Positions 1 to 64,000 of a DNA stretch of 64,000 nt are shown here, in pieces (position 1 is the first letter of the stretch; every line of letters starts with the position of its first letter). The DNA lies in assembly GCA_964415355.1 (NCBI GenBank), contig CAYPYS010000001.1, forward strand, positions 1,361 through 65,360. The letters run 5' to 3'. A program made the position numbers and the translations under genes. This DNA comes from an uncultured Planctomycetia bacterium. GTDB lineage: Bacteria > Omnitrophota > Gorgyraeia > Gorgyraeales > Gorgyraeaceae. Under the pieces are notes generated by a model. That model was given only the letters and a program-made list of their open reading frames with translations, made no database searches and had not been told where the DNA came from.

Positions 1-1
1 G

Positions 2-358
2 GCAAAGATACGAGAGATAGACGAGCAACTATCGCGTCTATTGGATTTGTTTGTGGAGGGTGCGATTTCGGCTGATGAGTATAAAGAAAAAAAGGCCTCG
101 CTTATCAATAAAAAAACACGCCATATAGAAAATCCCGTCAATGCTACCACTGACGGAAAATGGTTAGAACAGATGCGGGATTTTCTAACTCTTGCTCACC
201 AAGCCAGTTACGCCGCGTCGGCGGGGACGGCTGAAGAATTGGCCGATTTTTTTAAAAAAATATGTTCGAACTGCAAGGTCGCCAACGCAACTCTTTATGT
301 TTCTTACAGTTCTGCTTTCAAAATCCTCGCCGAAACCGAAAAAGAACAATTGGGGTAG
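2..358 (+). CDS. recombinase family protein, C-terminal fragment (large serine recombinase-like coiled-coil region); 5' end lies outside the window
   Basis: The reading frame is open from position 2 (AKIREIDEQLSRLLDLFVEGAISADEYKEKK...). The L-x-x-L-Y/F-x-x-G-x-I-S-x-x-E-Y motif is typical of the resolvase/large serine recombinase C-terminus. It is the only plus-strand gene and it abuts tRNA-His. Confidence 0.4.
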   Translation, partial: AKIREIDEQLSRLLDLFVEGAISADEYKEKKASLINKKTRHIENPVNATTDGKWLEQMRDFLTLAHQASYAASAGTAEELADFFKKICSNCKVANATLYVSYSSAFKILAETEKEQLG

Positions 359-428
359 ATGACGGGATTCGAACCCGCGACCCCTAGAACCACAATCTAG
401 TGCTCTATCCAACTGAGCTACATCTACC
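350..428 (-). tRNA. tRNA-His (anticodon GTG) with encoded G-1 and CCA
   Basis: The reverse complement folds as a cloverleaf with acceptor GTAGATG/CATCTAC, anticodon stem CTAGA/TCTAG and loop TTGTGGT. A TTCGAAT T-loop and a 3' CCA are present. Confidence 0.8.
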
Positions 429-436
429 ACAAAATC

Positions 437-1366
437 TCATGACTCGCTAAAAATAAGTTTAAAAAAATTACTCTGGAGATCTTTGATCTTTACCAATTTG
501 TTGCTAAAATTTGCCAATAAAACAAAACTTAGTTTAAGCGGCGCTTCTGAACCCTGACTCCCCTCTTTTCCTGAAAAAATATCCTCTCCTTCCAAAGAAC
601 ACTTTGCTACTAGATTTTTTCCAGATACCTGCATATCGCTCTTGATATCGACTCTGCCACCTTCTATTAGCTTGCTAAGATATTTAGTGTAAACAGGGCC
701 GAGGTTTTCCGGCTTTACATCACTTGCCAGAAGCCTGGCCTTTACCACGTTATCAGTCCCGACAAGACCTTCTATCTTCACGGGAGACAGAAAATCCGAT
801 TCTTTGTTTTTAAGAAAACCTGCTACGGCAAATTGACAGATATTATTATCTGCGAAAAAAATTCCAGGGTTTTTTACGCTTCCTTTAATATTAACTATCT
901 CTAGCCCATCTTTCTCTCCGTCATATATCAAGGTGCCATTCTTTATATCTATGCTCGAAACGCGGAAATTTATGCCGGGTTCATTATAGGAACTCTCGTT
1001 CTTATCTAAAAAATCAGCAACAAGAAAATCTTTCTTTTTTTCTTTGCCAAGTTTAACAACGGGCTCCACGATCTTAACCGATGAAACAAGGGTTTTATTT
1101 TTAAAAAAAAGCGTGGCTAGATTAGGGTAGACCTGGGCCTTTTTGATGTCCACGTAATCATTTATCCTTACATCTTTTAATTCTACGCAGAGCGGAAATC
1201 CGATCCTGACATGCCCCACAGATATTTTCCCGCCAATGCGTTCTCCTAAAAATCTTGTGACGAACATGGGCATATTTTTTGTCGCGTAAGTGTATCCAAA
1301 AAAGAATAATACAACTATTGAAAACGCGACAAGCGCCAAAATAATTTTTCTAAAAATATCCCACAT
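437..1366 (-). CDS. membrane-anchored hypothetical protein (single N-terminal TM; possibly AsmA-like)
   Basis: 309-aa ORF with a hydrophobic N-terminus (ILALVAFSIVVLFFFGY). I recognise no confident family. Confidence 0.45.
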   Translation of the reverse strand: MWDIFRKIILALVAFSIVVLFFFGYTYATKNMPMFVTRFLGERIGGKISVGHVRIGFPLCVELKDVRINDYVDIKKAQVYPNLATLFFKNKTLVSSVKIVEPVVKLGKEKKKDFLVADFLDKNESSYNEPGINFRVSSIDIKNGTLIYDGEKDGLEIVNIKGSVKNPGIFFADNNICQFAVAGFLKNKESDFLSPVKIEGLVGTDNVVKARLLASDVKPENLGPVYTKYLSKLIEGGRVDIKSDMQVSGKNLVAKCSLEGEDIFSGKEGSQGSEAPLKLSFVLLANFSNKLVKIKDLQSNFFKLIFSES

Positions 1367-1377
1367 AAATATAAAAA

Positions 1378-1454
1378 TGGCGTCCCTGGCCTGATTCGAA
1401 CAGGCGACCCCCTGCTTAGAAGGCAGATGCTCTATCCAGCTGAGCTACAGGGAC
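1378..1454 (-). tRNA. tRNA-Arg (anticodon TCT)
   Basis: The reverse complement GTCCCTGTAGCTCAGCTGGATAGAGCATCTGCCTTCTAAGCAGGGGGTCGCCTGTTCGAATCAGGCCAGGGACGCCA folds as a cloverleaf. The anticodon loop is CTTCTAA. Confidence 0.8.
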
Positions 1455-1469
1455 ACCTCTTTCTCGAAT

Positions 1470-1547
1470 TGGTCGGGGCGGCTGGACTCGAACCAGCGAC
1501 CCCCTGCTCCCAAAGCAGGTGCTCTAGCCAAACTGAGCCACGCCCCG
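1470..1547 (-). tRNA. tRNA-Pro (anticodon TGG)
   Basis: The reverse complement CGGGGCGTGGCTCAGTTTGGCTAGAGCACCTGCTTTGGGAGCAGGGGGTCGCTGGTTCGAGTCCAGCCGCCCCGACCA folds as a cloverleaf. The anticodon loop is TTTGGGA. Confidence 0.8.
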
Positions 1548-1596
1548 TACCATTTAATCTTATAATTTTACCTTAAGTTAATGCTTTTGACAATCC

Positions 1597-1635
1597 CTAA
1601 CTTTACACTTTAACGTTGTTGAAATGTAAAGTTAG
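1597..1635. repeat. 39-bp intergenic palindromic repeat, copy 1 (orientation B: ...CTTTAACGTTGTTGAAATG...)
   Basis: CTAACTTTACACTTTAACGTTGTTGAAATGTAAAGTTAG. It supplies the rdgB stop codon. Confidence 0.9.
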
Positions 1636-2223
1636 GTAGCTCTTTATGATATCTTTTGACTTTATTAAGGCCTTGCTTCTGTGGCTAATTTTATTTTTCT
1701 TTCTTAGGCCCATCTGGGCAAATGTTTTTTTATTTCCGTTGGGGATAAAAACTGGGTCATAGCCAAATCCTGTCTTTCCAGCTGGCTTAAAACCTATCCT
1801 GCCATCGCATTTCCCTTCTGCAAGACCTATTATTTTGCCTCTGTCCGCAACAGCTATCACGCATCTGAATCTGGCCTTTCTCTTTGCAGAAGGAACGCCT
1901 TCGAGCAACCTTAATAATTTACTATTATTACTTTTATAAGTGGCACCTTTACCTGAAAAGCGCGCTGAATAAACGCCAGGCTTGTTTCCTATAGCAGCGA
2001 CCTCTAGCCCGGAATCATCCGCAATTACAAGTCTTTTCAAAAATCGCGAGACCTGAAGCGCTTTTTTCTTTGCGTTGCCCTCAAGAGTATTCCTGTCTTC
2101 CTTTACTTCCGGCACATCTTTAAAGCCGTCTAAAGACAGGACTTTTACAGGAAGACCTTTCAAAAGAGTTTTTATTTCTTTGAGTTTGTCTTTGTTCCTT
2201 GTGGCTATAATGAGTTCTGTCAT
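1603..2223 (-). CDS. rdgB: dITP/XTP pyrophosphatase (RdgB/HAM1 family)
   Basis: The N-terminus [17 protein letters not shown] and the motifs IADDSGLEV and FGYDPVF match RdgB. The last residues and the stop codon are supplied by repeat copy 1. Confidence 0.85.
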   Translation of the reverse strand: MTELIIATRNKDKLKEIKTLLKGLPVKVLSLDGFKDVPEVKEDRNTLEGNAKKKALQVSRFLKRLVIADDSGLEVAAIGNKPGVYSARFSGKGATYKSNNSKLLRLLEGVPSAKRKARFRCVIAVADRGKIIGLAEGKCDGRIGFKPAGKTGFGYDPVFIPNGNKKTFAQMGLRKKNKISHRSKALIKSKDIIKSYLTLHFNNVKV

Positions 2224-2945
2224 TATAAAGCTAATTTTATGATCTTTTTCTGAGCAGCAACCAGACTATCAATGCCTTTTTTTGCAAGCGATACCAGCTT
2301 ATCTAGATTTTTTCTGGGAAAAGGTGTCTTTTCTGCAGTACCCTGCACCTCAACCAATCTCCCATCGTCAGTCATAATGACGTTCATGTCAACATCTGCC
2401 TTTGAGTCCTCTTCATAATCCAGATCCAGGCATAATTTGCCGTCGATGATCCCAAGGCTCACTGCAGCAACATAATTCTTTATCGGGATTTCGGCTATCG
2501 CGCCGCTTTTCTTCAACGCAAGAAGCGCGCCTGAAAGCGCGATAAAGCTGCCTGTTATGCTCGCGGTGCGCGTCCCGCCGTCAGCCTGTATTACGTCACA
2601 ATCTATCCAGACAGTCCTCTCGCCTAATCTCTCAAGATCCACTACCGAGCGAAGGCTTCTCCCTATTAGACGCTGTATTTCCTGCGTGCGGCCGCTCTGT
2701 TTTCCGCGCGAGGCCTCTCTGGGCGTCCTTGTCTTGCACGAGCGCGGCAGCATTCCGTATTCCGCGGTTATCCAGCCCGATCCCGTATTTCTCAAAAAAG
2801 GCGGAACCTTTTCCTCTACTGAAGCGCTGCAGATGACCCTCGTATTGCCGACCTCTATCATGCAGGAACCTTCTGCAAATTCCATTACGTCTCTTTTGAT
2901 CTTAACCTTTCTCATCTCATCGAGTCTTCGTCCATCGCTCCTCAT
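2223..2945 (-). CDS. rph: ribonuclease PH
   Basis: MRSDGRR...[15 protein letters not shown]...[18 protein letters not shown] aligns with Rph. The track start ([11 protein letters not shown]...) is a repeat-derived artefact, so the start is moved to MRSDGRR. Confidence 0.9.
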
Positions 2946-2958
2946 ATTCCCCCTCACC

Positions 2959-2996
2959 TTAAGTTTACTTTTAACATTGTTGAAAGTTAACTTAAG
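2959..2996. repeat. 39-bp repeat, copy 2 (degenerate right arm, B)
   Basis: TTAAGTTTACTTTTAACATTGTTGAAAGTTAACTTAAG lies between rph and the fumarase beta gene. Confidence 0.7.
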
Positions 2997-3489
2997 CAAT
3001 AGATACTATGGCCGGGAAATCTTCTATCTCTAGCCTATGCATTGCCTCAGTGCCAAGATCCCCGTAAGCCACCACTTTATTCGCTTTAACCTTTTCCTGT
3101 AAATACGCACCCGCGCCGCCGATGGTCACAAAATATACTGCGCCGAATCTTTTTATTGCAGAAACTATTTCCTTGGACCTCCTGCCCTTGCCTATCATGC
3201 CGATAAGGCCCTGCTTCAATAAAGACAATGTAAATGGGTCCATCCTGGAGCTGGTTGTCGGCCCGCATGAACCAATAACTTCCCCTGCCCTCTTCGGCGT
3301 AGGTCCTGTATAATATATAGTCTCGCCTTTTATAGAAACCGGTAATTTTTTGTGGGCAAGAATAGCCTCGACCAATCTTTTATGAGCGGCATCGCGCGCT
3401 GTCAATAGAGAACCGCTTAGCAAAACCTCCTCGCGCGGCTTTAAACTCTTTACAATATTTTTCGTTAAAGGTAAATATATCTTTCGCAC
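2992..3489 (-). CDS. class I fumarate hydratase, beta subunit (Fe-S hydro-lyase, tartrate/fumarate family C-terminal domain)
   Basis: [14 protein letters not shown]...YYTGPTP...[11 protein letters not shown] resembles FumB-C/TtdB. Confidence 0.8.
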
Positions 3490-4328
3490 TATATCACCTT
3501 ACGTGCCCCTCTTGTAGCATGACAGCTAATATTTACCGCAACAGGCAAACCCGCTATATGAGTAGGATACGTCAATATGCTTACTGAAAAAGCAGTCGTT
3601 TTTCCGCCCATGCCCATTGGCCCTATCTTTGTTTTGTTGATTTTTTCTAATACGCGCTTTTCCATTTTTGCGAAATGAGCCTTTTTACTGCGCTCGCCTG
3701 CATTCCTGAAAATAGCTTCCTTGGAAAGCGATGTCGCTTTATCAAGCGTCCCGCCTATGCCGATCCCTACATAAAGCGGCGGACATGCATTTGCGCCATG
3801 TTCCTTGACTGAATCTACGATAAATTTTTCAATAAGAGCTGCTGAATCAGTAGGCCTGAACATCTTTGTCCTCGAGATATTCTCGCAGCCGAATCCTTTT
3901 ATGGCAACCTCTATATGTATCTTATTGCCTGGCACGATTCGATAGTATATCAGCGACGGTAGATTTGTGCCGGTATTCTTTCTAATTAAAGGATCTTTTA
4001 CGACAGACTTTCTAAAACACCCGGCTTTGTAAGCATCGCGTACGCCTTTTTCTATTGCCTTTTCAATGTCGCCTCTTACGCTTACAGACTGGCCTACTTT
4101 AATATAAACCGCGACCATGCCTGTATCCTGGCATATAGGAAGTCTTTTCTTCTTTGCCAATAGCGCATTTTTAAGGATGATATCGAGTATACGCCTTGAC
4201 ATCCCGGACTCTTTGTTTCTAGCCCGCTTCAATGCGTCCAGGACATCTCTCCTCAGCTCGACATTTGCTTTTACGCATAACCCTCTGACCGCATCTGTAA
4301 TAACCTTGCTATTTACGATTCTCATCAT
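3489..4328 (-). CDS. class I fumarate hydratase, alpha subunit (Fe-S hydro-lyase, tartrate/fumarate family N-terminal domain)
   Basis: The LPICQDTGMVAVY motif matches the alpha subunit. The gene is adjacent to and overlaps the beta subunit gene. Confidence 0.8.
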   Translation of the reverse strand: MMRIVNSKVITDAVRGLCVKANVELRRDVLDALKRARNKESGMSRRILDIILKNALLAKKKRLPICQDTGMVAVYIKVGQSVSVRGDIEKAIEKGVRDAYKAGCFRKSVVKDPLIRKNTGTNLPSLIYYRIVPGNKIHIEVAIKGFGCENISRTKMFRPTDSAALIEKFIVDSVKEHGANACPPLYVGIGIGGTLDKATSLSKEAIFRNAGERSKKAHFAKMEKRVLEKINKTKIGPMGMGGKTTAFSVSILTYPTHIAGLPVAVNISCHATRGARKVI

Positions 4329-4996
4329 CTCACCCCCAGGATCTTGTGGACCTGCGGTATAATAGTGACTCTGCCCAGCTCTTTCTTTGCGTTTCTAAAA
4401 AAATCCGGTAGCGAAGCAATATTCTCGACCTTTCCATTATAACTTACCGGCTGCAGAATAAAAAGAATATCTTTATCTATGCCCCTGACAATAGAAACAG
4501 CCTTTTCAATATCTTCTAAAGACGTTTCAGGAGTGACGACTATTTTTATAAATACTTCTTTTTTTATTGCTTCTTTTAAAAAATCTAAATGTTCCTGCCA
4601 GTAAACCCCGAGCCCGGTAGAGCTGGGGAGCTTCATATCCATGCTTATTATATCAATGTAATCCAATACATCCAAAAGTCTGTCTTTCATCGTGCCGTTC
4701 GTCTCAAGATAGACCTGCGCGCCTTTCTCTTTTAAAACCGGCAGGATCTCTTTTAAAAAATCAGCCTGCAATAAAGGCTCTCCTCCGGTCAGGGAAACAG
4801 TGTTTTTTTCTTCTCTTGCAATGTTTTCGATAACTGCATCAGCGTCATATTCAAAAAAACCTGTCTTTTCTTTTTCGTCGCAGAATCCACATCCAAGGTT
4901 ACACCCCGAAAACCTTACAAAGACATGCTCATGACCCACGTAAGGCCCTTCACCCTGAATAGAGCTATATATCTCTGTGATCCTCGCCCGTCTCAT
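4325..4996 (-). CDS. queE: 7-carboxy-7-deazaguanine synthase (radical SAM)
   Basis: MRRARITEIYSSIQGEGPYVGHEHVFVRFSGCNLGCGFCD matches QueE. The start is moved downstream of the repeat-derived MLKCKVKDGWI extension. AGGA lies 8 nt upstream of that ATG. Confidence 0.85.
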   Translation of the reverse strand: MRRARITEIYSSIQGEGPYVGHEHVFVRFSGCNLGCGFCDEKEKTGFFEYDADAVIENIAREEKNTVSLTGGEPLLQADFLKEILPVLKEKGAQVYLETNGTMKDRLLDVLDYIDIISMDMKLPSSTGLGVYWQEHLDFLKEAIKKEVFIKIVVTPETSLEDIEKAVSIVRGIDKDILFILQPVSYNGKVENIASLPDFFRNAKKELGRVTIIPQVHKILGVR

Positions 4997-5010
4997 AATC
5001 CATCCATCCT

Positions 5011-5048
5011 TAACTTTACATTTCAACAACGTTAAAATGTAAAGTTAG
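5011..5048. repeat. 39-bp repeat, copy 3 (orientation A: ...CATTTCAACAACGTTAAAG...)
   Basis: It lies between queC (stop inside the repeat) and queE. Confidence 0.9.
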
Positions 5049-5665
5049 CAAAACGCGGCCATGCGCAGCCTGCAGGCGTCACATTTACCGCAAGGCTTGC
5101 TCCCGCCTTTATAGCAAGACCATGTAAGCTTAAAAGGCACCTTTAGTTTCCTGCCGATATTCACAATGTCTTTTTTTGTCTTATACAAAAGCGGGGTTTC
5201 TATCTTTATGCCTTTTAATTTTGTCGCCTTCTTTAATAATTCGTTAAATCTCTTATAGTATGCAGGTCTACAATCAGGATATCCTGAAAAATCCCTGGCA
5301 TTCGCTCCGATAAAGATCGTTTTTGCGCCTATTGCCTCAGCAAAAGAAAGCGCAAAGCTTAAGAATATAGTATTCCTCGCCGCTACATATGTCGAAGGTA
5401 TCTTCTTGGATGAAAGTTTTCTGCGCTCAGGAACAGAGATATTCCTGTCTAAAAGAGCGCTTCTCTTCCACGGAAGGTCTATTTTAAGAAGACAGTATTC
5501 AAATCCCTGCCTTCGCGCCAATCTTTTCGCAGAAATTATCTCTTTTTTATGGCGTTGGCCATAATCAAAGACAAGACAATACGCCTTATAGCCTCTCTGT
5601 TTGGCCATATAAAGCGTGACAGCCGAATCCATGCCGCCTGAAAGTAACACCACTGCCTTTTTCAT
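5045..5665 (-). CDS. queC: 7-cyano-7-deazaguanine synthase
   Basis: MKKAVVLLSGGMDS...CGKCDACRLR matches QueC. The stop codon is supplied by a repeat copy. Confidence 0.9.
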   Translation of the reverse strand: MKKAVVLLSGGMDSAVTLYMAKQRGYKAYCLVFDYGQRHKKEIISAKRLARRQGFEYCLLKIDLPWKRSALLDRNISVPERRKLSSKKIPSTYVAARNTIFLSFALSFAEAIGAKTIFIGANARDFSGYPDCRPAYYKRFNELLKKATKLKGIKIETPLLYKTKKDIVNIGRKLKVPFKLTWSCYKGGSKPCGKCDACRLRMAAFC

Positions 5666-5673
5666 AATATCCC

Positions 5674-5712
5674 CTAACTTTACATTTCAACAACGTTAAA
5701 GTGTAAACTTAG
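5674..5712. repeat. 39-bp repeat, copy 4 (A)
   Basis: It lies between xerC/D and queC. Confidence 0.9.
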
Positions 5713-6584
5713 GCCCTGGGATGCGCTTTGTCGTAAATAGCCTTTAAACGTTCTGTCGTAACGTGAGTATATATCTGGGTCGTGGATAGATTAGCATGCC
5801 CCAGAAGTTCCTGGACTGACCTCAGATCCGCGCCTCTGTCTAAAAGGTGAGTCGCAAAAGAATGCCTTAGAGAATGCGGCGACACCTTTTCGTCCAAGCT
5901 AGTCTTCCGTATATATTTATCTACGATCCTGCGCACTGCCCTGTCACTAATACGCCTGCCGCTTTTATTCAGAAAAATAGCCTTTTTCTCTTTTAGTTTA
6001 GATGGATTGAGCTTTTCAAGATACTTGCGCATAGCCCTCACTGCCTTATCCCCTATAGGCGCAAGTCTTTCCTTTTTTCCTTTGCCGTAAACCTTAAGAA
6101 TCCCTCCGATAAAATCCACGTTTTCCTTATTAAGCCCAACAAGTTCGCTCACCCTCAAACCACTTGAATAAAGCGTCTCGAGTATCGCCCTGTCTCTGAG
6201 ACCGTAGACATCAGTCGCATCAGGCGATTCGATCAGCTTTACGACCTGGTCTGCGTCTAAAAAAATAGGCAGGCGCTTGTCAATCTTTGGAGTCTGTAGC
6301 CCGCTGGCGGGATTGGCCTTTACATAGCCTTCTCTGCAAAGAAACCTAAAAAAACTCCTCAAGCACGCCATCTTTCTCGCTACCGTCCTCTTTGAAAATT
6401 TTTTCTCCTTCATGCGCGCCAGGAACAATCTGATATCAGTGTGAGAAATATTTTCAAGCGGCTTCTCTTTGAGAGAATTATCAAATTCCTTCAAGTCTAT
6501 CTGGTAATTTGTAACAGTGTACTGCGAGGCGTTTTTTTCAACCTTAAGATAATTTATAAATTTCTGAATATAGCGCTCTAACAT
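5709..6584 (-). CDS. tyrosine site-specific recombinase, XerC/XerD family
   Basis: The C-terminal catalytic region HSLRHSFATHLLDRGADLRSVQELLGHANLSTTQIYTHV matches the family. Confidence 0.85.
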   Translation of the reverse strand: MLERYIQKFINYLKVEKNASQYTVTNYQIDLKEFDNSLKEKPLENISHTDIRLFLARMKEKKFSKRTVARKMACLRSFFRFLCREGYVKANPASGLQTPKIDKRLPIFLDADQVVKLIESPDATDVYGLRDRAILETLYSSGLRVSELVGLNKENVDFIGGILKVYGKGKKERLAPIGDKAVRAMRKYLEKLNPSKLKEKKAIFLNKSGRRISDRAVRRIVDKYIRKTSLDEKVSPHSLRHSFATHLLDRGADLRSVQELLGHANLSTTQIYTHVTTERLKAIYDKAHPRA

Positions 6585-6607
6585 ATTTTGTTCTTTACGA
6601 ACAATGC

Positions 6608-6682
6608 CTAACTTTACACTTTAACATTGTTGAAAACTTGTGCCGCCATACATTAAGAATGACATGCGGTATGTAAAGTTAT
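6608..6682. repeat. 39-bp repeat, copy 5, split by a ~34-bp insertion (left part 6608-6635, right arm ATGTAAAGTTAT 6671-6682)
   Basis: CTAACTTTACACTTTAACATTGTTGAAAA, then a 34-nt insert, then ATGTAAAGTTAT. The topA stop codon lies at the right edge. Confidence 0.6.
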
Positions 6683-8649
6683 CATTCTTTAGGGGGCAAT
6701 TTTCGCGAGATATGTGTGCATTTGGGATAATTAGAGCAGCCGTAGAAATGGCGTCCTCTTTTGGAGCGTTTTTCAATAAGCATGCCGCCGCAACCTGGTT
6801 CAGGACACCTGACGCCGCTCGGCAATGACTTTGCGAATCTGCAGTTTGGAAAATCAGAGCAACTCAAAAACCTGCCGAGTCTGCCCCATTTTATAACCAT
6901 GTGTTTCCCGCATTTCTCGCAGACCTCAGAGGTCTTAACCGCCTCCCCCTTGACCTTCCTCATGTTTTCCTTGGCATGCGTAAGGTCTTTCTCGAAAGGA
7001 TGATAAAACCTCTTTAATACACTAACCCTCTTCTCTTCGCCTTCTTCTATCTTGTCCAGCTCTTCTTCCATCTCGGCCGTGAATTTTAAATCCAGTATAT
7101 CCGCAAAGCTCTTCATCAAAAGGTCTGTCACCACCATACCTAATTCTGACGGATGAAAATAGCCTTCCCTTCTCTTTACATAGTTGCGCGCGGCAATAGT
7201 ATATATAATAGGTGCGTATGTGCTGGGCCTGCCAATGCCGTATTCCTCTAGCGCCTTTACCAGCGATGCGTCTGAAAACCTACCGGGAGGCTTTGTAAAG
7301 TGTTGACTCGGGTCCAGCTTTATGACTTCTGGTTTATCCCCGACCTCTAATGAAGGGAGGATCTTTTTATCCTCTTTCGCCTTTTTCTCTTCATATTCTT
7401 CATAAACAACGCTAAAGCCGGCAAAAACCTTCTGTGACCCCTGCGCCTTAAAGAGAAACCTTCCTGCCTTTATCGCTACCACGACCACCGAAAACACTGC
7501 CGGTGACATCTGGCTCGATATAAACCGATTCCATATAAGAGTGTAAAGTTTTAACTGGTCCTCGGTCAAATACTTCTTTATAGCTTTCGGTTCTCTCAAC
7601 GGCAGAGAAGGCCTTATTGCTTCATGCGCTTCCTGCGCGCTCTTTTTCGACTTAAACTTATTCGGCACATGAGGCAGATGTTCTTTGCTATATTTATTAT
7701 GGATATATTTTCTCGCGGCCTCCATCGAATCCTTAGACAACCTGACCGCATCAGTTCGCATGTAAGTAATAAGACCTACATTGCCTTCTTCTCCTATCTC
7801 CAGGCCCTCATATAACTGCTGGGCAGTACGCATGGTCTTTGATGCCGAGAATCTAAGCTTATTAAAGGCATCTTGCTGAAGTTTGCTCGTAGTAAAAGGC
7901 GGCTGGGCATATTTTTTCTTTTCTTTTTTCTGCACATCGCTGACTATAAATTCTTCTTTTTTCAATTCAGAAACAATGTCCGAAGCGCGCTCCTTGCCAG
8001 AGATTTCTATTTTTTTGCCTTCGATCTTGTCAAGCTTAGCAATAAAAACTGTATGTTTTTTTAGATGCGCTTCTATGTCCCAATATTCTTTAGGCACAAA
8101 CGCCTTTATCTCGTTCTCTCTTTCTACGATGATCCTGACCGCGACCGACTGCACCCTCCCGGCTGAAAGTCCTCTTCCTACTTTTCTCCACAATAAAGGA
8201 CTTATGCTGTAGCCGACGAGCCTGTCTAGGATCCTGCGCGCCTGCTGTGCGTCGACCTTGTTGACATCTATGTCTCCTGGGCGTTTAAACGCCTCTTCTA
8301 TCGCGCTCTTTGTGATCTCATGAAACACGACCCTCTTTATATTTTTCTTCTTTCCTAAAAGATTATAAAGATGCCAGCTTATTGCCTCTCCTTCTCTATC
8401 AGGATCAGTCGCGAGAAAGATCTTGTCCTTGCCCTTGGCCTCTTTCTTGAGATCTGTTATTGTCTTTTTCTTCTTCGGTATAGCTATATAGTTTGGCTCA
8501 AAATCTTTTTCAATATCTATGCCCATCTTGGAACCAGGCAAGTCCATGACATGGCCCATCGAAGAAGTCACGACAAAATCCTTGCCAAGGATCTTATTTA
8601 TCGTATTTGCCTTTGCTGGAGATTCGACTATCACAAGCGACTTTGGCAT
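6682..8649 (-). CDS. topA: DNA topoisomerase I
   Basis: MPKSLVIVESPAKANTI is the TOPRIM N-terminus. The protein is 655 aa with C-terminal zinc ribbons (CEKCGKHMV..., CPEPGCGG...). The stop is TGA. Confidence 0.9.
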   Translation of the reverse strand: MPKSLVIVESPAKANTINKILGKDFVVTSSMGHVMDLPGSKMGIDIEKDFEPNYIAIPKKKKTITDLKKEAKGKDKIFLATDPDREGEAISWHLYNLLGKKKNIKRVVFHEITKSAIEEAFKRPGDIDVNKVDAQQARRILDRLVGYSISPLLWRKVGRGLSAGRVQSVAVRIIVERENEIKAFVPKEYWDIEAHLKKHTVFIAKLDKIEGKKIEISGKERASDIVSELKKEEFIVSDVQKKEKKKYAQPPFTTSKLQQDAFNKLRFSASKTMRTAQQLYEGLEIGEEGNVGLITYMRTDAVRLSKDSMEAARKYIHNKYSKEHLPHVPNKFKSKKSAQEAHEAIRPSLPLREPKAIKKYLTEDQLKLYTLIWNRFISSQMSPAVFSVVVVAIKAGRFLFKAQGSQKVFAGFSVVYEEYEEKKAKEDKKILPSLEVGDKPEVIKLDPSQHFTKPPGRFSDASLVKALEEYGIGRPSTYAPIIYTIAARNYVKRREGYFHPSELGMVVTDLLMKSFADILDLKFTAEMEEELDKIEEGEEKRVSVLKRFYHPFEKDLTHAKENMRKVKGEAVKTSEVCEKCGKHMVIKWGRLGRFLSCSDFPNCRFAKSLPSGVRCPEPGCGGMLIEKRSKRGRHFYGCSNYPKCTHISRKLPPKE

Positions 8650-8688
8650 AAAACATCCTCCGTTGAGCCTTCTTGCTTTTAGCAGGCT

Positions 8689-8727
8689 CTAACTTTACAT
8701 TTCAACAACGTTAAAGTGTAAAGTTAG
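8689..8727. repeat. 39-bp repeat, copy 6 (A)
   Basis: It lies between dprA and topA. Confidence 0.9.
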
Positions 8728-8736
8728 CCGCCTCTA

Positions 8737-9825
8737 TTACAATTTTACAAAATTTTTGCCTGGCAGTTGCCGCGTCAATCTGCGCATTTCCAGATTCAGC
8801 AAAATACCGGAAATACGAGTGACACCCAGGCGCGCAGCCTCTGAAAGCTCATCTATATGCTGAGGCTCGCTGGATAATAAATTATATACTAAACTTTCCT
8901 CTTTGTCCAATGCGCAAGACAAAGAATCCTTTTTCGCCTTCAGGCCAGCGGTTATCTGTAAATGCAGTTCTTCTAATATATCGTCGCAGCATTCAGCAAG
9001 TTTTGCGCCCTGTTTTATCAGCCTGTTGGTGCCTTTTGAGGTCATCGAATCTATTTTTCCTGGCACCGCGAAAACTTCTCTGCCCTGCTCCATGGCAATG
9101 TCGCTCGTGATAAGGGCTCCGCTTTTCTCTGCCGCTTCCACGACAACCACGCCCAGAGACAAGCCGCTTATTATCCTGTTCCTCTTCGGAAAATTCCCCC
9201 TATCAGGAATCGTGGCCATTGGAAATTCCGAGACCACAGCGCCCTGCTTAGAAATCTCGTCTGCTAATATAAAATGTTCTTCGGGATACATATTCAATAT
9301 GCCCGAGCCGAGGATCGCCAATGTTCTTCCTTTTGCCTTAAGCGCTCCCTTGTGCGCGCTCGAATCTATACCTCTCGCAAGCCCTGAGACAACAGTAATC
9401 CCTCGGGACGCCAATTCAAAACCAAGTCTCTCTGCGCTCTGCATACCGTAGAAAGACGCGTTACGAGAACCCACTATAGCAATAGCCAGGGCATCCTGCT
9501 CTAATATCTCGCCTTTTACATACAAAACCATAGGCGGATCATAAACATTCTTTAGTCGTTCAGGGTAATCCTCGTCTAAAAAAGTTATAACCCTCACGCC
9601 GCGTTTCTCTGCCAGCTCTAATTCTTTTTTTGCGTCGATACTTTTTATGGAATGTACTATATTCTCCGCTATCTTCGAACCTATGCCATTTACCCTTTTG
9701 AACTCTTTTTCTGTGGCTTCAAAAATATACTTTAGTGAGCCAAAATGTTCCAAAAGGCTCCGGGTCCTTACGCTACCAAGGTCTTCTATCATATTAAGCG
9801 CGACCATTCTTTCTAAATCATTCAT
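8737..9825 (-). CDS. dprA: DNA processing protein DprA (Smf)
   Basis: The Rossmann-like core IVGSRNASFYG...VSGLARGIDSSAHKGAL matches DprA. Confidence 0.85.
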   Translation of the reverse strand: MNDLERMVALNMIEDLGSVRTRSLLEHFGSLKYIFEATEKEFKRVNGIGSKIAENIVHSIKSIDAKKELELAEKRGVRVITFLDEDYPERLKNVYDPPMVLYVKGEILEQDALAIAIVGSRNASFYGMQSAERLGFELASRGITVVSGLARGIDSSAHKGALKAKGRTLAILGSGILNMYPEEHFILADEISKQGAVVSEFPMATIPDRGNFPKRNRIISGLSLGVVVVEAAEKSGALITSDIAMEQGREVFAVPGKIDSMTSKGTNRLIKQGAKLAECCDDILEELHLQITAGLKAKKDSLSCALDKEESLVYNLLSSEPQHIDELSEAARLGVTRISGILLNLEMRRLTRQLPGKNFVKL

Positions 9826-9836
9826 CGCTCACCCTG

Positions 9837-9876
9837 CTAACTTTACACTTTAACGTTGTTGAAATGTAAAGTTAAG
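9837..9876. repeat. 39-bp repeat, copy 7 (B)
   Basis: It lies between aroK and dprA. Confidence 0.9.
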
Positions 9877-10375
9877 CTTTTGTCAGGTTTATTATCTTCT
9901 CTACTACCTGCTCTATTGTCAGCTCATCTGTGTTTATACAGTGATCTGACTTCTTATAGTAAGGAAGGCGGACCTTCAGTAGCTCCTCTATCTTCTTCTT
10001 TGGATCCGCGACATTCAAGAGAGGCCGAGTCGTAAGGCTCCTGGTCCTCTGGAGTATAACACCAGGTGAAGCCTCAAGGCAAATAATAACACCGCCACTC
10101 TTCAGATTTTTAAAATTTTCTTCATCAACGACTGCTCCGCCACCAGCTGATATAATAACGCCTTTTTTTTGAGAAGCCTCTTTCACTATCTCTTTCTCGA
10201 GTTTCCTGAAATACGGTTCCCCTTTTTTCTCGAATATATCCTTAATCGAAGTCCCTGCTTTTTTCTCTATGACCTCATCGAGTTCTAAAAAATCCAGACC
10301 AAGCCTCTTCGAAAGCCTCTTCCCTGCGCAAGACTTGCCTGTACCCATAAACCCGACCAAGACTATATTACGCAT
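9872..10375 (-). CDS. aroK: shikimate kinase
   Basis: MRNIVLVGFMGTGKSCAGKRLSKRLGLDFLELD has the P-loop and SK motifs. Confidence 0.85.
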   Translation of the reverse strand: MRNIVLVGFMGTGKSCAGKRLSKRLGLDFLELDEVIEKKAGTSIKDIFEKKGEPYFRKLEKEIVKEASQKKGVIISAGGGAVVDEENFKNLKSGGVIICLEASPGVILQRTRSLTTRPLLNVADPKKKIEELLKVRLPYYKKSDHCINTDELTIEQVVEKIINLTKA

Positions 10376-10480
10376 AACCTCCTCCGCTTCTTATTCTTAA
10401 GAATATAGCAGATACCTACCTAATAGTCAAATCTTTCACTATTCTCTGTCATCCCCACAAAAGCGAACATGACACGCTTG

Positions 10481-10521
10481 CTTAACTTTACACTTTAACA
10501 TTGTTGAAATGTATACTTAAG
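10481..10521. repeat. 39-bp repeat, copy 8 (B, variant right arm GTATACTTAAG)
   Basis: It contains the hycI stop. Confidence 0.85.
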
Positions 10522-10944
10522 CTTGTCCAGGGCAGCTCTGACCTCTGGGCTCAGGTCCTGGCCAAACTTATTCGACCCAGGCCTTATGCCTAGCACGTAG
10601 ATCTTTGCGTCAGTGGAGGATTTTAAATATTGTATCAAAAGCTTGGGAGACATATCATGAGTAGATATCTTGCCTACCCTTAGGTCATCTCCTGAAAAAA
10701 GCCTTATATCTCCTGGCTTGCCGTCAAAATATACAGCATCGACTATGACAATGGTGTCCGGATCAAGCCTCTTTATGACCCCTGTGTAATTTTCAGGCGC
10801 AACTCCGGCGTCTATTACCTTGAAATTGACCTTGTCCTTTATCTCGCTGGCTAAACGCGGGCCTACCCCATCGTCTCCGCGGTCCCTATTACCAAGACAA
10901 AGCAAGACGCTTTTTTCTTTCAAGATATCTTTTAAATTTACCAT
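10495..10944 (-). CDS. hycI: hydrogenase maturation endopeptidase (HycI/HyaD family)
   Basis: LLCLGNRDRGDDGVGPRLA...IVIVDAV is the conserved protease pattern. The gene lies at the 3' end of the hydrogenase operon. Confidence 0.8.
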   Translation of the reverse strand: MVNLKDILKEKSVLLCLGNRDRGDDGVGPRLASEIKDKVNFKVIDAGVAPENYTGVIKRLDPDTIVIVDAVYFDGKPGDIRLFSGDDLRVGKISTHDMSPKLLIQYLKSSTDAKIYVLGIRPGSNKFGQDLSPEVRAALDKLKYTFQQC

Positions 10945-10951
10945 AAATCTT

Positions 10952-11554
10952 CTATGTATTTAGGGTGATTTCTCTTCGACACTTTGGACAGAGGATGTTT
11001 ATGCGGTCCTGGCGAGTCAAGCCTTCCGGCTTTACGATCTTAAGGTATGCTAATTTGAGCTCTTTTAACGCAGATAGGTATGAAGTGGGGCTAGAATACG
11101 CGAGAGGGCCTAGTTTTTTCGTAACCCATATCAAATGCTCTTTTGCTCCTACCATGCATCCGCAAGCCTCGCATAATACTAGTTCTTTCTCGACTGAATT
11201 TATCGCCTCGTGCCTGTCAAAGACAGACAGGTCATCTAATTTATTGGTCTGCTTTACGCCTTCTTTGGTAATGCATGCGGCCTGACATTGCCCGCAGAAT
11301 ATGCAGCTATCATAATGTATCTCAAGTCTCCGCTTAGGTGCATCTGAATCAATGTCATCTGTCTGCTTTATGCAGCCTGTGGTACAGACCTCGTAACATG
11401 CGCCGCAACCCACGCATTCTTTATCATTGTAAACAGGCTGGCCCCTGTACCTCTTTTCAGGCACGTGCGGCTTAAAAGGAAACTTCGACGTATAAGGTCC
11501 TGCTATCAACGCCTTTATCGCCTCGACCAATTCTCGTAATTTTGGATAACGCAT
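10952..11554 (-). CDS. group 4 hydrogenase 2x[4Fe-4S] subunit (NuoI/HycF/MbhN-like)
   Basis: Two CxxCxxCxxxC motifs are present (CVGCGACYEVC and CIFCGQCQAAC). Position in the operon supports the assignment. Confidence 0.7.
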   Translation of the reverse strand: MRYPKLRELVEAIKALIAGPYTSKFPFKPHVPEKRYRGQPVYNDKECVGCGACYEVCTTGCIKQTDDIDSDAPKRRLEIHYDSCIFCGQCQAACITKEGVKQTNKLDDLSVFDRHEAINSVEKELVLCEACGCMVGAKEHLIWVTKKLGPLAYSSPTSYLSALKELKLAYLKIVKPEGLTRQDRINILCPKCRREITLNT

Positions 11555-11565
11555 ATTTTCCCCAC

Positions 11566-11604
11566 CTAACTTTACATTTCAACAACGTTAAAGTGTAAAC
11601 TTAG
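11566..11604. repeat. 39-bp repeat, copy 9 (A)
   Basis: It lies inside the hydrogenase operon, between the MrpG-like and NuoI-like genes. Confidence 0.9.
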
Positions 11605-11921
11605 GAATTCTTGTACTCGTCTATTACGCTCTTCTCCCAGAGCTTCACGCCTGACTTGTACGCGGCTCGAGCCAGCGCGTGCGCAGATACAGGAGAAGTC
11701 AATATCAAAAATCCCGCGCACAGAAGCGCCTTCATGCCTGTTGCCGTAAATCCGCTTATAAGAAACGCCCCGAACAAGATGCTGCACGTCCCAAGCGTTA
11801 TACACTTGGTAGCTGCCTGTAAACGATTATAAACATCCGGCAGCCTCACCAGGCCCAGGCACCCCACAAAATCAAAGAAAAGACCAACTGATATAAATAT
11901 TAAGCCTATTATATCAATCAT
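11601..11921 (-). CDS. Mrp antiporter subunit G-like (MnhG/MbhC-like)
   Basis: RLPDVYNRLQAATKCITLG matches the MrpG signature. Confidence 0.7.
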   Translation of the reverse strand: MIDIIGLIFISVGLFFDFVGCLGLVRLPDVYNRLQAATKCITLGTCSILFGAFLISGFTATGMKALLCAGFLILTSPVSAHALARAAYKSGVKLWEKSVIDEYKNS

Positions 11922-12291
11922 CCAATGACTTCCCTTCTAAAAATTTAGCCAGAGCGAGCGTTGCTATAAAGCTCTGCAGCGCCCACGCAATCGCAATATC
12001 TATATACCAGCTCCTGCCAGTAGAAATACCCATTATGACGCAAAAACCTACTATCAAAACTCCCAGCATATCCAGCGTCACTGCCCTGTCAGCTGAAGTC
12101 GGCCCTCTCAATATCCGATACAGACAAAGAAGACATGCGAATAAAAGAATATAAAACCCTCTGCTCAAAAATCCCGCAAAAGGCAGGCCTTTGTAAAAAA
12201 GAATGGGCAAGGGCCTTGAGAGGATCGCTGCCATTACAACCACGATTAAAATAACGCCAAAAATATAACCAGTATTGCCCTTTTTCATCAT
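11914..12291 (-). CDS. Mrp antiporter subunit F-like (MnhF/MbhB-like)
   Basis: Small polytopic membrane protein with the RILRGPTSADRAVTLD motif. Confidence 0.65.
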   Translation of the reverse strand: MMKKGNTGYIFGVILIVVVMAAILSRPLPILFYKGLPFAGFLSRGFYILLFACLLCLYRILRGPTSADRAVTLDMLGVLIVGFCVIMGISTGRSWYIDIAIAWALQSFIATLALAKFLEGKSLDD

Positions 12292-12782
12292 TCGAATATC
12301 TTTTTCAAGATCCTTTCAAATCTCTCCACGATAACTTTTGTCGCCTTTTCAACATCCCTCTCTTTTACCTCGATCCAATGCACGTACAGGAACCCATTTT
12401 CCTTGTCAACGTCTACGGTAAGCGTGCCAGGAGTCAGAGTGATAGAATTGGCTAGAAAAGTAAGCGCAGTGTCTGACTTAAGACCCGTCTTGACCTTAAC
12501 TATGCCGGGATGAATAGGCAGCTTTGGATGAAGCACTCTGCATGCCACGTCTATGTTGGCTTTAATGCATTCCCACGCGAAAATAGGCACATAATAGAAA
12601 AACCACATATACCTTCCTGCGTGCGTAAGAAGATGCGCGCGCCTTATAAAGAAATCACCTGTCAGGAAAACAACAAATGCTGACACAAAAACGCCTATGA
12701 CCATATGCTGCCAGTCAGGCACCCAGTTTAGCAATGCCCACGCCAGAAAACCAAGTATGAATAAGATGATCCTGTTTTTCAT
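12288..12782 (-). CDS. Mrp antiporter subunit E-like (MnhE/MbhA-like)
   Basis: MnhE-like; the core region matches the family. Confidence 0.65.
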   Translation of the reverse strand: MKNRIILFILGFLAWALLNWVPDWQHMVIGVFVSAFVVFLTGDFFIRRAHLLTHAGRYMWFFYYVPIFAWECIKANIDVACRVLHPKLPIHPGIVKVKTGLKSDTALTFLANSITLTPGTLTVDVDKENGFLYVHWIEVKERDVEKATKVIVERFERILKKIFE

Positions 12783-14281
12783 TGCCTCAATGCCCCAAAA
12801 ACCACAGTTACATAATCTTTGCCTGTCAGCACTGCGTCTTCAGCGACTTTTAGAAAATCACTATAAACCATTGGCAATAGCATAACTCCGCCTACTATGC
12901 AGATAATCGCCAGCACCACCATTGAAAACTTCATGAAAAACGGCACTTCCTTTACCTTGCTCAGCTTTTCTTTTAATTCTCCGAGAAAACCATATCTCTG
13001 GACTTTCATGAAGGAAGCTAGCGTCAATATGCTCGCCAGTACGGCCCATGCCGCATAACCAAAATGATTGGCCTGAACGCACGCGACAATGATAATAAGC
13101 TTGCTCCAGAATCCATTAAAAGGCGGAATGCCCGCGATAGACATAGACGCGATCATGCTCGTACCTGCCGTGACAGGCATGCGCTCTTTAAGCCCGCCCA
13201 TCTTTTGCAGGTCCCTTGTCCCCGTGGAATATTCGACTGCTCCTGAATTTAAAAACAAAAGAGACTTAAACACTGAATGATTAAATAAATGAAACAAACC
13301 TCCTAAAATCCCGAGCGGCGTGCCCAGGCTAATGCCAAGCACGACATATCCTATCTGGCTCACAGAATGATACGCAAGAAGCCTCTTAAAGTCCCACTGC
13401 CCCAGCGCAAGACACACGCCAATGATCATAGACAGCGCGCCAAGCATCATAAACACACTCAACACCTCGCCGGTCACCCCTATGACGCTGAAAAATATCC
13501 TAATGAGCGCGTATACGCCTAGGGATTTAATAAGAATGCCTGACAGCATCGCGGATATAGGGGCTGGCGCAGAAGGGTGCGCATCAGGAAGCCATGCATG
13601 AAAAGGAACCAGGGCTGCCTTCAGTCCAAAACCCATTAAAAAGAAAACACTGGCCAGGAGCACAATAGAGGAGCTCCCTTTATCGATAAGTTCCATTGAC
13701 ATATCAGCCATATTCAACGTAGAGGTATAACTATACATAAATACAATGCCCAATAATATAAAGGAAGAAGCAACCGTGCCCATAACCGCATACTTAAATG
13801 ACGCCTCGAGCTCTTCCTGCTCAGTTCCAAATGCGACAAGCGCGTAACTCGCGATAGCAGCGATCTCAAGAAAAACATACATGTTAAACATGTCGCCGCT
13901 TATCACCACGCCGTTCATGCCAGCGACCACCAATAAGAAAAGACAATAAAAAACCCACTTTTCAGTGAATTTCTCCATATAGTTAATGGAGTATACGCTG
14001 ATTAAAAACGCGATCAGGTTCACAGTGACCAGCATAAGCACTGTGAGCCCATCCATGACCATTGATATCCCGATAGGCGGCAGCCAGCCACCGACTTTAT
14101 ATACAATCACGCCGCTCTCTTTAAATAAAAATATAGAATATATCGATATAACAGCGAGCGCAAAAGTCGCCACGCCAGACAATATATCCGAAAGCCCTTT
14201 TATCTTCTTCCCAATAAGGGAATTCAGAAACGCGGCGCCGAGCGGTATTATAATGAATAATGGCAATAAATGCTGGGTCAT
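12779..14281 (-). CDS. proton-translocating antiporter-like subunit (MrpD/NuoN/MbhH-like)
   Basis: 500-aa protein with ~14 TM segments. FHAWLPDAHPSAPAPISAML is the conserved complex-I antiporter motif. Confidence 0.8.
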   Translation of the reverse strand: MTQHLLPLFIIIPLGAAFLNSLIGKKIKGLSDILSGVATFALAVISIYSIFLFKESGVIVYKVGGWLPPIGISMVMDGLTVLMLVTVNLIAFLISVYSINYMEKFTEKWVFYCLFLLVVAGMNGVVISGDMFNMYVFLEIAAIASYALVAFGTEQEELEASFKYAVMGTVASSFILLGIVFMYSYTSTLNMADMSMELIDKGSSSIVLLASVFFLMGFGLKAALVPFHAWLPDAHPSAPAPISAMLSGILIKSLGVYALIRIFFSVIGVTGEVLSVFMMLGALSMIIGVCLALGQWDFKRLLAYHSVSQIGYVVLGISLGTPLGILGGLFHLFNHSVFKSLLFLNSGAVEYSTGTRDLQKMGGLKERMPVTAGTSMIASMSIAGIPPFNGFWSKLIIIVACVQANHFGYAAWAVLASILTLASFMKVQRYGFLGELKEKLSKVKEVPFFMKFSMVVLAIICIVGGVMLLPMVYSDFLKVAEDAVLTGKDYVTVVFGALRQ

Positions 14282-14285
14282 ACGA

Positions 14286-14624
14286 TTAACCTTTTAGCTT
14301 TCGTATCTTCGTAATGTCGAACGTGCCGTATTTCTCATACACCCTCATCGCAATCGCCGCTATAAGAGCAGTAACTGCAAGCCCTATGACTATAGCGGTC
14401 AGGACCAATGCCTGCGGAAGAGGGTCTACCATGTCAATTACTGTCTGGTCAGGAGAATGGATCGGCGCGCGGCCATTCATCTTGTAGCCCACAAGAATAA
14501 AAAACAGGTTCACAGCGTATTCCACTATGGCTATGCCTATAATGATCTTTATAAGATTCCTCTTTCTGAGGATACAATAAAGACCTACGCAAAAAAGTAT
14601 TAGACAAAGAAAATAAACGCTCAT
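14286..14624 (-). CDS. Mrp subunit C / NuoK-like membrane subunit
   Basis: 112-aa protein with 3 TM segments, NuoK/MnhC-like. Confidence 0.65.
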   Translation of the reverse strand: MSVYFLCLILFCVGLYCILRKRNLIKIIIGIAIVEYAVNLFFILVGYKMNGRAPIHSPDQTVIDMVDPLPQALVLTAIVIGLAVTALIAAIAMRVYEKYGTFDITKIRKLKG

Positions 14625-15106
14625 TTCTCTTCAGACCCTCTATCGATTCTCAAAAGCACAAGAGTAACCACTATAATAAACAGTCCCGAGCCTACTTTAA
14701 AGGCGATCGCAATATTGGATAAAGGTATCAGGCCAGAGCTAAAAAGCCTGAAAAGTTCTCCCTTGGCTGCAAAATTCAAAAAGAAATATCCGCCGGTTGC
14801 CAGCCCAAGGATACCAATGGTAATAAACATTATCGCGCCCAAGCTCTCGAAAAATGAAGCTACCTTCTGGTCCACTTTTTTAAAAGCTGCTTCTTTTCCG
14901 AACGCCAGCATGATGTGTATAAAAGAGAGCGCTATGATCACGCCACCTGCGAATCCGCCGCCAGGGCTTATGTGGCCGTGCGCGACGATGTACACGCCGA
15001 AAAGCAGTATCAGTCCCACTGTCAACCGCGTGATCGTCTTTACTATTAGTGTCATTCCCTTTTCTTGCTCTCTCATAAAACTGCCCCTAACTTTACTTTT
15101 CAACAA
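14621..15106 (-). CDS. Mrp subunit B-like (MnhB domain)
   Basis: MnhB-like (HGHISPGGGFAGGVIIA). Confidence 0.65.
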   Translation of the reverse strand: MLKSKVRGSFMREQEKGMTLIVKTITRLTVGLILLFGVYIVAHGHISPGGGFAGGVIIALSFIHIMLAFGKEAAFKKVDQKVASFFESLGAIMFITIGILGLATGGYFFLNFAAKGELFRLFSSGLIPLSNIAIAFKVGSGLFIIVVTLVLLRIDRGSEEK

Positions 15107-15125
15107 TGTTAAAATGTAAAGTTAC
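15087..15125. repeat. 39-bp repeat, copy 10 (A-like variant)
   Basis: CTAACTTTACTTTTCAACAATGTTAAAATGTAAAGTTAC lies between Mrp genes inside the operon. Confidence 0.85.
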
Positions 15126-15640
15126 TTCTTTCTGCCTACCCGCCGCATTACGGCGAGAACTCCGATCACGGCCGTAAAGAGGATCGTGGCCTCTCCCAAA
15201 GTATCATATGCCCGGTAATCCAGGACAACCGAGCTCACCAGGTTGGTCGCGCCTGTCTCTCTCATGCCGTGCGTTAAATAATTATGCGCTACTTTCATTA
15301 TTGGCTTGCCAAACTCCGGCAGGCCCTTTAAGCAATAATATCCAAAGGCCAAAAACGCGCCTATAAATATAAAAGCTATGATCGTATTAAAGAACCAGCG
15401 TCCGCTCGTAGAAAAAGGTAAATCTCTTTTGATGGTCGCCCTTATCAATATAATCACGCACAATATCTCGACCACGAGCTGAGCCATAGCCAGGTCCGGC
15501 GCCTTCAATATCAGAAACGCGAGTGACAGCCCAAGCCCTACCACGCCAACCGCAATAACAGAGGACAAAAGATCCTTGGCGTGCACAGCGATCAACGCGC
15601 CGACTATCATGAATATTAAAAGTATGTTTAACTCAAGCAT
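15122..15640 (-). CDS. MrpA C-terminal / MnhB-related membrane subunit (MbhD/E-like)
   Basis: The polytopic protein ends in ...GATNLVSSVVLDYRAYDTLGE, which is MnhB-domain-like. Confidence 0.55.
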   Translation of the reverse strand: MLELNILLIFMIVGALIAVHAKDLLSSVIAVGVVGLGLSLAFLILKAPDLAMAQLVVEILCVIILIRATIKRDLPFSTSGRWFFNTIIAFIFIGAFLAFGYYCLKGLPEFGKPIMKVAHNYLTHGMRETGATNLVSSVVLDYRAYDTLGEATILFTAVIGVLAVMRRVGRKK

Positions 15641-15651
15641 GTCTCATAACC

Positions 15652-17439
15652 TCACATCACGATAACGAAAAAGAACACCAGCATCCCCAGGATACACCAG
15701 GCCAGATACGTGGGCAATACGCCATTATGCAAATACCTGAATATACCTATAAAGAAAAACACGAGTCTTTTGCCCTGGTCGTAAATATCAAAAACCTTTC
15801 TCTCTGCCTTGGCATAAATGCTTCTAAGGAACGGCAGCTCCTTTATTGTACCATAAAATTCTGTGCCGGAAAGTCTCATATCTTTTCCGGTCTCTTCCCC
15901 GCCTATATAGCAATCCGTCTCTCTAACGCCTTTAAAATTACCCAATAAATAAATCAAAATACCAGCGCCAAGGCCTACAACTAAATAAAATGTGGCGCGC
16001 AGGGACGGCCAGCTTCCGACAAAACCAAACCTCTCGGTCAGCGCAGGCAATACAAGATATTTCAAAGGAATTACATAGGCGAACACGCCAAAGACGATAC
16101 AAAGAACCGCCAGGATCACCGGAGGAAGCCACATGGTCCAATGGACTTCATCGCGCTGGCCTGTCTGTCCATCTTTAGATTTACCTAAAAATATCGCGTG
16201 TATGAATTTTATGAATGACGCGAGGGTCAGGCCGCTCCCGAACATCGCTGCTATTATGCAGAATATCCACAGCGCCCCTCCGGACTTCCCGCTCTCTACC
16301 AAACCTTGATAAACCATCCATTTTGAAAAAAATCCGTTAAAAGGCGGCACGCCGGATATCGCGAACGAGGAAACCAGCGTCGTAAAAAATGTCACTGGCA
16401 TAATTTTTGCGAGACCACCTAGAGAATCGAGATCCGATGTCTTTGCCTTATGTTCTACATTGCCGCCTGATAAAAATAAGCAACTTTTGTATATCGCGTG
16501 ATTGATCATATGAAAAAGCCCGCCTGCTATGCCTATAGGATTCCCGGTGCCAATGCCGAGCACCATGTAACCTACCTGGCTCACCGCGTGATAACCCAGG
16601 AGTTTTTTGAAATCGTGCTGCACGAGCGCCATCATAACAGCCGCTATTATAGTGACAGCACCCACCACCATCAGAATAGCGTGGCAAAGCGCGTTCAATA
16701 TAAATATGTGGAGAACCAATCTTGCCAATAAGTAAATGCCTAGAAGTTTATCAAGGCTGGCTGGTAAAAATGCTGTCACCGGCATAGGCGCGTCTTTTGC
16801 TGTATCTGGTATCCAGGAATGAAAAGGCATGGCCCCTGCCTTTGCAAGCGCTCCTATTGTTATCAATAAAAATGCCCAGAAGGCCTGAGGATTATCTACG
16901 GCGATCTTTATATTACTCAGGCTCATATTGCTTGTAATAAGCCACATGAGCGCAAAGCCCAGGACCATGAGGCTGTCTGAGCCGCCTATTATAATAAAGG
17001 TCTTTTTGCTCGTGGCTGCTGCCTTTGGCCCAGATATGTTGATCAACATATAAAGCGTAAAACCCAAAAGGCCCCACGCCACAATAAGCAGCGCCATGTT
17101 ATTGGAAATCGCGGCTAGTATCGAAAGGCCTATGGTCCATATTGTATACGCGTAATACGAGCGCAGCTCTCTGTACGCTGACATAAAACGTAGCGAATAC
17201 ACTGTCACAAGCGCGCCAAAGAATCCCACGCCAATCACGATAAACCTGGAAAGGCCGTCTAAGTATAAAAATTCCCCCTGATACTGCGCCAGAAGAAATA
17301 TCCTAACGCAAGCCGCTGACAGATATATAGAGGTAACAACGCTAAAGCCCTCTATCACCCTCTTCAGCTTTTTAGGGATCAAGAAAATCACGCATCCCGC
17401 GAGTATCGATATTATTATCGGCTGCAATAAAACCTTCAT
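15652..17439 (-). CDS. NuoL/MrpA/HyfB-like antiporter subunit
   Basis: 595 aa. FHSWIPDTAKDAPMPVTAFL is the NuoL-type motif. Confidence 0.8.
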   Translation of the reverse strand: MKVLLQPIIISILAGCVIFLIPKKLKRVIEGFSVVTSIYLSAACVRIFLLAQYQGEFLYLDGLSRFIVIGVGFFGALVTVYSLRFMSAYRELRSYYAYTIWTIGLSILAAISNNMALLIVAWGLLGFTLYMLINISGPKAAATSKKTFIIIGGSDSLMVLGFALMWLITSNMSLSNIKIAVDNPQAFWAFLLITIGALAKAGAMPFHSWIPDTAKDAPMPVTAFLPASLDKLLGIYLLARLVLHIFILNALCHAILMVVGAVTIIAAVMMALVQHDFKKLLGYHAVSQVGYMVLGIGTGNPIGIAGGLFHMINHAIYKSCLFLSGGNVEHKAKTSDLDSLGGLAKIMPVTFFTTLVSSFAISGVPPFNGFFSKWMVYQGLVESGKSGGALWIFCIIAAMFGSGLTLASFIKFIHAIFLGKSKDGQTGQRDEVHWTMWLPPVILAVLCIVFGVFAYVIPLKYLVLPALTERFGFVGSWPSLRATFYLVVGLGAGILIYLLGNFKGVRETDCYIGGEETGKDMRLSGTEFYGTIKELPFLRSIYAKAERKVFDIYDQGKRLVFFFIGIFRYLHNGVLPTYLAWCILGMLVFFFVIVM

Positions 17440-18632
17440 CTATTCTTCCTTAACTTACGTGAGCGTCTCAAACGCTCTGTCTTTTCCTGGGAAAGCCGGA
17501 GAAGATCCTGGCCATCCATGATCTTCTTGCCTGTCTTGTGATCTACAACAGCGGTTCGCTCTGTGCAGCAATAACACGGGTCCACTGCCGCGAGTATTAT
17601 AGTTGCGTCGGAAATCGTATGTCCCACCACTGCCTTTTTGTTCGAGGCTACATTCATATAGCTCGGTGCCCTGACTTTATGACGAGCAGGGCTGTTACCG
17701 CCGTCTGACATAATGTAGTGAAATACCTCGCCGCGCGGCGCCTCGTGCCTGCCAATGCCCTCTCCTACAGGCATGTCCTTTATATTAAGGTCTATTTCGC
17801 CTTTCGGCATCTTATCTAGACATTGCAAAATAATATTGATCGACTCATAAAGCTCCAATATTCTCACGACTGCCTTTGCGAATACGCCGCCGCCTTCCTG
17901 CGTGATCACCTTCCAGTCTACCTTATCATACGCCGCATACGGATCATCTCTTCTCACATCAATGCTCACGCCTGACGCCCTCGCAGTAGGCCCGACTACA
18001 GAATAATCATGTACATCCTGCCTTGTCAATGCGCCAATGCCCTCTGTCCTCGCTCTTATCACAGGGTCATCGATAACCGCTCCTTTAAACATGTCGACTT
18101 TCGGGATCAGACCCTTAAGCATCTTTCTGATCCACGGAAAATCTGCTTCATCCATATCCCTTCTTACGCCGCCTGGCTTGAACATTGCGTAGTGCTGCCT
18201 GTTGCCTGTGACCCTTTCAAAGATATCCAGCACCGGCTCTCTATATTTCCACGCCCACATCCACACAGTATTGTAACCCAAAAAGTGCCCTGCGAGTCCA
18301 ACCCACAAAAGATGACTATGCACCCTCTCAAGTTCACCTATAATAGTGCGGATATAAAGCGCTCTCTCAGGGACCTGGACCCCCAAAAGATCATCGATCG
18401 CGTTAGTATACGCAAAAGGATGCGAGGTAGAACAGATCCCGCAGATCCTCTCCACTAAAAACGTGACCTGGTCATAACTCTTGGACTCCGCTATCTTCTC
18501 GATAGTCCTATGGTTATATCCGATCTCTATATCCATATCCACTACTGTCTCACCGTCCACGTGCAATTTAAAAAATTCCGGCTCTTCCTGCAGCGGGTGA
18601 TATGGGCCTATTGGTATGATCTTATGCGACAT
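17436..18632 (-). CDS. [NiFe] hydrogenase large (catalytic) subunit, group 4 (NuoD-like; MbhL/EchE/HycE-like)
   Basis: The N-terminal Ni-Fe ligand motif RICGICSTSH and the C-terminal DPCYCCTERTAVVDH are both present. A ~34-aa C-terminal extension follows, consistent with HycI processing. Confidence 0.9.
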   Translation of the reverse strand: MSHKIIPIGPYHPLQEEPEFFKLHVDGETVVDMDIEIGYNHRTIEKIAESKSYDQVTFLVERICGICSTSHPFAYTNAIDDLLGVQVPERALYIRTIIGELERVHSHLLWVGLAGHFLGYNTVWMWAWKYREPVLDIFERVTGNRQHYAMFKPGGVRRDMDEADFPWIRKMLKGLIPKVDMFKGAVIDDPVIRARTEGIGALTRQDVHDYSVVGPTARASGVSIDVRRDDPYAAYDKVDWKVITQEGGGVFAKAVVRILELYESINIILQCLDKMPKGEIDLNIKDMPVGEGIGRHEAPRGEVFHYIMSDGGNSPARHKVRAPSYMNVASNKKAVVGHTISDATIILAAVDPCYCCTERTAVVDHKTGKKIMDGQDLLRLSQEKTERLRRSRKLRKNR

Positions 18633-19067
18633 CTACTGGTCTCTCCTTAGGGGATAATTTTCCTTTGGCCAATCGTCTTTCAACAAAAGGTGTGTCAGGT
18701 TCGGATGCCCCTTGAAATTCACGCCTAACAATTCGTGTATCTCTCTTTCTATCCACTCAGCGCACTTTATTATAGAGGTAAGGCTTTCCGCTTCAAGATT
18801 GGGCTTATCCAATATTATTCTCAACGAAACAATAAGCCCTATTTCATCGATTGAAAAATGATAAAGTATCTCTATCGCCTTTCTTGTGTCAACGCCAGAG
18901 GCTGTCGAAAACCTGGCCTTGACGTCGCTAAAAAGATACTTTGCTATCTTGGGTAATATCTCTTTTTTGATAGTTACATAGACGCGTTTTTCTGACCTGT
19001 CATTCAAATCCAAGAGGTCTTTCCCAGCGCGCACCTTTATATTCTCTATTATCTCGAGTCTTTTCAT
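18633..19067 (-). CDS. NuoC-like (30-kDa) hydrogenase subunit (MbhK-like)
   Basis: Complex I 30-kDa domain (EREIHELLGVNFKGHP). Confidence 0.75.
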   Translation of the reverse strand: MKRLEIIENIKVRAGKDLLDLNDRSEKRVYVTIKKEILPKIAKYLFSDVKARFSTASGVDTRKAIEILYHFSIDEIGLIVSLRIILDKPNLEAESLTSIIKCAEWIEREIHELLGVNFKGHPNLTHLLLKDDWPKENYPLRRDQ

Positions 19068-19489
19068 TTCTTTCCTGTAAGCTTTCCTATTAATTTAACA
19101 ATACCTGCTATCATCGCCTCTGGCTTAGGCGGACATCCTGGAATATAGATATCTACCGGAAGCACTGAATCAACGGGATATGGCGTATTTGGCCCGTTCG
19201 CAAAAATCCCCTGACCGCAAGAGCATGCGCCGATTGCGATCACCACGCATGGCTTTGGGGCCTGCTCATAAACAGCCTTTACTCTCGGTATTGTCTTCAG
19301 ATTCAGGGCACCTGTCACAAGTATGGCGTCAGCATGCTTCACGCTCCCCACAAGCATTATGCCGAATCTTTCGACGTCGAAGCGCGGAGTCAAAAGATCC
19401 AGTATCTCTATGTCGCAATTATTGCAGCTGCCTGTCGAAAGGTGATACACCCAGATCGATTTTGTTAATGCCTTTAGCTTTAAACTCAT
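19064..19489 (-). CDS. [NiFe] hydrogenase small subunit, NuoB-like (MbhJ/EchC-like)
   Basis: CNNCDIE...GACSCGQGIF...GCPP gives the proximal 4Fe-4S ligands. Confidence 0.85.
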   Translation of the reverse strand: MSLKLKALTKSIWVYHLSTGSCNNCDIEILDLLTPRFDVERFGIMLVGSVKHADAILVTGALNLKTIPRVKAVYEQAPKPCVVIAIGACSCGQGIFANGPNTPYPVDSVLPVDIYIPGCPPKPEAMIAGIVKLIGKLTGKK

Positions 19490-19512
19490 GCTCTTCTTTA
19501 GTTCAACTGCTC

Positions 19513-19550
19513 CTAAGTTTACACTTTAACGTTGTTGAAATGTAAAGTTA
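19513..19550. repeat. 39-bp repeat, copy 11 (B)
   Basis: It lies between the NuoH-like and NuoB-like genes. Confidence 0.9.
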
Positions 19551-20453
19551 CATCCCCATCGTAGCCAGTATAACTGCGATTATAGCTATAGCTGTCATCT
19601 TTCTCCAGAAAAATCTCACTGCCTGATCTATCCTCACGCGAGGATTCGTGTTCCTGATTAAAGTTATCAGCACCAGTAACACAACGTACTTCCATATGCT
19701 AAAACCACCCCACAGTATCGTGATCAAAAATACTGGCAACGCGACCAGCATCATTGTCTTTGTAAGTTTTAATATTGCAAGCAATATCCCCGAGTATTCT
19801 ATCTGTATTCCTCCCATTATCTCTGTCTCTGCTTCTGCCATATCAAAAGGCACAAGGCCTAGTTTTGCCTGCATGCAGAATATCGCTACCAATAGCGCCA
19901 GGATCCCGGAAAAACTTGCGACAAAAGACCCGTTTGCTGCCTGATAGGCGATAAGTTGCTCAAACCTCAGAAATCCGCCACTCTTAATGATCGGGATAGT
20001 AAATATTATAATAAACGGCAATTCATAAGCCAGGAGAAGCTTGATCTCTCTCGATATGCCCACGGATGCAAGCGGATTGCCGCTGGAAGACGCGCCTATT
20101 ATCAGGGCGATCGCCGGCAAGGTCAATAGATATAAGACGACTATCATGTCACCCGTAAAACCATTGCTCCCTATATTTAGATTGGGCAGCCATATAAAGG
20201 TAGAGGCCAATATGACCGCGCTGAGTCCGACTAAAGGCGAAAGCATAAATGTAAGCTTTGAGGCACCGCGCGGCACAGTGATCTCTTTTATACTCAGTTT
20301 CACCAGGTCAATAAACGGCTGATACCATGGCGGGCCCACTCTCCACTGGACGCGCGCTGTGACCTTGCGGTCGATCCAGCTCGCCACCAGGCCAATGGCC
20401 GCCGTAAAAATAAAACCTGGGAATATCAGGAAATTAAATAAATTTTTTACCAT
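19548..20453 (-). CDS. NuoH-like membrane subunit (MbhM/HycD/EchB-like)
   Basis: WIDRKVTARVQWRVGPP is the NuoH signature. Confidence 0.8.
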   Translation of the reverse strand: MVKNLFNFLIFPGFIFTAAIGLVASWIDRKVTARVQWRVGPPWYQPFIDLVKLSIKEITVPRGASKLTFMLSPLVGLSAVILASTFIWLPNLNIGSNGFTGDMIVVLYLLTLPAIALIIGASSSGNPLASVGISREIKLLLAYELPFIIIFTIPIIKSGGFLRFEQLIAYQAANGSFVASFSGILALLVAIFCMQAKLGLVPFDMAEAETEIMGGIQIEYSGILLAILKLTKTMMLVALPVFLITILWGGFSIWKYVVLLVLITLIRNTNPRVRIDQAVRFFWRKMTAIAIIAVILATMGM

Positions 20454-20459
20454 AATCCT

Positions 20460-20942
20460 CTACGGGTGGTACTTTTTCCACTGTTTCGCGTGAACCGCGA
20501 TCCTGTCACTTACCAGATGTATGTCGTCTTTTTCCGATTCCTTTACCTCTATATACTTTGCCGCGCCTTCAATGGAGCAGGTCCTTGTGCAGAGCGGTGC
20601 TTCTTTGTCAGCCCTGTCTATGCATGCGTCGCATTGCGAAATAATATAAGGCACTGTCTCGATAGGGATCACTCCAAACGGACACGCGTGACTGCAAGAC
20701 TTACAGGATATACAGCGCATAGTGTAGCGCTTTACCACGCCGTCCTCTTGTTTCTCGAGTGCATCTTTCGGGCAAGCGTTAACGCACGGCGCATCCTCGC
20801 ACCTCCTGCATATATGCAAAAATTGCGCGATCTCTCTCAGGCGAGTCACGCCGTCATTTTCAGGGTGGTAGTAGTAGCTGCACTCGGCCGTAGGCCGCTC
20901 GCAACTATACAATTTCTCAACATCTATCAGCAATTTCTTCAT
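20460..20942 (-). CDS. 4Fe-4S dicluster ferredoxin-type electron-transfer subunit (HycB/CooF-like)
   Basis: Several Cys clusters are present (CRRCEDAPCVNACP, CISCKSCSHACP). The start is moved past the repeat-derived MLKCKVRRGE extension. Confidence 0.65.
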   Translation of the reverse strand: MKKLLIDVEKLYSCERPTAECSYYYHPENDGVTRLREIAQFLHICRRCEDAPCVNACPKDALEKQEDGVVKRYTMRCISCKSCSHACPFGVIPIETVPYIISQCDACIDRADKEAPLCTRTCSIEGAAKYIEVKESEKDDIHLVSDRIAVHAKQWKKYHP

Positions 20943-20952
20943 CTCACCCCTC

Positions 20953-20991
20953 CTAACTTTACATTTCAACAACGTTAAAATGTAAAGTTAA
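20953..20991. repeat. 39-bp repeat, copy 12 (A)
   Basis: It lies between the AsrB-like gene and the ferredoxin gene. Confidence 0.9.
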
Positions 20992-21000
20992 GCTCCTGCA

Positions 21001-21825
21001 CTAATCCCAAATCTCATGGATATTGCTTATCTTGTCATAACTAAACACGGGCCCGTCTTTGCACACATAATAATCCCCAAGCCTGCAATGCCCACATTTA
21101 CCAAACCCGCAGCTCATGTTTTTTTCCATTGACAGATATATCTGTTTCTCTTTATAGCCTATATCGATCAACTTGAATGTCGCAAACTTCATCATTATAG
21201 GCGGACCGCACACCACTGCGACGCTATTCTTCAGATTGATTTTCAATTTATCCAAAGTAGTCGTTACAAGTCCTACCTTACCCTTCCACGCATCATCCTT
21301 CTTATCGACTGTGACCCTGAAATCAACCCTCTTGTCTATTTTCTGCCATTTATCTAATACATTATCTTTGTAGATCATATCAGACGGCGTCCTGGCTCCG
21401 CAGCAAAAGGTTATACCTTTATATTTATTCAGGTCGTGGACCAACGCCAGGAATAAGGCTCGAAGCGGTGCCAACCCCACGCCTCCTCCTACAAGCAGGA
21501 TCTCCTTGCCCTCAAATTCATTAAGAGGATACTCAACTCCATACGGACCTCTCAGCCCCACTGTATCGCCTTTTTTCAAATCATGTATCTTAGAAGTCAC
21601 TCTCCCGACATTCATGACAGTAACTTCCAGTTTGCTCTTTTGATGAGGCGATGATGAAGGAGTAAACGGCGCTTCGCCCAAGCCGGGGATAGTCATCTCG
21701 ATAAACTGGCCTGCCTTAAAGTGTAAAGGTTTCTCGGTCTTGAACGATAAAGTCTTGATAGTAGGGCTTTCCTTTACAACGTCCACTACTTCGCTCTTTA
21801 TAGGTATATAAGGGTTTTCTATCAT
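21001..21825 (-). CDS. FAD/NAD(P)-binding oxidoreductase subunit with C-terminal [2Fe-2S] (AsrB / sulfhydrogenase gamma / PyrK-like)
   Basis: A ferredoxin-reductase fold is followed by CGFGKCGHCRLG. Confidence 0.7.
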   Translation of the reverse strand: MIENPYIPIKSEVVDVVKESPTIKTLSFKTEKPLHFKAGQFIEMTIPGLGEAPFTPSSSPHQKSKLEVTVMNVGRVTSKIHDLKKGDTVGLRGPYGVEYPLNEFEGKEILLVGGGVGLAPLRALFLALVHDLNKYKGITFCCGARTPSDMIYKDNVLDKWQKIDKRVDFRVTVDKKDDAWKGKVGLVTTTLDKLKINLKNSVAVVCGPPIMMKFATFKLIDIGYKEKQIYLSMEKNMSCGFGKCGHCRLGDYYVCKDGPVFSYDKISNIHEIWD

Positions 21826-22841
21826 AGCTTACTCAGAACTTCTTGAATTTTTATTTTACCAGGACACGCATCCGAACACCTGCCGCAACCAGTGCAGCCA
21901 AATCTTCCGATAAAGTTAGGAAAAAAATTAAATTTCTTATCAAATCGGTTCCTAAGGCGCTGCGCTAACAATTTTCTTGGATTTGCGTTCCCCGCGACCC
22001 TTGCAAAGGACATCAGGAGACAGGAGTCCCATAATCTCAGCCTCTCAAAGGCCTCTTCCGTCGGCTGGTCTTTTAAAATAAAACAATGGCATGCCGGACA
22101 GATCACGTTGCAGGCACCACACTCAACGCAGGTCTTGGAAGTCTCTTCCCAGAGGTTCGAATCAAAGCTTTTCTTAAAACGATTCTGGATAGACTCTTTG
22201 GCCGGTATCTTTTTTTTGTGCACATGTTCTATCAATGCCTCTTTCAGCTTCCTTCTCGCCTCTTCTTTTCTTTCTATATAAAGATCCGCTGTCTGGAACA
22301 GCTTGGCGTAATCTCTTATTATTTTTTCCCCTTTTTCAGAACCCACCTCTGCCACATAGCCGCTTCCCATCTCTGACAGGTTCATGTCAAAATCTTCGGT
22401 GGGATACGGCATTATGCCCAGGCCAACACAAAAACAACTGTCGCCGAAAGACCCGCAGTCACTGGAAATCACAAGGCCTTCTTCTCTCTGAGCGATATAA
22501 AACGGGTCCTTAAAAGATTCCTGCTTAAACACATAGTCCATCACTTTCAACGAAGCCAGGTCACATGACTTCGCGCCGATTATAGCTACAGGCCTGGATC
22601 TTTTCCCAGATATTTTTTCAGTAAAGTAATCGCCTACTTTTGCTCGGGCAGGAAAATAAAAACTTTTTATGCTCTGGACAGAACGAAATTCGCCGATGAT
22701 AGCATCCCCAAGCCCTTCGTCGCCCATCTTTTTATAATGTCTATGCTCGCCTGATTTTACAGGTAAGTAGACTCTATATGCCTTGGAAAGGGATCTGACT
22801 AATCTATCGAGGTTGGGTCTGTTTATGAAATACTTGTCCAA
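21822..22841 (-). CDS. 4Fe-4S subunit (AsrA / sulfhydrogenase beta-like)
   Basis: CVECGACNVICPACHC and CTGCGRCSDACP motifs are present. The gene overlaps the AsrB-like gene. The start is TTG with AAGG 9 nt upstream. Confidence 0.65.
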   Translation of the reverse strand: MDKYFINRPNLDRLVRSLSKAYRVYLPVKSGEHRHYKKMGDEGLGDAIIGEFRSVQSIKSFYFPARAKVGDYFTEKISGKRSRPVAIIGAKSCDLASLKVMDYVFKQESFKDPFYIAQREEGLVISSDCGSFGDSCFCVGLGIMPYPTEDFDMNLSEMGSGYVAEVGSEKGEKIIRDYAKLFQTADLYIERKEEARRKLKEALIEHVHKKKIPAKESIQNRFKKSFDSNLWEETSKTCVECGACNVICPACHCFILKDQPTEEAFERLRLWDSCLLMSFARVAGNANPRKLLAQRLRNRFDKKFNFFPNFIGRFGCTGCGRCSDACPGKIKIQEVLSKL

Positions 22842-22865
22842 GAAAAACCTTTTAGCAGTGTGAAT

Positions 22866-22883
22866 TTGTGAAAATTATCACAA
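22866..22883. promoter_or_regulatory. perfect CRP/FNR-family type palindrome TTGTGA-N6-TCACAA, 25-42 nt upstream of the first gene of the hydrogenase operon
   Basis: TTGTGAaaattaTCACAA is read directly from the sequence. It matches the CRP consensus half-sites TGTGA/TCACA with a 6-bp spacer. Confidence 0.5.
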
Positions 22884-22961
22884 GATTTTGAAAATAAAAA
22901 AAACGAATTAGCCTAAATTATAAAGTCAAAGCTTCTGACTGTCAAGAAAAAAATAACTTTA

Positions 22962-23026
22962 TGTCATTCCCGCGAAAGCGGGAATCCATAATTTCTCTAG
23001 ATTCCCGTTTGCACGGGAATGACAAT
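22962..23026 (-). terminator. two GC hairpins (GTCATTCCCGCGAAAGCGGGAAT and its inverted variant) followed on the minus strand by a U-rich tract; putative terminator after the ferredoxin gene
   Basis: The stems ATTCCCGC/GCGGGAAT and ATTCCCG/CGGGAAT are read directly. GTTATTTTTTTC follows on the transcribed strand about 9 nt after the second stem. Confidence 0.4.
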
Positions 23027-23033
23027 AAATGCT

Positions 23034-23441
23034 TTAAAAATGCAGCTCCATTGCGCGAGGCGGACATGCCTTTATACATAATTCACAGGCTATGCATTCG
23101 GCATTATAAAAATTGACCTTGCGCGTCACTGGATCGATTACAAGCGCGTTCGTCGGACATATCGGAACGCATGCGCCGCAATGCGTGCATTTTTCCTCAT
23201 TCCTCTTTATATCCTTGGAAAGCGGCTGCACTGTCACGCCCAGAGATTTTACAAAATTTATGGCCTTGTCAAAATTTTTCTCTGCGCCAGTCACCTCGAG
23301 GACAAGAAGCCCCTCTTCTTTTGGCGTAACATGTGCCTTTAATATATTAAACTGCAGATCATGATCCTTTACCATCCGGTAAATAATAGGCTGATCCACA
23401 AGTCTATGCGGAAACTTAAATACGATCCTCTTTGAAACCAT
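23034..23441 (-). CDS. 2x[4Fe-4S] ferredoxin with N-terminal NIL-like domain
   Basis: CTHCGACVPICP and CIACELCIKACP motifs are present. Confidence 0.6.
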   Translation of the reverse strand: MVSKRIVFKFPHRLVDQPIIYRMVKDHDLQFNILKAHVTPKEEGLLVLEVTGAEKNFDKAINFVKSLGVTVQPLSKDIKRNEEKCTHCGACVPICPTNALVIDPVTRKVNFYNAECIACELCIKACPPRAMELHF

Positions 23442-23455
23442 GCTCCCCTCCCTCT

Positions 23456-23494
23456 CTAACTTTACATTTCAACAACGTTAAAGTGTAAAGTTAG
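23456..23494. repeat. 39-bp repeat, copy 13 (A)
   Basis: It lies between the UPF0280-like gene and the ferredoxin-NIL gene. Confidence 0.9.
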
Positions 23495-24222
23495 GCGAGC
23501 TCGATATCTCCCAATACGCCAAGATCCTTACCGTAGATTATCAATGCGCCCCGTACACCTTTAATAGAAATAGCGAACGCGAGCGCATCTCGAATATCTT
23601 GTTTTTTCTTTACTTTATTGCAAGCAGCGGTCGCTACCGCGTCTGCTAAAGATGTTGATTTAGCTATTATAACACAGGCATCTGCTTTTCCAAAGCTCAA
23701 AGAATGCCCGACCGTGCCGGACGAAGTGCATATACCTAGAGGCGTTTGTTTCGCTTTTATCTTTATAAAAACCTTGTTTGAGAGCGGCGAATCGCCCGCA
23801 AATACTGAAACAGTACGCATTGCGTCTGACTTTATAAATATATCGCCGCCATTCTCTACTATAATCTGTTTTGAGCTAGATAAAAGTTGTTTCCCTGCGT
23901 ATTCCGCAATAGCCCCGGCCACGCTTGCCATCGGACCTACTCCTGCCAAATCAGAAGACCGCATCATCTCCTTTATAATATCTGGCGCAGATGGATCCAG
24001 CTCTAACGGCTTAAGGCTCGTTTCGAATTCAGGATGTCTTTTTATGTAAGACTCTATCTCGTTTCTGTATTTTTTTACTATTTCCTGGGCGATTTCCCGT
24101 ATTTCATTTTCCGCGTATACAAGAATATCGGTCTCGCCTACCGTGATCTCCTGCGCAATGAGATCCTTGCCCTTGCTCCATCTCCTATAAAATCTCTCCT
24201 GATATCCCCTTTTTTTTGCCAT
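23491..24222 (-). CDS. UPF0280-like hypothetical protein
   Basis: I recognise no confident family. It lies between the ferredoxin and the hyp genes. Confidence 0.4.
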   Translation of the reverse strand: MAKKRGYQERFYRRWSKGKDLIAQEITVGETDILVYAENEIREIAQEIVKKYRNEIESYIKRHPEFETSLKPLELDPSAPDIIKEMMRSSDLAGVGPMASVAGAIAEYAGKQLLSSSKQIIVENGGDIFIKSDAMRTVSVFAGDSPLSNKVFIKIKAKQTPLGICTSSGTVGHSLSFGKADACVIIAKSTSLADAVATAACNKVKKKQDIRDALAFAISIKGVRGALIIYGKDLGVLGDIELA

Positions 24223-24233
24223 CTCAAATAACC

Positions 24234-24272
24234 CTAACTTTACATTTCAACAACGTTAAAGTGTAAAGTTAG
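24234..24272. repeat. 39-bp repeat, copy 14 (A)
   Basis: It lies between hypA and the UPF0280-like gene. Confidence 0.9.
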
Positions 24273-24610
24273 GCGATCTCGATTGAGTCAACGTAAATAC
24301 CTGAGCCAGAAATAATATCTGCGATCTTGCTATTGCAAACAGGGCACTCTAAGTCGCCCACGCAAAAGAACTCAGCCTGGCAGTTTTTACATTTAAACTT
24401 TGCCTTTATTTTTTTGAAATCCAATTCTACGGCGGCAAGAGGCGTGTCTTTTGTCCTCTCCCTGAAATGAAACTCAAAGTGACCCGGGCTAACATGCTCC
24501 AGCTCGCCTATTGCTATATTGATTTTTTTAAGCCTCGAGCCTGCTTTTGCTTCTTTTAATTTGGCATTGATCGTACAAATTATATCATCTACTAATCCTA
24601 TCTCGTGCAT
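24269..24610 (-). CDS. hypA: hydrogenase nickel-insertion protein HypA
   Basis: The MHE N-terminus and the CKNC...CPVC zinc site match HypA. Confidence 0.85.
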   Translation of the reverse strand: MHEIGLVDDIICTINAKLKEAKAGSRLKKINIAIGELEHVSPGHFEFHFRERTKDTPLAAVELDFKKIKAKFKCKNCQAEFFCVGDLECPVCNSKIADIISGSGIYVDSIEIA

Positions 24611-24623
24611 AACCGCTACCTCG

Positions 24624-25622
24624 CTAGCATATACGGGGGAACTGTTCGCCTCTTAACATGTCCAATATCCGTGTCCCGCCTATCTTGGTCTTTAAATAAA
24701 CTTTTTTGTCTTTTTGCTTCGTAACCTCTCCTATGACCTTGCTATTGCTCCCAAGCGCATGCCTCTTCAGCTTTGACAATATCTTCGAAGCAGATCTATC
24801 GGAAACAACAAGTACTACCTTGCCTTCGTTCGCCATATATAAAGGATCGAGCCCTAAAATCTCGCACAGCTCCCTTACTGACTCTTTTACAGGAAGCTGC
24901 GACTCCTCTATATATATATTGCGGCTGGACTCTATAGCCACCTCGTTTAGGGTAGTGGCGAGCCCTCCTCTTGTCGGGTCTCTCATAAATCTAACATCTG
25001 GACACAGAACAGAAGACACCAGGTCATTGACTGGCGCACAATCGCTAAAGATCCTTGATTCGAATTTCAGCTCTTCTCTCGCAAGAAGCACTGCTGCGCC
25101 ATGGTCGCCTATTGTACCGCTTACAATAATTTTATCGCCAGGCCTGATGCGATCGAGCGACAATCTAGATTCTTTAAGTATCTCGCCAAACCCGGATGTA
25201 TTTATGAAAATTTTATCCACTGCACCTTTTTCAACGACCTTAAAATCACCCGTAACTATATTCACGCCCACCTTCTTGCACGTGTTTTTCATAGACAATG
25301 TTATTTTCTCCAGGTCTTTATAATCAAACCCTTCTTCGACGATCATGCCACAGGATAGATACCTTGGCCTGGCACCGCATACAGACAAGTCATTCACAGT
25401 GCCGCACACAGCTAATTTTCCTATGTCGCCGCCTGGAAAAAATATCGGGTCAATGACAAAGGAATCAGTAGTATATGCGACTTTTCGGTTTCCGGTGTCT
25501 ATAAGCGCAGAATCTCCTAATTTATTTAAGTAAGAATTGTTCAGATTCTTCACGAATAAATCCTTTATCAGATCTTGCATCAGGCTTCCGCCGCTTCCAT
25601 GGGATAAAGTTATTTTTTTCAT
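24624..25622 (-). CDS. hypE: hydrogenase maturation protein HypE
   Basis: AIR-synthase-like fold with the C-terminal PRIC motif. Confidence 0.9.
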   Translation of the reverse strand: MKKITLSHGSGGSLMQDLIKDLFVKNLNNSYLNKLGDSALIDTGNRKVAYTTDSFVIDPIFFPGGDIGKLAVCGTVNDLSVCGARPRYLSCGMIVEEGFDYKDLEKITLSMKNTCKKVGVNIVTGDFKVVEKGAVDKIFINTSGFGEILKESRLSLDRIRPGDKIIVSGTIGDHGAAVLLAREELKFESRIFSDCAPVNDLVSSVLCPDVRFMRDPTRGGLATTLNEVAIESSRNIYIEESQLPVKESVRELCEILGLDPLYMANEGKVVLVVSDRSASKILSKLKRHALGSNSKVIGEVTKQKDKKVYLKTKIGGTRILDMLRGEQFPRIC

Positions 25623-26707
25623 CGTCTGTATTTAAAATACGCGGCGCACGTTCCTTCGCTAGAGACCATGCACGCGCCTACTGGTTGCTCAGGAGTGCAT
25701 TTTTTGCCAAATAACTTGCAATCAAATGGGACCTTTGCACCTTTAAGCACGCTGCCGCATATACAACCTACATCGGGCTTTGTTTTTATTCTTGCTAATG
25801 AAAATTCTTTTTCAGGGTCGAACATGGAATAATCTTTATTCAACTTCAGCCCGCTTTTTCCAATCTCGCCTATGCCGCGCCATTCTGTATCCTGAACAGA
25901 AAAAACCCTATCCATCAAGCGAAGCGCTTTTTCATTGCCTTTTCTCCTGACCACTCTTTTATACTGGTTCTCTACCTTTGCTCTCTTCGATTCGATCTGC
26001 TTTACAAGCATTAAAATACCCTGTAAAACATCAAGAGGTTCAAAACCAGCTATGACGCAAGGTATATTATATTTTTTGGCGATTGCTTCGTAAGGCGACA
26101 TACCTATAATAGTGCTTACATGCGCAGGACACAAGAATCCCTGTATGTTCACCTCGCGATCCTCCACCAAGGCCTTCATTGCGGGAGGTATTATTTTATG
26201 TCCGGCAAAGACAAAAAAGTTTTTGAGCTTTTTCTTTTTTGCATAGACCAATGTCACTGCCACAGTTGGAGTCGTGGTTTCAAAGCCTACCCCTAAAAAT
26301 ATTATTTTTTTATCAGTGTTTTTTTCGGCAATGTCGACAGCATCCAGCGGAGAATATACGACTTTGACAGATGCGCCTCTTGCCTTTTCCTCTATAAGAC
26401 TGGAATACGAACCGGGCACTCTCATCATATCCCCAAAAGTCGAGATTATTGTCTGCGGGAGCCCGGAAAATGCTATTGCCTTGTCTATGTAACTCTTCGG
26501 AGATACGCAGACAGGACAACCAGGTCCTGAAATAAGATTTATATTCTCGGGAAGCAGTTTACGAATACCAAACTTACAGATAGACATGGTATGCGTACCA
26601 CATACCTCCATCAGGTTTACAGCCTTTAGACCTTTGGCAGTGGCAAAAATAGCCTTTGATATCTTTTTGGCAATCCTATTATCACGAAACTCATCTATAT
26701 ATTTCAT
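25619..26707 (-). CDS. hypD: hydrogenase maturation protein HypD
   Basis: The CGTH and GPGCPVC motifs are present. Confidence 0.9.
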   Translation of the reverse strand: MKYIDEFRDNRIAKKISKAIFATAKGLKAVNLMEVCGTHTMSICKFGIRKLLPENINLISGPGCPVCVSPKSYIDKAIAFSGLPQTIISTFGDMMRVPGSYSSLIEEKARGASVKVVYSPLDAVDIAEKNTDKKIIFLGVGFETTTPTVAVTLVYAKKKKLKNFFVFAGHKIIPPAMKALVEDREVNIQGFLCPAHVSTIIGMSPYEAIAKKYNIPCVIAGFEPLDVLQGILMLVKQIESKRAKVENQYKRVVRRKGNEKALRLMDRVFSVQDTEWRGIGEIGKSGLKLNKDYSMFDPEKEFSLARIKTKPDVGCICGSVLKGAKVPFDCKLFGKKCTPEQPVGACMVSSEGTCAAYFKYRR

Positions 26708-26710
26708 ACG

Positions 26711-26917
26711 CTATAATTCCGAAAGCATGCGAAGAGTTTCTTCTGCTTTCTCTGGGTTAAGCTTTTCTATTGCAAAGCCAGCGTGCACCATTACATAATC
26801 CCCTATCTTTGGACTGGCCAAAAAATTTATCGCGACTCTGCGCTGCACGCTCCCAGCAGAAACAAGTGCCCTGTCCCCTTCTATTTTTAATATTTTCATC
26901 GGTATTGCCAGGCACAT
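26711..26917 (-). CDS. hypC: hydrogenase maturation protein HypC
   Basis: The protein starts MCLAIP. The track's upstream extension MTKEIY is discarded. Confidence 0.85.
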   Translation of the reverse strand: MCLAIPMKILKIEGDRALVSAGSVQRRVAINFLASPKIGDYVMVHAGFAIEKLNPEKAEETLRMLSEL

Positions 26918-26930
26918 ATATATTTCCTTT

Positions 26931-26953
26931 GTCATTCCCGCGGAAGCGGGAAT
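26931..26953. repeat. GC-hairpin repeat GTCATTCCCGCGGAAGCGGGAAT (copy 3 of 4)
   Basis: The stem TTCCCGC/GCGGGAA has a GRAA loop. It lies 13 nt upstream of the hypC start. Confidence 0.8.
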
Positions 26954-26964
26954 CTATATCTCGT

Positions 26965-27002
26965 TTAACTTTACATTTTAACGTTGTTGAAATGTAAAGT
27001 TA
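26965..27002. repeat. 39-bp repeat, copy 15 (B)
   Basis: It lies between hypF-C and hypC, next to GC hairpin copy 3. Confidence 0.9.
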
Positions 27003-28107
27003 AAACTGCCTGGCCAAGCGCGATGCCGCCGTCGTGCGTTGGAACCCTGTCGTGCAAATACAGCTCGAACCCTGCTGTTTCCAAAATAGGTTTAATGTGG
27101 CTTACCAGGAACTTATTCTGAAACACCCCTCCGCTCAAACAAACTTTATTTATTTTATATTTTTTTCTAAGCAATTCACAAACATCCTTTATCATATGAC
27201 AAACTGCATTATGAAATTTCAATGAGATTTCTGTCTTGCTTTTTTTGTTCTGCAGATCTTTAACAATACCTTTGATAAGAAGTTCCCAGTCTATAATAAT
27301 CTTATCTTTGTCTATATACTTAAATTTATAGAACTCATTGCCGAGGCCTCCTTTTATCGACCTCTCTAATTCTATCGCTGCCTGGCCTTCATACCCTGCA
27401 ACGCTGCAAACTCCTATAATCGAGGAAACTGCATCAAAAAGCCTGCCAATACTTGAAGTCAAAGGCGAATTTATTCTTTTTTCTATGGCTTGGATCAAAA
27501 GATTGACTCTTCTTTTGTCCTGCTTCTTCAAAAAATCTATCTTCAAAGTCTTGAAGCCTGGACCAAATACACTATAAAGATAACTCAAGCCCATTCGCCA
27601 AGGCTCTCTGATCGATGCCTCCCCTCCTGGCATAGGCAGATATTTTAAATGAGCTGTCCTCTTGAATCCTTTTATATTACCTATAAAAAACTCTCCTCCC
27701 CACGCCTCTCCGTCAAGACCAAAACCTGTCCCGTCAAAAGATACGCCTATAACGTCTCCCTTGACGTTGTTATCGACTATGCAGCTGGCTATATGGGCCT
27801 CGTGATGCTGGATCTGTTTTATCCCGCATCCTCCGCGTCTCATAATGTCTTTTGCTAACTTAGAGGAAATATATTCAGGATGCAGATCGCATGCGACGAT
27901 ACCTGGTTTAATCTTCAATTTTCTCTGCAAAGATTTTATGTTCTTCTCAAAAACATTCAAATCTTCCAGACTACTTAGATCTCCTCCGGAACGCGACAGA
28001 TACATAGCCCTGCCCCTGGCAAAGCAAAAGCTACTTTTTGATTGAGCGCCTAATGCGAGAATATTAGAGCTTATTTTACGCAATAAATTAATTTTGATAT
28101 AATTCAT
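26971..28107 (-). CDS. hypF: HypF-like carbamoyltransferase, Kae1-like C-terminal domain only (no acylphosphatase, Zn-finger or YrdC domains)
   Basis: ILALGAQSKSSFCFARG...DLHPEY...QIQHHEAHIAS...GVSFDGTGFGLDGEAWGGEF matches the HypF C-terminal domain. The start is moved to MNYIKI past the repeat-derived MLKCKLRCSLQ. Confidence 0.7.
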   Translation of the reverse strand: MNYIKINLLRKISSNILALGAQSKSSFCFARGRAMYLSRSGGDLSSLEDLNVFEKNIKSLQRKLKIKPGIVACDLHPEYISSKLAKDIMRRGGCGIKQIQHHEAHIASCIVDNNVKGDVIGVSFDGTGFGLDGEAWGGEFFIGNIKGFKRTAHLKYLPMPGGEASIREPWRMGLSYLYSVFGPGFKTLKIDFLKKQDKRRVNLLIQAIEKRINSPLTSSIGRLFDAVSSIIGVCSVAGYEGQAAIELERSIKGGLGNEFYKFKYIDKDKIIIDWELLIKGIVKDLQNKKSKTEISLKFHNAVCHMIKDVCELLRKKYKINKVCLSGGVFQNKFLVSHIKPILETAGFELYLHDRVPTHDGGIALGQAVLTLHFNNVKM

Positions 28108-28120
28108 TTGCAGCGAGCAC

Positions 28121-28159
28121 CTAAGTTTACACTTTAACATTGTTGAAATGTAAAGTTAG
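28121..28159. repeat. 39-bp repeat, copy 16 (B)
   Basis: It lies between the MetE-like gene and hypF-C. Confidence 0.9.
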
Positions 28160-29190
28160 GATAAATTATCTTTTGCCAGCCTGGAGACAATAGAGAGTTT
28201 TTTGATTATAACCTCTGTAAGATCCTGAGAAAGAGTTCCCATCCCACAACTAGGCGTGATTAAAGAGCGGGATATCAATAAATCCCGCGGAATGCCTTTT
28301 CCTTCCAATTTTCCTATTTCTGACGACAGTTTCTGAAAAAGAGAATCCTCTGAGTCCTTTAAAGCTGCTTCGGAAGTGGGAATCTGGCCCCACGCAAGAT
28401 AACCGCCTCTTTTTAAAAATTTCGTTATCTCTCCCGGATACAGCGAAAGCCCTTCGGCATAAGAATAGGCGTCAAAATTTATAATATCCACGTTCGTCTC
28501 TGCGAGAAGCGACCAGTCTGTATTGCCGCAGCAGTGAATACCGCTCAAGGCCCCTTTCGAATGAACCTTATCTATGAGGGCATTCAGCATCAATACGATA
28601 TCCTTCCTCTCAATGTTTACAAAGCTAGAGCCAAAACTAGTAAGGTACGGCTCGTCTATAAATATAATAATATTTTTAAAAACACTGCTCAACTTGTCTA
28701 TTTGCCAGGAAGTCTTTATCTCCAGAAGCTTGACCAGGGCATCTCTAAGCGTCTCGTTATATATGATAGACCTCCCTTTTTCGTCAACAACGCTAAGGCC
28801 AAAACTAACAGGGCCTGTAACATGGCCTTTTACATAACCGGGATTAAATTCTCTGGCAATATCCATAAACGCATAGAGCCCTTCTGCGATATCCTTTGAA
28901 AGACCAAGTGGGTCGTAATTATTGGACATATAGACTTCATACAGCTTGCCCAGGTCCTCGCTTAGATCTTTAGTGCTGTCAACATATATCCTTCTATTCT
29001 CTGCATCTATAACCAGCGACGGCAAACCATTGGCAAACTGGACATACATGTTCTCTTTAAAACCTCTCTTTGGAAGTTGAGGCCAAAATGGTATGTCGAA
29101 TTTAGCGCACGTAATCCTAGCGCTTTCCGAGGCATCGGTATACGGTAAGCTTCCTATTCCAGTTGTGAGAAATTTTCCTTTTATCTTCAT
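28156..29190 (-). CDS. cobalamin-independent methionine synthase (MetE) catalytic-domain-like / UroD-superfamily protein
   Basis: TTGIGSLP is the MetE C-domain start motif. IFIDEPYL and HCCGN motifs follow. The protein is 344 aa. Confidence 0.5.
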   Translation of the reverse strand: MKIKGKFLTTGIGSLPYTDASESARITCAKFDIPFWPQLPKRGFKENMYVQFANGLPSLVIDAENRRIYVDSTKDLSEDLGKLYEVYMSNNYDPLGLSKDIAEGLYAFMDIAREFNPGYVKGHVTGPVSFGLSVVDEKGRSIIYNETLRDALVKLLEIKTSWQIDKLSSVFKNIIIFIDEPYLTSFGSSFVNIERKDIVLMLNALIDKVHSKGALSGIHCCGNTDWSLLAETNVDIINFDAYSYAEGLSLYPGEITKFLKRGGYLAWGQIPTSEAALKDSEDSLFQKLSSEIGKLEGKGIPRDLLISRSLITPSCGMGTLSQDLTEVIIKKLSIVSRLAKDNLS

Positions 29191-29228
29191 GACTATCTAT
29201 TTTAGCACCGCCTCCTCAAGCGGGTCAA

Positions 29229-29268
29229 CTTAACTTTACACTTTAACGTTGTTGAAATGTAAAGTTAG
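29229..29268. repeat. 39-bp repeat, copy 17 (B), first of an inverted tandem pair
   Basis: CTTAACTTTACACTTTAACGTTGTTGAAATGTAAAGTTAG. Confidence 0.9.
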
Positions 29269-29302
29269 CTAAGTTTACTTTTAACAATGTTAAAGTGTAA
29301 AG

Positions 29303-29306
<4 letters not shown>
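29269..29306. repeat. 39-bp repeat, copy 18 (A-like), second of the inverted tandem pair
   Basis: CTAAGTTTACTTTTAACAATGTTAAAGTGTAAAGTTAT. Confidence 0.85.
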
Positions 29307-31357
<2,051 letters not shown>

Positions 31358-31367
31358 ATTGGCAGGC

Positions 31368-31406
31368 CTAACTTTACACTTCAACAATGTTAAAGTGTAA
31401 AGTTAG
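31368..31406. repeat. 39-bp repeat, copy 19 (A), first of an inverted tandem pair
   Basis: It lies between the BioU-candidate gene and bioF. Confidence 0.9.
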
Positions 31407-31444
31407 CTAAGTTTACTTTTAACAATGTTGAAATGTAAAGTTAG
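31407..31444. repeat. 39-bp repeat, copy 20 (B), second of the inverted tandem pair
   Basis: CTAAGTTTACTTTTAACAATGTTGAAATGTAAAGTTAG. Confidence 0.9.
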
Positions 31445-32397
31445 CGCAGGATCATTGGCATGAAGTCAGTGGAACCGAACATGCCGTATATTTTATGTTG
31501 CTTAAGCCATAGCGCGCGCTTCATATACCCGAGGGCAGGACCCACGACATTGGCTGCCATGGATGTCTCGTCGCCAAGTATAAACCTATGGCTAGATTTT
31601 TTACCTTCGAATGTCCTGCCTGTCAGGGTCATCGTCGTAGAAACAGGTTTTTTTGCACACCTCGTATCCATCACGCCGCCCACCGAAACCTTCTTCAGTG
31701 AATCCACGACCCCTGTATTCTTTAGCAATATATCGTCGGCGTGCTCCATTTCGCGAAGCACAAGCTTCCCCTTAGTTCTATCGAGCAGCTTATCGACTTC
31801 TGTGTCTGACATGCGCTTTGCCTTTTCAACCGTGTAACCCGGAAGATGCGCTATATCCTCCCTGATAGTGGCCCTGTACGCGTCCCAATTCGAAATACCA
31901 ACGCCCCACCATATATTCACATCATCGACCTCTGCAAATGACTGGGCTGCGAGAACCGCAGCGGCAGACAAAAGACCAGGCGTCGCGCCACAGCCGGCGA
32001 TATATACGCTATTGTTCTTTTTTAGATCATTGTCCAGCTTCATCATTAATTTAATTGCCGCGGTGCGTTTCAAAGCACACGTATATACGCCGCCATACCC
32101 AGCCTTAATAAACCGCTTCACCACGCCGGGAATGAACTCATTCGGGAGATTCGGAAGCGCCACAAAGACTCCATCGAACTTGTTCTTTAATTTTATAATC
32201 TCTCCTATGGAATCATTTGAGGGTTTGAGATTTTTTAAATCTTTTACGGTAATACCTTTTTGTGAATACAGGAACCCGCCGGAATCACAGATCGCAACCA
32301 CCTTTGCCTCTTTCTTTTTCTCTACGACATCCAGACAGGCCTTGCCTAACCCACCAGCCCCCAAAACCGCAATTTTCATCTCCTTAATCTTCTCCAT
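31441..32397 (-). CDS. NAD(P)-binding Rossmann-fold protein embedded in the bio operon; candidate BioU-type replacement for the missing bioA (inference)
   Basis: A GxGxxG fold is present (KIAVLGAGGLGKA). The gene lies between bioB and bioF on the same strand. The start is moved to MEKIKEM. Confidence 0.5.
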   Translation of the reverse strand: MEKIKEMKIAVLGAGGLGKACLDVVEKKKEAKVVAICDSGGFLYSQKGITVKDLKNLKPSNDSIGEIIKLKNKFDGVFVALPNLPNEFIPGVVKRFIKAGYGGVYTCALKRTAAIKLMMKLDNDLKKNNSVYIAGCGATPGLLSAAAVLAAQSFAEVDDVNIWWGVGISNWDAYRATIREDIAHLPGYTVEKAKRMSDTEVDKLLDRTKGKLVLREMEHADDILLKNTGVVDSLKKVSVGGVMDTRCAKKPVSTTMTLTGRTFEGKKSSHRFILGDETSMAANVVGPALGYMKRALWLKQHKIYGMFGSTDFMPMILR

Positions 32398-32413
32398 GTC
32401 TCCTCCTTTTATC

Positions 32414-32452
32414 CTAACTTTACATTTCAACAATGTTAAAGTGTAAAGTTAG
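32414..32452. repeat. 39-bp repeat, copy 21 (A)
   Basis: It lies between bioB and the BioU-candidate gene. Confidence 0.9.
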
Positions 32453-33426
32453 ATATCAAATCCCAGATCTCTCGCCATCTGTAAATCTTCTTCCACAGAC
32501 CTTCCTCTCGTAGTGAGATACCCTCCTATGATCATACCATTTGCTCCTGCCATGAATGCCATCGCCTGCAAGTCTCGCAGCGCGTGTTCTCTGCCGCCCG
32601 CCACCTTTATAGTCGCCCTGGGCAGCACCAGTCTAAAAACAGCTATTGTCTTCAATATATCAAAAGGCGAAAGCGGCTCAATGCCTTCGAGCGGTGTGCC
32701 CTTGCGCGGATTGAGGATATTCAAGGGAACGCATGTAATACCGAGATTTTTTAAAGCAAAAACAAGAGATATCCTATCATCTTCGCTTTCTCCTAAACCG
32801 ATTACCCCGCCGCAACAAGGATTCAGCCCAACGCCCTTCAGTGTCTCCACCATGCTCAACCTATTCTTATAAAGGTGCGTTGTGCAAATATTTTTATAAA
32901 AATTTTCTGACGTCTCCAGGTTATGATTATATCTATCAATGCCTAATTCTTTTAGCTCTTTCACCATGTCACGCCCAAGACTTCCGAGCGAGCAATCTAC
33001 CTTTATACCAACCTCTCCGCTGATTCTCTTTATGGCCTTTTTAATACTGTCAAATTCTTTTCTCGTCGGCCCCTCTCCGCTGATCACAATGCAAAAATTA
33101 GTCGCGCCAGCCTTCTTGGCCGCCTTAGCCTCTCTGACCATCTCATCTGTGCTAACAAGAGGATAAACCTCGCAACCCGTCTTATATACTGAAGACTGCG
33201 CGCAGAATTTACAATCTTCTGAACAAAGTCCGCTTTTTGCATTTATCAAAGAACAGAAATCCATCTTATTGCCGCAAAATCTGCGCCTCACAGCGTCAGC
33301 CGCATGCATTAAAAAATGCAATTCCTCCCGTCCTGTATCTAGAAGATCCCTTGCCTCTTCAATGCTCAGCTCTTCCCCGGACAATACACTATTTAAAAGA
33401 GAGTTTATTCTACTCATGCACCTCAT
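32449..33426 (-). CDS. bioB: biotin synthase (radical SAM)
   Basis: The CSEDCKFCAQ radical SAM motif and the surrounding BioB core are present. Confidence 0.9.
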   Translation of the reverse strand: MRCMSRINSLLNSVLSGEELSIEEARDLLDTGREELHFLMHAADAVRRRFCGNKMDFCSLINAKSGLCSEDCKFCAQSSVYKTGCEVYPLVSTDEMVREAKAAKKAGATNFCIVISGEGPTRKEFDSIKKAIKRISGEVGIKVDCSLGSLGRDMVKELKELGIDRYNHNLETSENFYKNICTTHLYKNRLSMVETLKGVGLNPCCGGVIGLGESEDDRISLVFALKNLGITCVPLNILNPRKGTPLEGIEPLSPFDILKTIAVFRLVLPRATIKVAGGREHALRDLQAMAFMAGANGMIIGGYLTTRGRSVEEDLQMARDLGFDI

Positions 33427-33435
33427 CGCCTCTGC

Positions 33436-33474
33436 CTAACTTTACATTTTAACGTTGTTGAAATGTAAAGTTAG
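33436..33474. repeat. 39-bp repeat, copy 22 (B)
   Basis: It lies immediately upstream of bioB. Confidence 0.9.
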
Positions 33475-33504
33475 GATCATATAATATTTTATCTCTTATT
33501 GGGT

Positions 33505-33540
33505 AATTGTCAACTTAAGTATAAGATCAAGTTAACAATT
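33505..33540. promoter_or_regulatory. inverted repeat AATTGTCAACTTAAG-N8-CAAGTTAACAATT overlapping the LacI-family gene stop, upstream of the bio operon; operator-like
   Basis: The arms are near-perfect reverse complements. The AATTGT...ACAATT ends resemble LacI/GalR-family operator ends. Confidence 0.35.
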
Positions 33541-34530
33541 CGATTGGCAGGAACTACGCTCTATGAGCTCTGCTGGTAATGCTATTTTTTTGTGACCCTT
33601 GATCCTTTTGGTCATAATCTGCTGCAATGTCTCTGTCGCGATCATAGCCATTTTATGCAAGGGCTGCCTCATGGTAGTGACAGGGACAGGGGAAAAGCTT
33701 AAAGCAAAAGGATTGTCATCGAATCCTATCACTGATATATCGCCAGGTACGCTAATGCCGTTTTCAAGGCAAACCTGTATCGCGCCGACTGCCATCTCGT
33801 CGCTCGCCGCAAATATAGCGGTCGGGGGCTGTTTTAATTTTATAAGCTCTTTGGTAGCTTTTATCGCGGAGTCCCTTCCGAAATCTCCATGCTTTATATA
33901 GTTATCCTTCTTTGTTATCTTATTTTTCTCGAGAGCCCTGATATAGCCATTGAGCCTGTCAATAGCTACCTGAGATTTCAACTCTCCTGTAATAGTCGCT
34001 ATCCTGGAATGTTTTAGTTTAGTCAAGTAATTAACCGCCTCGATGGAAGCATTATAATTATCTATAGCTACACAAGAAACAGGCAGGTCCTTTGTGTAGT
34101 AATTCATAATTACGCACGGCAGGTCCTTCCCAAGCACATCGTCCACCTGATCTTCGTTACCGATAATATCGGAAAAAATCACACCCTCCACAGCCGACGC
34201 GTTCAAAAAACTGTCTCCGTTTGTAATATGCAATAAAAGATCCAGCTTCAGCCTCTCGACTGCAACGCCGACGCCCTGAAGGATCTGCAGGGCATAGAAT
34301 GAATGGAATATATCAGAATATCTCGGAATTATAAGGCCTATAGCGTTATTCTTTTTTGCTGCAAGTCTCTGCGCGCTTACATTTGGCCTGAATTTCAATT
34401 TTTTAATCGCTGCCTCGACTGCCAGTTTATTGGCCTTTTTAACAGACGATAATTTATTTACAACCCGGGAGACCGTTGCTATCGAAACATGCGCTTCCTT
34501 TGCGACGTCTTTTATATTGATATGTCTCAT
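33532..34530 (-). CDS. LacI-family transcriptional regulator
   Basis: N-terminal HTH IKDVAKEAHVSIATVSRVVN with a periplasmic-binding-fold C-domain. Confidence 0.85.
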   Translation of the reverse strand: MRHINIKDVAKEAHVSIATVSRVVNKLSSVKKANKLAVEAAIKKLKFRPNVSAQRLAAKKNNAIGLIIPRYSDIFHSFYALQILQGVGVAVERLKLDLLLHITNGDSFLNASAVEGVIFSDIIGNEDQVDDVLGKDLPCVIMNYYTKDLPVSCVAIDNYNASIEAVNYLTKLKHSRIATITGELKSQVAIDRLNGYIRALEKNKITKKDNYIKHGDFGRDSAIKATKELIKLKQPPTAIFAASDEMAVGAIQVCLENGISVPGDISVIGFDDNPFALSFSPVPVTTMRQPLHKMAMIATETLQQIMTKRIKGHKKIALPAELIERSSCQSNC

Positions 34531-36026
34531 TCTAATCTCTCCCCTTTCTGACCCAATATGCTGGCAGTGACAAATATCAGCAGATTCTTTCTCTCCACGC
34601 TATCCGAGTCTTTTCTGAATAAAGCTCCCAATAATGGCATGTCGCCTAAAACAGGCGTCTTGGTGATCGTATTGGTTCTCGTCTCTTTTATCAGCCCGCC
34701 AAGGACTATTGTGTCCCCGTTCTTCACCACTATATTAGTGGTTAAATTTCTTGTGGTAAATTTAGGAAGTTTGACTTCTCCGCTGAACTCAAACGCATTT
34801 GCAGTCGCCTCGCTTACTTCGGGTCTCAGCGTCATCGTTATTATTTCTTTATCCGAACCCACGCTTGGCGTCACCTTAAGCAAGATCCCCACATCCCTTG
34901 TCTCAAATCCTTGAGGCACATTGATAAACCTCGTTTCCCTCACGCCATCCACGACATCTAAAAAATCACCGTCGTTATTCAGGTCGTTCTTTGTTAATGT
35001 CGGTTCGTATCTGGTCGGATAGACAAACTCATCCACTATCTCTATCGTAGCGGTCTGATTGTTTAAAGTCGTGATCTTTGGCGCGGACAAGGTTTTCAGG
35101 TTTGTCTTCTTTTCAAGCGCGTGCAGGACCGCTGAAAACTGCGGCTTTGTAAGCATGCCTTGATAAGTAAGGTTTAATCCTTCATTAGGCGCTCCTGTAA
35201 ACGCTGAAAAACTCGAACCAGTCCCACCGGCTATCTCAGTCACAGACGTGCCTGCATCTTTATAGATAGGAAAAGAAGTATCCATGGTTAAATTTAATCC
35301 AAACTCGCTTAGATCAGTGACATTTATCTCGACAAACCTTGTTTCTATCAAGACCTGGGTAGCGTCTATATCTAAATTATACAGGATCTCCTCTACGATT
35401 TTTAAATTTGAGGGCGTGTTTGTAATAATCAAAGCGCCTGTCCGATCGTCCAGATTGATCTTTGAATCGCTGGGCCACGAAACAGCATTATCCAGGACAT
35501 CCTTGATGGTATTGACCTTTGAAATACCGGCAGCACCTCCAAATCCACCGCTCAAACCAGCCGTAGGCCCTGAAAACTCAGTAAACATGGCAAGGCCCTG
35601 GTCTAAATAATAAATCCTCGTCTCAGACGCCTCTTCTTGCATCGCATCATAGGTATCGACCCACACTGCATTGTTTTCTATCCTGTATGCCAGGCCTTGA
35701 TGTCTGAATATGTATTTCAAGAGGCTTTCCAAAGACATGTCCTTGACCCTTATGGTGACCTTCTTCTCTTCCGGATCGACGTCTGATCCGAGAATTATAT
35801 TTACCCCTGTTGCCTCAGATAAAAAATCAAGCACATAATCAAGGCTTACGTCTCTAAAATCTACTGTTATGGGGATATCAAGCTTCCCTCTGATCTCAGG
35901 CACCTCTACGATAGAATTCTTCGACTGCGCATCGGTATCCTTTATAAACTTTACCTCATAGGCAGACGCTTCCCGCGCACAACAAATAAAAATAAAGATT
36001 AAAACTACACAACCAATCCTTCTCAT
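34527..36026 (-). CDS. secretin (PilQ/GspD family), short form
   Basis: The C-terminal secretin motif PVLGDMPLLGALFRKDSDSVERKNLLIFVTASIL is present. N-terminal secretin-N/STN-like domains precede it. Confidence 0.8.
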   Translation of the reverse strand: MRRIGCVVLIFIFICCAREASAYEVKFIKDTDAQSKNSIVEVPEIRGKLDIPITVDFRDVSLDYVLDFLSEATGVNIILGSDVDPEEKKVTIRVKDMSLESLLKYIFRHQGLAYRIENNAVWVDTYDAMQEEASETRIYYLDQGLAMFTEFSGPTAGLSGGFGGAAGISKVNTIKDVLDNAVSWPSDSKINLDDRTGALIITNTPSNLKIVEEILYNLDIDATQVLIETRFVEINVTDLSEFGLNLTMDTSFPIYKDAGTSVTEIAGGTGSSFSAFTGAPNEGLNLTYQGMLTKPQFSAVLHALEKKTNLKTLSAPKITTLNNQTATIEIVDEFVYPTRYEPTLTKNDLNNDGDFLDVVDGVRETRFINVPQGFETRDVGILLKVTPSVGSDKEIITMTLRPEVSEATANAFEFSGEVKLPKFTTRNLTTNIVVKNGDTIVLGGLIKETRTNTITKTPVLGDMPLLGALFRKDSDSVERKNLLIFVTASILGQKGERLE

Positions 36027-36034
36027 ATCCCACC

Positions 36035-36072
36035 CTAACTTTACATTTCAACAATGTTAAAGTGTAAAGTTA
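36035..36072. repeat. 39-bp repeat, copy 23 (A)
   Basis: It lies between the two secretin genes. Confidence 0.9.
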
Positions 36073-38796
36073 CTGTTCGCGTATTATCTTTTCGTCTATG
36101 GGCACGCTGGCAACCATGTTCTCTTCTTCGCCCAGGACACTAGCAGTCACGAATATCAATAAATTTCTGCGCTCTACATTATCCGTCTTTTTTCTGAATA
36201 ACCCGCCTACAAATGGAAGGTCGCCCAACACAGGAACCTTTGTCTTTATATTGGTATTTGTCTCCTTTATGAGTCCTCCCATTACAATCGTCTCTCCGCT
36301 ATCGATTATAACACTGGTACTTAAATTCCTTGTCTTAAACTGAGGTATAGAAACCTCTCCCGAATAAGAGAATGTACCAGAATCCTCGCTGACCTCCGGA
36401 GTCAACGCCAATGTTACAGTCTTCTTGTCTGCCCCCACGCTAGGCTTCACATGTAAAAGTATTCCAACGTCCCTGGTAACAAAATCCTGAGGGATATTCG
36501 CCCACTCTGTCTCGCCTGCGTCATCAAAATCTCCATCACCGTTTATGTCAAACTGCACCAGGCTGACCTCATACCTGGTAGGATAGATAAACTCATCTAT
36601 TACTTCTATCGTGGCTGTTTGATTATTTAATGTAGTTATCCTCGGAGCGGATAAAGTCTTTACATTTTGTTTTTCTTTTAAGGCATGCATTACAAACTGA
36701 AACTGCGGATGACTCAGTATCCCTTGATACGTCAGATTAAAACCTTCGGTTGCACGGGTGAAGCTCGAAAAATCCACGCCACTCCCCGAAGCAAACCCAT
36801 GTAAGTTCTGCTTTGAGTTATTTTGCTTAGCGCCCCAGTCGCTGTTTAATTTCCAATCGATGCCCAGCTCATCCACGTCCGTGACCTGCACCTCTAAAAA
36901 TCTCGCTTCAATCAATACCTGTACAGGCGTTACGTCAAGATTATAAAGCAGGTTTTCTACGATCTCTAAATTCGAGGGTATATTGCTTATGATAAGCGCG
37001 CCTGTCCTGTCATCGAGCGTCAACTTTGAATCCTTCGGCCAATCTACCGCGTTTTCAAGTATGTCCTTTACGGTACTGACCTCTGAAGACGAGTCGCCCT
37101 CTTCGCCGGAACTCCCTGAAAGTTCAGCAAATCTACCAATGCCTTGATTCATAAAATAAACCCTGGTCTCTACTTCTTCATTGTCCAGTTCTTCCTTAGT
37201 AGCTACCCATACAGCATCCTCTTCTATTCTGTAAACAAGGTCCTGGGATTTCAGTACATACCTCAGCGCCTCCTCAAGAGGCATGTCTTTTATCTTTATT
37301 GTAACCTTTTTCTCGGCCATATCGATATCGCTCGAAGGTATTATATTGACCCCTGTCGCCTCGGATAGAAAATTCAACACATAATCAAGTTCCACATCTT
37401 TAAAATCTACGCTTAACGGTATTTTTAATCTCTTCCTGATCTCCGGGACCTTTACCAGAGACACTATTTTTTTCTCTTTCTCTAAAATGCCGATCTTTTC
37501 ATCAGGTATAATATGCTTCTTGGCTATTTCCAAAAGCATCTTTGCTTCTACTATCTCGCGAGCCTTTTTAAAGGCCTCTTCCTCTTTTTTTATCTTCTGC
37601 TTATCTACATAATCCTTAACATCCTTAAACCTTCTGTTTTCCGGAAATTCGGCCATCGCTGTCCCGAGCATCTCTTCGGCATCCTCAAACTGCTCCTCCG
37701 CAACATGCACCCTTATGGCCTTCAGCAGCTCTTCTATTCTTGTAATCCTCTCTCTTAATTGCTGCTCCCTGAGCCTCTTTTCAAAAACTACCTTAAGCCT
37801 CTCCTTTTCCCTCTCTTTTTTAGCGCGCTCGGCCTCTTTTATCCTGTCTTCCCGCTCTTTCTCTATCTTTGCGCGCCGCGCCGCCTCCATCTTTGCCATG
37901 ACCGCCCGCTCTTCTTCCCTCTTTATCTCTTTTTGGGCGGATTCAATATAATATTCCGACCTGGAAACCAGGTCATTATCAGGGTCTAATTCCTTTACCT
38001 TTCTGAATTCTGCTATGGCCGTTGGATAATCTCTCATCTTATAATAACTCAGGGCCCTCTCGTATGCACTTTTTGTCTCCCGGGCCAATCTATGTTCTTG
38101 TTTCTTTCTTTCCTGCTCTATCGCCTTAAGGATCATCTCTTCTTCCTGCAATGCCCTCTTGCGAGCTTCTTCCCTCTTTATCTCTATATTCGCTTTTTGT
38201 ATATAAGATTCGGCCTCGGTTACAAAACGACTTTCTGGATCCAGATTTTTTATTTTTTTAAAATTCATTACCGCAAGAGCATATTTTTCATCAATATAAT
38301 ACTCGAGGGCCTTTTCATATGTATTTTCTATTTCCCGCGCGAGCTTTCTTTGTCCCTGCTCTATCGCCTTTAGCCTGTTTTCTTCCTCGACCAAAGCCCT
38401 CTCTTGCGCCTGTTGCTTTGCCAGCTCTTCTTCTTTAGCTATGCGCTCCGCCTCGCTTATTACGTCCTCCTCCATCCTCTGCCATCTCCTGTCCTCTAAT
38501 ACGCTCATCTCTTTTATTCTGGACCTGGACTTATCGATATATATCTCTGCGAAAGGCGTAAAATAAGACTCTCCCTGCGTCTTTTCCATCTCTATGATAT
38601 TCTCAAAAACAGAAATCGCCTCTTTATATCTTCCTGTCTCAAACAAGGACATCGCCTTTTCAAAATACTTCTTCAAATCCACTTTTGAAACCGAGATATT
38701 TTTGTTACTATATAGAGCGGTTTTGGCCAAGGCAAACGCCTGCCCGTTCGATAACAAAAGTGACAATATTAATATTATGCTTAAAATCTTTTTCAT
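36070..38796 (-). CDS. secretin (PilQ/GspD family) with ~600-aa N-terminal coiled-coil/TPR-like repeat extension
   Basis: The C-terminal 450 aa are paralogous to the adjacent secretin (PVLGDLPFVGGLFRKKTDNVERRNLLIFVTASVL). The N-terminal region has an internally repeated module (YEKALEYY...IKREEARKRALQEEE). Confidence 0.8.
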   Translation of the reverse strand: MKKILSIILILSLLLSNGQAFALAKTALYSNKNISVSKVDLKKYFEKAMSLFETGRYKEAISVFENIIEMEKTQGESYFTPFAEIYIDKSRSRIKEMSVLEDRRWQRMEEDVISEAERIAKEEELAKQQAQERALVEEENRLKAIEQGQRKLAREIENTYEKALEYYIDEKYALAVMNFKKIKNLDPESRFVTEAESYIQKANIEIKREEARKRALQEEEMILKAIEQERKKQEHRLARETKSAYERALSYYKMRDYPTAIAEFRKVKELDPDNDLVSRSEYYIESAQKEIKREEERAVMAKMEAARRAKIEKEREDRIKEAERAKKEREKERLKVVFEKRLREQQLRERITRIEELLKAIRVHVAEEQFEDAEEMLGTAMAEFPENRRFKDVKDYVDKQKIKKEEEAFKKAREIVEAKMLLEIAKKHIIPDEKIGILEKEKKIVSLVKVPEIRKRLKIPLSVDFKDVELDYVLNFLSEATGVNIIPSSDIDMAEKKVTIKIKDMPLEEALRYVLKSQDLVYRIEEDAVWVATKEELDNEEVETRVYFMNQGIGRFAELSGSSGEEGDSSSEVSTVKDILENAVDWPKDSKLTLDDRTGALIISNIPSNLEIVENLLYNLDVTPVQVLIEARFLEVQVTDVDELGIDWKLNSDWGAKQNNSKQNLHGFASGSGVDFSSFTRATEGFNLTYQGILSHPQFQFVMHALKEKQNVKTLSAPRITTLNNQTATIEVIDEFIYPTRYEVSLVQFDINGDGDFDDAGETEWANIPQDFVTRDVGILLHVKPSVGADKKTVTLALTPEVSEDSGTFSYSGEVSIPQFKTRNLSTSVIIDSGETIVMGGLIKETNTNIKTKVPVLGDLPFVGGLFRKKTDNVERRNLLIFVTASVLGEEENMVASVPIDEKIIREQ

Positions 38797-39323
38797 TCTC
38801 GTGCTCCGGGTTTTTCCTTCTTGGCTTTGAGGATTATTTCCTCTCCGCCTTTTTTCTGAAGCGCGACCTCTTTCTCGCTGATGCGTAAAACCTCGAAATC
38901 TCCAACCTTGCCGCCAGCCTCCGCAAAATAGCTTTTCCCCGTGCCCTGGTCTTCTATCACAACCATTATCTTCTCGCCCATCACTACCCTGCCTTTATAC
39001 TTCAGCACTGGTTCTTTCTTTTCTTCTTTCACAGCAATAGGCTCGACCACTACAATAGACTCACCCCTGACTCTAAAAAACGGGCTCCTCTTCAAAAGGG
39101 CTTTATAGCCGTCTGCTGCATCCTGCTCCTTAATAATACCGAAATCCCACTTATCTTTAAGCTGGGCCTTTTTCTTGGCCCTGCTCTTTTTCGTCGCAAG
39201 CTCTATCTCCTGCAGCAACTCCTGGGTTGCCTCCTTCTTTTTACCCTGCGAGAAAAACCCAAAAAGCAGCACCCCTATAAATACAGCGACAAGCGGCCAG
39301 AAAATAATCTTTTCTTTTATCAT
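38793..39323 (-). CDS. PilP-like pilus assembly lipoprotein (tentative)
   Basis: An N-terminal TM is followed by a C-terminal beta domain (YKGRVVMGEKIMVVIEDQGTGKSYFAEAGGKVGDFEVLRISEKEVAL). Confidence 0.4.
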   Translation of the reverse strand: MIKEKIIFWPLVAVFIGVLLFGFFSQGKKKEATQELLQEIELATKKSRAKKKAQLKDKWDFGIIKEQDAADGYKALLKRSPFFRVRGESIVVVEPIAVKEEKKEPVLKYKGRVVMGEKIMVVIEDQGTGKSYFAEAGGKVGDFEVLRISEKEVALQKKGGEEIILKAKKEKPGARE

Positions 39324-40084
39324 CCCTTTTCCGTCCTAGTCACCATGAATGTGCTCAAAACCAGGCTTACCTCTATATCGCTCTCTATTCCTTCAGAGCT
39401 TTTTAAATGTAGCTCTTTGACCGAGATCACAGGTGTTCTATTCTTAAGCTCCAGCAAAAGATTTACAAGCGATTCCGTATCCGTCTTCACTGAAAACTGC
39501 ACCGGCAATTCAGTGTAAAGCACCTCTTTGCTCAATGGCTCTATATAATCTATTGACCTCAACGGCTTTATCGCAGAAAATTCTATGTTCTCGCTCTCCA
39601 GTAATATGCCGACCGCGAGCTCCACTGTCTCCAGTTGCCTAAGAAGCGCCTCGACCATGCTATTTTTAGGGAGTCCGTCCCCAAAGCCTAGATTCTCAGG
39701 AAGCCCGACCTCTTTTGACGAAGCCTTTTCTGAAAATTTCTTCATCGACGCGTGCAGCCTCTCTATAAAATAAAGGCCTGCCTCGCTGCTCGAATCAGAA
39801 ATCCTGACCTTCGCAGGATCTACAAAATCTACGAGTTCCTGAAATTTATTATCCAGCTCCAATTTTTTTTCTTCGATCTTTTCAAAGCTATCCTTTGACG
39901 GCAGAGAACCTGTTCGCGCTATATATTTCTTTATCTCTACGGTTTTACGCTCAAGTTCGTCATCCAATATAGAGCTGCCTTCATTCATAAGCGGTCCTAA
40001 TACGAAAAGATACAGGGCCAATAATATGCCTATCACTATCGAGCCTTGTTTTAAAATAGCTTTTTCTTTCGCTGTTTTAAACAT
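39320..40084 (-). CDS. PilO-like pilus assembly protein (tentative)
   Basis: An N-terminal TM is followed by a coiled coil and a ferredoxin-like region. Position next to the PilM-N fusion supports the call. Confidence 0.4.
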   Translation of the reverse strand: MFKTAKEKAILKQGSIVIGILLALYLFVLGPLMNEGSSILDDELERKTVEIKKYIARTGSLPSKDSFEKIEEKKLELDNKFQELVDFVDPAKVRISDSSSEAGLYFIERLHASMKKFSEKASSKEVGLPENLGFGDGLPKNSMVEALLRQLETVELAVGILLESENIEFSAIKPLRSIDYIEPLSKEVLYTELPVQFSVKTDTESLVNLLLELKNRTPVISVKELHLKSSEGIESDIEVSLVLSTFMVTRTEKG

Positions 40085-40086
40085 CC

Positions 40087-41610
40087 CTAGCTCTCCGTCA
40101 CCACGTCCATGGTAATATTAAACTTTACTGTTTCCTCACCTGTCTTCTCGTCCACTTCCAGAGACGAGGATATCGGCTTTACATCTTCAAAGCTGGGAGA
40201 GGATTTCAGAGAAGATACAAATGAATTAACCGCCTGGTACGAAAGCGCCTTGCCTCCCAGGTCCAATCTGGCAAGTCCCCCTTTTTCCATGGAAACTATG
40301 CCCGATGCATCCGTAATCCAGACCTCTTCGGACAGTATCTCTGAAATAATACCAAGCACATCCAGCCAGATCGCCCTGGAGGAAGCCTGGTGATACAAGA
40401 TATCTATCTTTTCCATTAACACGTCTTCCTTGTCCTGCATCTTTTTTATCTTTGGTTCATAGGTCCTGTATACCTCAAGCATCTCGTCTACTTTATTCAT
40501 CTTGAGTCTCTTTACAGAATAATCCTGCCTCATAAATATAGAAAAACATATAAGCGTCAATGCCGCTACGGCAATAGAAAAACGGGAATATAATACCTTC
40601 TGACTATATGCATGTCTTTCGGAGATCATCTCTTTTAAAAAATTCACCTCTATCTTTAGATCTGTCATGCCCCTAAGCGCAAGCCCGATCGCAACGCCCA
40701 ACTGATTCTTAACCGTCTTCTTTGTCTCTAGATCCGAGAAGATTTCCTTTGAGATCCTTATCTTTCTAAACGGGTCCAGTATTTTAGCCTGGGTCTTGAA
40801 CTTGGACATAAGCTTTTGTTCCAATTCCTCGATCGCGCTGCCTCCGCCTGTCAAAAGCAACTCATCCAGTTTTTTTCCGCCTTGAGCATCCTCTCCGCTC
40901 TGCATAAAATAATATTCTATGGAACGTTCCACCTCTCCGATTATCTCTTCTATGCCCTGATCCTTTGACTCAGCAATCCTGTTCCCGGCTACAGGAAAAC
41001 TCCTGACCCATATATTATTCTTTTGAAAAATAACCAGGTTGGTAGTATTAGCGCCTATGTCCAATATAGCGCCCAGTTTTTCCCTGCTATAATCTTCATT
41101 GAATACCATGCAGTTATATAAACTTATAGGTTCGACATCTATTAAATCAGTAGAAAGCCTTATCGAATCCAACCTCGAGATTATATCCTCTATGATGTTT
41201 TTCTTGATGGCTACCACTACTGCCTTTTTTGTGCCTTTTTCTTCCCTGTCAAGCAATGACCAGTCCCAGGCCACTTCTGTCAGCGGAAAAGGTATCTGAT
41301 TCTGAGCTTCAAACTTCATAGTCTGCTTCAATTTATCTTCCTTGACCTGCAGGAGTTTTACGAATCTTATAAAGACAGATTGGCCCCCGACAGAGACATT
41401 TACGTGCTTCTCTTTGACATTGTTTTCGGATAACAGCTGAGATATTAGCTGAGTAATCGCCTTCTCCTTGTCAGCCTTTAAATTACTTGGTATCTCTTTG
41501 ACCCCGAATCTATTCAAGGTGATAGCATCTCCTGACCGGGCGAGTTCTGCAAATTTTATATAATGAGACCCTATATCCAATCCTATAGAGGTCTTCTTAA
41601 GCTTAGGCAT
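40087..41610 (-). CDS. PilM-PilN fusion protein (actin-like ATPase plus TM/coiled-coil PilN part)
   Basis: IGLDIGSHYIKFA is the PilM N-terminus. A C-terminal TM segment VAALTLICFSIF follows. Confidence 0.6.
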   Translation of the reverse strand: MPKLKKTSIGLDIGSHYIKFAELARSGDAITLNRFGVKEIPSNLKADKEKAITQLISQLLSENNVKEKHVNVSVGGQSVFIRFVKLLQVKEDKLKQTMKFEAQNQIPFPLTEVAWDWSLLDREEKGTKKAVVVAIKKNIIEDIISRLDSIRLSTDLIDVEPISLYNCMVFNEDYSREKLGAILDIGANTTNLVIFQKNNIWVRSFPVAGNRIAESKDQGIEEIIGEVERSIEYYFMQSGEDAQGGKKLDELLLTGGGSAIEELEQKLMSKFKTQAKILDPFRKIRISKEIFSDLETKKTVKNQLGVAIGLALRGMTDLKIEVNFLKEMISERHAYSQKVLYSRFSIAVAALTLICFSIFMRQDYSVKRLKMNKVDEMLEVYRTYEPKIKKMQDKEDVLMEKIDILYHQASSRAIWLDVLGIISEILSEEVWITDASGIVSMEKGGLARLDLGGKALSYQAVNSFVSSLKSSPSFEDVKPISSSLEVDEKTGEETVKFNITMDVVTES

Positions 41611-41828
41611 TATCTGTTCCTTCCGATTATATCTTTTAGCTTCCGTATTTCACTGGTAGTGTATTCCCGCCAGCCATTTACAGCATTGCGCTTGGGCTTC
41701 GGGAATACCTTTTTGTTCTCGTAGCGTATCAATGTCTGCTTGGATATCCCCAGAAACTCTGCGGCCTCTGTAGCGGAATAGAATTTTTCTCTCTTCATAA
41801 GCATCACCTCGCTCATTTGCATCTCCAT
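41610..41828 (-). CDS. small MerR/excisionase-type HTH DNA-binding protein
   Basis: YSATEAAEFLGISKQTLIRYENK is HTH-like. The gene overlaps the pilMN start by 1 nt. Confidence 0.55.
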   Translation of the reverse strand: MEMQMSEVMLMKREKFYSATEAAEFLGISKQTLIRYENKKVFPKPKRNAVNGWREYTTSEIRKLKDIIGRNR

Positions 41829-41912
41829 ACAATATTAGATATAATAACTTGATATACCCTGATAGCGCGTGATACAACTATATACTATCAAGTAGAATTT
41901 GTCAAGAGAGGG

Positions 41913-41951
41913 ACTAACTTTACATTTCAACAATGTTAAAGTGTAAACTTA
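41913..41951. repeat. 39-bp repeat, copy 24 (A)
   Basis: It lies between the 607-aa secreted protein gene and the HTH gene. Confidence 0.9.
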
Positions 41952-41961
41952 CGCGGGTGGG

Positions 41962-43785
41962 TTATTCTTCTTTCCAGAATCTGAAGGGCTTTTTCTTTAA
42001 TTTCTCTGGAATAATAAAGCTCTTTTTGCCTATGGTCCAGGTCCTCTCTGCCGGCACAGGGTCTATTTCGTCTTCGTCGATCTCTTCGTTGTTATTAACG
42101 TCCTTGGCAGCCTGTACCTTGAAATAATGATTGCCCTGGGCCAGATCTTCTTTGCGAATAGAGTCTTCTGCCGACCATTCTGACCATTCTTCATTGTCAA
42201 ACTTATACCTGAATATGCAATCAGACGCTGTAGCCTTAAAAGTAAATAACGCGCTTGTGGCCTTTGTGACCGCGCTCGGCCCGCTGGTAATTATAGTATC
42301 AGGGGCAGTTATAATAAGCTCTATAGTATCACTGAATATCTCTGATTCGTTGCCAGCAGTATCCTTGAATTTCACATAGACCTTGCGCGTGCCGCTTATG
42401 GCAGGCAATGCCCAATTATCCTTGTTCGCGGCAAAGGTTTCCCATGCCTCTGTATCAAAAACGCCATCATTGGAAATAGACATGCTCTGGACTTCTGTTA
42501 TGGAATCGCTGGCACTCAAAATAAGATCCACGTAGATTGAATTTGTCAATGCGTCCTGATTATTAATAATAATAGTGCCTGTGGGCGGCCTTGTATCAAC
42601 CGTAAAACTCCAGACCAGAGGCGAAGTGGCGTTTCCAACAAAGTCGCTGACTTCCAGGGATACTACATTGTCTCCTTCGCTCAAAGGAATGGACGGTATA
42701 TATACAACGCTCTGAGCCCCTTCGTCATAAGTTGCTGCTGCAGAAGATTTGTTTACTGTCATATCTATGGCATCCGGGTTAATGCCGCTATACTCATCTG
42801 AAGCATCGATCGAAATAGTAGGAGTATCCGTAGATATAATAATGCCATTTGTAGGCGTATACGAACCTACTGAAGGCGCAGTCCTATCTACCCAAATCTC
42901 AAAGGAAGCTACCTCTGTCCAATTTTTGGCCGTATTCTGACCCTTTAGGTTAAACACCCTTATGCCATCTGATAAAAGATCGCCCGGCGTCTGGTACGAG
43001 AAGCCCGTAGTATCGATCTCATCATCTGGTATGCTGCCCCAAGAAAAACTATAGCCAACCAAGTCTGCCCCGGTCACTGGATATTCCCAATACATATAAG
43101 GATTCCCGCAATCCTGCCATAACTTCGCGGGCACATCGTCGCCCACGGCAGAGACCCTTGCCCAGATTATAGGTGTTTCTATATCTGCAGCGGTAAGCCT
43201 GAATCCAGACGTAGCTACCTGCCAACCAGAATAATCAAAACCATCGCTGGTCCTGACGCGCCACCTGTAGCTCACCCCGGCCTCATCAGTAGGAAGTATA
43301 GGCGTTGTGTAACTGGTGTCGCTCGAAGAGATCAACCCGGAGTCAATCACAGTCGTAACAAAATTATCCTTTGAGACCTGGACCTGATAATAGCGCTGGG
43401 TGTCATCGTCTTTATCGCTGTAATTCCATTCGAGGCTGGGCGTGTCATCTACGGTCAACTCGCCATCATTAAAAGAAGCGATCGCGACTTCGGGAATAGT
43501 ATTATAGGTAGGCAGGCCTCCGCCGTATATCTTGTAATTTGTCCCTGTAGCAACAGCTGTCGCCACAGGAGAACCCATGCTGTTCTCGGAATTATAACTG
43601 GTGGAAGCAGTGCTAGTGCCTCCGCCGTCTGCTATTGTCGTCTGGAGTTTATAATTATCACTGCTCGAAACCGCTGCCAAGGATACGCTGCAGCAAATAA
43701 AAAAGACCGCTATAAAAAATACAGCGGCCTTAAATACAGAGATATCACTCCTGCATCTCATCATAATATATATTATAATACTCAA
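41962..43785 (-). CDS. secreted hypothetical protein (signal peptide; Ser/Thr-rich N-region)
   Basis: 607 aa with an N-terminal hydrophobic leader. I recognise no family. Confidence 0.4.
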   Translation of the reverse strand: MSIIIYIMMRCRSDISVFKAAVFFIAVFFICCSVSLAAVSSSDNYKLQTTIADGGGTSTASTSYNSENSMGSPVATAVATGTNYKIYGGGLPTYNTIPEVAIASFNDGELTVDDTPSLEWNYSDKDDDTQRYYQVQVSKDNFVTTVIDSGLISSSDTSYTTPILPTDEAGVSYRWRVRTSDGFDYSGWQVATSGFRLTAADIETPIIWARVSAVGDDVPAKLWQDCGNPYMYWEYPVTGADLVGYSFSWGSIPDDEIDTTGFSYQTPGDLLSDGIRVFNLKGQNTAKNWTEVASFEIWVDRTAPSVGSYTPTNGIIISTDTPTISIDASDEYSGINPDAIDMTVNKSSAAATYDEGAQSVVYIPSIPLSEGDNVVSLEVSDFVGNATSPLVWSFTVDTRPPTGTIIINNQDALTNSIYVDLILSASDSITEVQSMSISNDGVFDTEAWETFAANKDNWALPAISGTRKVYVKFKDTAGNESEIFSDTIELIITAPDTIITSGPSAVTKATSALFTFKATASDCIFRYKFDNEEWSEWSAEDSIRKEDLAQGNHYFKVQAAKDVNNNEEIDEDEIDPVPAERTWTIGKKSFIIPEKLKKKPFRFWKEE

Positions 43786-43802
43786 ACCCAGGAAATCAAG
43801 CG

Positions 43803-43841
43803 CTAACTTTACATTTTAACGTTGTTGAAATGTAAAGTTAG
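43803..43841. repeat. 39-bp repeat, copy 25 (B)
   Basis: It lies between the giant GspK-like gene and the 607-aa protein gene. Confidence 0.9.
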
Positions 43842-46800
43842 CGCTCGAAAACAACCCAGATCTTCTTTTCAGAAAGCACCCTGTCTTCGTCCAGTGTCTG
43901 GGCAGTTACAATTATCCTATATACATCTGAATGAACAGTGACCAGGTTTGAGATCTGTCTGAATCTATCTCTCTTATCCTCGTCTTCTCTACCCAAGGCG
44001 TCTGTAGAAATCAGGTCGCCTATACCAAGACGAAGACCATTATTGTCGCCAAATATTCTATTTGCAACTATGTCATCTGCGATGCCCTCGTCTATCCCCG
44101 GGAGCGCACTGAGCACTTTTTTAGAAGCTGTGTTGATGTTTATCTTGCCGTCGATAGTATTTACCGGGTCAAGCCTTATAAAATCAAAATGCGCTCCTCC
44201 TGTCTTTGAAACATTTTTTATCTTCAGCTCAAGCTCATTGCTCGGCGTGGAGACTTCGCTATCTGTTCCTATCTCTATATTCCCAAAAAGCACGCTTCCG
44301 CCTGGCCCAGGACTAAGCGGAGGCGTAAACGCAGTCCACGTATCGTCAGCAAGATGTAACGACACTGCGATCTCTTCTTCCTCTTCTCCAAATATCCTTA
44401 ATGTATAATACCCGTTTCTAATTCCGTCTTTTTCTTCCCATCGCCATACGCCAACCGAATCTCCTTCTCCTTCCTCCTCCTCATCGTCTTCTTCGCTTTC
44501 GGCAGCCTCACCATTCTCAAAATGATCAGTCAAAGGTGATGCCCTCTGAACCATTTTCCATGCACCTTCAGAACCAGGCACGATATGGTCCTCTGCCTCA
44601 AGTCTTATGCCAAAAACCGTCAATCTATCGGCTATCTTGGATACATCCTCTAAAGGCACGGCATCCCACTCTTTAAGGCCGGATGAAACAAAACCTATCT
44701 CGCCAACTGATGAAAAATTCTTATTCTTTACAACTACCTCTGTGATGTCGTGCTCTATTATCTCTTTTTCAATCTGGCCTTCCACCTCTATCTCTTCTAT
44801 CATCCCTTCATTATCATTTGGCAAACCAGGAGTTGCGCCATCTTCTGCGTCTGATGTATACCAACCTTCGGGGATACCATTTAGATTTGAATCAACTACA
44901 TAGCTGGGATCTGACCGCTCCAGACTTTTATTCGCAGGGATCCCACCGCTAAAATATTCCGCTGCGTCAACAATGTGGCCCATTGGATCTTTTAGAGTTA
45001 TGATATTTCCGTCAGGGTGCGGCTCGTTAGAGAGTAAATCAGAGCCCGGCACAACTGCTTTTACAAAATGAAGCTCGGCTGATTTTTCCTGTCCCCATAT
45101 AGACACAAACGATATATCGTTTCCCTGGATGCCGTCCTGCGAATCATCTCTATCAACGCAGAGCACAAGGTGCTCGTCCGGGCCAATGACCGTGCCGAGC
45201 GGAATAGACGCTGGCCAGCCCTGCTTGCTCGGGCCCTCGACGCTCCAGCCGCCAAGATTCACCTCGTTGGATGTGAGATTTACGAGCTCGATGTATTCAG
45301 CGTCTGGCTCCTGTGTCAATTCTATTGACTGAAAATAAGCGGACCCTGAATTCAGATTATTTTGCACTCTCACCGTGATCTTTTCATTAGAGACAGTAAT
45401 AGTCTTGCCGCCTCCGAACAATTCTCCGTCCAACATGTCTCTTGAGCGAGCGCCTCCTATCTCTACATCCCCCACCTCTTGACCCTGCATGCCAAACACC
45501 TTTACATAATATTGGCCGTTCGGCACACCCTGCCAGGTCCAATCCCCTTCGCCGGTCTTGCCGCCATTAGGTTCATCATTCTGAAAATAACTGCCCTGCC
45601 AGGTCCAATCCCCTCCGGGATCCTGTCCGTTAAAACTAGCCAATGAAGTGCTGGGCCTTGCCATTATTTCATTGATCCTTATACCCTCCACGCCCCGGAC
45701 CTCGACAGCACTAAAGCCTTCCTGTCCTAACCTGGGATATAATTCCAGATAGGAAAAATAACAGACTTCGTCTTCCTCTTTATTTTCCACTGTCAATTCG
45801 AGCATGTCCCTCTCTTCAAAAGAAACAGTGCCTATCCTTAATATCTCGCCGTGCCTCACTGAACCCTGACTCACACCATTAATGGCAACATCCCCTACGT
45901 ATTCACCCGCGACGCCGAACACGCCGATATAAAATTCCCCCTCGGGTAAATTCAACCACGTGATTACCAAAGGCTCGCTATCTTCGACATCGCTTTCATA
46001 GTGTCCGCCCCTCCAAACCCAATCACCTATGGGGCCTCTGTTCACAGCGCTCAGCCTATTGTATAGCTTCGACACCACGCTCTGACTGAAATCTTCGTCG
46101 CATGCATCTATTATGTTCACTGCTTTTTGAAACGGGTCACTTGCGCCTGCGTCTTCGAGGAGAACTAAAAGCGTAGCAGCGTCCATAAAATTTATGTTTT
46201 CCCTGAGCCTTCCTTCTACGTCTAAATTTTTATCCGGAGAGTACGAGGTAATATAAGGGTATATCTTTGTAAAATCACTTTCTTTTATGGATTGGATTTT
46301 GGCTAGTTCAAAAGGTGTTTCGAACGCATTGTCATCCGCGTACGGAGAAGATGGGACAAATTCCATTGGCTCGTCAATGCCTTCGCCCGCCTCGTCTATT
46401 ATGCCGTCCGCATTGTTGTCTATGCCGTCCGCGGCCAGGATCCTTTGGTTATCATTGTCATCCACCCCCATCTCTCCAGGCTCGCCGTCCAGGCCCAACC
46501 TGTGATCCAATATATCTTCGTATGTTTTCTGGGAATCACTCAACTCAAAAGAGGCGAGGAACGATTGGAGATCGAGTTCGTGCGGTGTCCAGCCTTCTGT
46601 AACCTTCAGTGGAGAGATATTTTGTTTGTCAGCGATGTTTATGTTTAGAAAACCTGACTCGTCCCTGACTAAAACAGCGTAACGACCGATAGGCTCATTC
46701 AGATCATCGTAAACATATATCCATTTTGAATCAAGCTCGCCGTCGCCGTCATTGTCGACATCAAAGCCCTCGAAAAGCGTAGCCCATGCGTCTTGGAAGC

Positions 46801-47023
46801 TATCGATATCCGGTTCGTCTTCCTTTATCACAGCCTGGGCATAGGTAACGCCGGACTCTGCAAGATACGAGGCTCGTGTCGCTTCTAAAAAGTTGGAGGC
46901 GGATTTCAACTCAAGCCTCATGGTAAAAGCAAAAGACACGGCCATTATGCCAGCGACCGCAAGTATGCTCACGACCAGTATAAGAGCGATACCTTTATTA
47001 TTACTATTACCCATGTCCCTCAT
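43838..47023 (-). CDS. giant GspK/PilX-like minor pseudopilin (1061 aa) with C-terminal helix-hairpin-helix
   Basis: The N-terminus GIALILVVSILAVAGIMAVSF is a pseudopilin-like TM. The C-terminus ININTASKKVLSALPGIDEGIADDIVANR is an HhH as in GspK/ComEA. Confidence 0.5.
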   Translation of the reverse strand: MRDMGNSNNKGIALILVVSILAVAGIMAVSFAFTMRLELKSASNFLEATRASYLAESGVTYAQAVIKEDEPDIDSFQDAWATLFEGFDVDNDGDGELDSKWIYVYDDLNEPIGRYAVLVRDESGFLNINIADKQNISPLKVTEGWTPHELDLQSFLASFELSDSQKTYEDILDHRLGLDGEPGEMGVDDNDNQRILAADGIDNNADGIIDEAGEGIDEPMEFVPSSPYADDNAFETPFELAKIQSIKESDFTKIYPYITSYSPDKNLDVEGRLRENINFMDAATLLVLLEDAGASDPFQKAVNIIDACDEDFSQSVVSKLYNRLSAVNRGPIGDWVWRGGHYESDVEDSEPLVITWLNLPEGEFYIGVFGVAGEYVGDVAINGVSQGSVRHGEILRIGTVSFEERDMLELTVENKEEDEVCYFSYLELYPRLGQEGFSAVEVRGVEGIRINEIMARPSTSLASFNGQDPGGDWTWQGSYFQNDEPNGGKTGEGDWTWQGVPNGQYYVKVFGMQGQEVGDVEIGGARSRDMLDGELFGGGKTITVSNEKITVRVQNNLNSGSAYFQSIELTQEPDAEYIELVNLTSNEVNLGGWSVEGPSKQGWPASIPLGTVIGPDEHLVLCVDRDDSQDGIQGNDISFVSIWGQEKSAELHFVKAVVPGSDLLSNEPHPDGNIITLKDPMGHIVDAAEYFSGGIPANKSLERSDPSYVVDSNLNGIPEGWYTSDAEDGATPGLPNDNEGMIEEIEVEGQIEKEIIEHDITEVVVKNKNFSSVGEIGFVSSGLKEWDAVPLEDVSKIADRLTVFGIRLEAEDHIVPGSEGAWKMVQRASPLTDHFENGEAAESEEDDEEEEGEGDSVGVWRWEEKDGIRNGYYTLRIFGEEEEEIAVSLHLADDTWTAFTPPLSPGPGGSVLFGNIEIGTDSEVSTPSNELELKIKNVSKTGGAHFDFIRLDPVNTIDGKININTASKKVLSALPGIDEGIADDIVANRIFGDNNGLRLGIGDLISTDALGREDEDKRDRFRQISNLVTVHSDVYRIIVTAQTLDEDRVLSEKKIWVVFER

Positions 47024-47053
47024 TTTACCCTAACTCGTCCAAACTGACAATCC

Positions 47054-47092
47054 CTAACTTTACATTTCAACAACGTTAAAGTGTAAAGTTAG
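47054..47092. repeat. 39-bp repeat, copy 26 (A)
   Basis: It lies upstream of the GspK-like gene, next to the terminator. Confidence 0.9.
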
Positions 47093-47093
47093 C

Positions 47094-47133
47094 GCAAAAA
47101 AATCCCTGCGCCTCCTAAAAGGAAGCGCAGGGT
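47094..47133 (-). terminator. rho-independent terminator after the MscS-like gene
   Basis: On the minus strand CCCTGCGC-N13-GCGCAGGG is followed by TTTTTTT. Confidence 0.6.
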
Positions 47134-47176
47134 CAAAACTTAAAACAAAATCACGTTGTAAAAATATCAATGCCCG

Positions 47177-47851
47177 CTATTTGCCCTTAACCTTATTCAC
47201 TAAATCCTGTATCATTTTCCCAGCAATATCCTTTGAGCCAAGACCGACAGCTATTGCCAGCGCCAGACCAAAAGAGGCAAGGATAATATTGATGGCAAAA
47301 TTCAGGACAGACGACGCGATATTCAGCTGTTCTAATGTTATTATAGATGCGAATATCATGATAAGCGTCTGCGTTAACTGGCCTAAAAACTTTGCCTGCG
47401 TGATCCCTGCGTTACTGGAGGCAGTGCGAACTATGGTGCCGATCATGCTGGAGAAGAATATACCCAGGGCCAGTATAAACACAGCCGCAATTACATTAGG
47501 TATATACAGAATGACCTTGTCGAGCAATGAAGCCGCCACTGTCATCCCAAGGGCATTTAAGGCAGTCATAAACACCATTAACATTATCAGCCAATAAATA
47601 AGTACGCCTATCAACTCAGAAAGAGTCTGCCTTATGCCGCCGCGCCTCAACACATCGCCAAGACCTGCCTTCTCACTCGCAGTGTCCAGCTGGATCAGCT
47701 TCAACACCTTTACCACTAGACTTTTAAGCATCCCCGCTATGATCCATCCTACTATAAGTATTATAAGGACGCCTAGAAGCGTAGGTAAAAATCCAGCTAT
47801 CCTCCCCAGCATCTCTGCTACTGGAGTCATAACCACAGCATTCCAATCCAT
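47177..47851 (-). CDS. MscS-related 'conserved TM helix' repeat membrane protein
   Basis: A four-TM protein with repeated TM-helix modules, resembling the N-terminal module of small mechanosensitive channels. Confidence 0.45.
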   Translation of the reverse strand: MDWNAVVMTPVAEMLGRIAGFLPTLLGVLIILIVGWIIAGMLKSLVVKVLKLIQLDTASEKAGLGDVLRRGGIRQTLSELIGVLIYWLIMLMVFMTALNALGMTVAASLLDKVILYIPNVIAAVFILALGIFFSSMIGTIVRTASSNAGITQAKFLGQLTQTLIMIFASIITLEQLNIASSVLNFAINIILASFGLALAIAVGLGSKDIAGKMIQDLVNKVKGK

Positions 47852-47921
47852 ACGTCACCTCCCTTTCTCTAAAGAGTGAAGTATACCTTATCAACTCCCA
47901 ATCGTCAAGGGTAGCGAGCCT

Positions 47922-47945
47922 ATGTCATTCCCGCGAAAGCGGGAA
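47922..47945. repeat. GC-hairpin repeat ATGTCATTCCCGCGAAAGCGGGAATCCATAA (copy 4 of 4; 31 nt identical to the copy at 22961-22991)
   Basis: Read directly from the sequence. It lies between the MscS-like gene start and the GT9 gene end. Confidence 0.8.
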
Positions 47946-47948
47946 TCC

Positions 47949-47985
47949 ATAAAATGCCTAAGCTTACTTTCAACAATGTTAAATG
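47949..47985. repeat. 39-bp repeat, copy 27 (degenerate, A-like)
   Basis: CTAAGCTTACTTTCAACAATGTTAAATGTAAACTTAG lies next to GC hairpin copy 4. Confidence 0.75.
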
Positions 47986-47990
47986 TAAAC

Positions 47991-49196
47991 TTAGGTGGAG
48001 AGGAAGGATTTGACTTTTTTAAAGATGTCTTCGGGCTTGATATTTTTTAAGCAAATGCCTTCTTTGCACGGCGATTTTCTGTGATTATAGACATTCAGGC
48101 AGGGACTGCAGACCAAATCTGAATCTATAGATATTTTGTCGCTATCTCCTTCTCCGTATAAACGAGACGTCTCTGGTCCGAAAAGTATTATGACTTTTAT
48201 GGGAACCAGGGTCGAAAAATGAGCCGGTCCGCTGTCGCTCGTCACCAATAAATCTGCGACACAGTACAAAGTCAAAAGTTCTCTCAGCGAAGTCTCTCCG
48301 GCGAGAGAAATCGCGTCCCCCATCCTATATGCCAGCATCTTGCCCTTTTCTTTTTCTCCGGCAACGCCTGTAATGATAATGGTCGCGCGGGGAAATTCTT
48401 GCAAAATCATCCTCGCCAGTTTCACATAGTTTTCTTCAGGCCAACGCCTCACCTGCAACAGATCATCCATGTCAGGATTCAAAAGTACTATTGGGCTGGT
48501 CAGGTTTGACTTTTTCACGCCCTCGATTTTTTTTACCAGCGCACTTTTCTCGCTTTCACTGGGGGAAAAAACAGGAAGTCCTTCGGTCACATCCGGGGTC
48601 TTAAAGCACATGGGTTTATTATCAGGCGACGGGCAATGATTAAGGGCCTCTACCAATGTTGCGAACAAGACCCTTGTGTGCAGGTATGGATTATATACAA
48701 GCCTGTGAGTAAAAAGATCTCCTCTATAAGGGCCTTCGCAGGTGAACAAGTGAAACCCGACTCTCTTATCAGCCCCGGAAAGATACGAAAGGATAGCAGA
48801 GCCCCTGGAGAAAAATTCCATATCTATGGCAGCGTCTATTTTTTCTTTCCTGATTCTCGCAAGTGCCTTTATCAAGGACAAAATCATGCCGCCAGGAGAG
48901 CTCGGATCTATCTCTATTATATTTTGCGACGGCAGTATATCGAATATATCCAATATATGGCGGTTTTCTTTAAAGACTAAAAAATAAAGATTATCTTTCC
49001 CCACCATACCAGCTGCCTTTTTTAACGCCTGATAGGCGAGCATCGTGGAACCCTGCTCTATTAATTTTATGAAGAGGATTTTGGAGGGATGGCCTGTGTC
49101 TTCGTTATCTTTTTTAAGATTTCTACACACCGTGAGCAAAAAACAAAACACGCTGCCGACGTTCCTGTCTAACCACCGAATAACTCCCTGATTCAT
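47991..49196 (-). CDS. glycosyltransferase family 9 (heptosyltransferase-like)
   Basis: The GT9 fold is present (ILFIKLIEQGS...GPETSRLYGEGD). The start is moved to MNQGVIRW past the repeat artefact. Confidence 0.65.
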   Translation of the reverse strand: MNQGVIRWLDRNVGSVFCFLLTVCRNLKKDNEDTGHPSKILFIKLIEQGSTMLAYQALKKAAGMVGKDNLYFLVFKENRHILDIFDILPSQNIIEIDPSSPGGMILSLIKALARIRKEKIDAAIDMEFFSRGSAILSYLSGADKRVGFHLFTCEGPYRGDLFTHRLVYNPYLHTRVLFATLVEALNHCPSPDNKPMCFKTPDVTEGLPVFSPSESEKSALVKKIEGVKKSNLTSPIVLLNPDMDDLLQVRRWPEENYVKLARMILQEFPRATIIITGVAGEKEKGKMLAYRMGDAISLAGETSLRELLTLYCVADLLVTSDSGPAHFSTLVPIKVIILFGPETSRLYGEGDSDKISIDSDLVCSPCLNVYNHRKSPCKEGICLKNIKPEDIFKKVKSFLST

Positions 49197-49233
49197 GTCA
49201 CTATTGTAACCTGCGCTAATAGGGATTTCAACC

Positions 49234-49272
49234 TTAACTTTACACTTTAACATTGTTGAAGTGTATACTTAG
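49234..49272. repeat. 39-bp repeat, copy 28 (B variant), first of an inverted tandem pair
   Basis: TTAACTTTACACTTTAACATTGTTGAAGTGTATACTTAG. Confidence 0.85.
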
Positions 49273-49311
49273 GTAACTTTACATTTCAACAATGTTAAAG
49301 TGTAAAGTTAG
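49273..49311. repeat. 39-bp repeat, copy 29 (A), second of the inverted tandem pair
   Basis: GTAACTTTACATTTCAACAATGTTAAAGTGTAAAGTTAG. Confidence 0.9.
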
Positions 49312-49751
49312 TATTGGGGGAGGGTGAGGGTGTGGTTTTGTTCGCCGTCGGTGAGAACCACTTTGTCTTTTTTTATCTCCGCTACAGCATACCCGCCGAT
49401 CTTATCTCCTACCCCCACTAGATTATCGTTTATCATGGCAAGAGGCGCACTGTCATCCCAGAGTATGCCTGTCAAGACCATGTCAGAAAGAGTTGCCGGC
49501 TCAGAGGTCGATGGACCAGAGGAAAATGGGTCACGGCCCCAGTCAGAAAAATCAGTCCTTCTCGGCCGTTTTGTATTAGAGGTAATATTTATTTCTGCAG
49601 TAACTGCTCTTTGCTTTTTAATGTCCGCAGGCTTATTGGAAAGCTCACGTCTTACTTTTGAAGGAGTAAGTATGCCATAAATCAAACTGCAAACAGCTGC
49701 GATCCCTAAAACAATCAATAAGATCAATTTTTTATTCTGCATTTTAGTCAC
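49308..49751 (-). CDS. PilP-like protein (tentative)
   Basis: An N-terminal TM is followed by the C-domain LTGILWDDSAPLAMINDNLVGVGDKIGGYAVAEIKKDKVVL, which is PilP/GspC-like. Confidence 0.45.
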   Translation of the reverse strand: MTKMQNKKLILLIVLGIAAVCSLIYGILTPSKVRRELSNKPADIKKQRAVTAEINITSNTKRPRRTDFSDWGRDPFSSGPSTSEPATLSDMVLTGILWDDSAPLAMINDNLVGVGDKIGGYAVAEIKKDKVVLTDGEQNHTLTLPQY

Positions 49752-50265
49752 CCGAAAGGCACATATTTACCGTCAAGACAGCATTTATCCTTCCTGCCTT
49801 GTCTGTGTCAGAACTTAGATTAAGTTCTTTTACTGTAACCAGGCTTTTTTCCAGCTTTTCCAGTGAGCCTAAAAATATAAAAAATTCTTTATATGTCGAG
49901 TTTAGCTTTATATCTATAGGCAGGATCTTATACTTGGAATCCTTTGAGTCCTTTATTTTCCCAGGAGCAATAGAGATAAAATTAATACCCTTTGATCTGC
50001 CTTGTTTGGTAAATTCATCTATTGCTATAGATATATCTTTTTCGGATATCAGCACCCTCTTCGTTCCGGACTGCCTTAAAGCATCTATTGCCTCGCGCGC
50101 CCGCAATGCCTCTGCCTCGATATTTCTACATTCACCTCTTGCCAGGCTGCATTTATTGATAAGCGGCCTGTACAGAAAAAGGTATAACCCGAGAACAAAA
50201 ATCACCCCCGCGCTTACTATTATCATCGGCCTTTCTCGAATCTTAACCCATAAGACGTGACCCAT
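49744..50265 (-). CDS. PilO-like protein (tentative)
   Basis: An N-terminal TM is followed by a coiled coil. The gene lies downstream of the PilM-N fusion. Confidence 0.45.
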   Translation of the reverse strand: MGHVLWVKIRERPMIIVSAGVIFVLGLYLFLYRPLINKCSLARGECRNIEAEALRAREAIDALRQSGTKRVLISEKDISIAIDEFTKQGRSKGINFISIAPGKIKDSKDSKYKILPIDIKLNSTYKEFFIFLGSLEKLEKSLVTVKELNLSSDTDKAGRINAVLTVNMCLSGD

Positions 50266-50280
50266 AACTTATAATTCCTT

Positions 50281-51873
50281 CTAATCTACCCAACACTCCA
50301 GCTCAAACTCATTACCAACCTTACCCCTGATCTCTTTCGTGCTGATCAATCTTACATCTTTAAATATACCTTTTTCCAGGTCAAGTATAAAGCCTGATAG
50401 TAATCCTTCAGGCTCACTGGAAGCTACTACGCCTCGAATCCTAATGGCCTTATCTTTCACTATAACTCCCGTAAGGTAAATATTATCGGAAATTATGTTG
50501 CTTAATTCTTTAAATACATCTTCCCAGTATGGCTCATTCAGCAGGATCTCTTCCGCCAGATACTTGGCCTCCACTTCGGCCATCTGCGGCCCTAGGCTTA
50601 ACATCTCTGTTTTACTTGCAGCGATTCTTTTTTGAAAAACTGACAGCTGGATTCTCAGCCCTGTATAGACAAGGGCTAGCATAATGACAATGCCTGCGGC
50701 TATGCCCTGCACAGTAGCGCGCTTAAAAGTCCTCTTTGTCTTCTCTTTAATTTCCGGCGGGAGTAGATTTATGCCCTTTGCCTCGCTCAAGGCTGCTCCT
50801 ATAGCTATACCCAGGCGGTGCGTGTCAGCAGATAGCGACGCATCTATCGCACCTGACCTGACCTTGAGGCCCTTTAGGAAATTCTCGGCTTTTACCTCTA
50901 TCCCTAATTCGTCCGAAAGAAAATCCTTTAGGCCTTTAAGAGATGACCCGCCGCCCAGTAAAGCCAATGACTCGATCTTACCGCCATCTGTCTCCTCTCT
51001 GTAATAATCAAGGCACCTGTCTATCTCGCTTACCAGCTGCTCCAGTGGCGGCCTGATCATAGAAAGAATTTGAATAGTAGAGATCTTATCCTCTACCATT
51101 TCAGATTTTCCTTCACCAGGTATGCCGATCTCTCGTTTTATCCTCTCTGCATCCTCCAATGAAAGCTCTGTCTTGCCTCTATCAGAAACCAGGACCCCTG
51201 TCATCTCTTTAGTGATATTATCTCCTGCCACAGGTATCTTGCGGGAAAATATAAGATCCTTTCCTTTAAATATAACCAATTCTGTATGCCGCATTCCTAT
51301 GTCGAGAAAACACCTGGCTTCATTTTCATTAGAATGCAAGGCCTGGACAAATCTCTGCATTGCATACGGAATAGTGATAAACGAGTCTGGTTTTATACCA
51401 ACTCCTGCCAATAAAGATAAATATTTATCAATGGTCTTCTTAGGCGAAGCAGCTACCAGGATCTGATATTTCTTGATCCCTTTATCAACAACATCACCCA
51501 GGATCTGAAAATCTATTAACGAGTCATCCACTGGAAACGGAAAATAATTTTTTGCAGCCAGCCTTATGGCATCGCGAAGCTCTGATTTCGGCATATAAGG
51601 CGCTGTTACCTTTTTTATCGCGGTCCTGGGGCAATCGACAGTAACAATAAAGTGAGAATTTTTAATATCGATCTTTCTGATGATCTTCTTAAGAAGCTCT
51701 TTTATCTCTTTTTCGCGCCTTGCCTCATCATCCGTATAGTCGATCTCTTTCAAATCCGCCTTTACCAGTTTCAGTCCTTCTGGTGTTTTTAGAAACTGGG
51801 CAAATTTTATAGATGATGACCCGATGTCCAGACCCACTATGTAATCTTTTTTCAATATATTCATCATTTTCAT
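50281..51873 (-). CDS. PilM-PilN fusion protein (second copy)
   Basis: VGLDIGSSSIKFA is an actin-like fold. A C-terminal TM IAAGIVIMLALVYTG follows. Confidence 0.65.
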   Translation of the reverse strand: MKMMNILKKDYIVGLDIGSSSIKFAQFLKTPEGLKLVKADLKEIDYTDDEARREKEIKELLKKIIRKIDIKNSHFIVTVDCPRTAIKKVTAPYMPKSELRDAIRLAAKNYFPFPVDDSLIDFQILGDVVDKGIKKYQILVAASPKKTIDKYLSLLAGVGIKPDSFITIPYAMQRFVQALHSNENEARCFLDIGMRHTELVIFKGKDLIFSRKIPVAGDNITKEMTGVLVSDRGKTELSLEDAERIKREIGIPGEGKSEMVEDKISTIQILSMIRPPLEQLVSEIDRCLDYYREETDGGKIESLALLGGGSSLKGLKDFLSDELGIEVKAENFLKGLKVRSGAIDASLSADTHRLGIAIGAALSEAKGINLLPPEIKEKTKRTFKRATVQGIAAGIVIMLALVYTGLRIQLSVFQKRIAASKTEMLSLGPQMAEVEAKYLAEEILLNEPYWEDVFKELSNIISDNIYLTGVIVKDKAIRIRGVVASSEPEGLLSGFILDLEKGIFKDVRLISTKEIRGKVGNEFELECWVD

Positions 51874-51908
51874 ATATTATTCACGAGTCACGAACTATTA
51901 GGTAACTA

Positions 51909-53105
51909 TCAAACCACAGGAACGACTTCGTCCCAATCGCTCTGCGGCGTAACCGTAATAGCTCCTTCGGGTATCCCTTGAGGCAAGGAGCCGGGCAAAG
52001 ATGACTGATCATACGTTACGCTTACATCGTCTTTTATTTTATCTCCGTCATACTCATTAGCTACGACACTACCGCTGATAACCGCGTCACCTCGCAACTT
52101 CGCTGTGTCAGCATAGATGATCCCTGTGAAGGTCGTACTATCTTTCACTATCACGCTCTTGTTATTTTCAGGAGCAAGTACGCTACCTGTCACATTCGCG
52201 CTATCTCTAAGAGTAATGTCTTTTCTGGCATAGAGAACAGCGCCGCTTTGAATAACTGCATTATTTTTAATCTTCATGTTTTTTTTTGTGACAATTGTCA
52301 CGTTAGAAGAAATATTGGCACTGTCCTGTATCGTTACATCATTTTTAGCTACAATAATGCCAGATCCTGTAATTGTAGCATTATCCTTGATCTTTACTTT
52401 CTTATAGTACACGGTGCCGCCATTGAGATCGTAAGTATCGTTATTCTTTAATGTCCAATCACTGGACGCCTGACTTTCTGCGGTGGAGATTTGATTATCA
52501 TACCAGGTCGTGTCAAATGCCGGATAGGTCGGGACAGGATCCGGTGGTCCGGGCGCCTCGGTATACGTGCCGCTACCTGTCACGCTATCTGCATACACAA
52601 GCCCATTAGTAACGCTGGTGTTCTGTTCAACTTCGACATCTCCGTCATAATAGACGTCGCCCGAAATAGCGACATCGTCTTTGATCTTTAATTCGTCAGA
52701 GTTGATATTGCCGAATAATACATAATCAAAGGCAGCAGGAAAAGCTATTGAGACATCTGCGCTCTGCATGACTTTCCGGTTCAATACATCCACTGTCCCT
52801 GTTGAACTAAGATCATAAGTAGAGCCGTTCTTACTCACGCTCACAGAATAACTACCGTCTCCCAAATTCGCATTTATCGCTGTAGGGCTATTTCTATAAC
52901 CAGAGTCGTTTTTAAGCTGATAGATGGCCTGCTGGATCCCTGCCTCGGCTATCCATAATGCCTTTGAGCTGGCTACATCATTTCCCGAACCCTTGAGCTG
53001 AGCAGATGTCATAAATAAAAATCCTGCGGTAATGGCAGAGAGAGTCGCCATGATTATAAAGGTCATTATCAGCGCGGCGCCGCCTTTAGCTGATAAATCA
53101 ATCAT
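51909..53105 (-). CDS. PilX-like minor pseudopilin with C-terminal beta-helix-like repeat domain
   Basis: A TM N-terminus and ALWIAEAGIQQAIYQL match the PilX N-domain. Repeated V/I-x-x-x-x-x-I/V units follow (ITGSGIIVAKNDVTIQDSANISSNVTIV...). Confidence 0.45.
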   Translation of the reverse strand: MIDLSAKGGAALIMTFIIMATLSAITAGFLFMTSAQLKGSGNDVASSKALWIAEAGIQQAIYQLKNDSGYRNSPTAINANLGDGSYSVSVSKNGSTYDLSSTGTVDVLNRKVMQSADVSIAFPAAFDYVLFGNINSDELKIKDDVAISGDVYYDGDVEVEQNTSVTNGLVYADSVTGSGTYTEAPGPPDPVPTYPAFDTTWYDNQISTAESQASSDWTLKNNDTYDLNGGTVYYKKVKIKDNATITGSGIIVAKNDVTIQDSANISSNVTIVTKKNMKIKNNAVIQSGAVLYARKDITLRDSANVTGSVLAPENNKSVIVKDSTTFTGIIYADTAKLRGDAVISGSVVANEYDGDKIKDDVSVTYDQSSLPGSLPQGIPEGAITVTPQSDWDEVVPVV

Positions 53106-53620
53106 ATATTTCTCGGCCTCACTTCTGTCTTTGACCTTATTGTTTCATCGCCCCTTACAACACTTAAATCAATGGTAGCTATATTCCCGCTCAAAGACAA
53201 ATCAGATGTGGTCGGCGCAGCAACATCTGTCACAATAATCTGCCCTGAGCCATAGGTAAAGGTGCTATTGATGTCGCCTGTTAAAGCGGCCTTTCTAAGC
53301 TCATACTTAGTCTGCTCGAATGCCGGCGGAGGCACATAAGAGTCGCTCGCATTATAGAGATAATAGATATAATAATTGCTCCCGTCCTGTGAAAATCTTA
53401 TTTCGTCATAGCCGGCTGTGGACTGGATCTCTTTTGCCTCCCTTAAATCCCGCACCATTTCTTCTATACCTCTATCAAGGACGATATCAATGCCTGAACG
53501 CCCTTCTGTGCTTGACCAACTTAATAATACCGCGCGAAAAACAAAGACGCTCGTAACGGCCAGGACAGAAAACATTATAATGCTTATCAGGAGCTCTATG
53601 AGAGTCAGTCCTTTATGCAT
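53102..53620 (-). CDS. prepilin-type N-terminal cleavage/methylation domain protein (minor pilin)
   Basis: The N-terminus is MHKGLTLIELLISIIMFSVLA. Confidence 0.7.
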   Translation of the reverse strand: MHKGLTLIELLISIIMFSVLAVTSVFVFRAVLLSWSSTEGRSGIDIVLDRGIEEMVRDLREAKEIQSTAGYDEIRFSQDGSNYYIYYLYNASDSYVPPPAFEQTKYELRKAALTGDINSTFTYGSGQIIVTDVAAPTTSDLSLSGNIATIDLSVVRGDETIRSKTEVRPRNI

Positions 53621-53629
53621 ATCAGCTTA

Positions 53630-53977
53630 TCAATAATTCGCCACCAGCGTCGTCAAAGTAACGCTGGGCTGCCTGCCCTTGGCATTCCATGATACGGTCA
53701 CATCCACCTGCATAGGATTATCGCCTTCGGCAATATCTACAGTTGTGTTAAAATTTGAAAAATCTGCATCAGCAGCGGGTCCGCTGTCAGTCAGGCTGGC
53801 AAAATCTGTGTCTTTGATCTCTTCCATCTTTGCCTGGGCTATATTTAAAGCCAGGTCCACATTTTCGACATCAGTAAAGGCAAAAATCCCTGAGCTAAAA
53901 GCGCTGACCAGCGCGATCACGCCTACTGTGAGAATAATAATGGTAATAAGAATCTCGAGCAGGGTAAAGCCATTCAT
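53630..53977 (-). CDS. prepilin-type minor pilin
   Basis: The N-terminus is MNGFTLLEILITIIILTVGVIAL. Confidence 0.7.
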   Translation of the reverse strand: MNGFTLLEILITIIILTVGVIALVSAFSSGIFAFTDVENVDLALNIAQAKMEEIKDTDFASLTDSGPAADADFSNFNTTVDIAEGDNPMQVDVTVSWNAKGRQPSVTLTTLVANY

Positions 53978-53979
53978 AT

Positions 53980-54429
53980 CTACGGCTGCGTATCTGTCCC
54001 CATATTAGAAACATAAATACAGCTCGAGCCATTTGTCTCTACAACTGCATCGCTCGTTATCACGGCGCTGCCGTTGCCTCCGGGCCCTACAGAATAAATA
54101 ATATAGAATTTGCTGTTTGTGCCGCCCATCACGTACGAGTAATCAGCGCCGCTTCCGCTAAACGGATCTGTGGGTACAAAGGTTATAATACTGGGCACAG
54201 CACTGGCTAAAGCAGTCTGAAGCGCTGCAGCACCTGTGGCTGGGTAGGTATTATTATTATGTATATAATAGCTCTCTACGGCTGTCTGTAGTGTTCTTAA
54301 TTCAGCCTTTGCCGCAGCAATATTTCCTTCATCCTGCATGCCTTTAAAACGCGGAAGCGCAATCCCTATCAAAATAGAGATAACAGCTATTACTATTAAA
54401 AGCTCGATCAATGTAAAACCTTTTCTCAT
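53980..54429 (-). CDS. type IV major pilin / GspG-like pseudopilin
   Basis: MRKGFTLIELLIVIAVISILIGIALP is a class III signal. The protein is 149 aa. Confidence 0.8.
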   Translation of the reverse strand: MRKGFTLIELLIVIAVISILIGIALPRFKGMQDEGNIAAAKAELRTLQTAVESYYIHNNNTYPATGAAALQTALASAVPSIITFVPTDPFSGSGADYSYVMGGTNSKFYIIYSVGPGGNGSAVITSDAVVETNGSSCIYVSNMGTDTQP

Positions 54430-54454
54430 CCCCCTCCCCTTTCTTTTTTTATTA

Positions 54455-55669
54455 CTAATGCCTTAGTATCTTTATCATGTCAAACATGGGCAAAAGCATT
54501 GATGCCATAATAAAGCCAACCATGCTCCCCATGATAACTAAGAATAATGGTTCTATTATAGTCGTCAATTTTTTTATTGTATAGCCTAAAGACATATTAT
54601 AAAAATCCGATATCTTATTCAGCATACCGTCTAAATTTCCTGTCTCCTCGCCTACAGAAATCATCTGCACTGTATCTGGAGGGAATTCCTCGCTTACCTT
54701 CAGGCTCTCGGCAATACCTTCTCCTTTTTCGACAGAGGTGCGCGCATTTCCGACAACACGAGCCAGAACTTCATTCCCCATAACCTCCCTTGTTATATCC
54801 AGTGATACGAGTATGGGGACACCGCTTGATACAAGCGTTGCCAGGGTCCTGGCAAATCTTGATACTGCCACTTTGCGAAATAATAAACCCAGCACAGGCA
54901 ACCTCAATCTAAACCTGTCAAAGTTAAACCTGCCGCTGGCTGTCCTTATATAATATCTTACGCCTGTTGCGCCTATTATAGTAAAAAGCGCGAACAAATA
55001 CCAGTATCTTTTTATGCCTGTCCCCACCCTGTAAAGGATAAGTGTAGGCGCTGGCAATGCTATGCCTACCTTCATAAAGATCTCTGCGAACTGCGGTATA
55101 ATAGTCGTAACTATAAAGAGCGTGACTGCTATGCCGGCAAGCAAAAGTATCATCGGATAAAAAAGCGCGCTCTTGATCTTCTGCCTCAGGTCTTCCTGCT
55201 TTTCAGTAAATTCAGCGAACCTGGTTAAAACAGTATCTAGCTTGCCGCTGGCCTCGCCGATTTTTACCATACTTATAAACAATTTGGGAAACACTCGCGG
55301 ATGCTTTGCGAGCGCCTGGGAAAAACTATCGCCTGCTTCGAGATTTCTTTTGACACTACCGACCGTATCTCTCAGATTCTTATTCTCGATCTGCTTGTCC
55401 AATGTGTCCAGACAGAGCAAAATGGGTATGCCGGAATTTATCATATTGGCCAGCTGCACATTGAACATGATCATATCCTCGGCACTTATCCTTTTAAGCT
55501 TTTCGAATGATGACTCCAGTCTGATCCCGGGCACTGCCTCTGTAAACCGGATCACCATATACCCCATTCTGTGGAGTTTTTCTGTTATCTCGTCCTTCGT
55601 GGCCGCATCCATAGTGCCCTTCACTAACTTACCTGCAGCATCCCGGGCCTTATAAATATAAGTAGGCAC
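54455..55669 (-). CDS. pilC: type IV pilus/T2SS platform protein (PilC/GspF)
   Basis: Two GspF domains and 3 TM segments. Position next to the PilB gene supports the call. Confidence 0.85.
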   Translation of the reverse strand: MPTYIYKARDAAGKLVKGTMDAATKDEITEKLHRMGYMVIRFTEAVPGIRLESSFEKLKRISAEDMIMFNVQLANMINSGIPILLCLDTLDKQIENKNLRDTVGSVKRNLEAGDSFSQALAKHPRVFPKLFISMVKIGEASGKLDTVLTRFAEFTEKQEDLRQKIKSALFYPMILLLAGIAVTLFIVTTIIPQFAEIFMKVGIALPAPTLILYRVGTGIKRYWYLFALFTIIGATGVRYYIRTASGRFNFDRFRLRLPVLGLLFRKVAVSRFARTLATLVSSGVPILVSLDITREVMGNEVLARVVGNARTSVEKGEGIAESLKVSEEFPPDTVQMISVGEETGNLDGMLNKISDFYNMSLGYTIKKLTTIIEPLFLVIMGSMVGFIMASMLLPMFDMIKILRH

Positions 55670-57363
55670 TATTCCTCCTGGGTCGCGCGGAGCATCTCTT
55701 CCACTGTGGTCACGCCGCTCTTTACCTTTTGAATACCATCCTGTTTTAAAGTGACCATGCCGGAGGAGACAGCTTGTTTTTTGATCTCGTCGTGAGGCGC
55801 CTTGGCTATGGTCAGCTTACGTATTGCCTCATCCATGATCATTAATTCAAATATACCGATCCTTCCTTTATAACCGGTGTTCATGCATTTCGGACAACCT
55901 TTGCCTCGATAAAATTTTGTCCCTGATTCGTCTAGAAGTCCAATGTCTCGCAGTTCCTCTTTTGTCGGCGCGTATTCTTCTTTGCAACTTTTGCAGATGG
56001 TCCTTACAAGGCGCTGCGCCAGGACGCCTATGACAGAGGATGAGACTAAAAACGGCTCTACGCCCATATCGATCATTCTTGTCAACGCACCTGCTGCATC
56101 ATTTGTATGAAGAGTGGAAAAGACCAGGTGTCCGGTCAGGGCAGAATGGACAGCTATCTCTGATGTTTCAAAATCCCTGATCTCGCCCACCATTATCACG
56201 TCAGGGTCTTGTCTTAACATCGATCTCAGGCCATTGGCAAATGTCAAGTCTACCTTTGGGTTTACCTGCATCTGTCTTATGCCCGATAGCTTGTATTCGA
56301 CGGGATCTTCGATTGTTATTATATTCTTCTCAACGTTATTTATCTTGTCCAGGGAAACATAAAGCGTGGTGGTCTTTCCGCATCCTGTCGGGCCAGTGAC
56401 TAAAATCATGCCATGCGGGTGAAAGATGAGTTTTTGATATTTTTCTAAGACCTCTTTGGAAAACCCTGTATCTTTAAGGCTTAATAGGGCGCTTGAGACA
56501 TCCAAAAGCCGCATCACAATATTCTCCCCGTATATAGTAGGCATACAGGAGACGCGTATGTCAATCTCCTTGCCCTCCATCTTAAGCGTGAATCTGCCGT
56601 CCTGGGGCGCGCGCCTTTCAGCTATGTCCAGGCTTGCCATTATTTTGATCCTAGAGATTATAGCTGATTGAAGATGCTTGGGCGGAGAAGACACCTCATG
56701 CAGCACGCCGTCTACCCGGAACCTGGTCTTAAGCACGTCTTCTTCCGGCTCGATATGTATATCGCTCGCGCCTTCGCGGACAGCTTTCATGACGATCAGG
56801 TTCACCAGTTTTACGACTACAGGTTCTTCGGCTACGCCCTCCAGCTTCTTGAGATCGATCTCTCCTTCTTTTATATCAAGATTTTTCTCATCAATAGCTT
56901 TTATTACATCCTCCATCGTGCCTTTTGCGCCATAATGCTCATCTAGTGCCTTTTTTACCTCAGTCTCTGTCGCCACGGCAGGCTCGACGATCATACCTGT
57001 CTTCATCCTCACTTCATCCAGGGCGAACACATTCCATGGGTCGACCATTGCGCATGTAATGCGATTTCCTATCTTAAACAAGGGCACGAGCTCATGCTTC
57101 CTCGCTAAATTTTCAGGGATAAGTTCGATCGTCTTGGAATCTACCAGATAGCCGCTCAGCTCTATCCTTGGCAGACCTAGTTTATTACTCAAGAAGAATA
57201 CTAGATCTTCCTCGCTCATAAATCCTAATTTAACCAAGACCTTTCTCAATCTAAGCCCAGAGCGTTTTTCTTCTGCCTTTGCCTTTTTAAGCTGCTCTGG
57301 AGTCAAAATGCCCTCTTCGACTAAACTGTCTCCCAGCGACCTCTTTTGCTTCTTCGCCATCAT
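55669..57363 (-). CDS. pilB: type IV pilus assembly ATPase (PilB/GspE family)
   Basis: An N-terminal GSPII_E_N domain, the Walker A motif GPTGCGKTTT and a tetracysteine motif are present. Confidence 0.9.
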   Translation of the reverse strand: MMAKKQKRSLGDSLVEEGILTPEQLKKAKAEEKRSGLRLRKVLVKLGFMSEEDLVFFLSNKLGLPRIELSGYLVDSKTIELIPENLARKHELVPLFKIGNRITCAMVDPWNVFALDEVRMKTGMIVEPAVATETEVKKALDEHYGAKGTMEDVIKAIDEKNLDIKEGEIDLKKLEGVAEEPVVVKLVNLIVMKAVREGASDIHIEPEEDVLKTRFRVDGVLHEVSSPPKHLQSAIISRIKIMASLDIAERRAPQDGRFTLKMEGKEIDIRVSCMPTIYGENIVMRLLDVSSALLSLKDTGFSKEVLEKYQKLIFHPHGMILVTGPTGCGKTTTLYVSLDKINNVEKNIITIEDPVEYKLSGIRQMQVNPKVDLTFANGLRSMLRQDPDVIMVGEIRDFETSEIAVHSALTGHLVFSTLHTNDAAGALTRMIDMGVEPFLVSSSVIGVLAQRLVRTICKSCKEEYAPTKEELRDIGLLDESGTKFYRGKGCPKCMNTGYKGRIGIFELMIMDEAIRKLTIAKAPHDEIKKQAVSSGMVTLKQDGIQKVKSGVTTVEEMLRATQEE

Positions 57364-57372
57364 CTTCTCCCG

Positions 57373-57411
57373 CTAACTTTACATTTCAACAACGTTAAAG
57401 TGTAAAGTTAG
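57373..57411. repeat. 39-bp repeat, copy 30 (A)
   Basis: It lies between the GAF histidine kinase gene and pilB. Confidence 0.9.
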
Positions 57412-58604
57412 AGCGCGCGTATGTCTTTTGGCAGGGTAAATAAAAACCGCGATCCCTTGCCTGTTTCGCTATCCACCCATATCCTTCCTCTATGCAACTC
57501 TATTATCTCTTTTGCAATAGGAAGGCCCAGGCCTGTACTTTTTACCCCATCCGATTTTTCTTTAGCCACTGTATAAAATTTATCGAAGATCTTGTCCTGA
57601 TCTTCGCTGGCAATCCCCGCTCCATTATCTATCACGCTCACCTGTATAAATTTTCCCAGATTTTCCAGCCTTACATCTACCTTGCCATTTTCCTGCGTGT
57701 AGTTAATGGCATTGCTGATAAGATTGACAAGCACCCGCGTAATCAAATCGTGGTCAAACCACATATTGATTTTCTTGCGCGGTGTTGCCAATTTAAACTT
57801 TATGTCTTTCTTATCAGCGCTGAACTTCAAAGTATCATAAGAGTCCTTTAAAACAGGGCATATGTCCTGGTAGTTTCTTTTCATACGAAGCTTGCCGGAT
57901 TCAAGCTTTGATACATCCAAAAGGTCATTTACAAGATCAAGCACTCTATTGACATTATTTCTGACAATGTTTAAAAATTCTTCTTGCCCTTTATTGACTT
58001 TGCCAGCTGTGCCATCGAGCATCAGATTTGTTGCCTCTTTTACAGCGGCGAGTGGTGAACGCAATTCATGTGAAATAGTCGATACGAAATCAAGCTTTAT
58101 CTGGCTCAACCTCTTGAACTCTTCATATTTTAAAGATCTATTTACGGAGCGGGAGATATGATCAGAAAGTTCCTTTAATTTATTAAGGTCCTCTTCATCA
58201 AAAGCCTCTTTTGTGGCCTTATTGTTTACATTGACAACTCCTAAAAGCTCGTCTCTCGCCATAAGTGGCACACTTAGAAGAGAATCATTGTGATATTCTC
58301 CGCCTCTCCTTCGAAATCTTCTATCCTTTCCGATATCCTTTATAAGAAGCGGTTCTTTATTTTTTGCAACCCACCCCGAAACGCCCTCTCCCACCTTTGT
58401 CTTTGTGCTCTTTGCTATATCCTCAGCAATACCCTTTGCCACCTTAATGGAAAGCTCCTGGTTCTCTTTATCCAGGAGCATTAAAGACCCTCTTTCTACA
58501 CCAAGCATCTCGGTAATGCTGTCCATAGAGATCTTAAGGCAATCCTCCAGCTCAGCCTGCTCATGTATATCCCTTACTATGTTGTCCCAAGTCCTCGTAT
58601 CCAT
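57408..58604 (-). CDS. GAF-domain sensor histidine kinase (cytoplasmic)
   Basis: GAF region, H-box ISHELRSPL and HATPase G-boxes. Confidence 0.8.
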   Translation of the reverse strand: MDTRTWDNIVRDIHEQAELEDCLKISMDSITEMLGVERGSLMLLDKENQELSIKVAKGIAEDIAKSTKTKVGEGVSGWVAKNKEPLLIKDIGKDRRFRRRGGEYHNDSLLSVPLMARDELLGVVNVNNKATKEAFDEEDLNKLKELSDHISRSVNRSLKYEEFKRLSQIKLDFVSTISHELRSPLAAVKEATNLMLDGTAGKVNKGQEEFLNIVRNNVNRVLDLVNDLLDVSKLESGKLRMKRNYQDICPVLKDSYDTLKFSADKKDIKFKLATPRKKINMWFDHDLITRVLVNLISNAINYTQENGKVDVRLENLGKFIQVSVIDNGAGIASEDQDKIFDKFYTVAKEKSDGVKSTGLGLPIAKEIIELHRGRIWVDSETGKGSRFLFTLPKDIRAL

Positions 58605-58616
58605 ATATTCGTCATC

Positions 58617-58655
58617 CCTAACTTTACACTTTAACGTTGTTGAAATGTAAAGTTA
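58617..58655. repeat. 39-bp repeat, copy 31 (B)
   Basis: It lies between the first RR gene and the GAF kinase gene. Confidence 0.9.
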
Positions 58656-59027
58656 GGTCTTCTTTGTGTAAAATTTTATCTTGTCTATCAGTTCTTCCGC
58701 GTCAAAGGGCTTAGCTATAAAATCTGATGCTCCAACGTCTTTAGCTTCTTTTGGACAAGAATCTTGGCAAAGTCCTGCAGAAAATAATATTATAGGTATA
58801 TCCTTTGTTTCAGGAGTTACTTTTAATTTCTTGCACACCTCATAGCCGTGCATAACTGGCATAAATAAATCCAAAAGTACAATATCGGGTTTTGTCTCTT
58901 TTGCCTTATAAAGTGCACTTAGACCATCATACGCACAAGTAACTTCAAAACCATTGGACTCGAGCCTTGCCTTTGTAACCTCTATTATGTCCTTCTCGTC
59001 ATCCACTAATAACACTTTTGTCTTCAT
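58653..59027 (-). CDS. single-domain response regulator (REC only)
   Basis: KVLLVDDE...LLDLFMPVMHGYEV is a CheY-like receiver. Confidence 0.85.
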   Translation of the reverse strand: MKTKVLLVDDEKDIIEVTKARLESNGFEVTCAYDGLSALYKAKETKPDIVLLDLFMPVMHGYEVCKKLKVTPETKDIPIILFSAGLCQDSCPKEAKDVGASDFIAKPFDAEELIDKIKFYTKKT

Positions 59028-59398
59028 ATCTTCAATATCTCTCTCACCTTTTTGACTACATCATCCATCTCAAAAGGTTTTTCCATATAGCCTGAAATTT
59101 TCTGGAATGCAAACAAGTCGCGCACCTTTTCTTCCTCCTTGCCGCTAAGCATCAAAACAGGGATATTTTTTGTCTTAGGGAGACTTCTTAATTCTTTCAG
59201 GCAGGAGTAGCCGTCCATCTTGGGCATCATAATATCCAGTAAAATCATATCTGGCATCTCTTGTTCTGCTATCTTGACGCCTGCTTCACCATCGCCAACA
59301 GTTATAACCTGTAGATTCTCCTGCTCCAACCTGATCTTCAAAAGCTTCTGCATATCAGGCTCATCGTCTATTACTAGAACCTTCTTTTGTCCATCCAT
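59024..59398 (-). CDS. single-domain response regulator (REC only)
   Basis: KVLVIDDE...LLDIMMPKMDGY. Paralog of the neighbouring receivers. Confidence 0.85.
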   Translation of the reverse strand: MDGQKKVLVIDDEPDMQKLLKIRLEQENLQVITVGDGEAGVKIAEQEMPDMILLDIMMPKMDGYSCLKELRSLPKTKNIPVLMLSGKEEEKVRDLFAFQKISGYMEKPFEMDDVVKKVREILKI

Positions 59399-59418
59399 AA
59401 CACCCTCTCTTTATGCCG

Positions 59419-59457
59419 CTAACTTTACATTTCAACAACGTTAAAATGTAAAGTTAG
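59419..59457. repeat. 39-bp repeat, copy 32 (A)
   Basis: It lies between the RR2 and RR3 genes. Confidence 0.9.
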
Positions 59458-59461
59458 GCTA

Positions 59462-59833
59462 TTATTTTAGTAGTTCTTTTATCTTTCCTACCAACGCCTC
59501 TGGCTCGAAGGGTTTTGTAATATATGCGTCTGCACCCATTTCTTTGCCAATCATCTTATCCTTCTCCTGTGCCCTGGCAGTAAACATGATAATCGGCTTA
59601 TGCTTATGTTTTTCGTCAAACTTTAGCATTCTGCAAACCTTATAGCCGTCGATTTTAGGAAGCATTAAATCTAATATTACCAAATCCGGCCACGTAGACC
59701 TAGCCTTATCCAACCCCTCCTGGCCATCAGCTGCCTCTTTCACATCATATCCTACTGCCTCGAGGCGAAACTTCAGCATCTTCCGCAAATCTTCTTCATC
59801 ATCAACCAAAAGAATCTTTTTTTTCTCATTCAT
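59462..59833 (-). CDS. single-domain response regulator (REC only)
   Basis: KILLVDDE...ILDLMLPKIDGY. Confidence 0.85.
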   Translation of the reverse strand: MNEKKKILLVDDEEDLRKMLKFRLEAVGYDVKEAADGQEGLDKARSTWPDLVILDLMLPKIDGYKVCRMLKFDEKHKHKPIIMFTARAQEKDKMIGKEMGADAYITKPFEPEALVGKIKELLK

Positions 59834-60195
59834 AATACGCTCCTTATTTTTTCTATTAAATCCTTGGGATCATACGGCTTTTCAACAAAATACTTTATGT
59901 CCTCAAGCGCAAAAAGATCGCCCACCTTCTTTTTCTCCTTCGCTGATAGTATTATAACAGGAATATCCTTAAATTCATCTTCTTTCCTCATCTCTCTTAG
60001 GGCACTATAACCATCCATCTTAGGGAGCATTATATCTAACAATATCGCATCCGGCTTTTTGATCTTTAATAAATTAAGCATCTCTTCTCCGTCTCCGGCA
60101 CCCATAAACTCAAAACCTTCTGCCTCAAGTCTTGTCTTCATCATCTTTAACATATCCTGATCGTCATCAACAACTAGTATCCTTTTCTTTGCCAT
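59830..60195 (-). CDS. single-domain response regulator (REC only)
   Basis: RILVVDDD...LLDIMLPKMDGY. Confidence 0.85.
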   Translation of the reverse strand: MAKKRILVVDDDQDMLKMMKTRLEAEGFEFMGAGDGEEMLNLLKIKKPDAILLDIMLPKMDGYSALREMRKEDEFKDIPVIILSAKEKKKVGDLFALEDIKYFVEKPYDPKDLIEKIRSVL

Positions 60196-61363
60196 CTTCC
60201 ACCTCCTGCCTAAATGTTATTTTTTTGCCTTTCAAATCTTTCTCACTCTGTTTTATTAAACTCTCCTTATTCTCTGCCTCTCCAGGATAAACTGCAATAC
60301 CATAATTTAAAGGAACGTTAATTCTTTTCTTTAATCTTTCCAAAATGCTCTTTACGCCACATCTATTAGTACCTACCATCATAGCTAATAGCTTTCCGTC
60401 CTTGAATCTCGCGACCTTATCCTCAGGACCTCTGACCGTAGTCTTCATTGCCTCTTCTAAACTGGCTAGGTTTTCTTCGCTGTTATCCTTTTTCTTATTG
60501 ATACTAAAAACAATCAATGCTAATTCCAGCTCAGCATACCTCGCCCTCTCTATAGCTCCATCAAGCAAAAAATTAAACTCATTATCTCTCTTGTAAATAG
60601 GCAATGTAAAGATAAACTTACTCCCTTTACCCTCTTCAGACTCGACCCATATATCACCCGCGTGATAATCTACAATTCTCTTGCAAATAGAAAGTCCAAG
60701 GCCAAGGCCTGTATGTTTACGCGTCATACTGGTATCCAATGGATTATATTCTTTAAAAAGCTCTGGTATAAGTTCTCTTGAAATCCCAATGCCTGTATCT
60801 TCTACGCTGACTCTTATGACTTCTTTCCCGTCGATATTTCCATTGGAACTAACTATTGTTATCTTGCCTTTTTCTCTATTAAACTTTATTGCATTCGATA
60901 TAAGATGCTTTAATGCCTGGGCTATTCTCTTAGGGTCAAACCATGCCTGCTCAATGCCGTCGGAGAGTTCAATATTAAAATCTATTTTTTTCTTTTCTAT
61001 ATCCTCTTTAATCTCGACATACACATCATTTATGACTTTATTTATATCTGCCTTTTTTTTGTGCATTGTAATGCGTCCAGAATCCAGCTTGGAAAAATCC
61101 AGAACATCTACTACGAGTTTCGCCAGTCTATCTATATTTTTCTTTGCCATGCTTAAAAATTTCTTCTGATCATCGCCTATGGGCCCGGCAACTCCTTCCA
61201 GCACCAAAGAAATACTTTCTTTAATAGAAGTCAAAGGCGTACGCAATTCATGCGAGATTATTGAGACAAAATCCGACCTTATCTTTGAAAGCTTCTCAAT
61301 GTCCTCATTCGCCCTCAAAAGCGCCTGTTTTAATTCCATAATCTGAACTTCTTGCTTCTTCAT
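60167..61363 (-). CDS. cytoplasmic histidine kinase with ~140-aa uncharacterised C-terminal extension
   Basis: HisKA (ISHELRTPL) and HATPase motifs. No TM. A C-terminal extra domain is present. The gene overlaps the upstream RR gene by 29 nt. Confidence 0.8.
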   Translation of the reverse strand: MKKQEVQIMELKQALLRANEDIEKLSKIRSDFVSIISHELRTPLTSIKESISLVLEGVAGPIGDDQKKFLSMAKKNIDRLAKLVVDVLDFSKLDSGRITMHKKKADINKVINDVYVEIKEDIEKKKIDFNIELSDGIEQAWFDPKRIAQALKHLISNAIKFNREKGKITIVSSNGNIDGKEVIRVSVEDTGIGISRELIPELFKEYNPLDTSMTRKHTGLGLGLSICKRIVDYHAGDIWVESEEGKGSKFIFTLPIYKRDNEFNFLLDGAIERARYAELELALIVFSINKKKDNSEENLASLEEAMKTTVRGPEDKVARFKDGKLLAMMVGTNRCGVKSILERLKKRINVPLNYGIAVYPGEAENKESLIKQSEKDLKGKKITFRQEVEDGKEKDTSC

Positions 61364-61378
61364 GACTATCCCATCTAC

Positions 61379-61417
61379 CTAAGTTTACACTTTAACATTG
61401 TTGAAGTGTAAACTTAG
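61379..61417. repeat. 39-bp repeat, copy 33 (B variant)
   Basis: CTAAGTTTACACTTTAACATTGTTGAAGTGTAAACTTAG lies between the RR remnant and the histidine kinase gene. Confidence 0.85.
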
Positions 61418-61649
61418 GGATTATTTCAAGAGTCTCCTCTATCTTCCCCAAAAGCGCCTTTGGATCAAACGGTTTTGTAACATATGCGTCTGCGCCGACT
61501 TCTTCGCTTACCTTATGATCTTCGCCTATAGAATCTCGCAGCATAGTATATACAAACCAATACATCAGGATAATGACTATAAAGATAGTGGTAAAAATTG
61601 GCAAAAAAATAGAACGAAAAATCTTGCGTTTAATGCTGCTCTTGCCCAC
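61392..61649 (-). pseudogene. remnant of a response-regulator gene (C-terminal piece fused to an unrelated hydrophobic N-terminus)
   Basis: ...GADAYVTKPFDPKALLGKIEETLEI matches the C-terminus of the RR at 59462..59833 (GADAYITKPFEPEALVGKIKELLK). The end of the ORF runs into a repeat copy. Confidence 0.4.
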
Positions 61650-61698
61650 GATCCCCTCCAGCCTCGATACAATAAGCTATTTAGTGAGCTATATAACT

Positions 61699-61726
61699 AC
61701 TAGTATATATATAAATACATACTAGT
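61699..61726. promoter_or_regulatory. 28-bp palindrome ACTAGTAT-N12-ATACTAGT in an AT-rich untranslated region
   Basis: Read directly from the sequence. It lies between the double-REC regulator gene and the RR remnant. Confidence 0.35.
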
Positions 61727-61782
61727 CAAATTTAAATTTACATAGTGTTAATCCATGCAGTGAAACGTAATCAGGAAGGGAC

Positions 61783-61821
61783 TTAACTTTACATTTCAAC
61801 AACGTTAAAGTGTAAAGTTAA
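61783..61821. repeat. 39-bp repeat, copy 34 (A)
   Basis: It lies downstream of the double-REC regulator gene. Confidence 0.9.
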
Positions 61822-61835
61822 GCAGAGGTGGATTT

Positions 61836-62576
61836 TTATATATTGTCTTTTGTGATCTTTATTATTTCTTCTCTCGATATCGGTTTCATGCAGAACATGG
61901 TATTGCCGCCAATGCCATGCTCGCCCCGCTCCAGTAAATTACCCAGCTTGGAGAGGAACCCGGATATGACGCAGATCTTCGCATCTTTATCAAGCTCTCT
62001 TAACTCCGCCAACAATTCCTTTCCGTCCTTATCGGGTAATGCCAGGTCTAAGAAAGTCAGATGAAATTTTCTTGATTTGAATAATTCCATCCCTTCCTTT
62101 GCATTTTTTGCAAAGTCAAGCTCATAGTCAAGATTGCCTAAAACAGCCTTAAAAGCCTCTCTGATTAATTTGTCGTCATCTATTATCAAAATTCTCTTTC
62201 TGCCACCCTCGCCGCCCAGAAGTTCTTCTGTCATCTTTAAAAGCGAGTCTTTGAATATAGGCTTGTGGACGATCTTGCTCACCGCCCCTTCTTTTATAAG
62301 CAGCATATACTCTGCCATCTTATCCTCTGTCATTGCAGTAACAATACAGACCTTTGCGTTTCTCTTTGCCTTCTTTATCGCCCTGAAGGTATCGAGTCCG
62401 CTCATGCCAGGCATGTGTATACCAAGATAAATCAGGTCATAATTAGCGCTTTTAATTTTTTCCAGACCACTCTCCCCGCTCAAGGACGTATCCACCTCAT
62501 AACCTTCTTTTTCAAGGATACTTTTTACGCCGTTACATACTGTTTTGTCATCATCGATTATTAATATACGAGCCAT
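61836..62576 (-). CDS. tandem double-receiver response regulator (REC-REC, no output domain)
   Basis: Two receiver signatures are present (RILIIDDD at residues ~3 and ~128). Confidence 0.8.
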   Translation of the reverse strand: MARILIIDDDKTVCNGVKSILEKEGYEVDTSLSGESGLEKIKSANYDLIYLGIHMPGMSGLDTFRAIKKAKRNAKVCIVTAMTEDKMAEYMLLIKEGAVSKIVHKPIFKDSLLKMTEELLGGEGGRKRILIIDDDKLIREAFKAVLGNLDYELDFAKNAKEGMELFKSRKFHLTFLDLALPDKDGKELLAELRELDKDAKICVISGFLSKLGNLLERGEHGIGGNTMFCMKPISREEIIKITKDNI

Positions 62577-62586
62577 ATATGCCTCC

Positions 62587-64000
62587 TTATTTTGCGACAG
62601 GCAACGATATTATCACCTCTGTACCCTTATTCTCCTCTGAAACAATATCTATCTTTCCATTGTGCTGTTCTATGATATTTCTAACTATAGACATACCCAT
62701 ACCAAGGCCTTTACCAGCTGGTTTTGTTGTAAAGAATGGATCAAAGACTCTTTTCAGATTTTCCCTTTTAATGCCACAGCCTTCATCCTTTACCCTTATG
62801 TTTACCATGTCATTTTCTAGACAAGTAGAAATCTTAATTTTTTTTAATTTTGTTTTTAAAACTGCATCTTTTGCGTTCAATAAGATATTTACCAATACCT
62901 GCTGGATAGAATTTTTCGCAACCTCGACACACGGTAAATTTTCTCCAAGTTCTTTTACAAGCTCCACTTTTTTTAATTTATATTCATGCATGATTAGAGG
63001 GATAGTCGCATTTACTATCGGATTTATATTCTCTATTTTTAAAACAATCTTTTCTTTGCGCGAAAATACCAACAGCTTTGATATTACATTGGAAATCCTT
63101 TTGAGTCCGTCCACTATTTGCAATAAGGTTTTATACTCTTTTGTGCTTTTCTTTTTTTCCGAAAGAATTGTTTCTGTAAGTAGCATTGTACCCATTAGAG
63201 GATTATTCATCTCATGCGCCATACCTGCAGAAAGCGTGCCTAATGCTGCCATTTTTTCAGCCTGAATGAGTTGCTCCTCTGTCCTCTTTCGCTCTACGAT
63301 TTCTTTATTAAGTCTCTCTATAGAGGTCGTTGTGTTTTTCAGGTCTTCTGTCATCTTGTTAAAAGACGACGCTAAAGCGCCTATTTCATCTCTTGATTTG
63401 ATATCAACTTTTGTATCGATGTTACCCTTTCCTATCTTTACTGTTGCCTGTATCAATTTTCTTATTGGCTTTGAGATCGAATGCGAAATAAGAATGCCAA
63501 CTAAAATAGCGAACAGGGTAACGGCAAACGAAATAACCTTCAGGATATTCTTGAGCCTTTCGACAGGCGCGAATATCTCTTTTATCTCGTGCTCAACGAT
63601 CAAAATCCAGCCAAGCCCTTTAAAATCCTTAAAGCCCCCTGAACGAGCAAATGCAAATAATTCTTCTTCTTCGCCAGATTCAATATTAATAAAATAGCCT
63701 TCATCCTCTTTGATCTTCTCAGCATAGTCTTCATTAGAGACATCTCGCAAGAATTCGAAATCCCTCTTTTCTTTTGTAACATGGATCAACTTGCCGTCTT
63801 TATTTAGTAATTTAAAATACCTACTGTGATATTTTTCTGTTAACGCAACTGATGTTAATATATTGATAACTTCTTCTATATTTAAAACGATCTTCATGGC
63901 TCCGATAAAATTTCCATCCTTATCATCAATTCTAATCCCTATATCAGTCGAATAAACACCGGCGCTTTTGTCGTATTGAACATCACTAACATGCAAACCC
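62587..64000 (-). CDS. sensor histidine kinase with periplasmic sensor and HAMP; probably extends beyond the right window edge
   Basis: A TM segment and HAMP region (KPIRKLIQATVKIGKGN), the H-box HEMNNPL and the HATPase domain are present. Confidence 0.8.
   Translation of the reverse strand, partial: GLHVSDVQYDKSAGVYSTDIGIRIDDKDGNFIGAMKIVLNIEEVINILTSVALTEKYHSRYFKLLNKDGKLIHVTKEKRDFEFLRDVSNEDYAEKIKEDEGYFINIESGEEEELFAFARSGGFKDFKGLGWILIVEHEIKEIFAPVERLKNILKVISFAVTLFAILVGILISHSISKPIRKLIQATVKIGKGNIDTKVDIKSRDEIGALASSFNKMTEDLKNTTTSIERLNKEIVERKRTEEQLIQAEKMAALGTLSAGMAHEMNNPLMGTMLLTETILSEKKKSTKEYKTLLQIVDGLKRISNVISKLLVFSRKEKIVLKIENINPIVNATIPLIMHEYKLKKVELVKELGENLPCVEVAKNSIQQVLVNILLNAKDAVLKTKLKKIKISTCLENDMVNIRVKDEGCGIKRENLKRVFDPFFTTKPAGKGLGMGMSIVRNIIEQHNGKIDIVSEENKGTEVIISLPVAK

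Follow-up and report, generated by a model that had tools for sequence, protein, structure and literature searches.

A kinase and receiver array in front of pilB in Omnitrophota: a candidate module controlling a type IV filament machine independently of transcription

Genes and features of the block

The window, the whole stretch of 64,000 nucleotides that was analysed, contains a block of two-component genes beside the genes for a PilB/GspE-class ATPase and a PilC/GspF platform protein, Table 1. All ORFs of the block were confirmed at the coordinates in the table and every one is on the minus strand, in the order dCache/HAMP kinase, REC-REC protein, gene remnant, HK2, RRa to RRd, GAF kinase, pilB and pilC. 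A sequence-only reading of the window had described four tandem receivers between two soluble kinases, and all of these ORFs exist, Pfam giving a Response_reg domain for each receiver (cut-off 30.2 bits). The 4-nt overlaps that it gave for two receiver pairs were also confirmed, RRb overlapping RRa at 59830-59833 and RRd overlapping RRc at 59024-59027. However, the same reading placed the block downstream of pilB, and the remnant, REC-REC protein and HAMP kinase downstream of the array. Since transcription runs towards lower coordinates, pilB has the block upstream of it and these three features are upstream of the array. The pilC ORF begins at the final base of the pilB ORF. Co-transcription of the block is plausible given that the genes overlap or are separated by short gaps and that the intergenic hairpin repeats lack a coding-strand T-tract. 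A sigma-70-like promoter match upstream of the remnant ORF and HK2 tied for best with four others in the scan. The identical locus, of which L001 is one copy, was assembled from three separate metagenomes, thus the details described here are not errors of a single assembly. The comparison set comprised 43 loci from relatives and three further copies of the window's own locus.

Table 1. Coordinates of the features of the block and of the adjoining pilus genes in the window.
Feature	Position	Strand	Basis or property
PilC/GspF platform protein	54455..55669	-	T2SSF domains on identical L001 gene
PilB/GspE-class assembly ATPase, 564 aa	55669..57363	-	T2SSE 470.8 bits, MshEN 79.1 bits
Repeat copy between GAF kinase and pilB	57378..57406	.	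Palindromic repeat search
GAF kinase, soluble, 398 aa	57408..58604	-	Pfam GAF, HisKA and HATPase
Repeat copy between RRd and GAF kinase	58623..58651	.	Palindromic repeat search
RRd receiver, 124 aa	58653..59027	-	Pfam Response_reg 94.3 bits
RRc receiver, 124 aa	59024..59398	-	Pfam Response_reg 90.5 bits
Repeat copy between RRb and RRc	59424..59452	.	dG -19.9 kcal/mol
RRb receiver, 123 aa (RR3 of the sequence-only reading)	59462..59833	-	Pfam Response_reg 102.7 bits
RRa receiver, 121 aa	59830..60195	-	Pfam Response_reg 92.8 bits
HK2 soluble histidine kinase	60167..61363	-	Pfam HisKA and HATPase; weak GGDEF in last ~130 aa
Degenerate GGDEF domain of HK2, residues 256-384	60212..60598	-	Profile search, AF2, Foldseek
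Repeat copy abutting remnant end	61384..61412	.	dG -21.3 kcal/mol
Remnant-bearing ORF, 85 aa, GTG start	61392..61649	-	GGAGG motif 5 nt upstream
Sigma-70-like promoter match	61702..61729	-	TTGACT, 16 nt, TATACT; 10/12, consensus match only
Repeat copy	61788..61816	.	dG -18.4 kcal/mol, z -6.3; core 29 nt, about 39 nt with flanks
REC-REC protein, 246 aa	61836..62576	-	Two Response_reg domains, 143 bits
dCache/HAMP kinase	62587..64000 (window ORF 62587..63996)	-	Pfam dCache (weak), HAMP, HisKA and HATPase

In the 85-aa ORF a novel hydrophobic leader, for which no homologue was found within the window or the related loci, is fused to the 3' remnant of an RRb-like receiver gene (about 61425..61523, 33 codons). 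The closest relative has an intact RRb-like gene, L004:4694-5059, immediately upstream of HK2. The remnant matches the 3' end of this gene with 89.5% nucleotide identity over 86 nt (61507..61422) and its product with 75% amino-acid identity over 32 aa. Thus the earlier description of a gene remnant joined to a hydrophobic leader stands, but truncation by a 39-bp element does not: it is the 5' end that was lost, and none of the 5' part survives in any frame. The element is a copy of a genome-specific palindromic intergenic repeat that has 29 loci in the window where 0 were expected. This copy lies right past the old stop codon of the remnant, so that the ORF now runs into it and takes its final codons and stop from it.

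Kinases and receivers in the window and in related loci

HK2 has no N-terminal sensor domain. Direct reading of the sequence gave an H-box of SHELRTPL and showed the N, G1 and G2 boxes all to be there. The gene overlaps RRa by 29 nt because a stop codon was lost, adding 15 codons to HK2. More than 80 full-length homologues were found (>90% coverage, 49-84% identity), all the named ones being from Omnitrophota. Their length is ~384 aa or, where a receiver is fused to the kinase, ~510 aa; such fusions, giving hybrid kinases, occur in about 20 loci. Hybrid kinases usually hand their phosphate on via an Hpt protein. A partner of this kind for the ~510-aa relatives could be encoded elsewhere in the genome, a possibility that counts against the reading preferred below.

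The C-terminal region of HK2, previously described as an unusual domain of ~140 aa, is a shortened and degenerate GGDEF fold. When PDB sequences were searched with a profile, the first match was 6khu_A with E = 6e-10, followed by GGDEF domains. The AF2 model had a pLDDT of 89.9, and when it was used with Foldseek the best 50 matches were all GGDEF domains, with a TM-score of 0.80 to 4urg and 6khu. The GGDEF signature has become KDGKL, and the residues of the active site are missing. At the I-site position there is a nearly invariant VRGPEDK motif. Alignment with GcbC puts GPED in place of the canonical RxxD, the Arg being one residue upstream. Given that both RxxD and the active-site residues are absent, the usual rule does not predict binding of cyclic di-GMP. 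The sole accessory domain of HK2 is a catalytically dead domain of GGDEF fold.

Response_reg is the only Pfam domain in each of RRa to RRd, and RRa has the canonical DD, D, S and K residues. Comparison across the 43 loci showed RRa, RRb and RRc to form three orthologue groups of 31, 31 and 24 sequences with mean identities of 73, 77 and 79%, respectively; identity is 73-79% within and 34-44% between groups. Each group has intact phosphorylation residues and its own strongly conserved alpha4-beta5 signature, suggesting a distinct partner for each receiver. A database search with RRc returned 391 relatives at E <= 1e-10; among the best 120 of these 391, 71-99% identical, all the named organisms are Omnitrophota. 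RRa and RRb are fused in L116, and RRa is missing from L112, L114 and L117.

The sequence-only reading had proposed to test the receivers for recent tandem duplication, which would make them redundant copies of a single CheY-like gene. Four genes of similar size do lie in a row, and the closest pairs in the window are RRa with RRc (48%, sister paralogues) and RRb with RRd (46%), suggesting a past duplication of a two-gene unit. However, the four share only 34-48% pairwise identity, whereas orthologues of RRa, RRb and RRc are 63-94% identical across the loci of relatives, so any duplication is older than the divergence of these lineages. The receiver identities and the orthologue groups rule out recent duplication, which we consider scarcely credible.

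The remaining kinases and receivers are less widely distributed. RRd was seen only in L001, L004, L005 and L090. It is followed by the GAF kinase gene in the first three, and the L090 sequence stops inside RRd. The GAF kinase gene occurs in just 3 of the 24 related loci that are readable past the last receiver. Its product is paralogous to the HK2 core (41-42% identity) with an H-box of HELRS, the same in three orthologues. The helix after the phospho-His of HK2, SHELRTPLTSIKES, is almost invariant across loci and the GAF kinase departs from it at several positions; likewise, an alpha1 pattern common to RRa, RRb and RRc is not found in RRd. GAF kinase and RRd probably belong together as cognate partners.

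The end of the window truncates the HAMP kinase, which is complete, at 646 aa, in L001; its stop codon is 10 nt ahead of the REC-REC gene. The C-terminal receiver of the REC-REC protein is canonical and the protein has no output domain. Its N-terminal receiver has Gly52 where the phospho-acceptor Asp is expected (LGIHMP aligned with LDIMLP), whereas an orthologue in L091, 75% identical, retains the Asp (codon GAC versus GGT in the window). The pair is absent from most loci compared. There are thus two lineage-specific additions: one consists of GAF kinase and RRd, the other of REC-REC protein and HAMP kinase, the HAMP kinase being a putative accessory input module. The second addition shows signs of decay, with one phospho-Asp lost and the neighbouring RRb-like gene down to a 33-codon stump.

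Association with PilB and PilC

A PilB-type ATPase and PilC come next after the array, either at once or with RRd and the GAF kinase in between, in 23 of the 24 readable loci, bearing out the proposed tie to pilB. The exception is L114, where HK2, RRb and RRc are followed by lptB-, trigger-factor- and ClpP-like genes without pilB. The gap to pilB is 0-107 nt, or there is a small overlap, on the same strand. The array adjoins either of two PilB paralogue classes, which are 54-56% identical to one another. L123, for example, has HK2, RRa (70%), RRb (82%), RRc (80%) and a window-type PilB (84%). The upstream flank, consisting of kds genes for KDO synthesis, is likewise conserved. The conserved core is thus HK2, RRa, RRb, RRc, the PilB-type ATPase and PilC.

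The window ATPase scores 658.3 with the NCBIfam PilB model (cut-off 675.65) and 655.8 with the GspE model (cut-off 630.25), so it may belong to a secretion-like machine instead of a motility pilus. The ATPase also passes the cyclic-di-GMP motif model NF053729 (52.9 versus a cut-off of 38, residues 10-59), so the motor is probably a direct target of the second messenger. In L125 a kinase upstream of the same PilB class bears a PilZ domain and the pilus cluster includes a GGDEF/HD-GYP protein; the cluster of L123 includes a PilZ protein.

Proposed mechanism and alternatives

The block had been said to lack a DNA-binding output domain, and none was found by Pfam; enzymatic output domains were likewise not found. 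An output domain hidden by a frameshift can be dismissed because the gaps within the array are <=63 nt and the orthologues in related loci are equal in length to the window copies. Neither the block nor its Pfam-scanned neighbours yielded a DNA-binding domain, an Hpt or a CheA. Hpt and Spo0B-like domains were not found in the block, in the Pfam-scanned genes at 18.6-51.9 kb of the window or in the Pfam tables of the related loci. With no Hpt, CheA, CheW or MCP found, a classical multi-step phosphorelay and the chemotaxis-like module suggested earlier are not supported.

The reading that we lean towards, with a little better than even confidence, is that the block is the local form of an Omnitrophota-wide signalling module acting on a type IV filament machine, of type IV pilus or T2SS class, which it controls without transcription. 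Gene content, domain identities, paralogy, orthology, synteny and the remnant are matters of observation; the phosphotransfer partners, receiver targets and ligand we infer from gene order, fusions and motif patterns. HK2 would autophosphorylate and pass phosphate to RRa, RRb and RRc. These receivers, having no output domain, would when phosphorylated bind PilB, PilC, PilM or the kinases directly, each contacting a different component, and would set extension activity without a change in transcription. PilB is the presumed target machine. Input to HK2, or its scaffolding, would most likely take place at the degenerate GGDEF domain, a possible binding site for cyclic di-GMP or another guanine nucleotide; cyclic di-GMP is also a predicted ligand of PilB. 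GAF kinase with RRd and dCache/HAMP kinase with REC-REC would bring extra signals to the same node. This reading draws on the synteny, the gene fusions, the non-redundant receivers and the signs of kinase-receiver pairing (the invariant HK2 helix, the shared alpha1 of RRa, RRb and RRc, and the co-occurrence of RRd with GAF kinase), and also on the lack of transcriptional output, the links to cyclic di-GMP and the plausible co-transcription.

Several known systems share parts of this arrangement. In the Pil-Chp systems of Pseudomonas, Xanthomonas and Acinetobacter the CheY-like receivers PilG and PilH steer type IV pili post-translationally, with more than one receiver per kinase in antagonistic or sink roles; the cyanobacterial PixG/PixH-type systems are grouped alongside. 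Antagonism between PilG and PilH is the topic of PMC7029496. The receivers of the block are likewise stand-alone and would act without transcription, but there are three or four of them instead of two, and the kinases are of HisKA type with no CheA, CheW or MCP found, whereas Pil-Chp uses the CheA-type ChpA with Hpt, CheW and an MCP. In the DivJ/PleC-DivK circuit of Caulobacter, which includes the GGDEF protein PleD, two HisKA kinases share a stand-alone receiver that acts by protein-protein contacts. The receivers described here score below the DivK-family cut-off and are linked to pilB, not to cell-cycle genes. The adjacent PilB resembles MshE in passing an MshE-related cyclic-di-GMP motif model; however, MshEN control requires no two-component proteins, whereas here it would be overlain by an array of kinases and receivers.

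Phosphate flow is non-linear in the RedCDEF 'four-component' system of Myxococcus xanthus: a kinase-like protein receives phosphate from a dual-receiver protein and then dephosphorylates a single-domain receiver (PMC2755868). The likeness to the block is one of gene arrangement, both consisting of output-less two-component parts alone, with a membrane kinase, dual receiver, soluble kinase and single receiver encoded together. RedE cannot autophosphorylate whereas the catalytic boxes of HK2 and GAF kinase are complete, the dual receiver and membrane kinase are accessory here, and Red sets developmental timing and is not a pilus locus. SgmT, also of M. xanthus, combines GAF, kinase and receiver domains with a GGDEF domain whose role is to sense cyclic di-GMP instead of making it; through an intact I-site it binds the ligand, it signals to the DNA-binding regulator DigR, and SgmT/DigR is tied to type IV pilus-dependent behaviour (PMC3509222). 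The GAF kinase and the HK2 relatives of ~510 aa, which consist of kinase, degenerate GGDEF and receiver, jointly have this domain set, but the domains of HK2 are in another order, GPED stands at its RxxD position and it has no DNA-binding partner nearby.

Other explanations were weighed against direct control of the filament machine. The pathway may be branched, one receiver signalling and the others serving as phosphate sinks for HK2 or GAF kinase that tune speed or amplitude, an arrangement resembling CheY1/CheY2 of Sinorhizobium or PilH versus PilG. The presence of two or three kinases with several receivers that have no output domain is consistent with this, as are the absence of RRa from three loci and the E-x-x-T/S motif beside the phospho-His in both HisKA kinases, which makes a kinase/phosphatase balance plausible. 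However, RRa, RRb and RRc are better conserved than the kinase (65-94% identity to the window copies versus 54-88% for the HK2 core), and a pure sink is not expected to keep a distinct output-face signature under selection. The sink idea of the sequence-only reading is thereby weakened and we hold it to be fairly unlikely, although it is compatible with control of the filament machine and the two can hold together. A His-Asp-His-Asp phosphorelay to a remote Hpt and DNA-binding regulator, or a RedCDEF-like reverse relay with phosphate going from a receiver to the second kinase, appears distinctly unlikely. Two to three kinases, five receiver proteins, zero output domains and the hybrid HK2 relatives would suit the former, and the gene order, mirroring RedCDEF, the latter; against them stand the failure to find Hpt or Spo0B-like domains in the block, the scanned window genes and the related loci and, for the reverse relay, the full ATP-binding boxes of both soluble kinases, unlike RedE. 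Moreover, the HAMP kinase and REC-REC protein cannot belong to a core mechanism since the pair is missing from most loci.

It could also be that the array lies beside pilB for historical and not for functional reasons and governs envelope or LPS synthesis, or polarity or the cell cycle in the manner of DivJ/PleC-DivK. The kds flank is conserved to the same degree as the pilB flank, the L114 array has no pilB behind it, and the receivers give sub-threshold matches to a DivK-like NCBIfam model (74-83 bits versus a cut-off of 160). Yet the array remains beside a PilB gene even though the PilB class differs, lies close to it on the same strand, and cyclic-di-GMP modules recur in the same clusters. 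We consider historical adjacency highly doubtful.

To return to control of the filament machine, comparison of the loci shows that the block is old and has been maintained across the uncultured phylum Omnitrophota. Since the array lies immediately ahead of the genes for the pilus motor, control is probably by protein contacts and not by gene switching, and cyclic di-GMP is possibly an input to this control of a pilus or T2SS-like motor.

Two kinases and four receivers in the block

Every gene between 54.4 and 64 kb of the window lies on the minus strand, the block of two-component genes being followed by pilB and pilC (Table). Two of its products, the soluble kinase at the head of the receiver array (HK2) and the soluble GAF kinase behind it, are HisKA-type histidine kinases, with Pfam scores of 61.8 and 62.8 bits for HisKA (cut-off 26.9) and 100 and 103.7 bits for HATPase_c (cut-off 26.4), respectively. 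In the translations the H-box reads SHELRTPL in HK2 and SHELRSPL in the GAF kinase, while the N, G1 and G2 boxes read NAIKFN, EDTGIGI and GLGLGL in HK2 and NAINYT, IDNGAGI and GLGLPI in the GAF kinase. The array between them consists of RRa to RRd, named in order of transcription. All four are stand-alone CheY-like receivers, each with a single Response_reg domain (90-103 bits, Pfam cut-off 30.2) spanning residues ~5-119 of a 121-124 aa protein and with no second domain. The acidic pair DD, the phospho-Asp, the S/T and the K are intact in all four and in the group consensus sequences.

Coordinates in the window of the signalling block, the adjoining filament genes and copies of the palindromic repeat
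Feature	Position	Strand	Remark
dCache/HAMP histidine kinase	64000+..62587	-	cut at window end; 646 aa in identical locus L001
REC-REC protein	62576..61836	-	
85-aa ORF	61649..61392	-	
HK2	61363..60167	-	HisKA + HATPase + ~130-aa C-terminal domain
RRa	60195..59830	-	
RRb	59833..59462	-	
RRc	59398..59024	-	
RRd	59027..58653	-	
GAF kinase	58604..57408	-	GAF + HisKA + HATPase
pilB	57363..55669	-	
pilC	55669..54455	-	
Palindromic repeat, examples	1602-1630, 5015-5043, 8694-8722, 57378-57406, 61788-61816		
Palindromic repeat, tandem pair	49239-49267 and 49278-49306		

No DNA-binding or enzymatic output domain was found by Pfam in the block proteins. An output domain overlooked through a frameshift, which the sequence-only reading had named as a possible objection, is ruled out since the gaps within the array are at most 63 nt and the orthologues elsewhere are equal in length. 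With corrections, the coordinates and the Pfam searches bear out that reading's picture of four receivers between two kinases without an output domain. Three different metagenomes yielded this locus on assembly, identical in its proteins. HK2 in the window lacks the stop codon of its relatives, which are 383-384 aa long, and reads through into 15 extra codons (ITFRQEVEDGKEKDTSC, window 60167-60211, compared with L004:6285-6295 in the closest relative) so that it overlaps the start of RRa by 29 nt. This extension is present in three independent metagenome assemblies.

RRa and RRc are 48% identical, RRb and RRd 46%, and the remaining pairs 34-40%. Related loci were retrieved by scanning metagenome contigs with an alignment of the HK2 C-terminal domain; a scan with an alignment of full HK2 picked up generic kinase motifs and gave 80 loci of unrelated kinases from many phyla, which were discarded. 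In total 46 loci with an HK2 homologue or a PilB of the window type were gathered, three of them (L001-L003) being copies of the window locus itself. In a neighbour-joining tree, the 118 receiver domains of the first 41 loci separated into clean orthologue groups, with mean identities of 73% for RRa (31 sequences), 77% for RRb (31), 79% for RRc (24), 77% for RRd (4) and 68% for a receiver fused to HK2 (22). Identity between groups was 34-44%. The RRa and RRc groups were sisters, as were RRb and the kinase-fused receiver. The alpha4-beta5 region is the usual output face of a receiver, and the signature conserved there is AKEKKKvGDLFaLE in the RRa group, EMGADAYi.KPFEP in the RRb group and SGKEEEKVRDLFAFQKISGY in the RRc group. 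RRc has 391 database relatives at E <= 1e-10, of which the best 120 are 71-99% identical and nearly all exactly 124 aa long. The orthologue groups and the relatives of RRc refute a recent tandem duplication and argue against simple redundancy; judged from these identities, the receivers are ancient paralogues. The named homologues of HK2, RRc and PilB all belong to Candidatus Omnitrophota/Omnitrophica. The receivers were also considered as DivK-like, and RRa-RRd scored 74.3-83.1 bits with the corresponding model (NCBIfam NF045717, cut-off 160). All NCBIfam matches that might have named the receivers and kinases fell far under the curated cut-offs.

The array and its PilB neighbours

The gene order shared by the loci is HK2, RRa, RRb, RRc, PilB, PilC, with HK2 of ~384 aa or, where a receiver is fused to its C-terminus, ~510 aa. 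PilB follows the array in 23 of the 24 loci whose sequence can be followed beyond the last receiver, some of these being near-identical pairs from the same population. It comes directly after the last receiver in 20 loci and after RRd and the GAF kinase in three (L001, L004 and L005). L114 alone differs, with lptB-, trigger-factor- and ClpP-like genes in that place. The tie to pilB, proposed from the position of the block, is thus upheld. RRa is missing from L112, L114 and L117, and RRa and RRb are fused into a 261-aa protein in L116:8743-9528. The HK2-receiver fusion occurs in about 20 loci (e.g. L006:8001-9533), its receiver forming an orthologue group of its own. Both kinds of fusion are evidence of parts working together. 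Upstream, genes for KDO synthesis (kds) flank the block in L001, L005, L006 and L123. In L004 (GCA_964445715.1) positions 1-5059, upstream of HK2, hold two receivers, a 683-aa REC-GAF kinase, two RRb-like receivers and a CheR methyltransferase. Two-component genes seem to be gained and lost especially often at this site ahead of HK2.

The PilB proteins fall into two paralogous classes when the window is compared with L004-L006 and L096-L119. The window PilB shows 54-56% identity to the PilB proteins of 16 other loci, among which identity is 68-100%, and the window PilC is 34-36% identical to the other class, within which identity is 54-94%. The other class is accompanied by pilC, a pilin and YfhO, and the window class by a full pilM-N/pilO/secretin cluster. 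A pilB/pilC swap unique to the window lineage was considered and is partly rejected, as a database search found the window-type PilB to be widespread and it also lies behind the same array in L123, where a PilB of 84% identity follows HK2, RRa (70%), RRb (82%) and RRc (80%). The two PilB classes therefore alternate behind the array. The signalling genes of the window are 81-94% identical to those of L004 but L004 has the other PilB class, which indicates rearrangement at the junction between array and pilB. That the array is kept at PilB despite the difference in class is the best available sign of a functional link.

The window ATPase scores above the cut-off for GspE (TIGR02533, 655.8 against an NCBIfam cut-off of 630.25) and slightly under that for PilB (TIGR02538, 658.3 against 675.65), hence 'pilus' is to be read as 'type IV filament machine' throughout. 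It also exceeds the cut-off for the MshE-type cyclic-di-GMP motif (NF053729, 52.9 bits, cut-off 38). Pilins and the remainder of a large type IV filament cluster lie downstream of pilC. This cluster (34527-53977) is unusually large, with four pilin-like genes, two PilM-PilN fusions (530 and 507 aa), PilO, a T2SSM-like protein, a 1061-aa protein with lamin-tail (LTD), HHH and T2SSK-like parts, two secretins (one of 908 aa with TPR repeats, the other of 499 aa), a family-9 glycosyltransferase and an MscS-like channel. Among the genes scanned there, none was seen to code for a PilT-type retraction ATPase. Further downstream, at 18633-28140, are hydrogenase maturation genes (a HypF-like C-terminal part, HypD, an AIR-synthase-type gene resembling HypE, and HypA), ferredoxin-like proteins and complex-I-like membrane hydrogenase subunits (NADHdh, 20-kDa and 30-kDa), all unrelated to the signalling block.

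In one locus the kinase directly upstream of a window-type PilB (L125:7805-9829) is a 674-aa protein with PAS, kinase and C-terminal PilZ parts. The pilus cluster is closed by a stand-alone PilZ protein (L123:18946-19701) or a PAS-GGDEF-HD-GYP protein (L125:19084-20682). Components of cyclic-di-GMP signalling thus recur around the filament machine, and a cyclic-di-GMP connection of the block is plausible on these domain assignments.

Degenerate domains, a gene remnant and a palindromic repeat

The C-terminal domain of HK2 is predicted, from profile and structural model, to have the GGDEF fold. A profile of 25 orthologous domains matched PDB 6khu_A, entered there as a 131-aa Thermotoga 'DGC protein', with E = 6e-10 and then bona fide GGDEF domains. 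When the AlphaFold (AF2) model of the domain (pLDDT 89.9) was compared with the PDB by Foldseek, the top 50 matches were all GGDEF domains, the best of them with query TM-scores of 0.76-0.81 at a probability of 1.0; the score was 0.80 to both 4urg and 6khu. An active diguanylate cyclase was considered and rejected. The Pfam GGDEF score is 19.8 bits, under the cut-off of 23.8; the domain is shortened to ~125 aa from the ~160 aa of a full GGDEF domain; and the GGDEF hairpin is KDGKL in HK2 and variable among relatives, and the first half lacks the residues for binding metal and GTP. The domain is short and, by its sequence, catalytically dead.

A nearly invariant VRGPEDK motif lies in the loop between helix 41-54 and strand 61-65 of the domain model, the loop in which canonical GGDEF domains have their I-site. 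The canonical I-site is an RxxD motif five residues before the GGDEF hairpin. Alignment with cyclic-di-GMP-bound GcbC (VRRPADLVARYGGEEF) gives VRGPEDKVvRFkxG for the HK2 family, with GPED where RxxD is expected: Gly is found at the Arg position and the Arg one residue earlier. A canonical I-site receptor of the SgmT type was rejected for this reason. The near invariance of VRGPEDK shows that the motif is functional and under selection even though it is not a canonical I-site. Among 1.84 billion representative proteins only four clusters matched the HK2 domain at E <= 1e-30 and 35 at E <= 1e-10, beyond which matches grade into ordinary GGDEF domains; so few clusters mark a narrow subfamily. The block thereby defines a narrow degenerate-GGDEF subfamily with an invariant non-canonical motif.

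Other parts of the block show signs of decay. In the REC-REC protein, the phospho-Asp position of the N-terminal receiver is occupied by Gly52 (GGT, window 62421-62423), the result of a single-base change; the 75%-identical orthologue in L091 has Asp (GAC). Loss in the window and retention in L091 make this domain a lineage-specific pseudo-receiver. The receiver-like part of the 85-aa ORF is confined to its final 33 codons (about 61523..61425), which match the 3' end of an intact RRb-like gene at 75% in protein and 89.5% in DNA over 86 nt. This intact gene is the immediate upstream neighbour of HK2 in L004, and L097 has a similar gene in the same place. The ORF was correctly taken for a gene remnant by the sequence-only reading. 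However, it was not truncated by the 39-bp palindromic element as then supposed, because the homology reaches the last codons and it is the 5' end which is missing: the first ~88 codons have left no trace in any frame. Ahead of the remnant, the ORF (61524-61649) encodes a novel hydrophobic stretch with a single predicted transmembrane segment. No homologue of this leader was found in the window or in any fetched locus, and the idea that it was copied from the N-terminus of another gene was dropped. A GGAGG lies 5 nt before the GTG start, and a candidate promoter just upstream (61729..61702) is one of the five best consensus matches (10/12), so the ORF could yield a small chimeric protein of the membrane, which would end in a receiver alpha5 helix.

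The palindromic element, an intergenic repeat with consensus CTAACTTTACAyTTyAACrwyGTTrAArTGTAAAGTTAG, has 29 copies in the 64-kb window, where none is expected by chance, and five of them lie in the block. The copies in the block fold into hairpins of -16 to -21 kcal/mol (z -4.8 to -7.8). They were rejected as intrinsic terminators inside the operon, as no T-tract follows them on the coding strand. The repeat is confined to the contigs of L001-L003 and is absent from every other fetched locus, including the closest relative L004. It has therefore spread recently in the window genome and is not part of the signalling system; it looks like a recently expanded REP-like element.

Signalling partners and relation to known systems

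The helix following the phospho-His of HK2 is almost invariant across all loci (SHELRTPLTSIKES), and the GAF kinase deviates from it at +4, +7, +8, +9, +12, +13, +14 and +16. In the receivers RRa, RRb and RRc share the alpha1 pattern D[ML]xK[ML][ML]KxRLE and RRd reads DIIEVTKARLE. RRd is found only together with the GAF kinase. Taken with the HK2-receiver fusions, these features point to HK2 as the likely kinase for RRa, RRb and RRc, and to the GAF kinase as that for RRd. The dCache/HAMP kinase gene ends 10 nt before the REC-REC gene, which recurs in L091, and in L124 two single receivers come after a dCache-HAMP kinase of analogous make-up. By gene arrangement the dCache/HAMP kinase and the REC-REC protein are a putative third, accessory input. 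HK2 itself has no membrane segment and no N-terminal sensor, so its sole possible input would be the degenerate GGDEF domain or a protein partner.

A classical multi-step phosphorelay and a chemotaxis-like module had both been offered as explanations when the block was first read. As to the former, no Hpt domain was found by Pfam in the 10 block proteins, in 30 further proteins encoded at 18.6-51.9 kb, or in the precomputed Pfam tables of L001, L004-L006 and L123-L125; the His-containing phosphotransfer component (Hpt or Spo0B-like) that a phosphorelay places between two receivers is thus missing from the window genes scanned and the tables of related loci. As to the latter, neither CheA, CheW or MCP nor a DNA-binding regulator was found in the block, in the scanned genes at 18.6-51.9 kb or in the annotated related loci, and the chemotaxis-like explanation is not upheld. 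A CheR gene occurs upstream of HK2 in the relative L004 only. In the simplest reading HK2 would phosphorylate RRa, RRb and RRc, which when phosphorylated may bind components of the pilus machine, or kinases, in a phosphorylation-dependent manner. In the window lineage, further signals would enter through two pairs, the GAF kinase and RRd, and the HAMP kinase and REC-REC. A further-reaching proposal, which we regard as speculative and on balance doubtful, is a transcription-free filament hub specific to the phylum Omnitrophota. Here a soluble kinase gated by a non-canonical nucleotide-binding GGDEF remnant (VRGPEDK) would drive three CheY-like proteins, each docking on a different motor component (e.g. 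PilB, PilC, PilM), and a phosphorylation code would set extension, pausing and perhaps retraction, deciding attachment to prey or host cells in putatively host-dependent nanobacteria.

The block is a HisKA-based multi-receiver module without an output domain, conserved in Omnitrophota relatives and attached to PilB-type ATPase genes. Pilus-motor control of the PilG/PilH type is nearest to it in function, but the block has no CheA/CheW/MCP core. It is like DivJ/PleC-DivK in architectural design. In architecture, the level at which the two were compared, it also resembles RedCDEF (PMC2755868); membership of that system is defined by orthology to RedC, RedD, RedE and RedF and by a kinase-like protein unable to autophosphorylate. 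With SgmT (PMC3509222) it shares a kinase carrying a non-catalytic GGDEF domain, but HK2 has neither the I-site nor a DNA-binding partner. No published description of the block was found in the literature searched on Omnitrophota type IV pili and PilB, on 6KHU or on degenerate-GGDEF kinases.

The Omnitrophota are widespread, uncultured and very small bacteria for which a lifestyle dependent on contact with other cells is thought likely, with type IV pili as a prime candidate for the means of contact. In the relatives compared, conservation of the receivers is about equal to that of the pilus ATPase. This, with the attachment to the ATPase gene, makes the block a testable candidate for pilus switching in the phylum. 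The components are ordinary; the points of interest are the three-receiver design, the invariant GGDEF motif and the uncultured, possibly host-dependent phylum. If the receivers act elsewhere, the block would be merely a well-conserved, ordinary two-component cluster. To our knowledge, the controls of the pilus motor described so far are the CheA-based Pil-Chp system, direct binding of cyclic-di-GMP and transcriptional control by PilS/PilR. If the receivers do act on the filament machine, a HisKA-based, multi-receiver design would join these modes of control.
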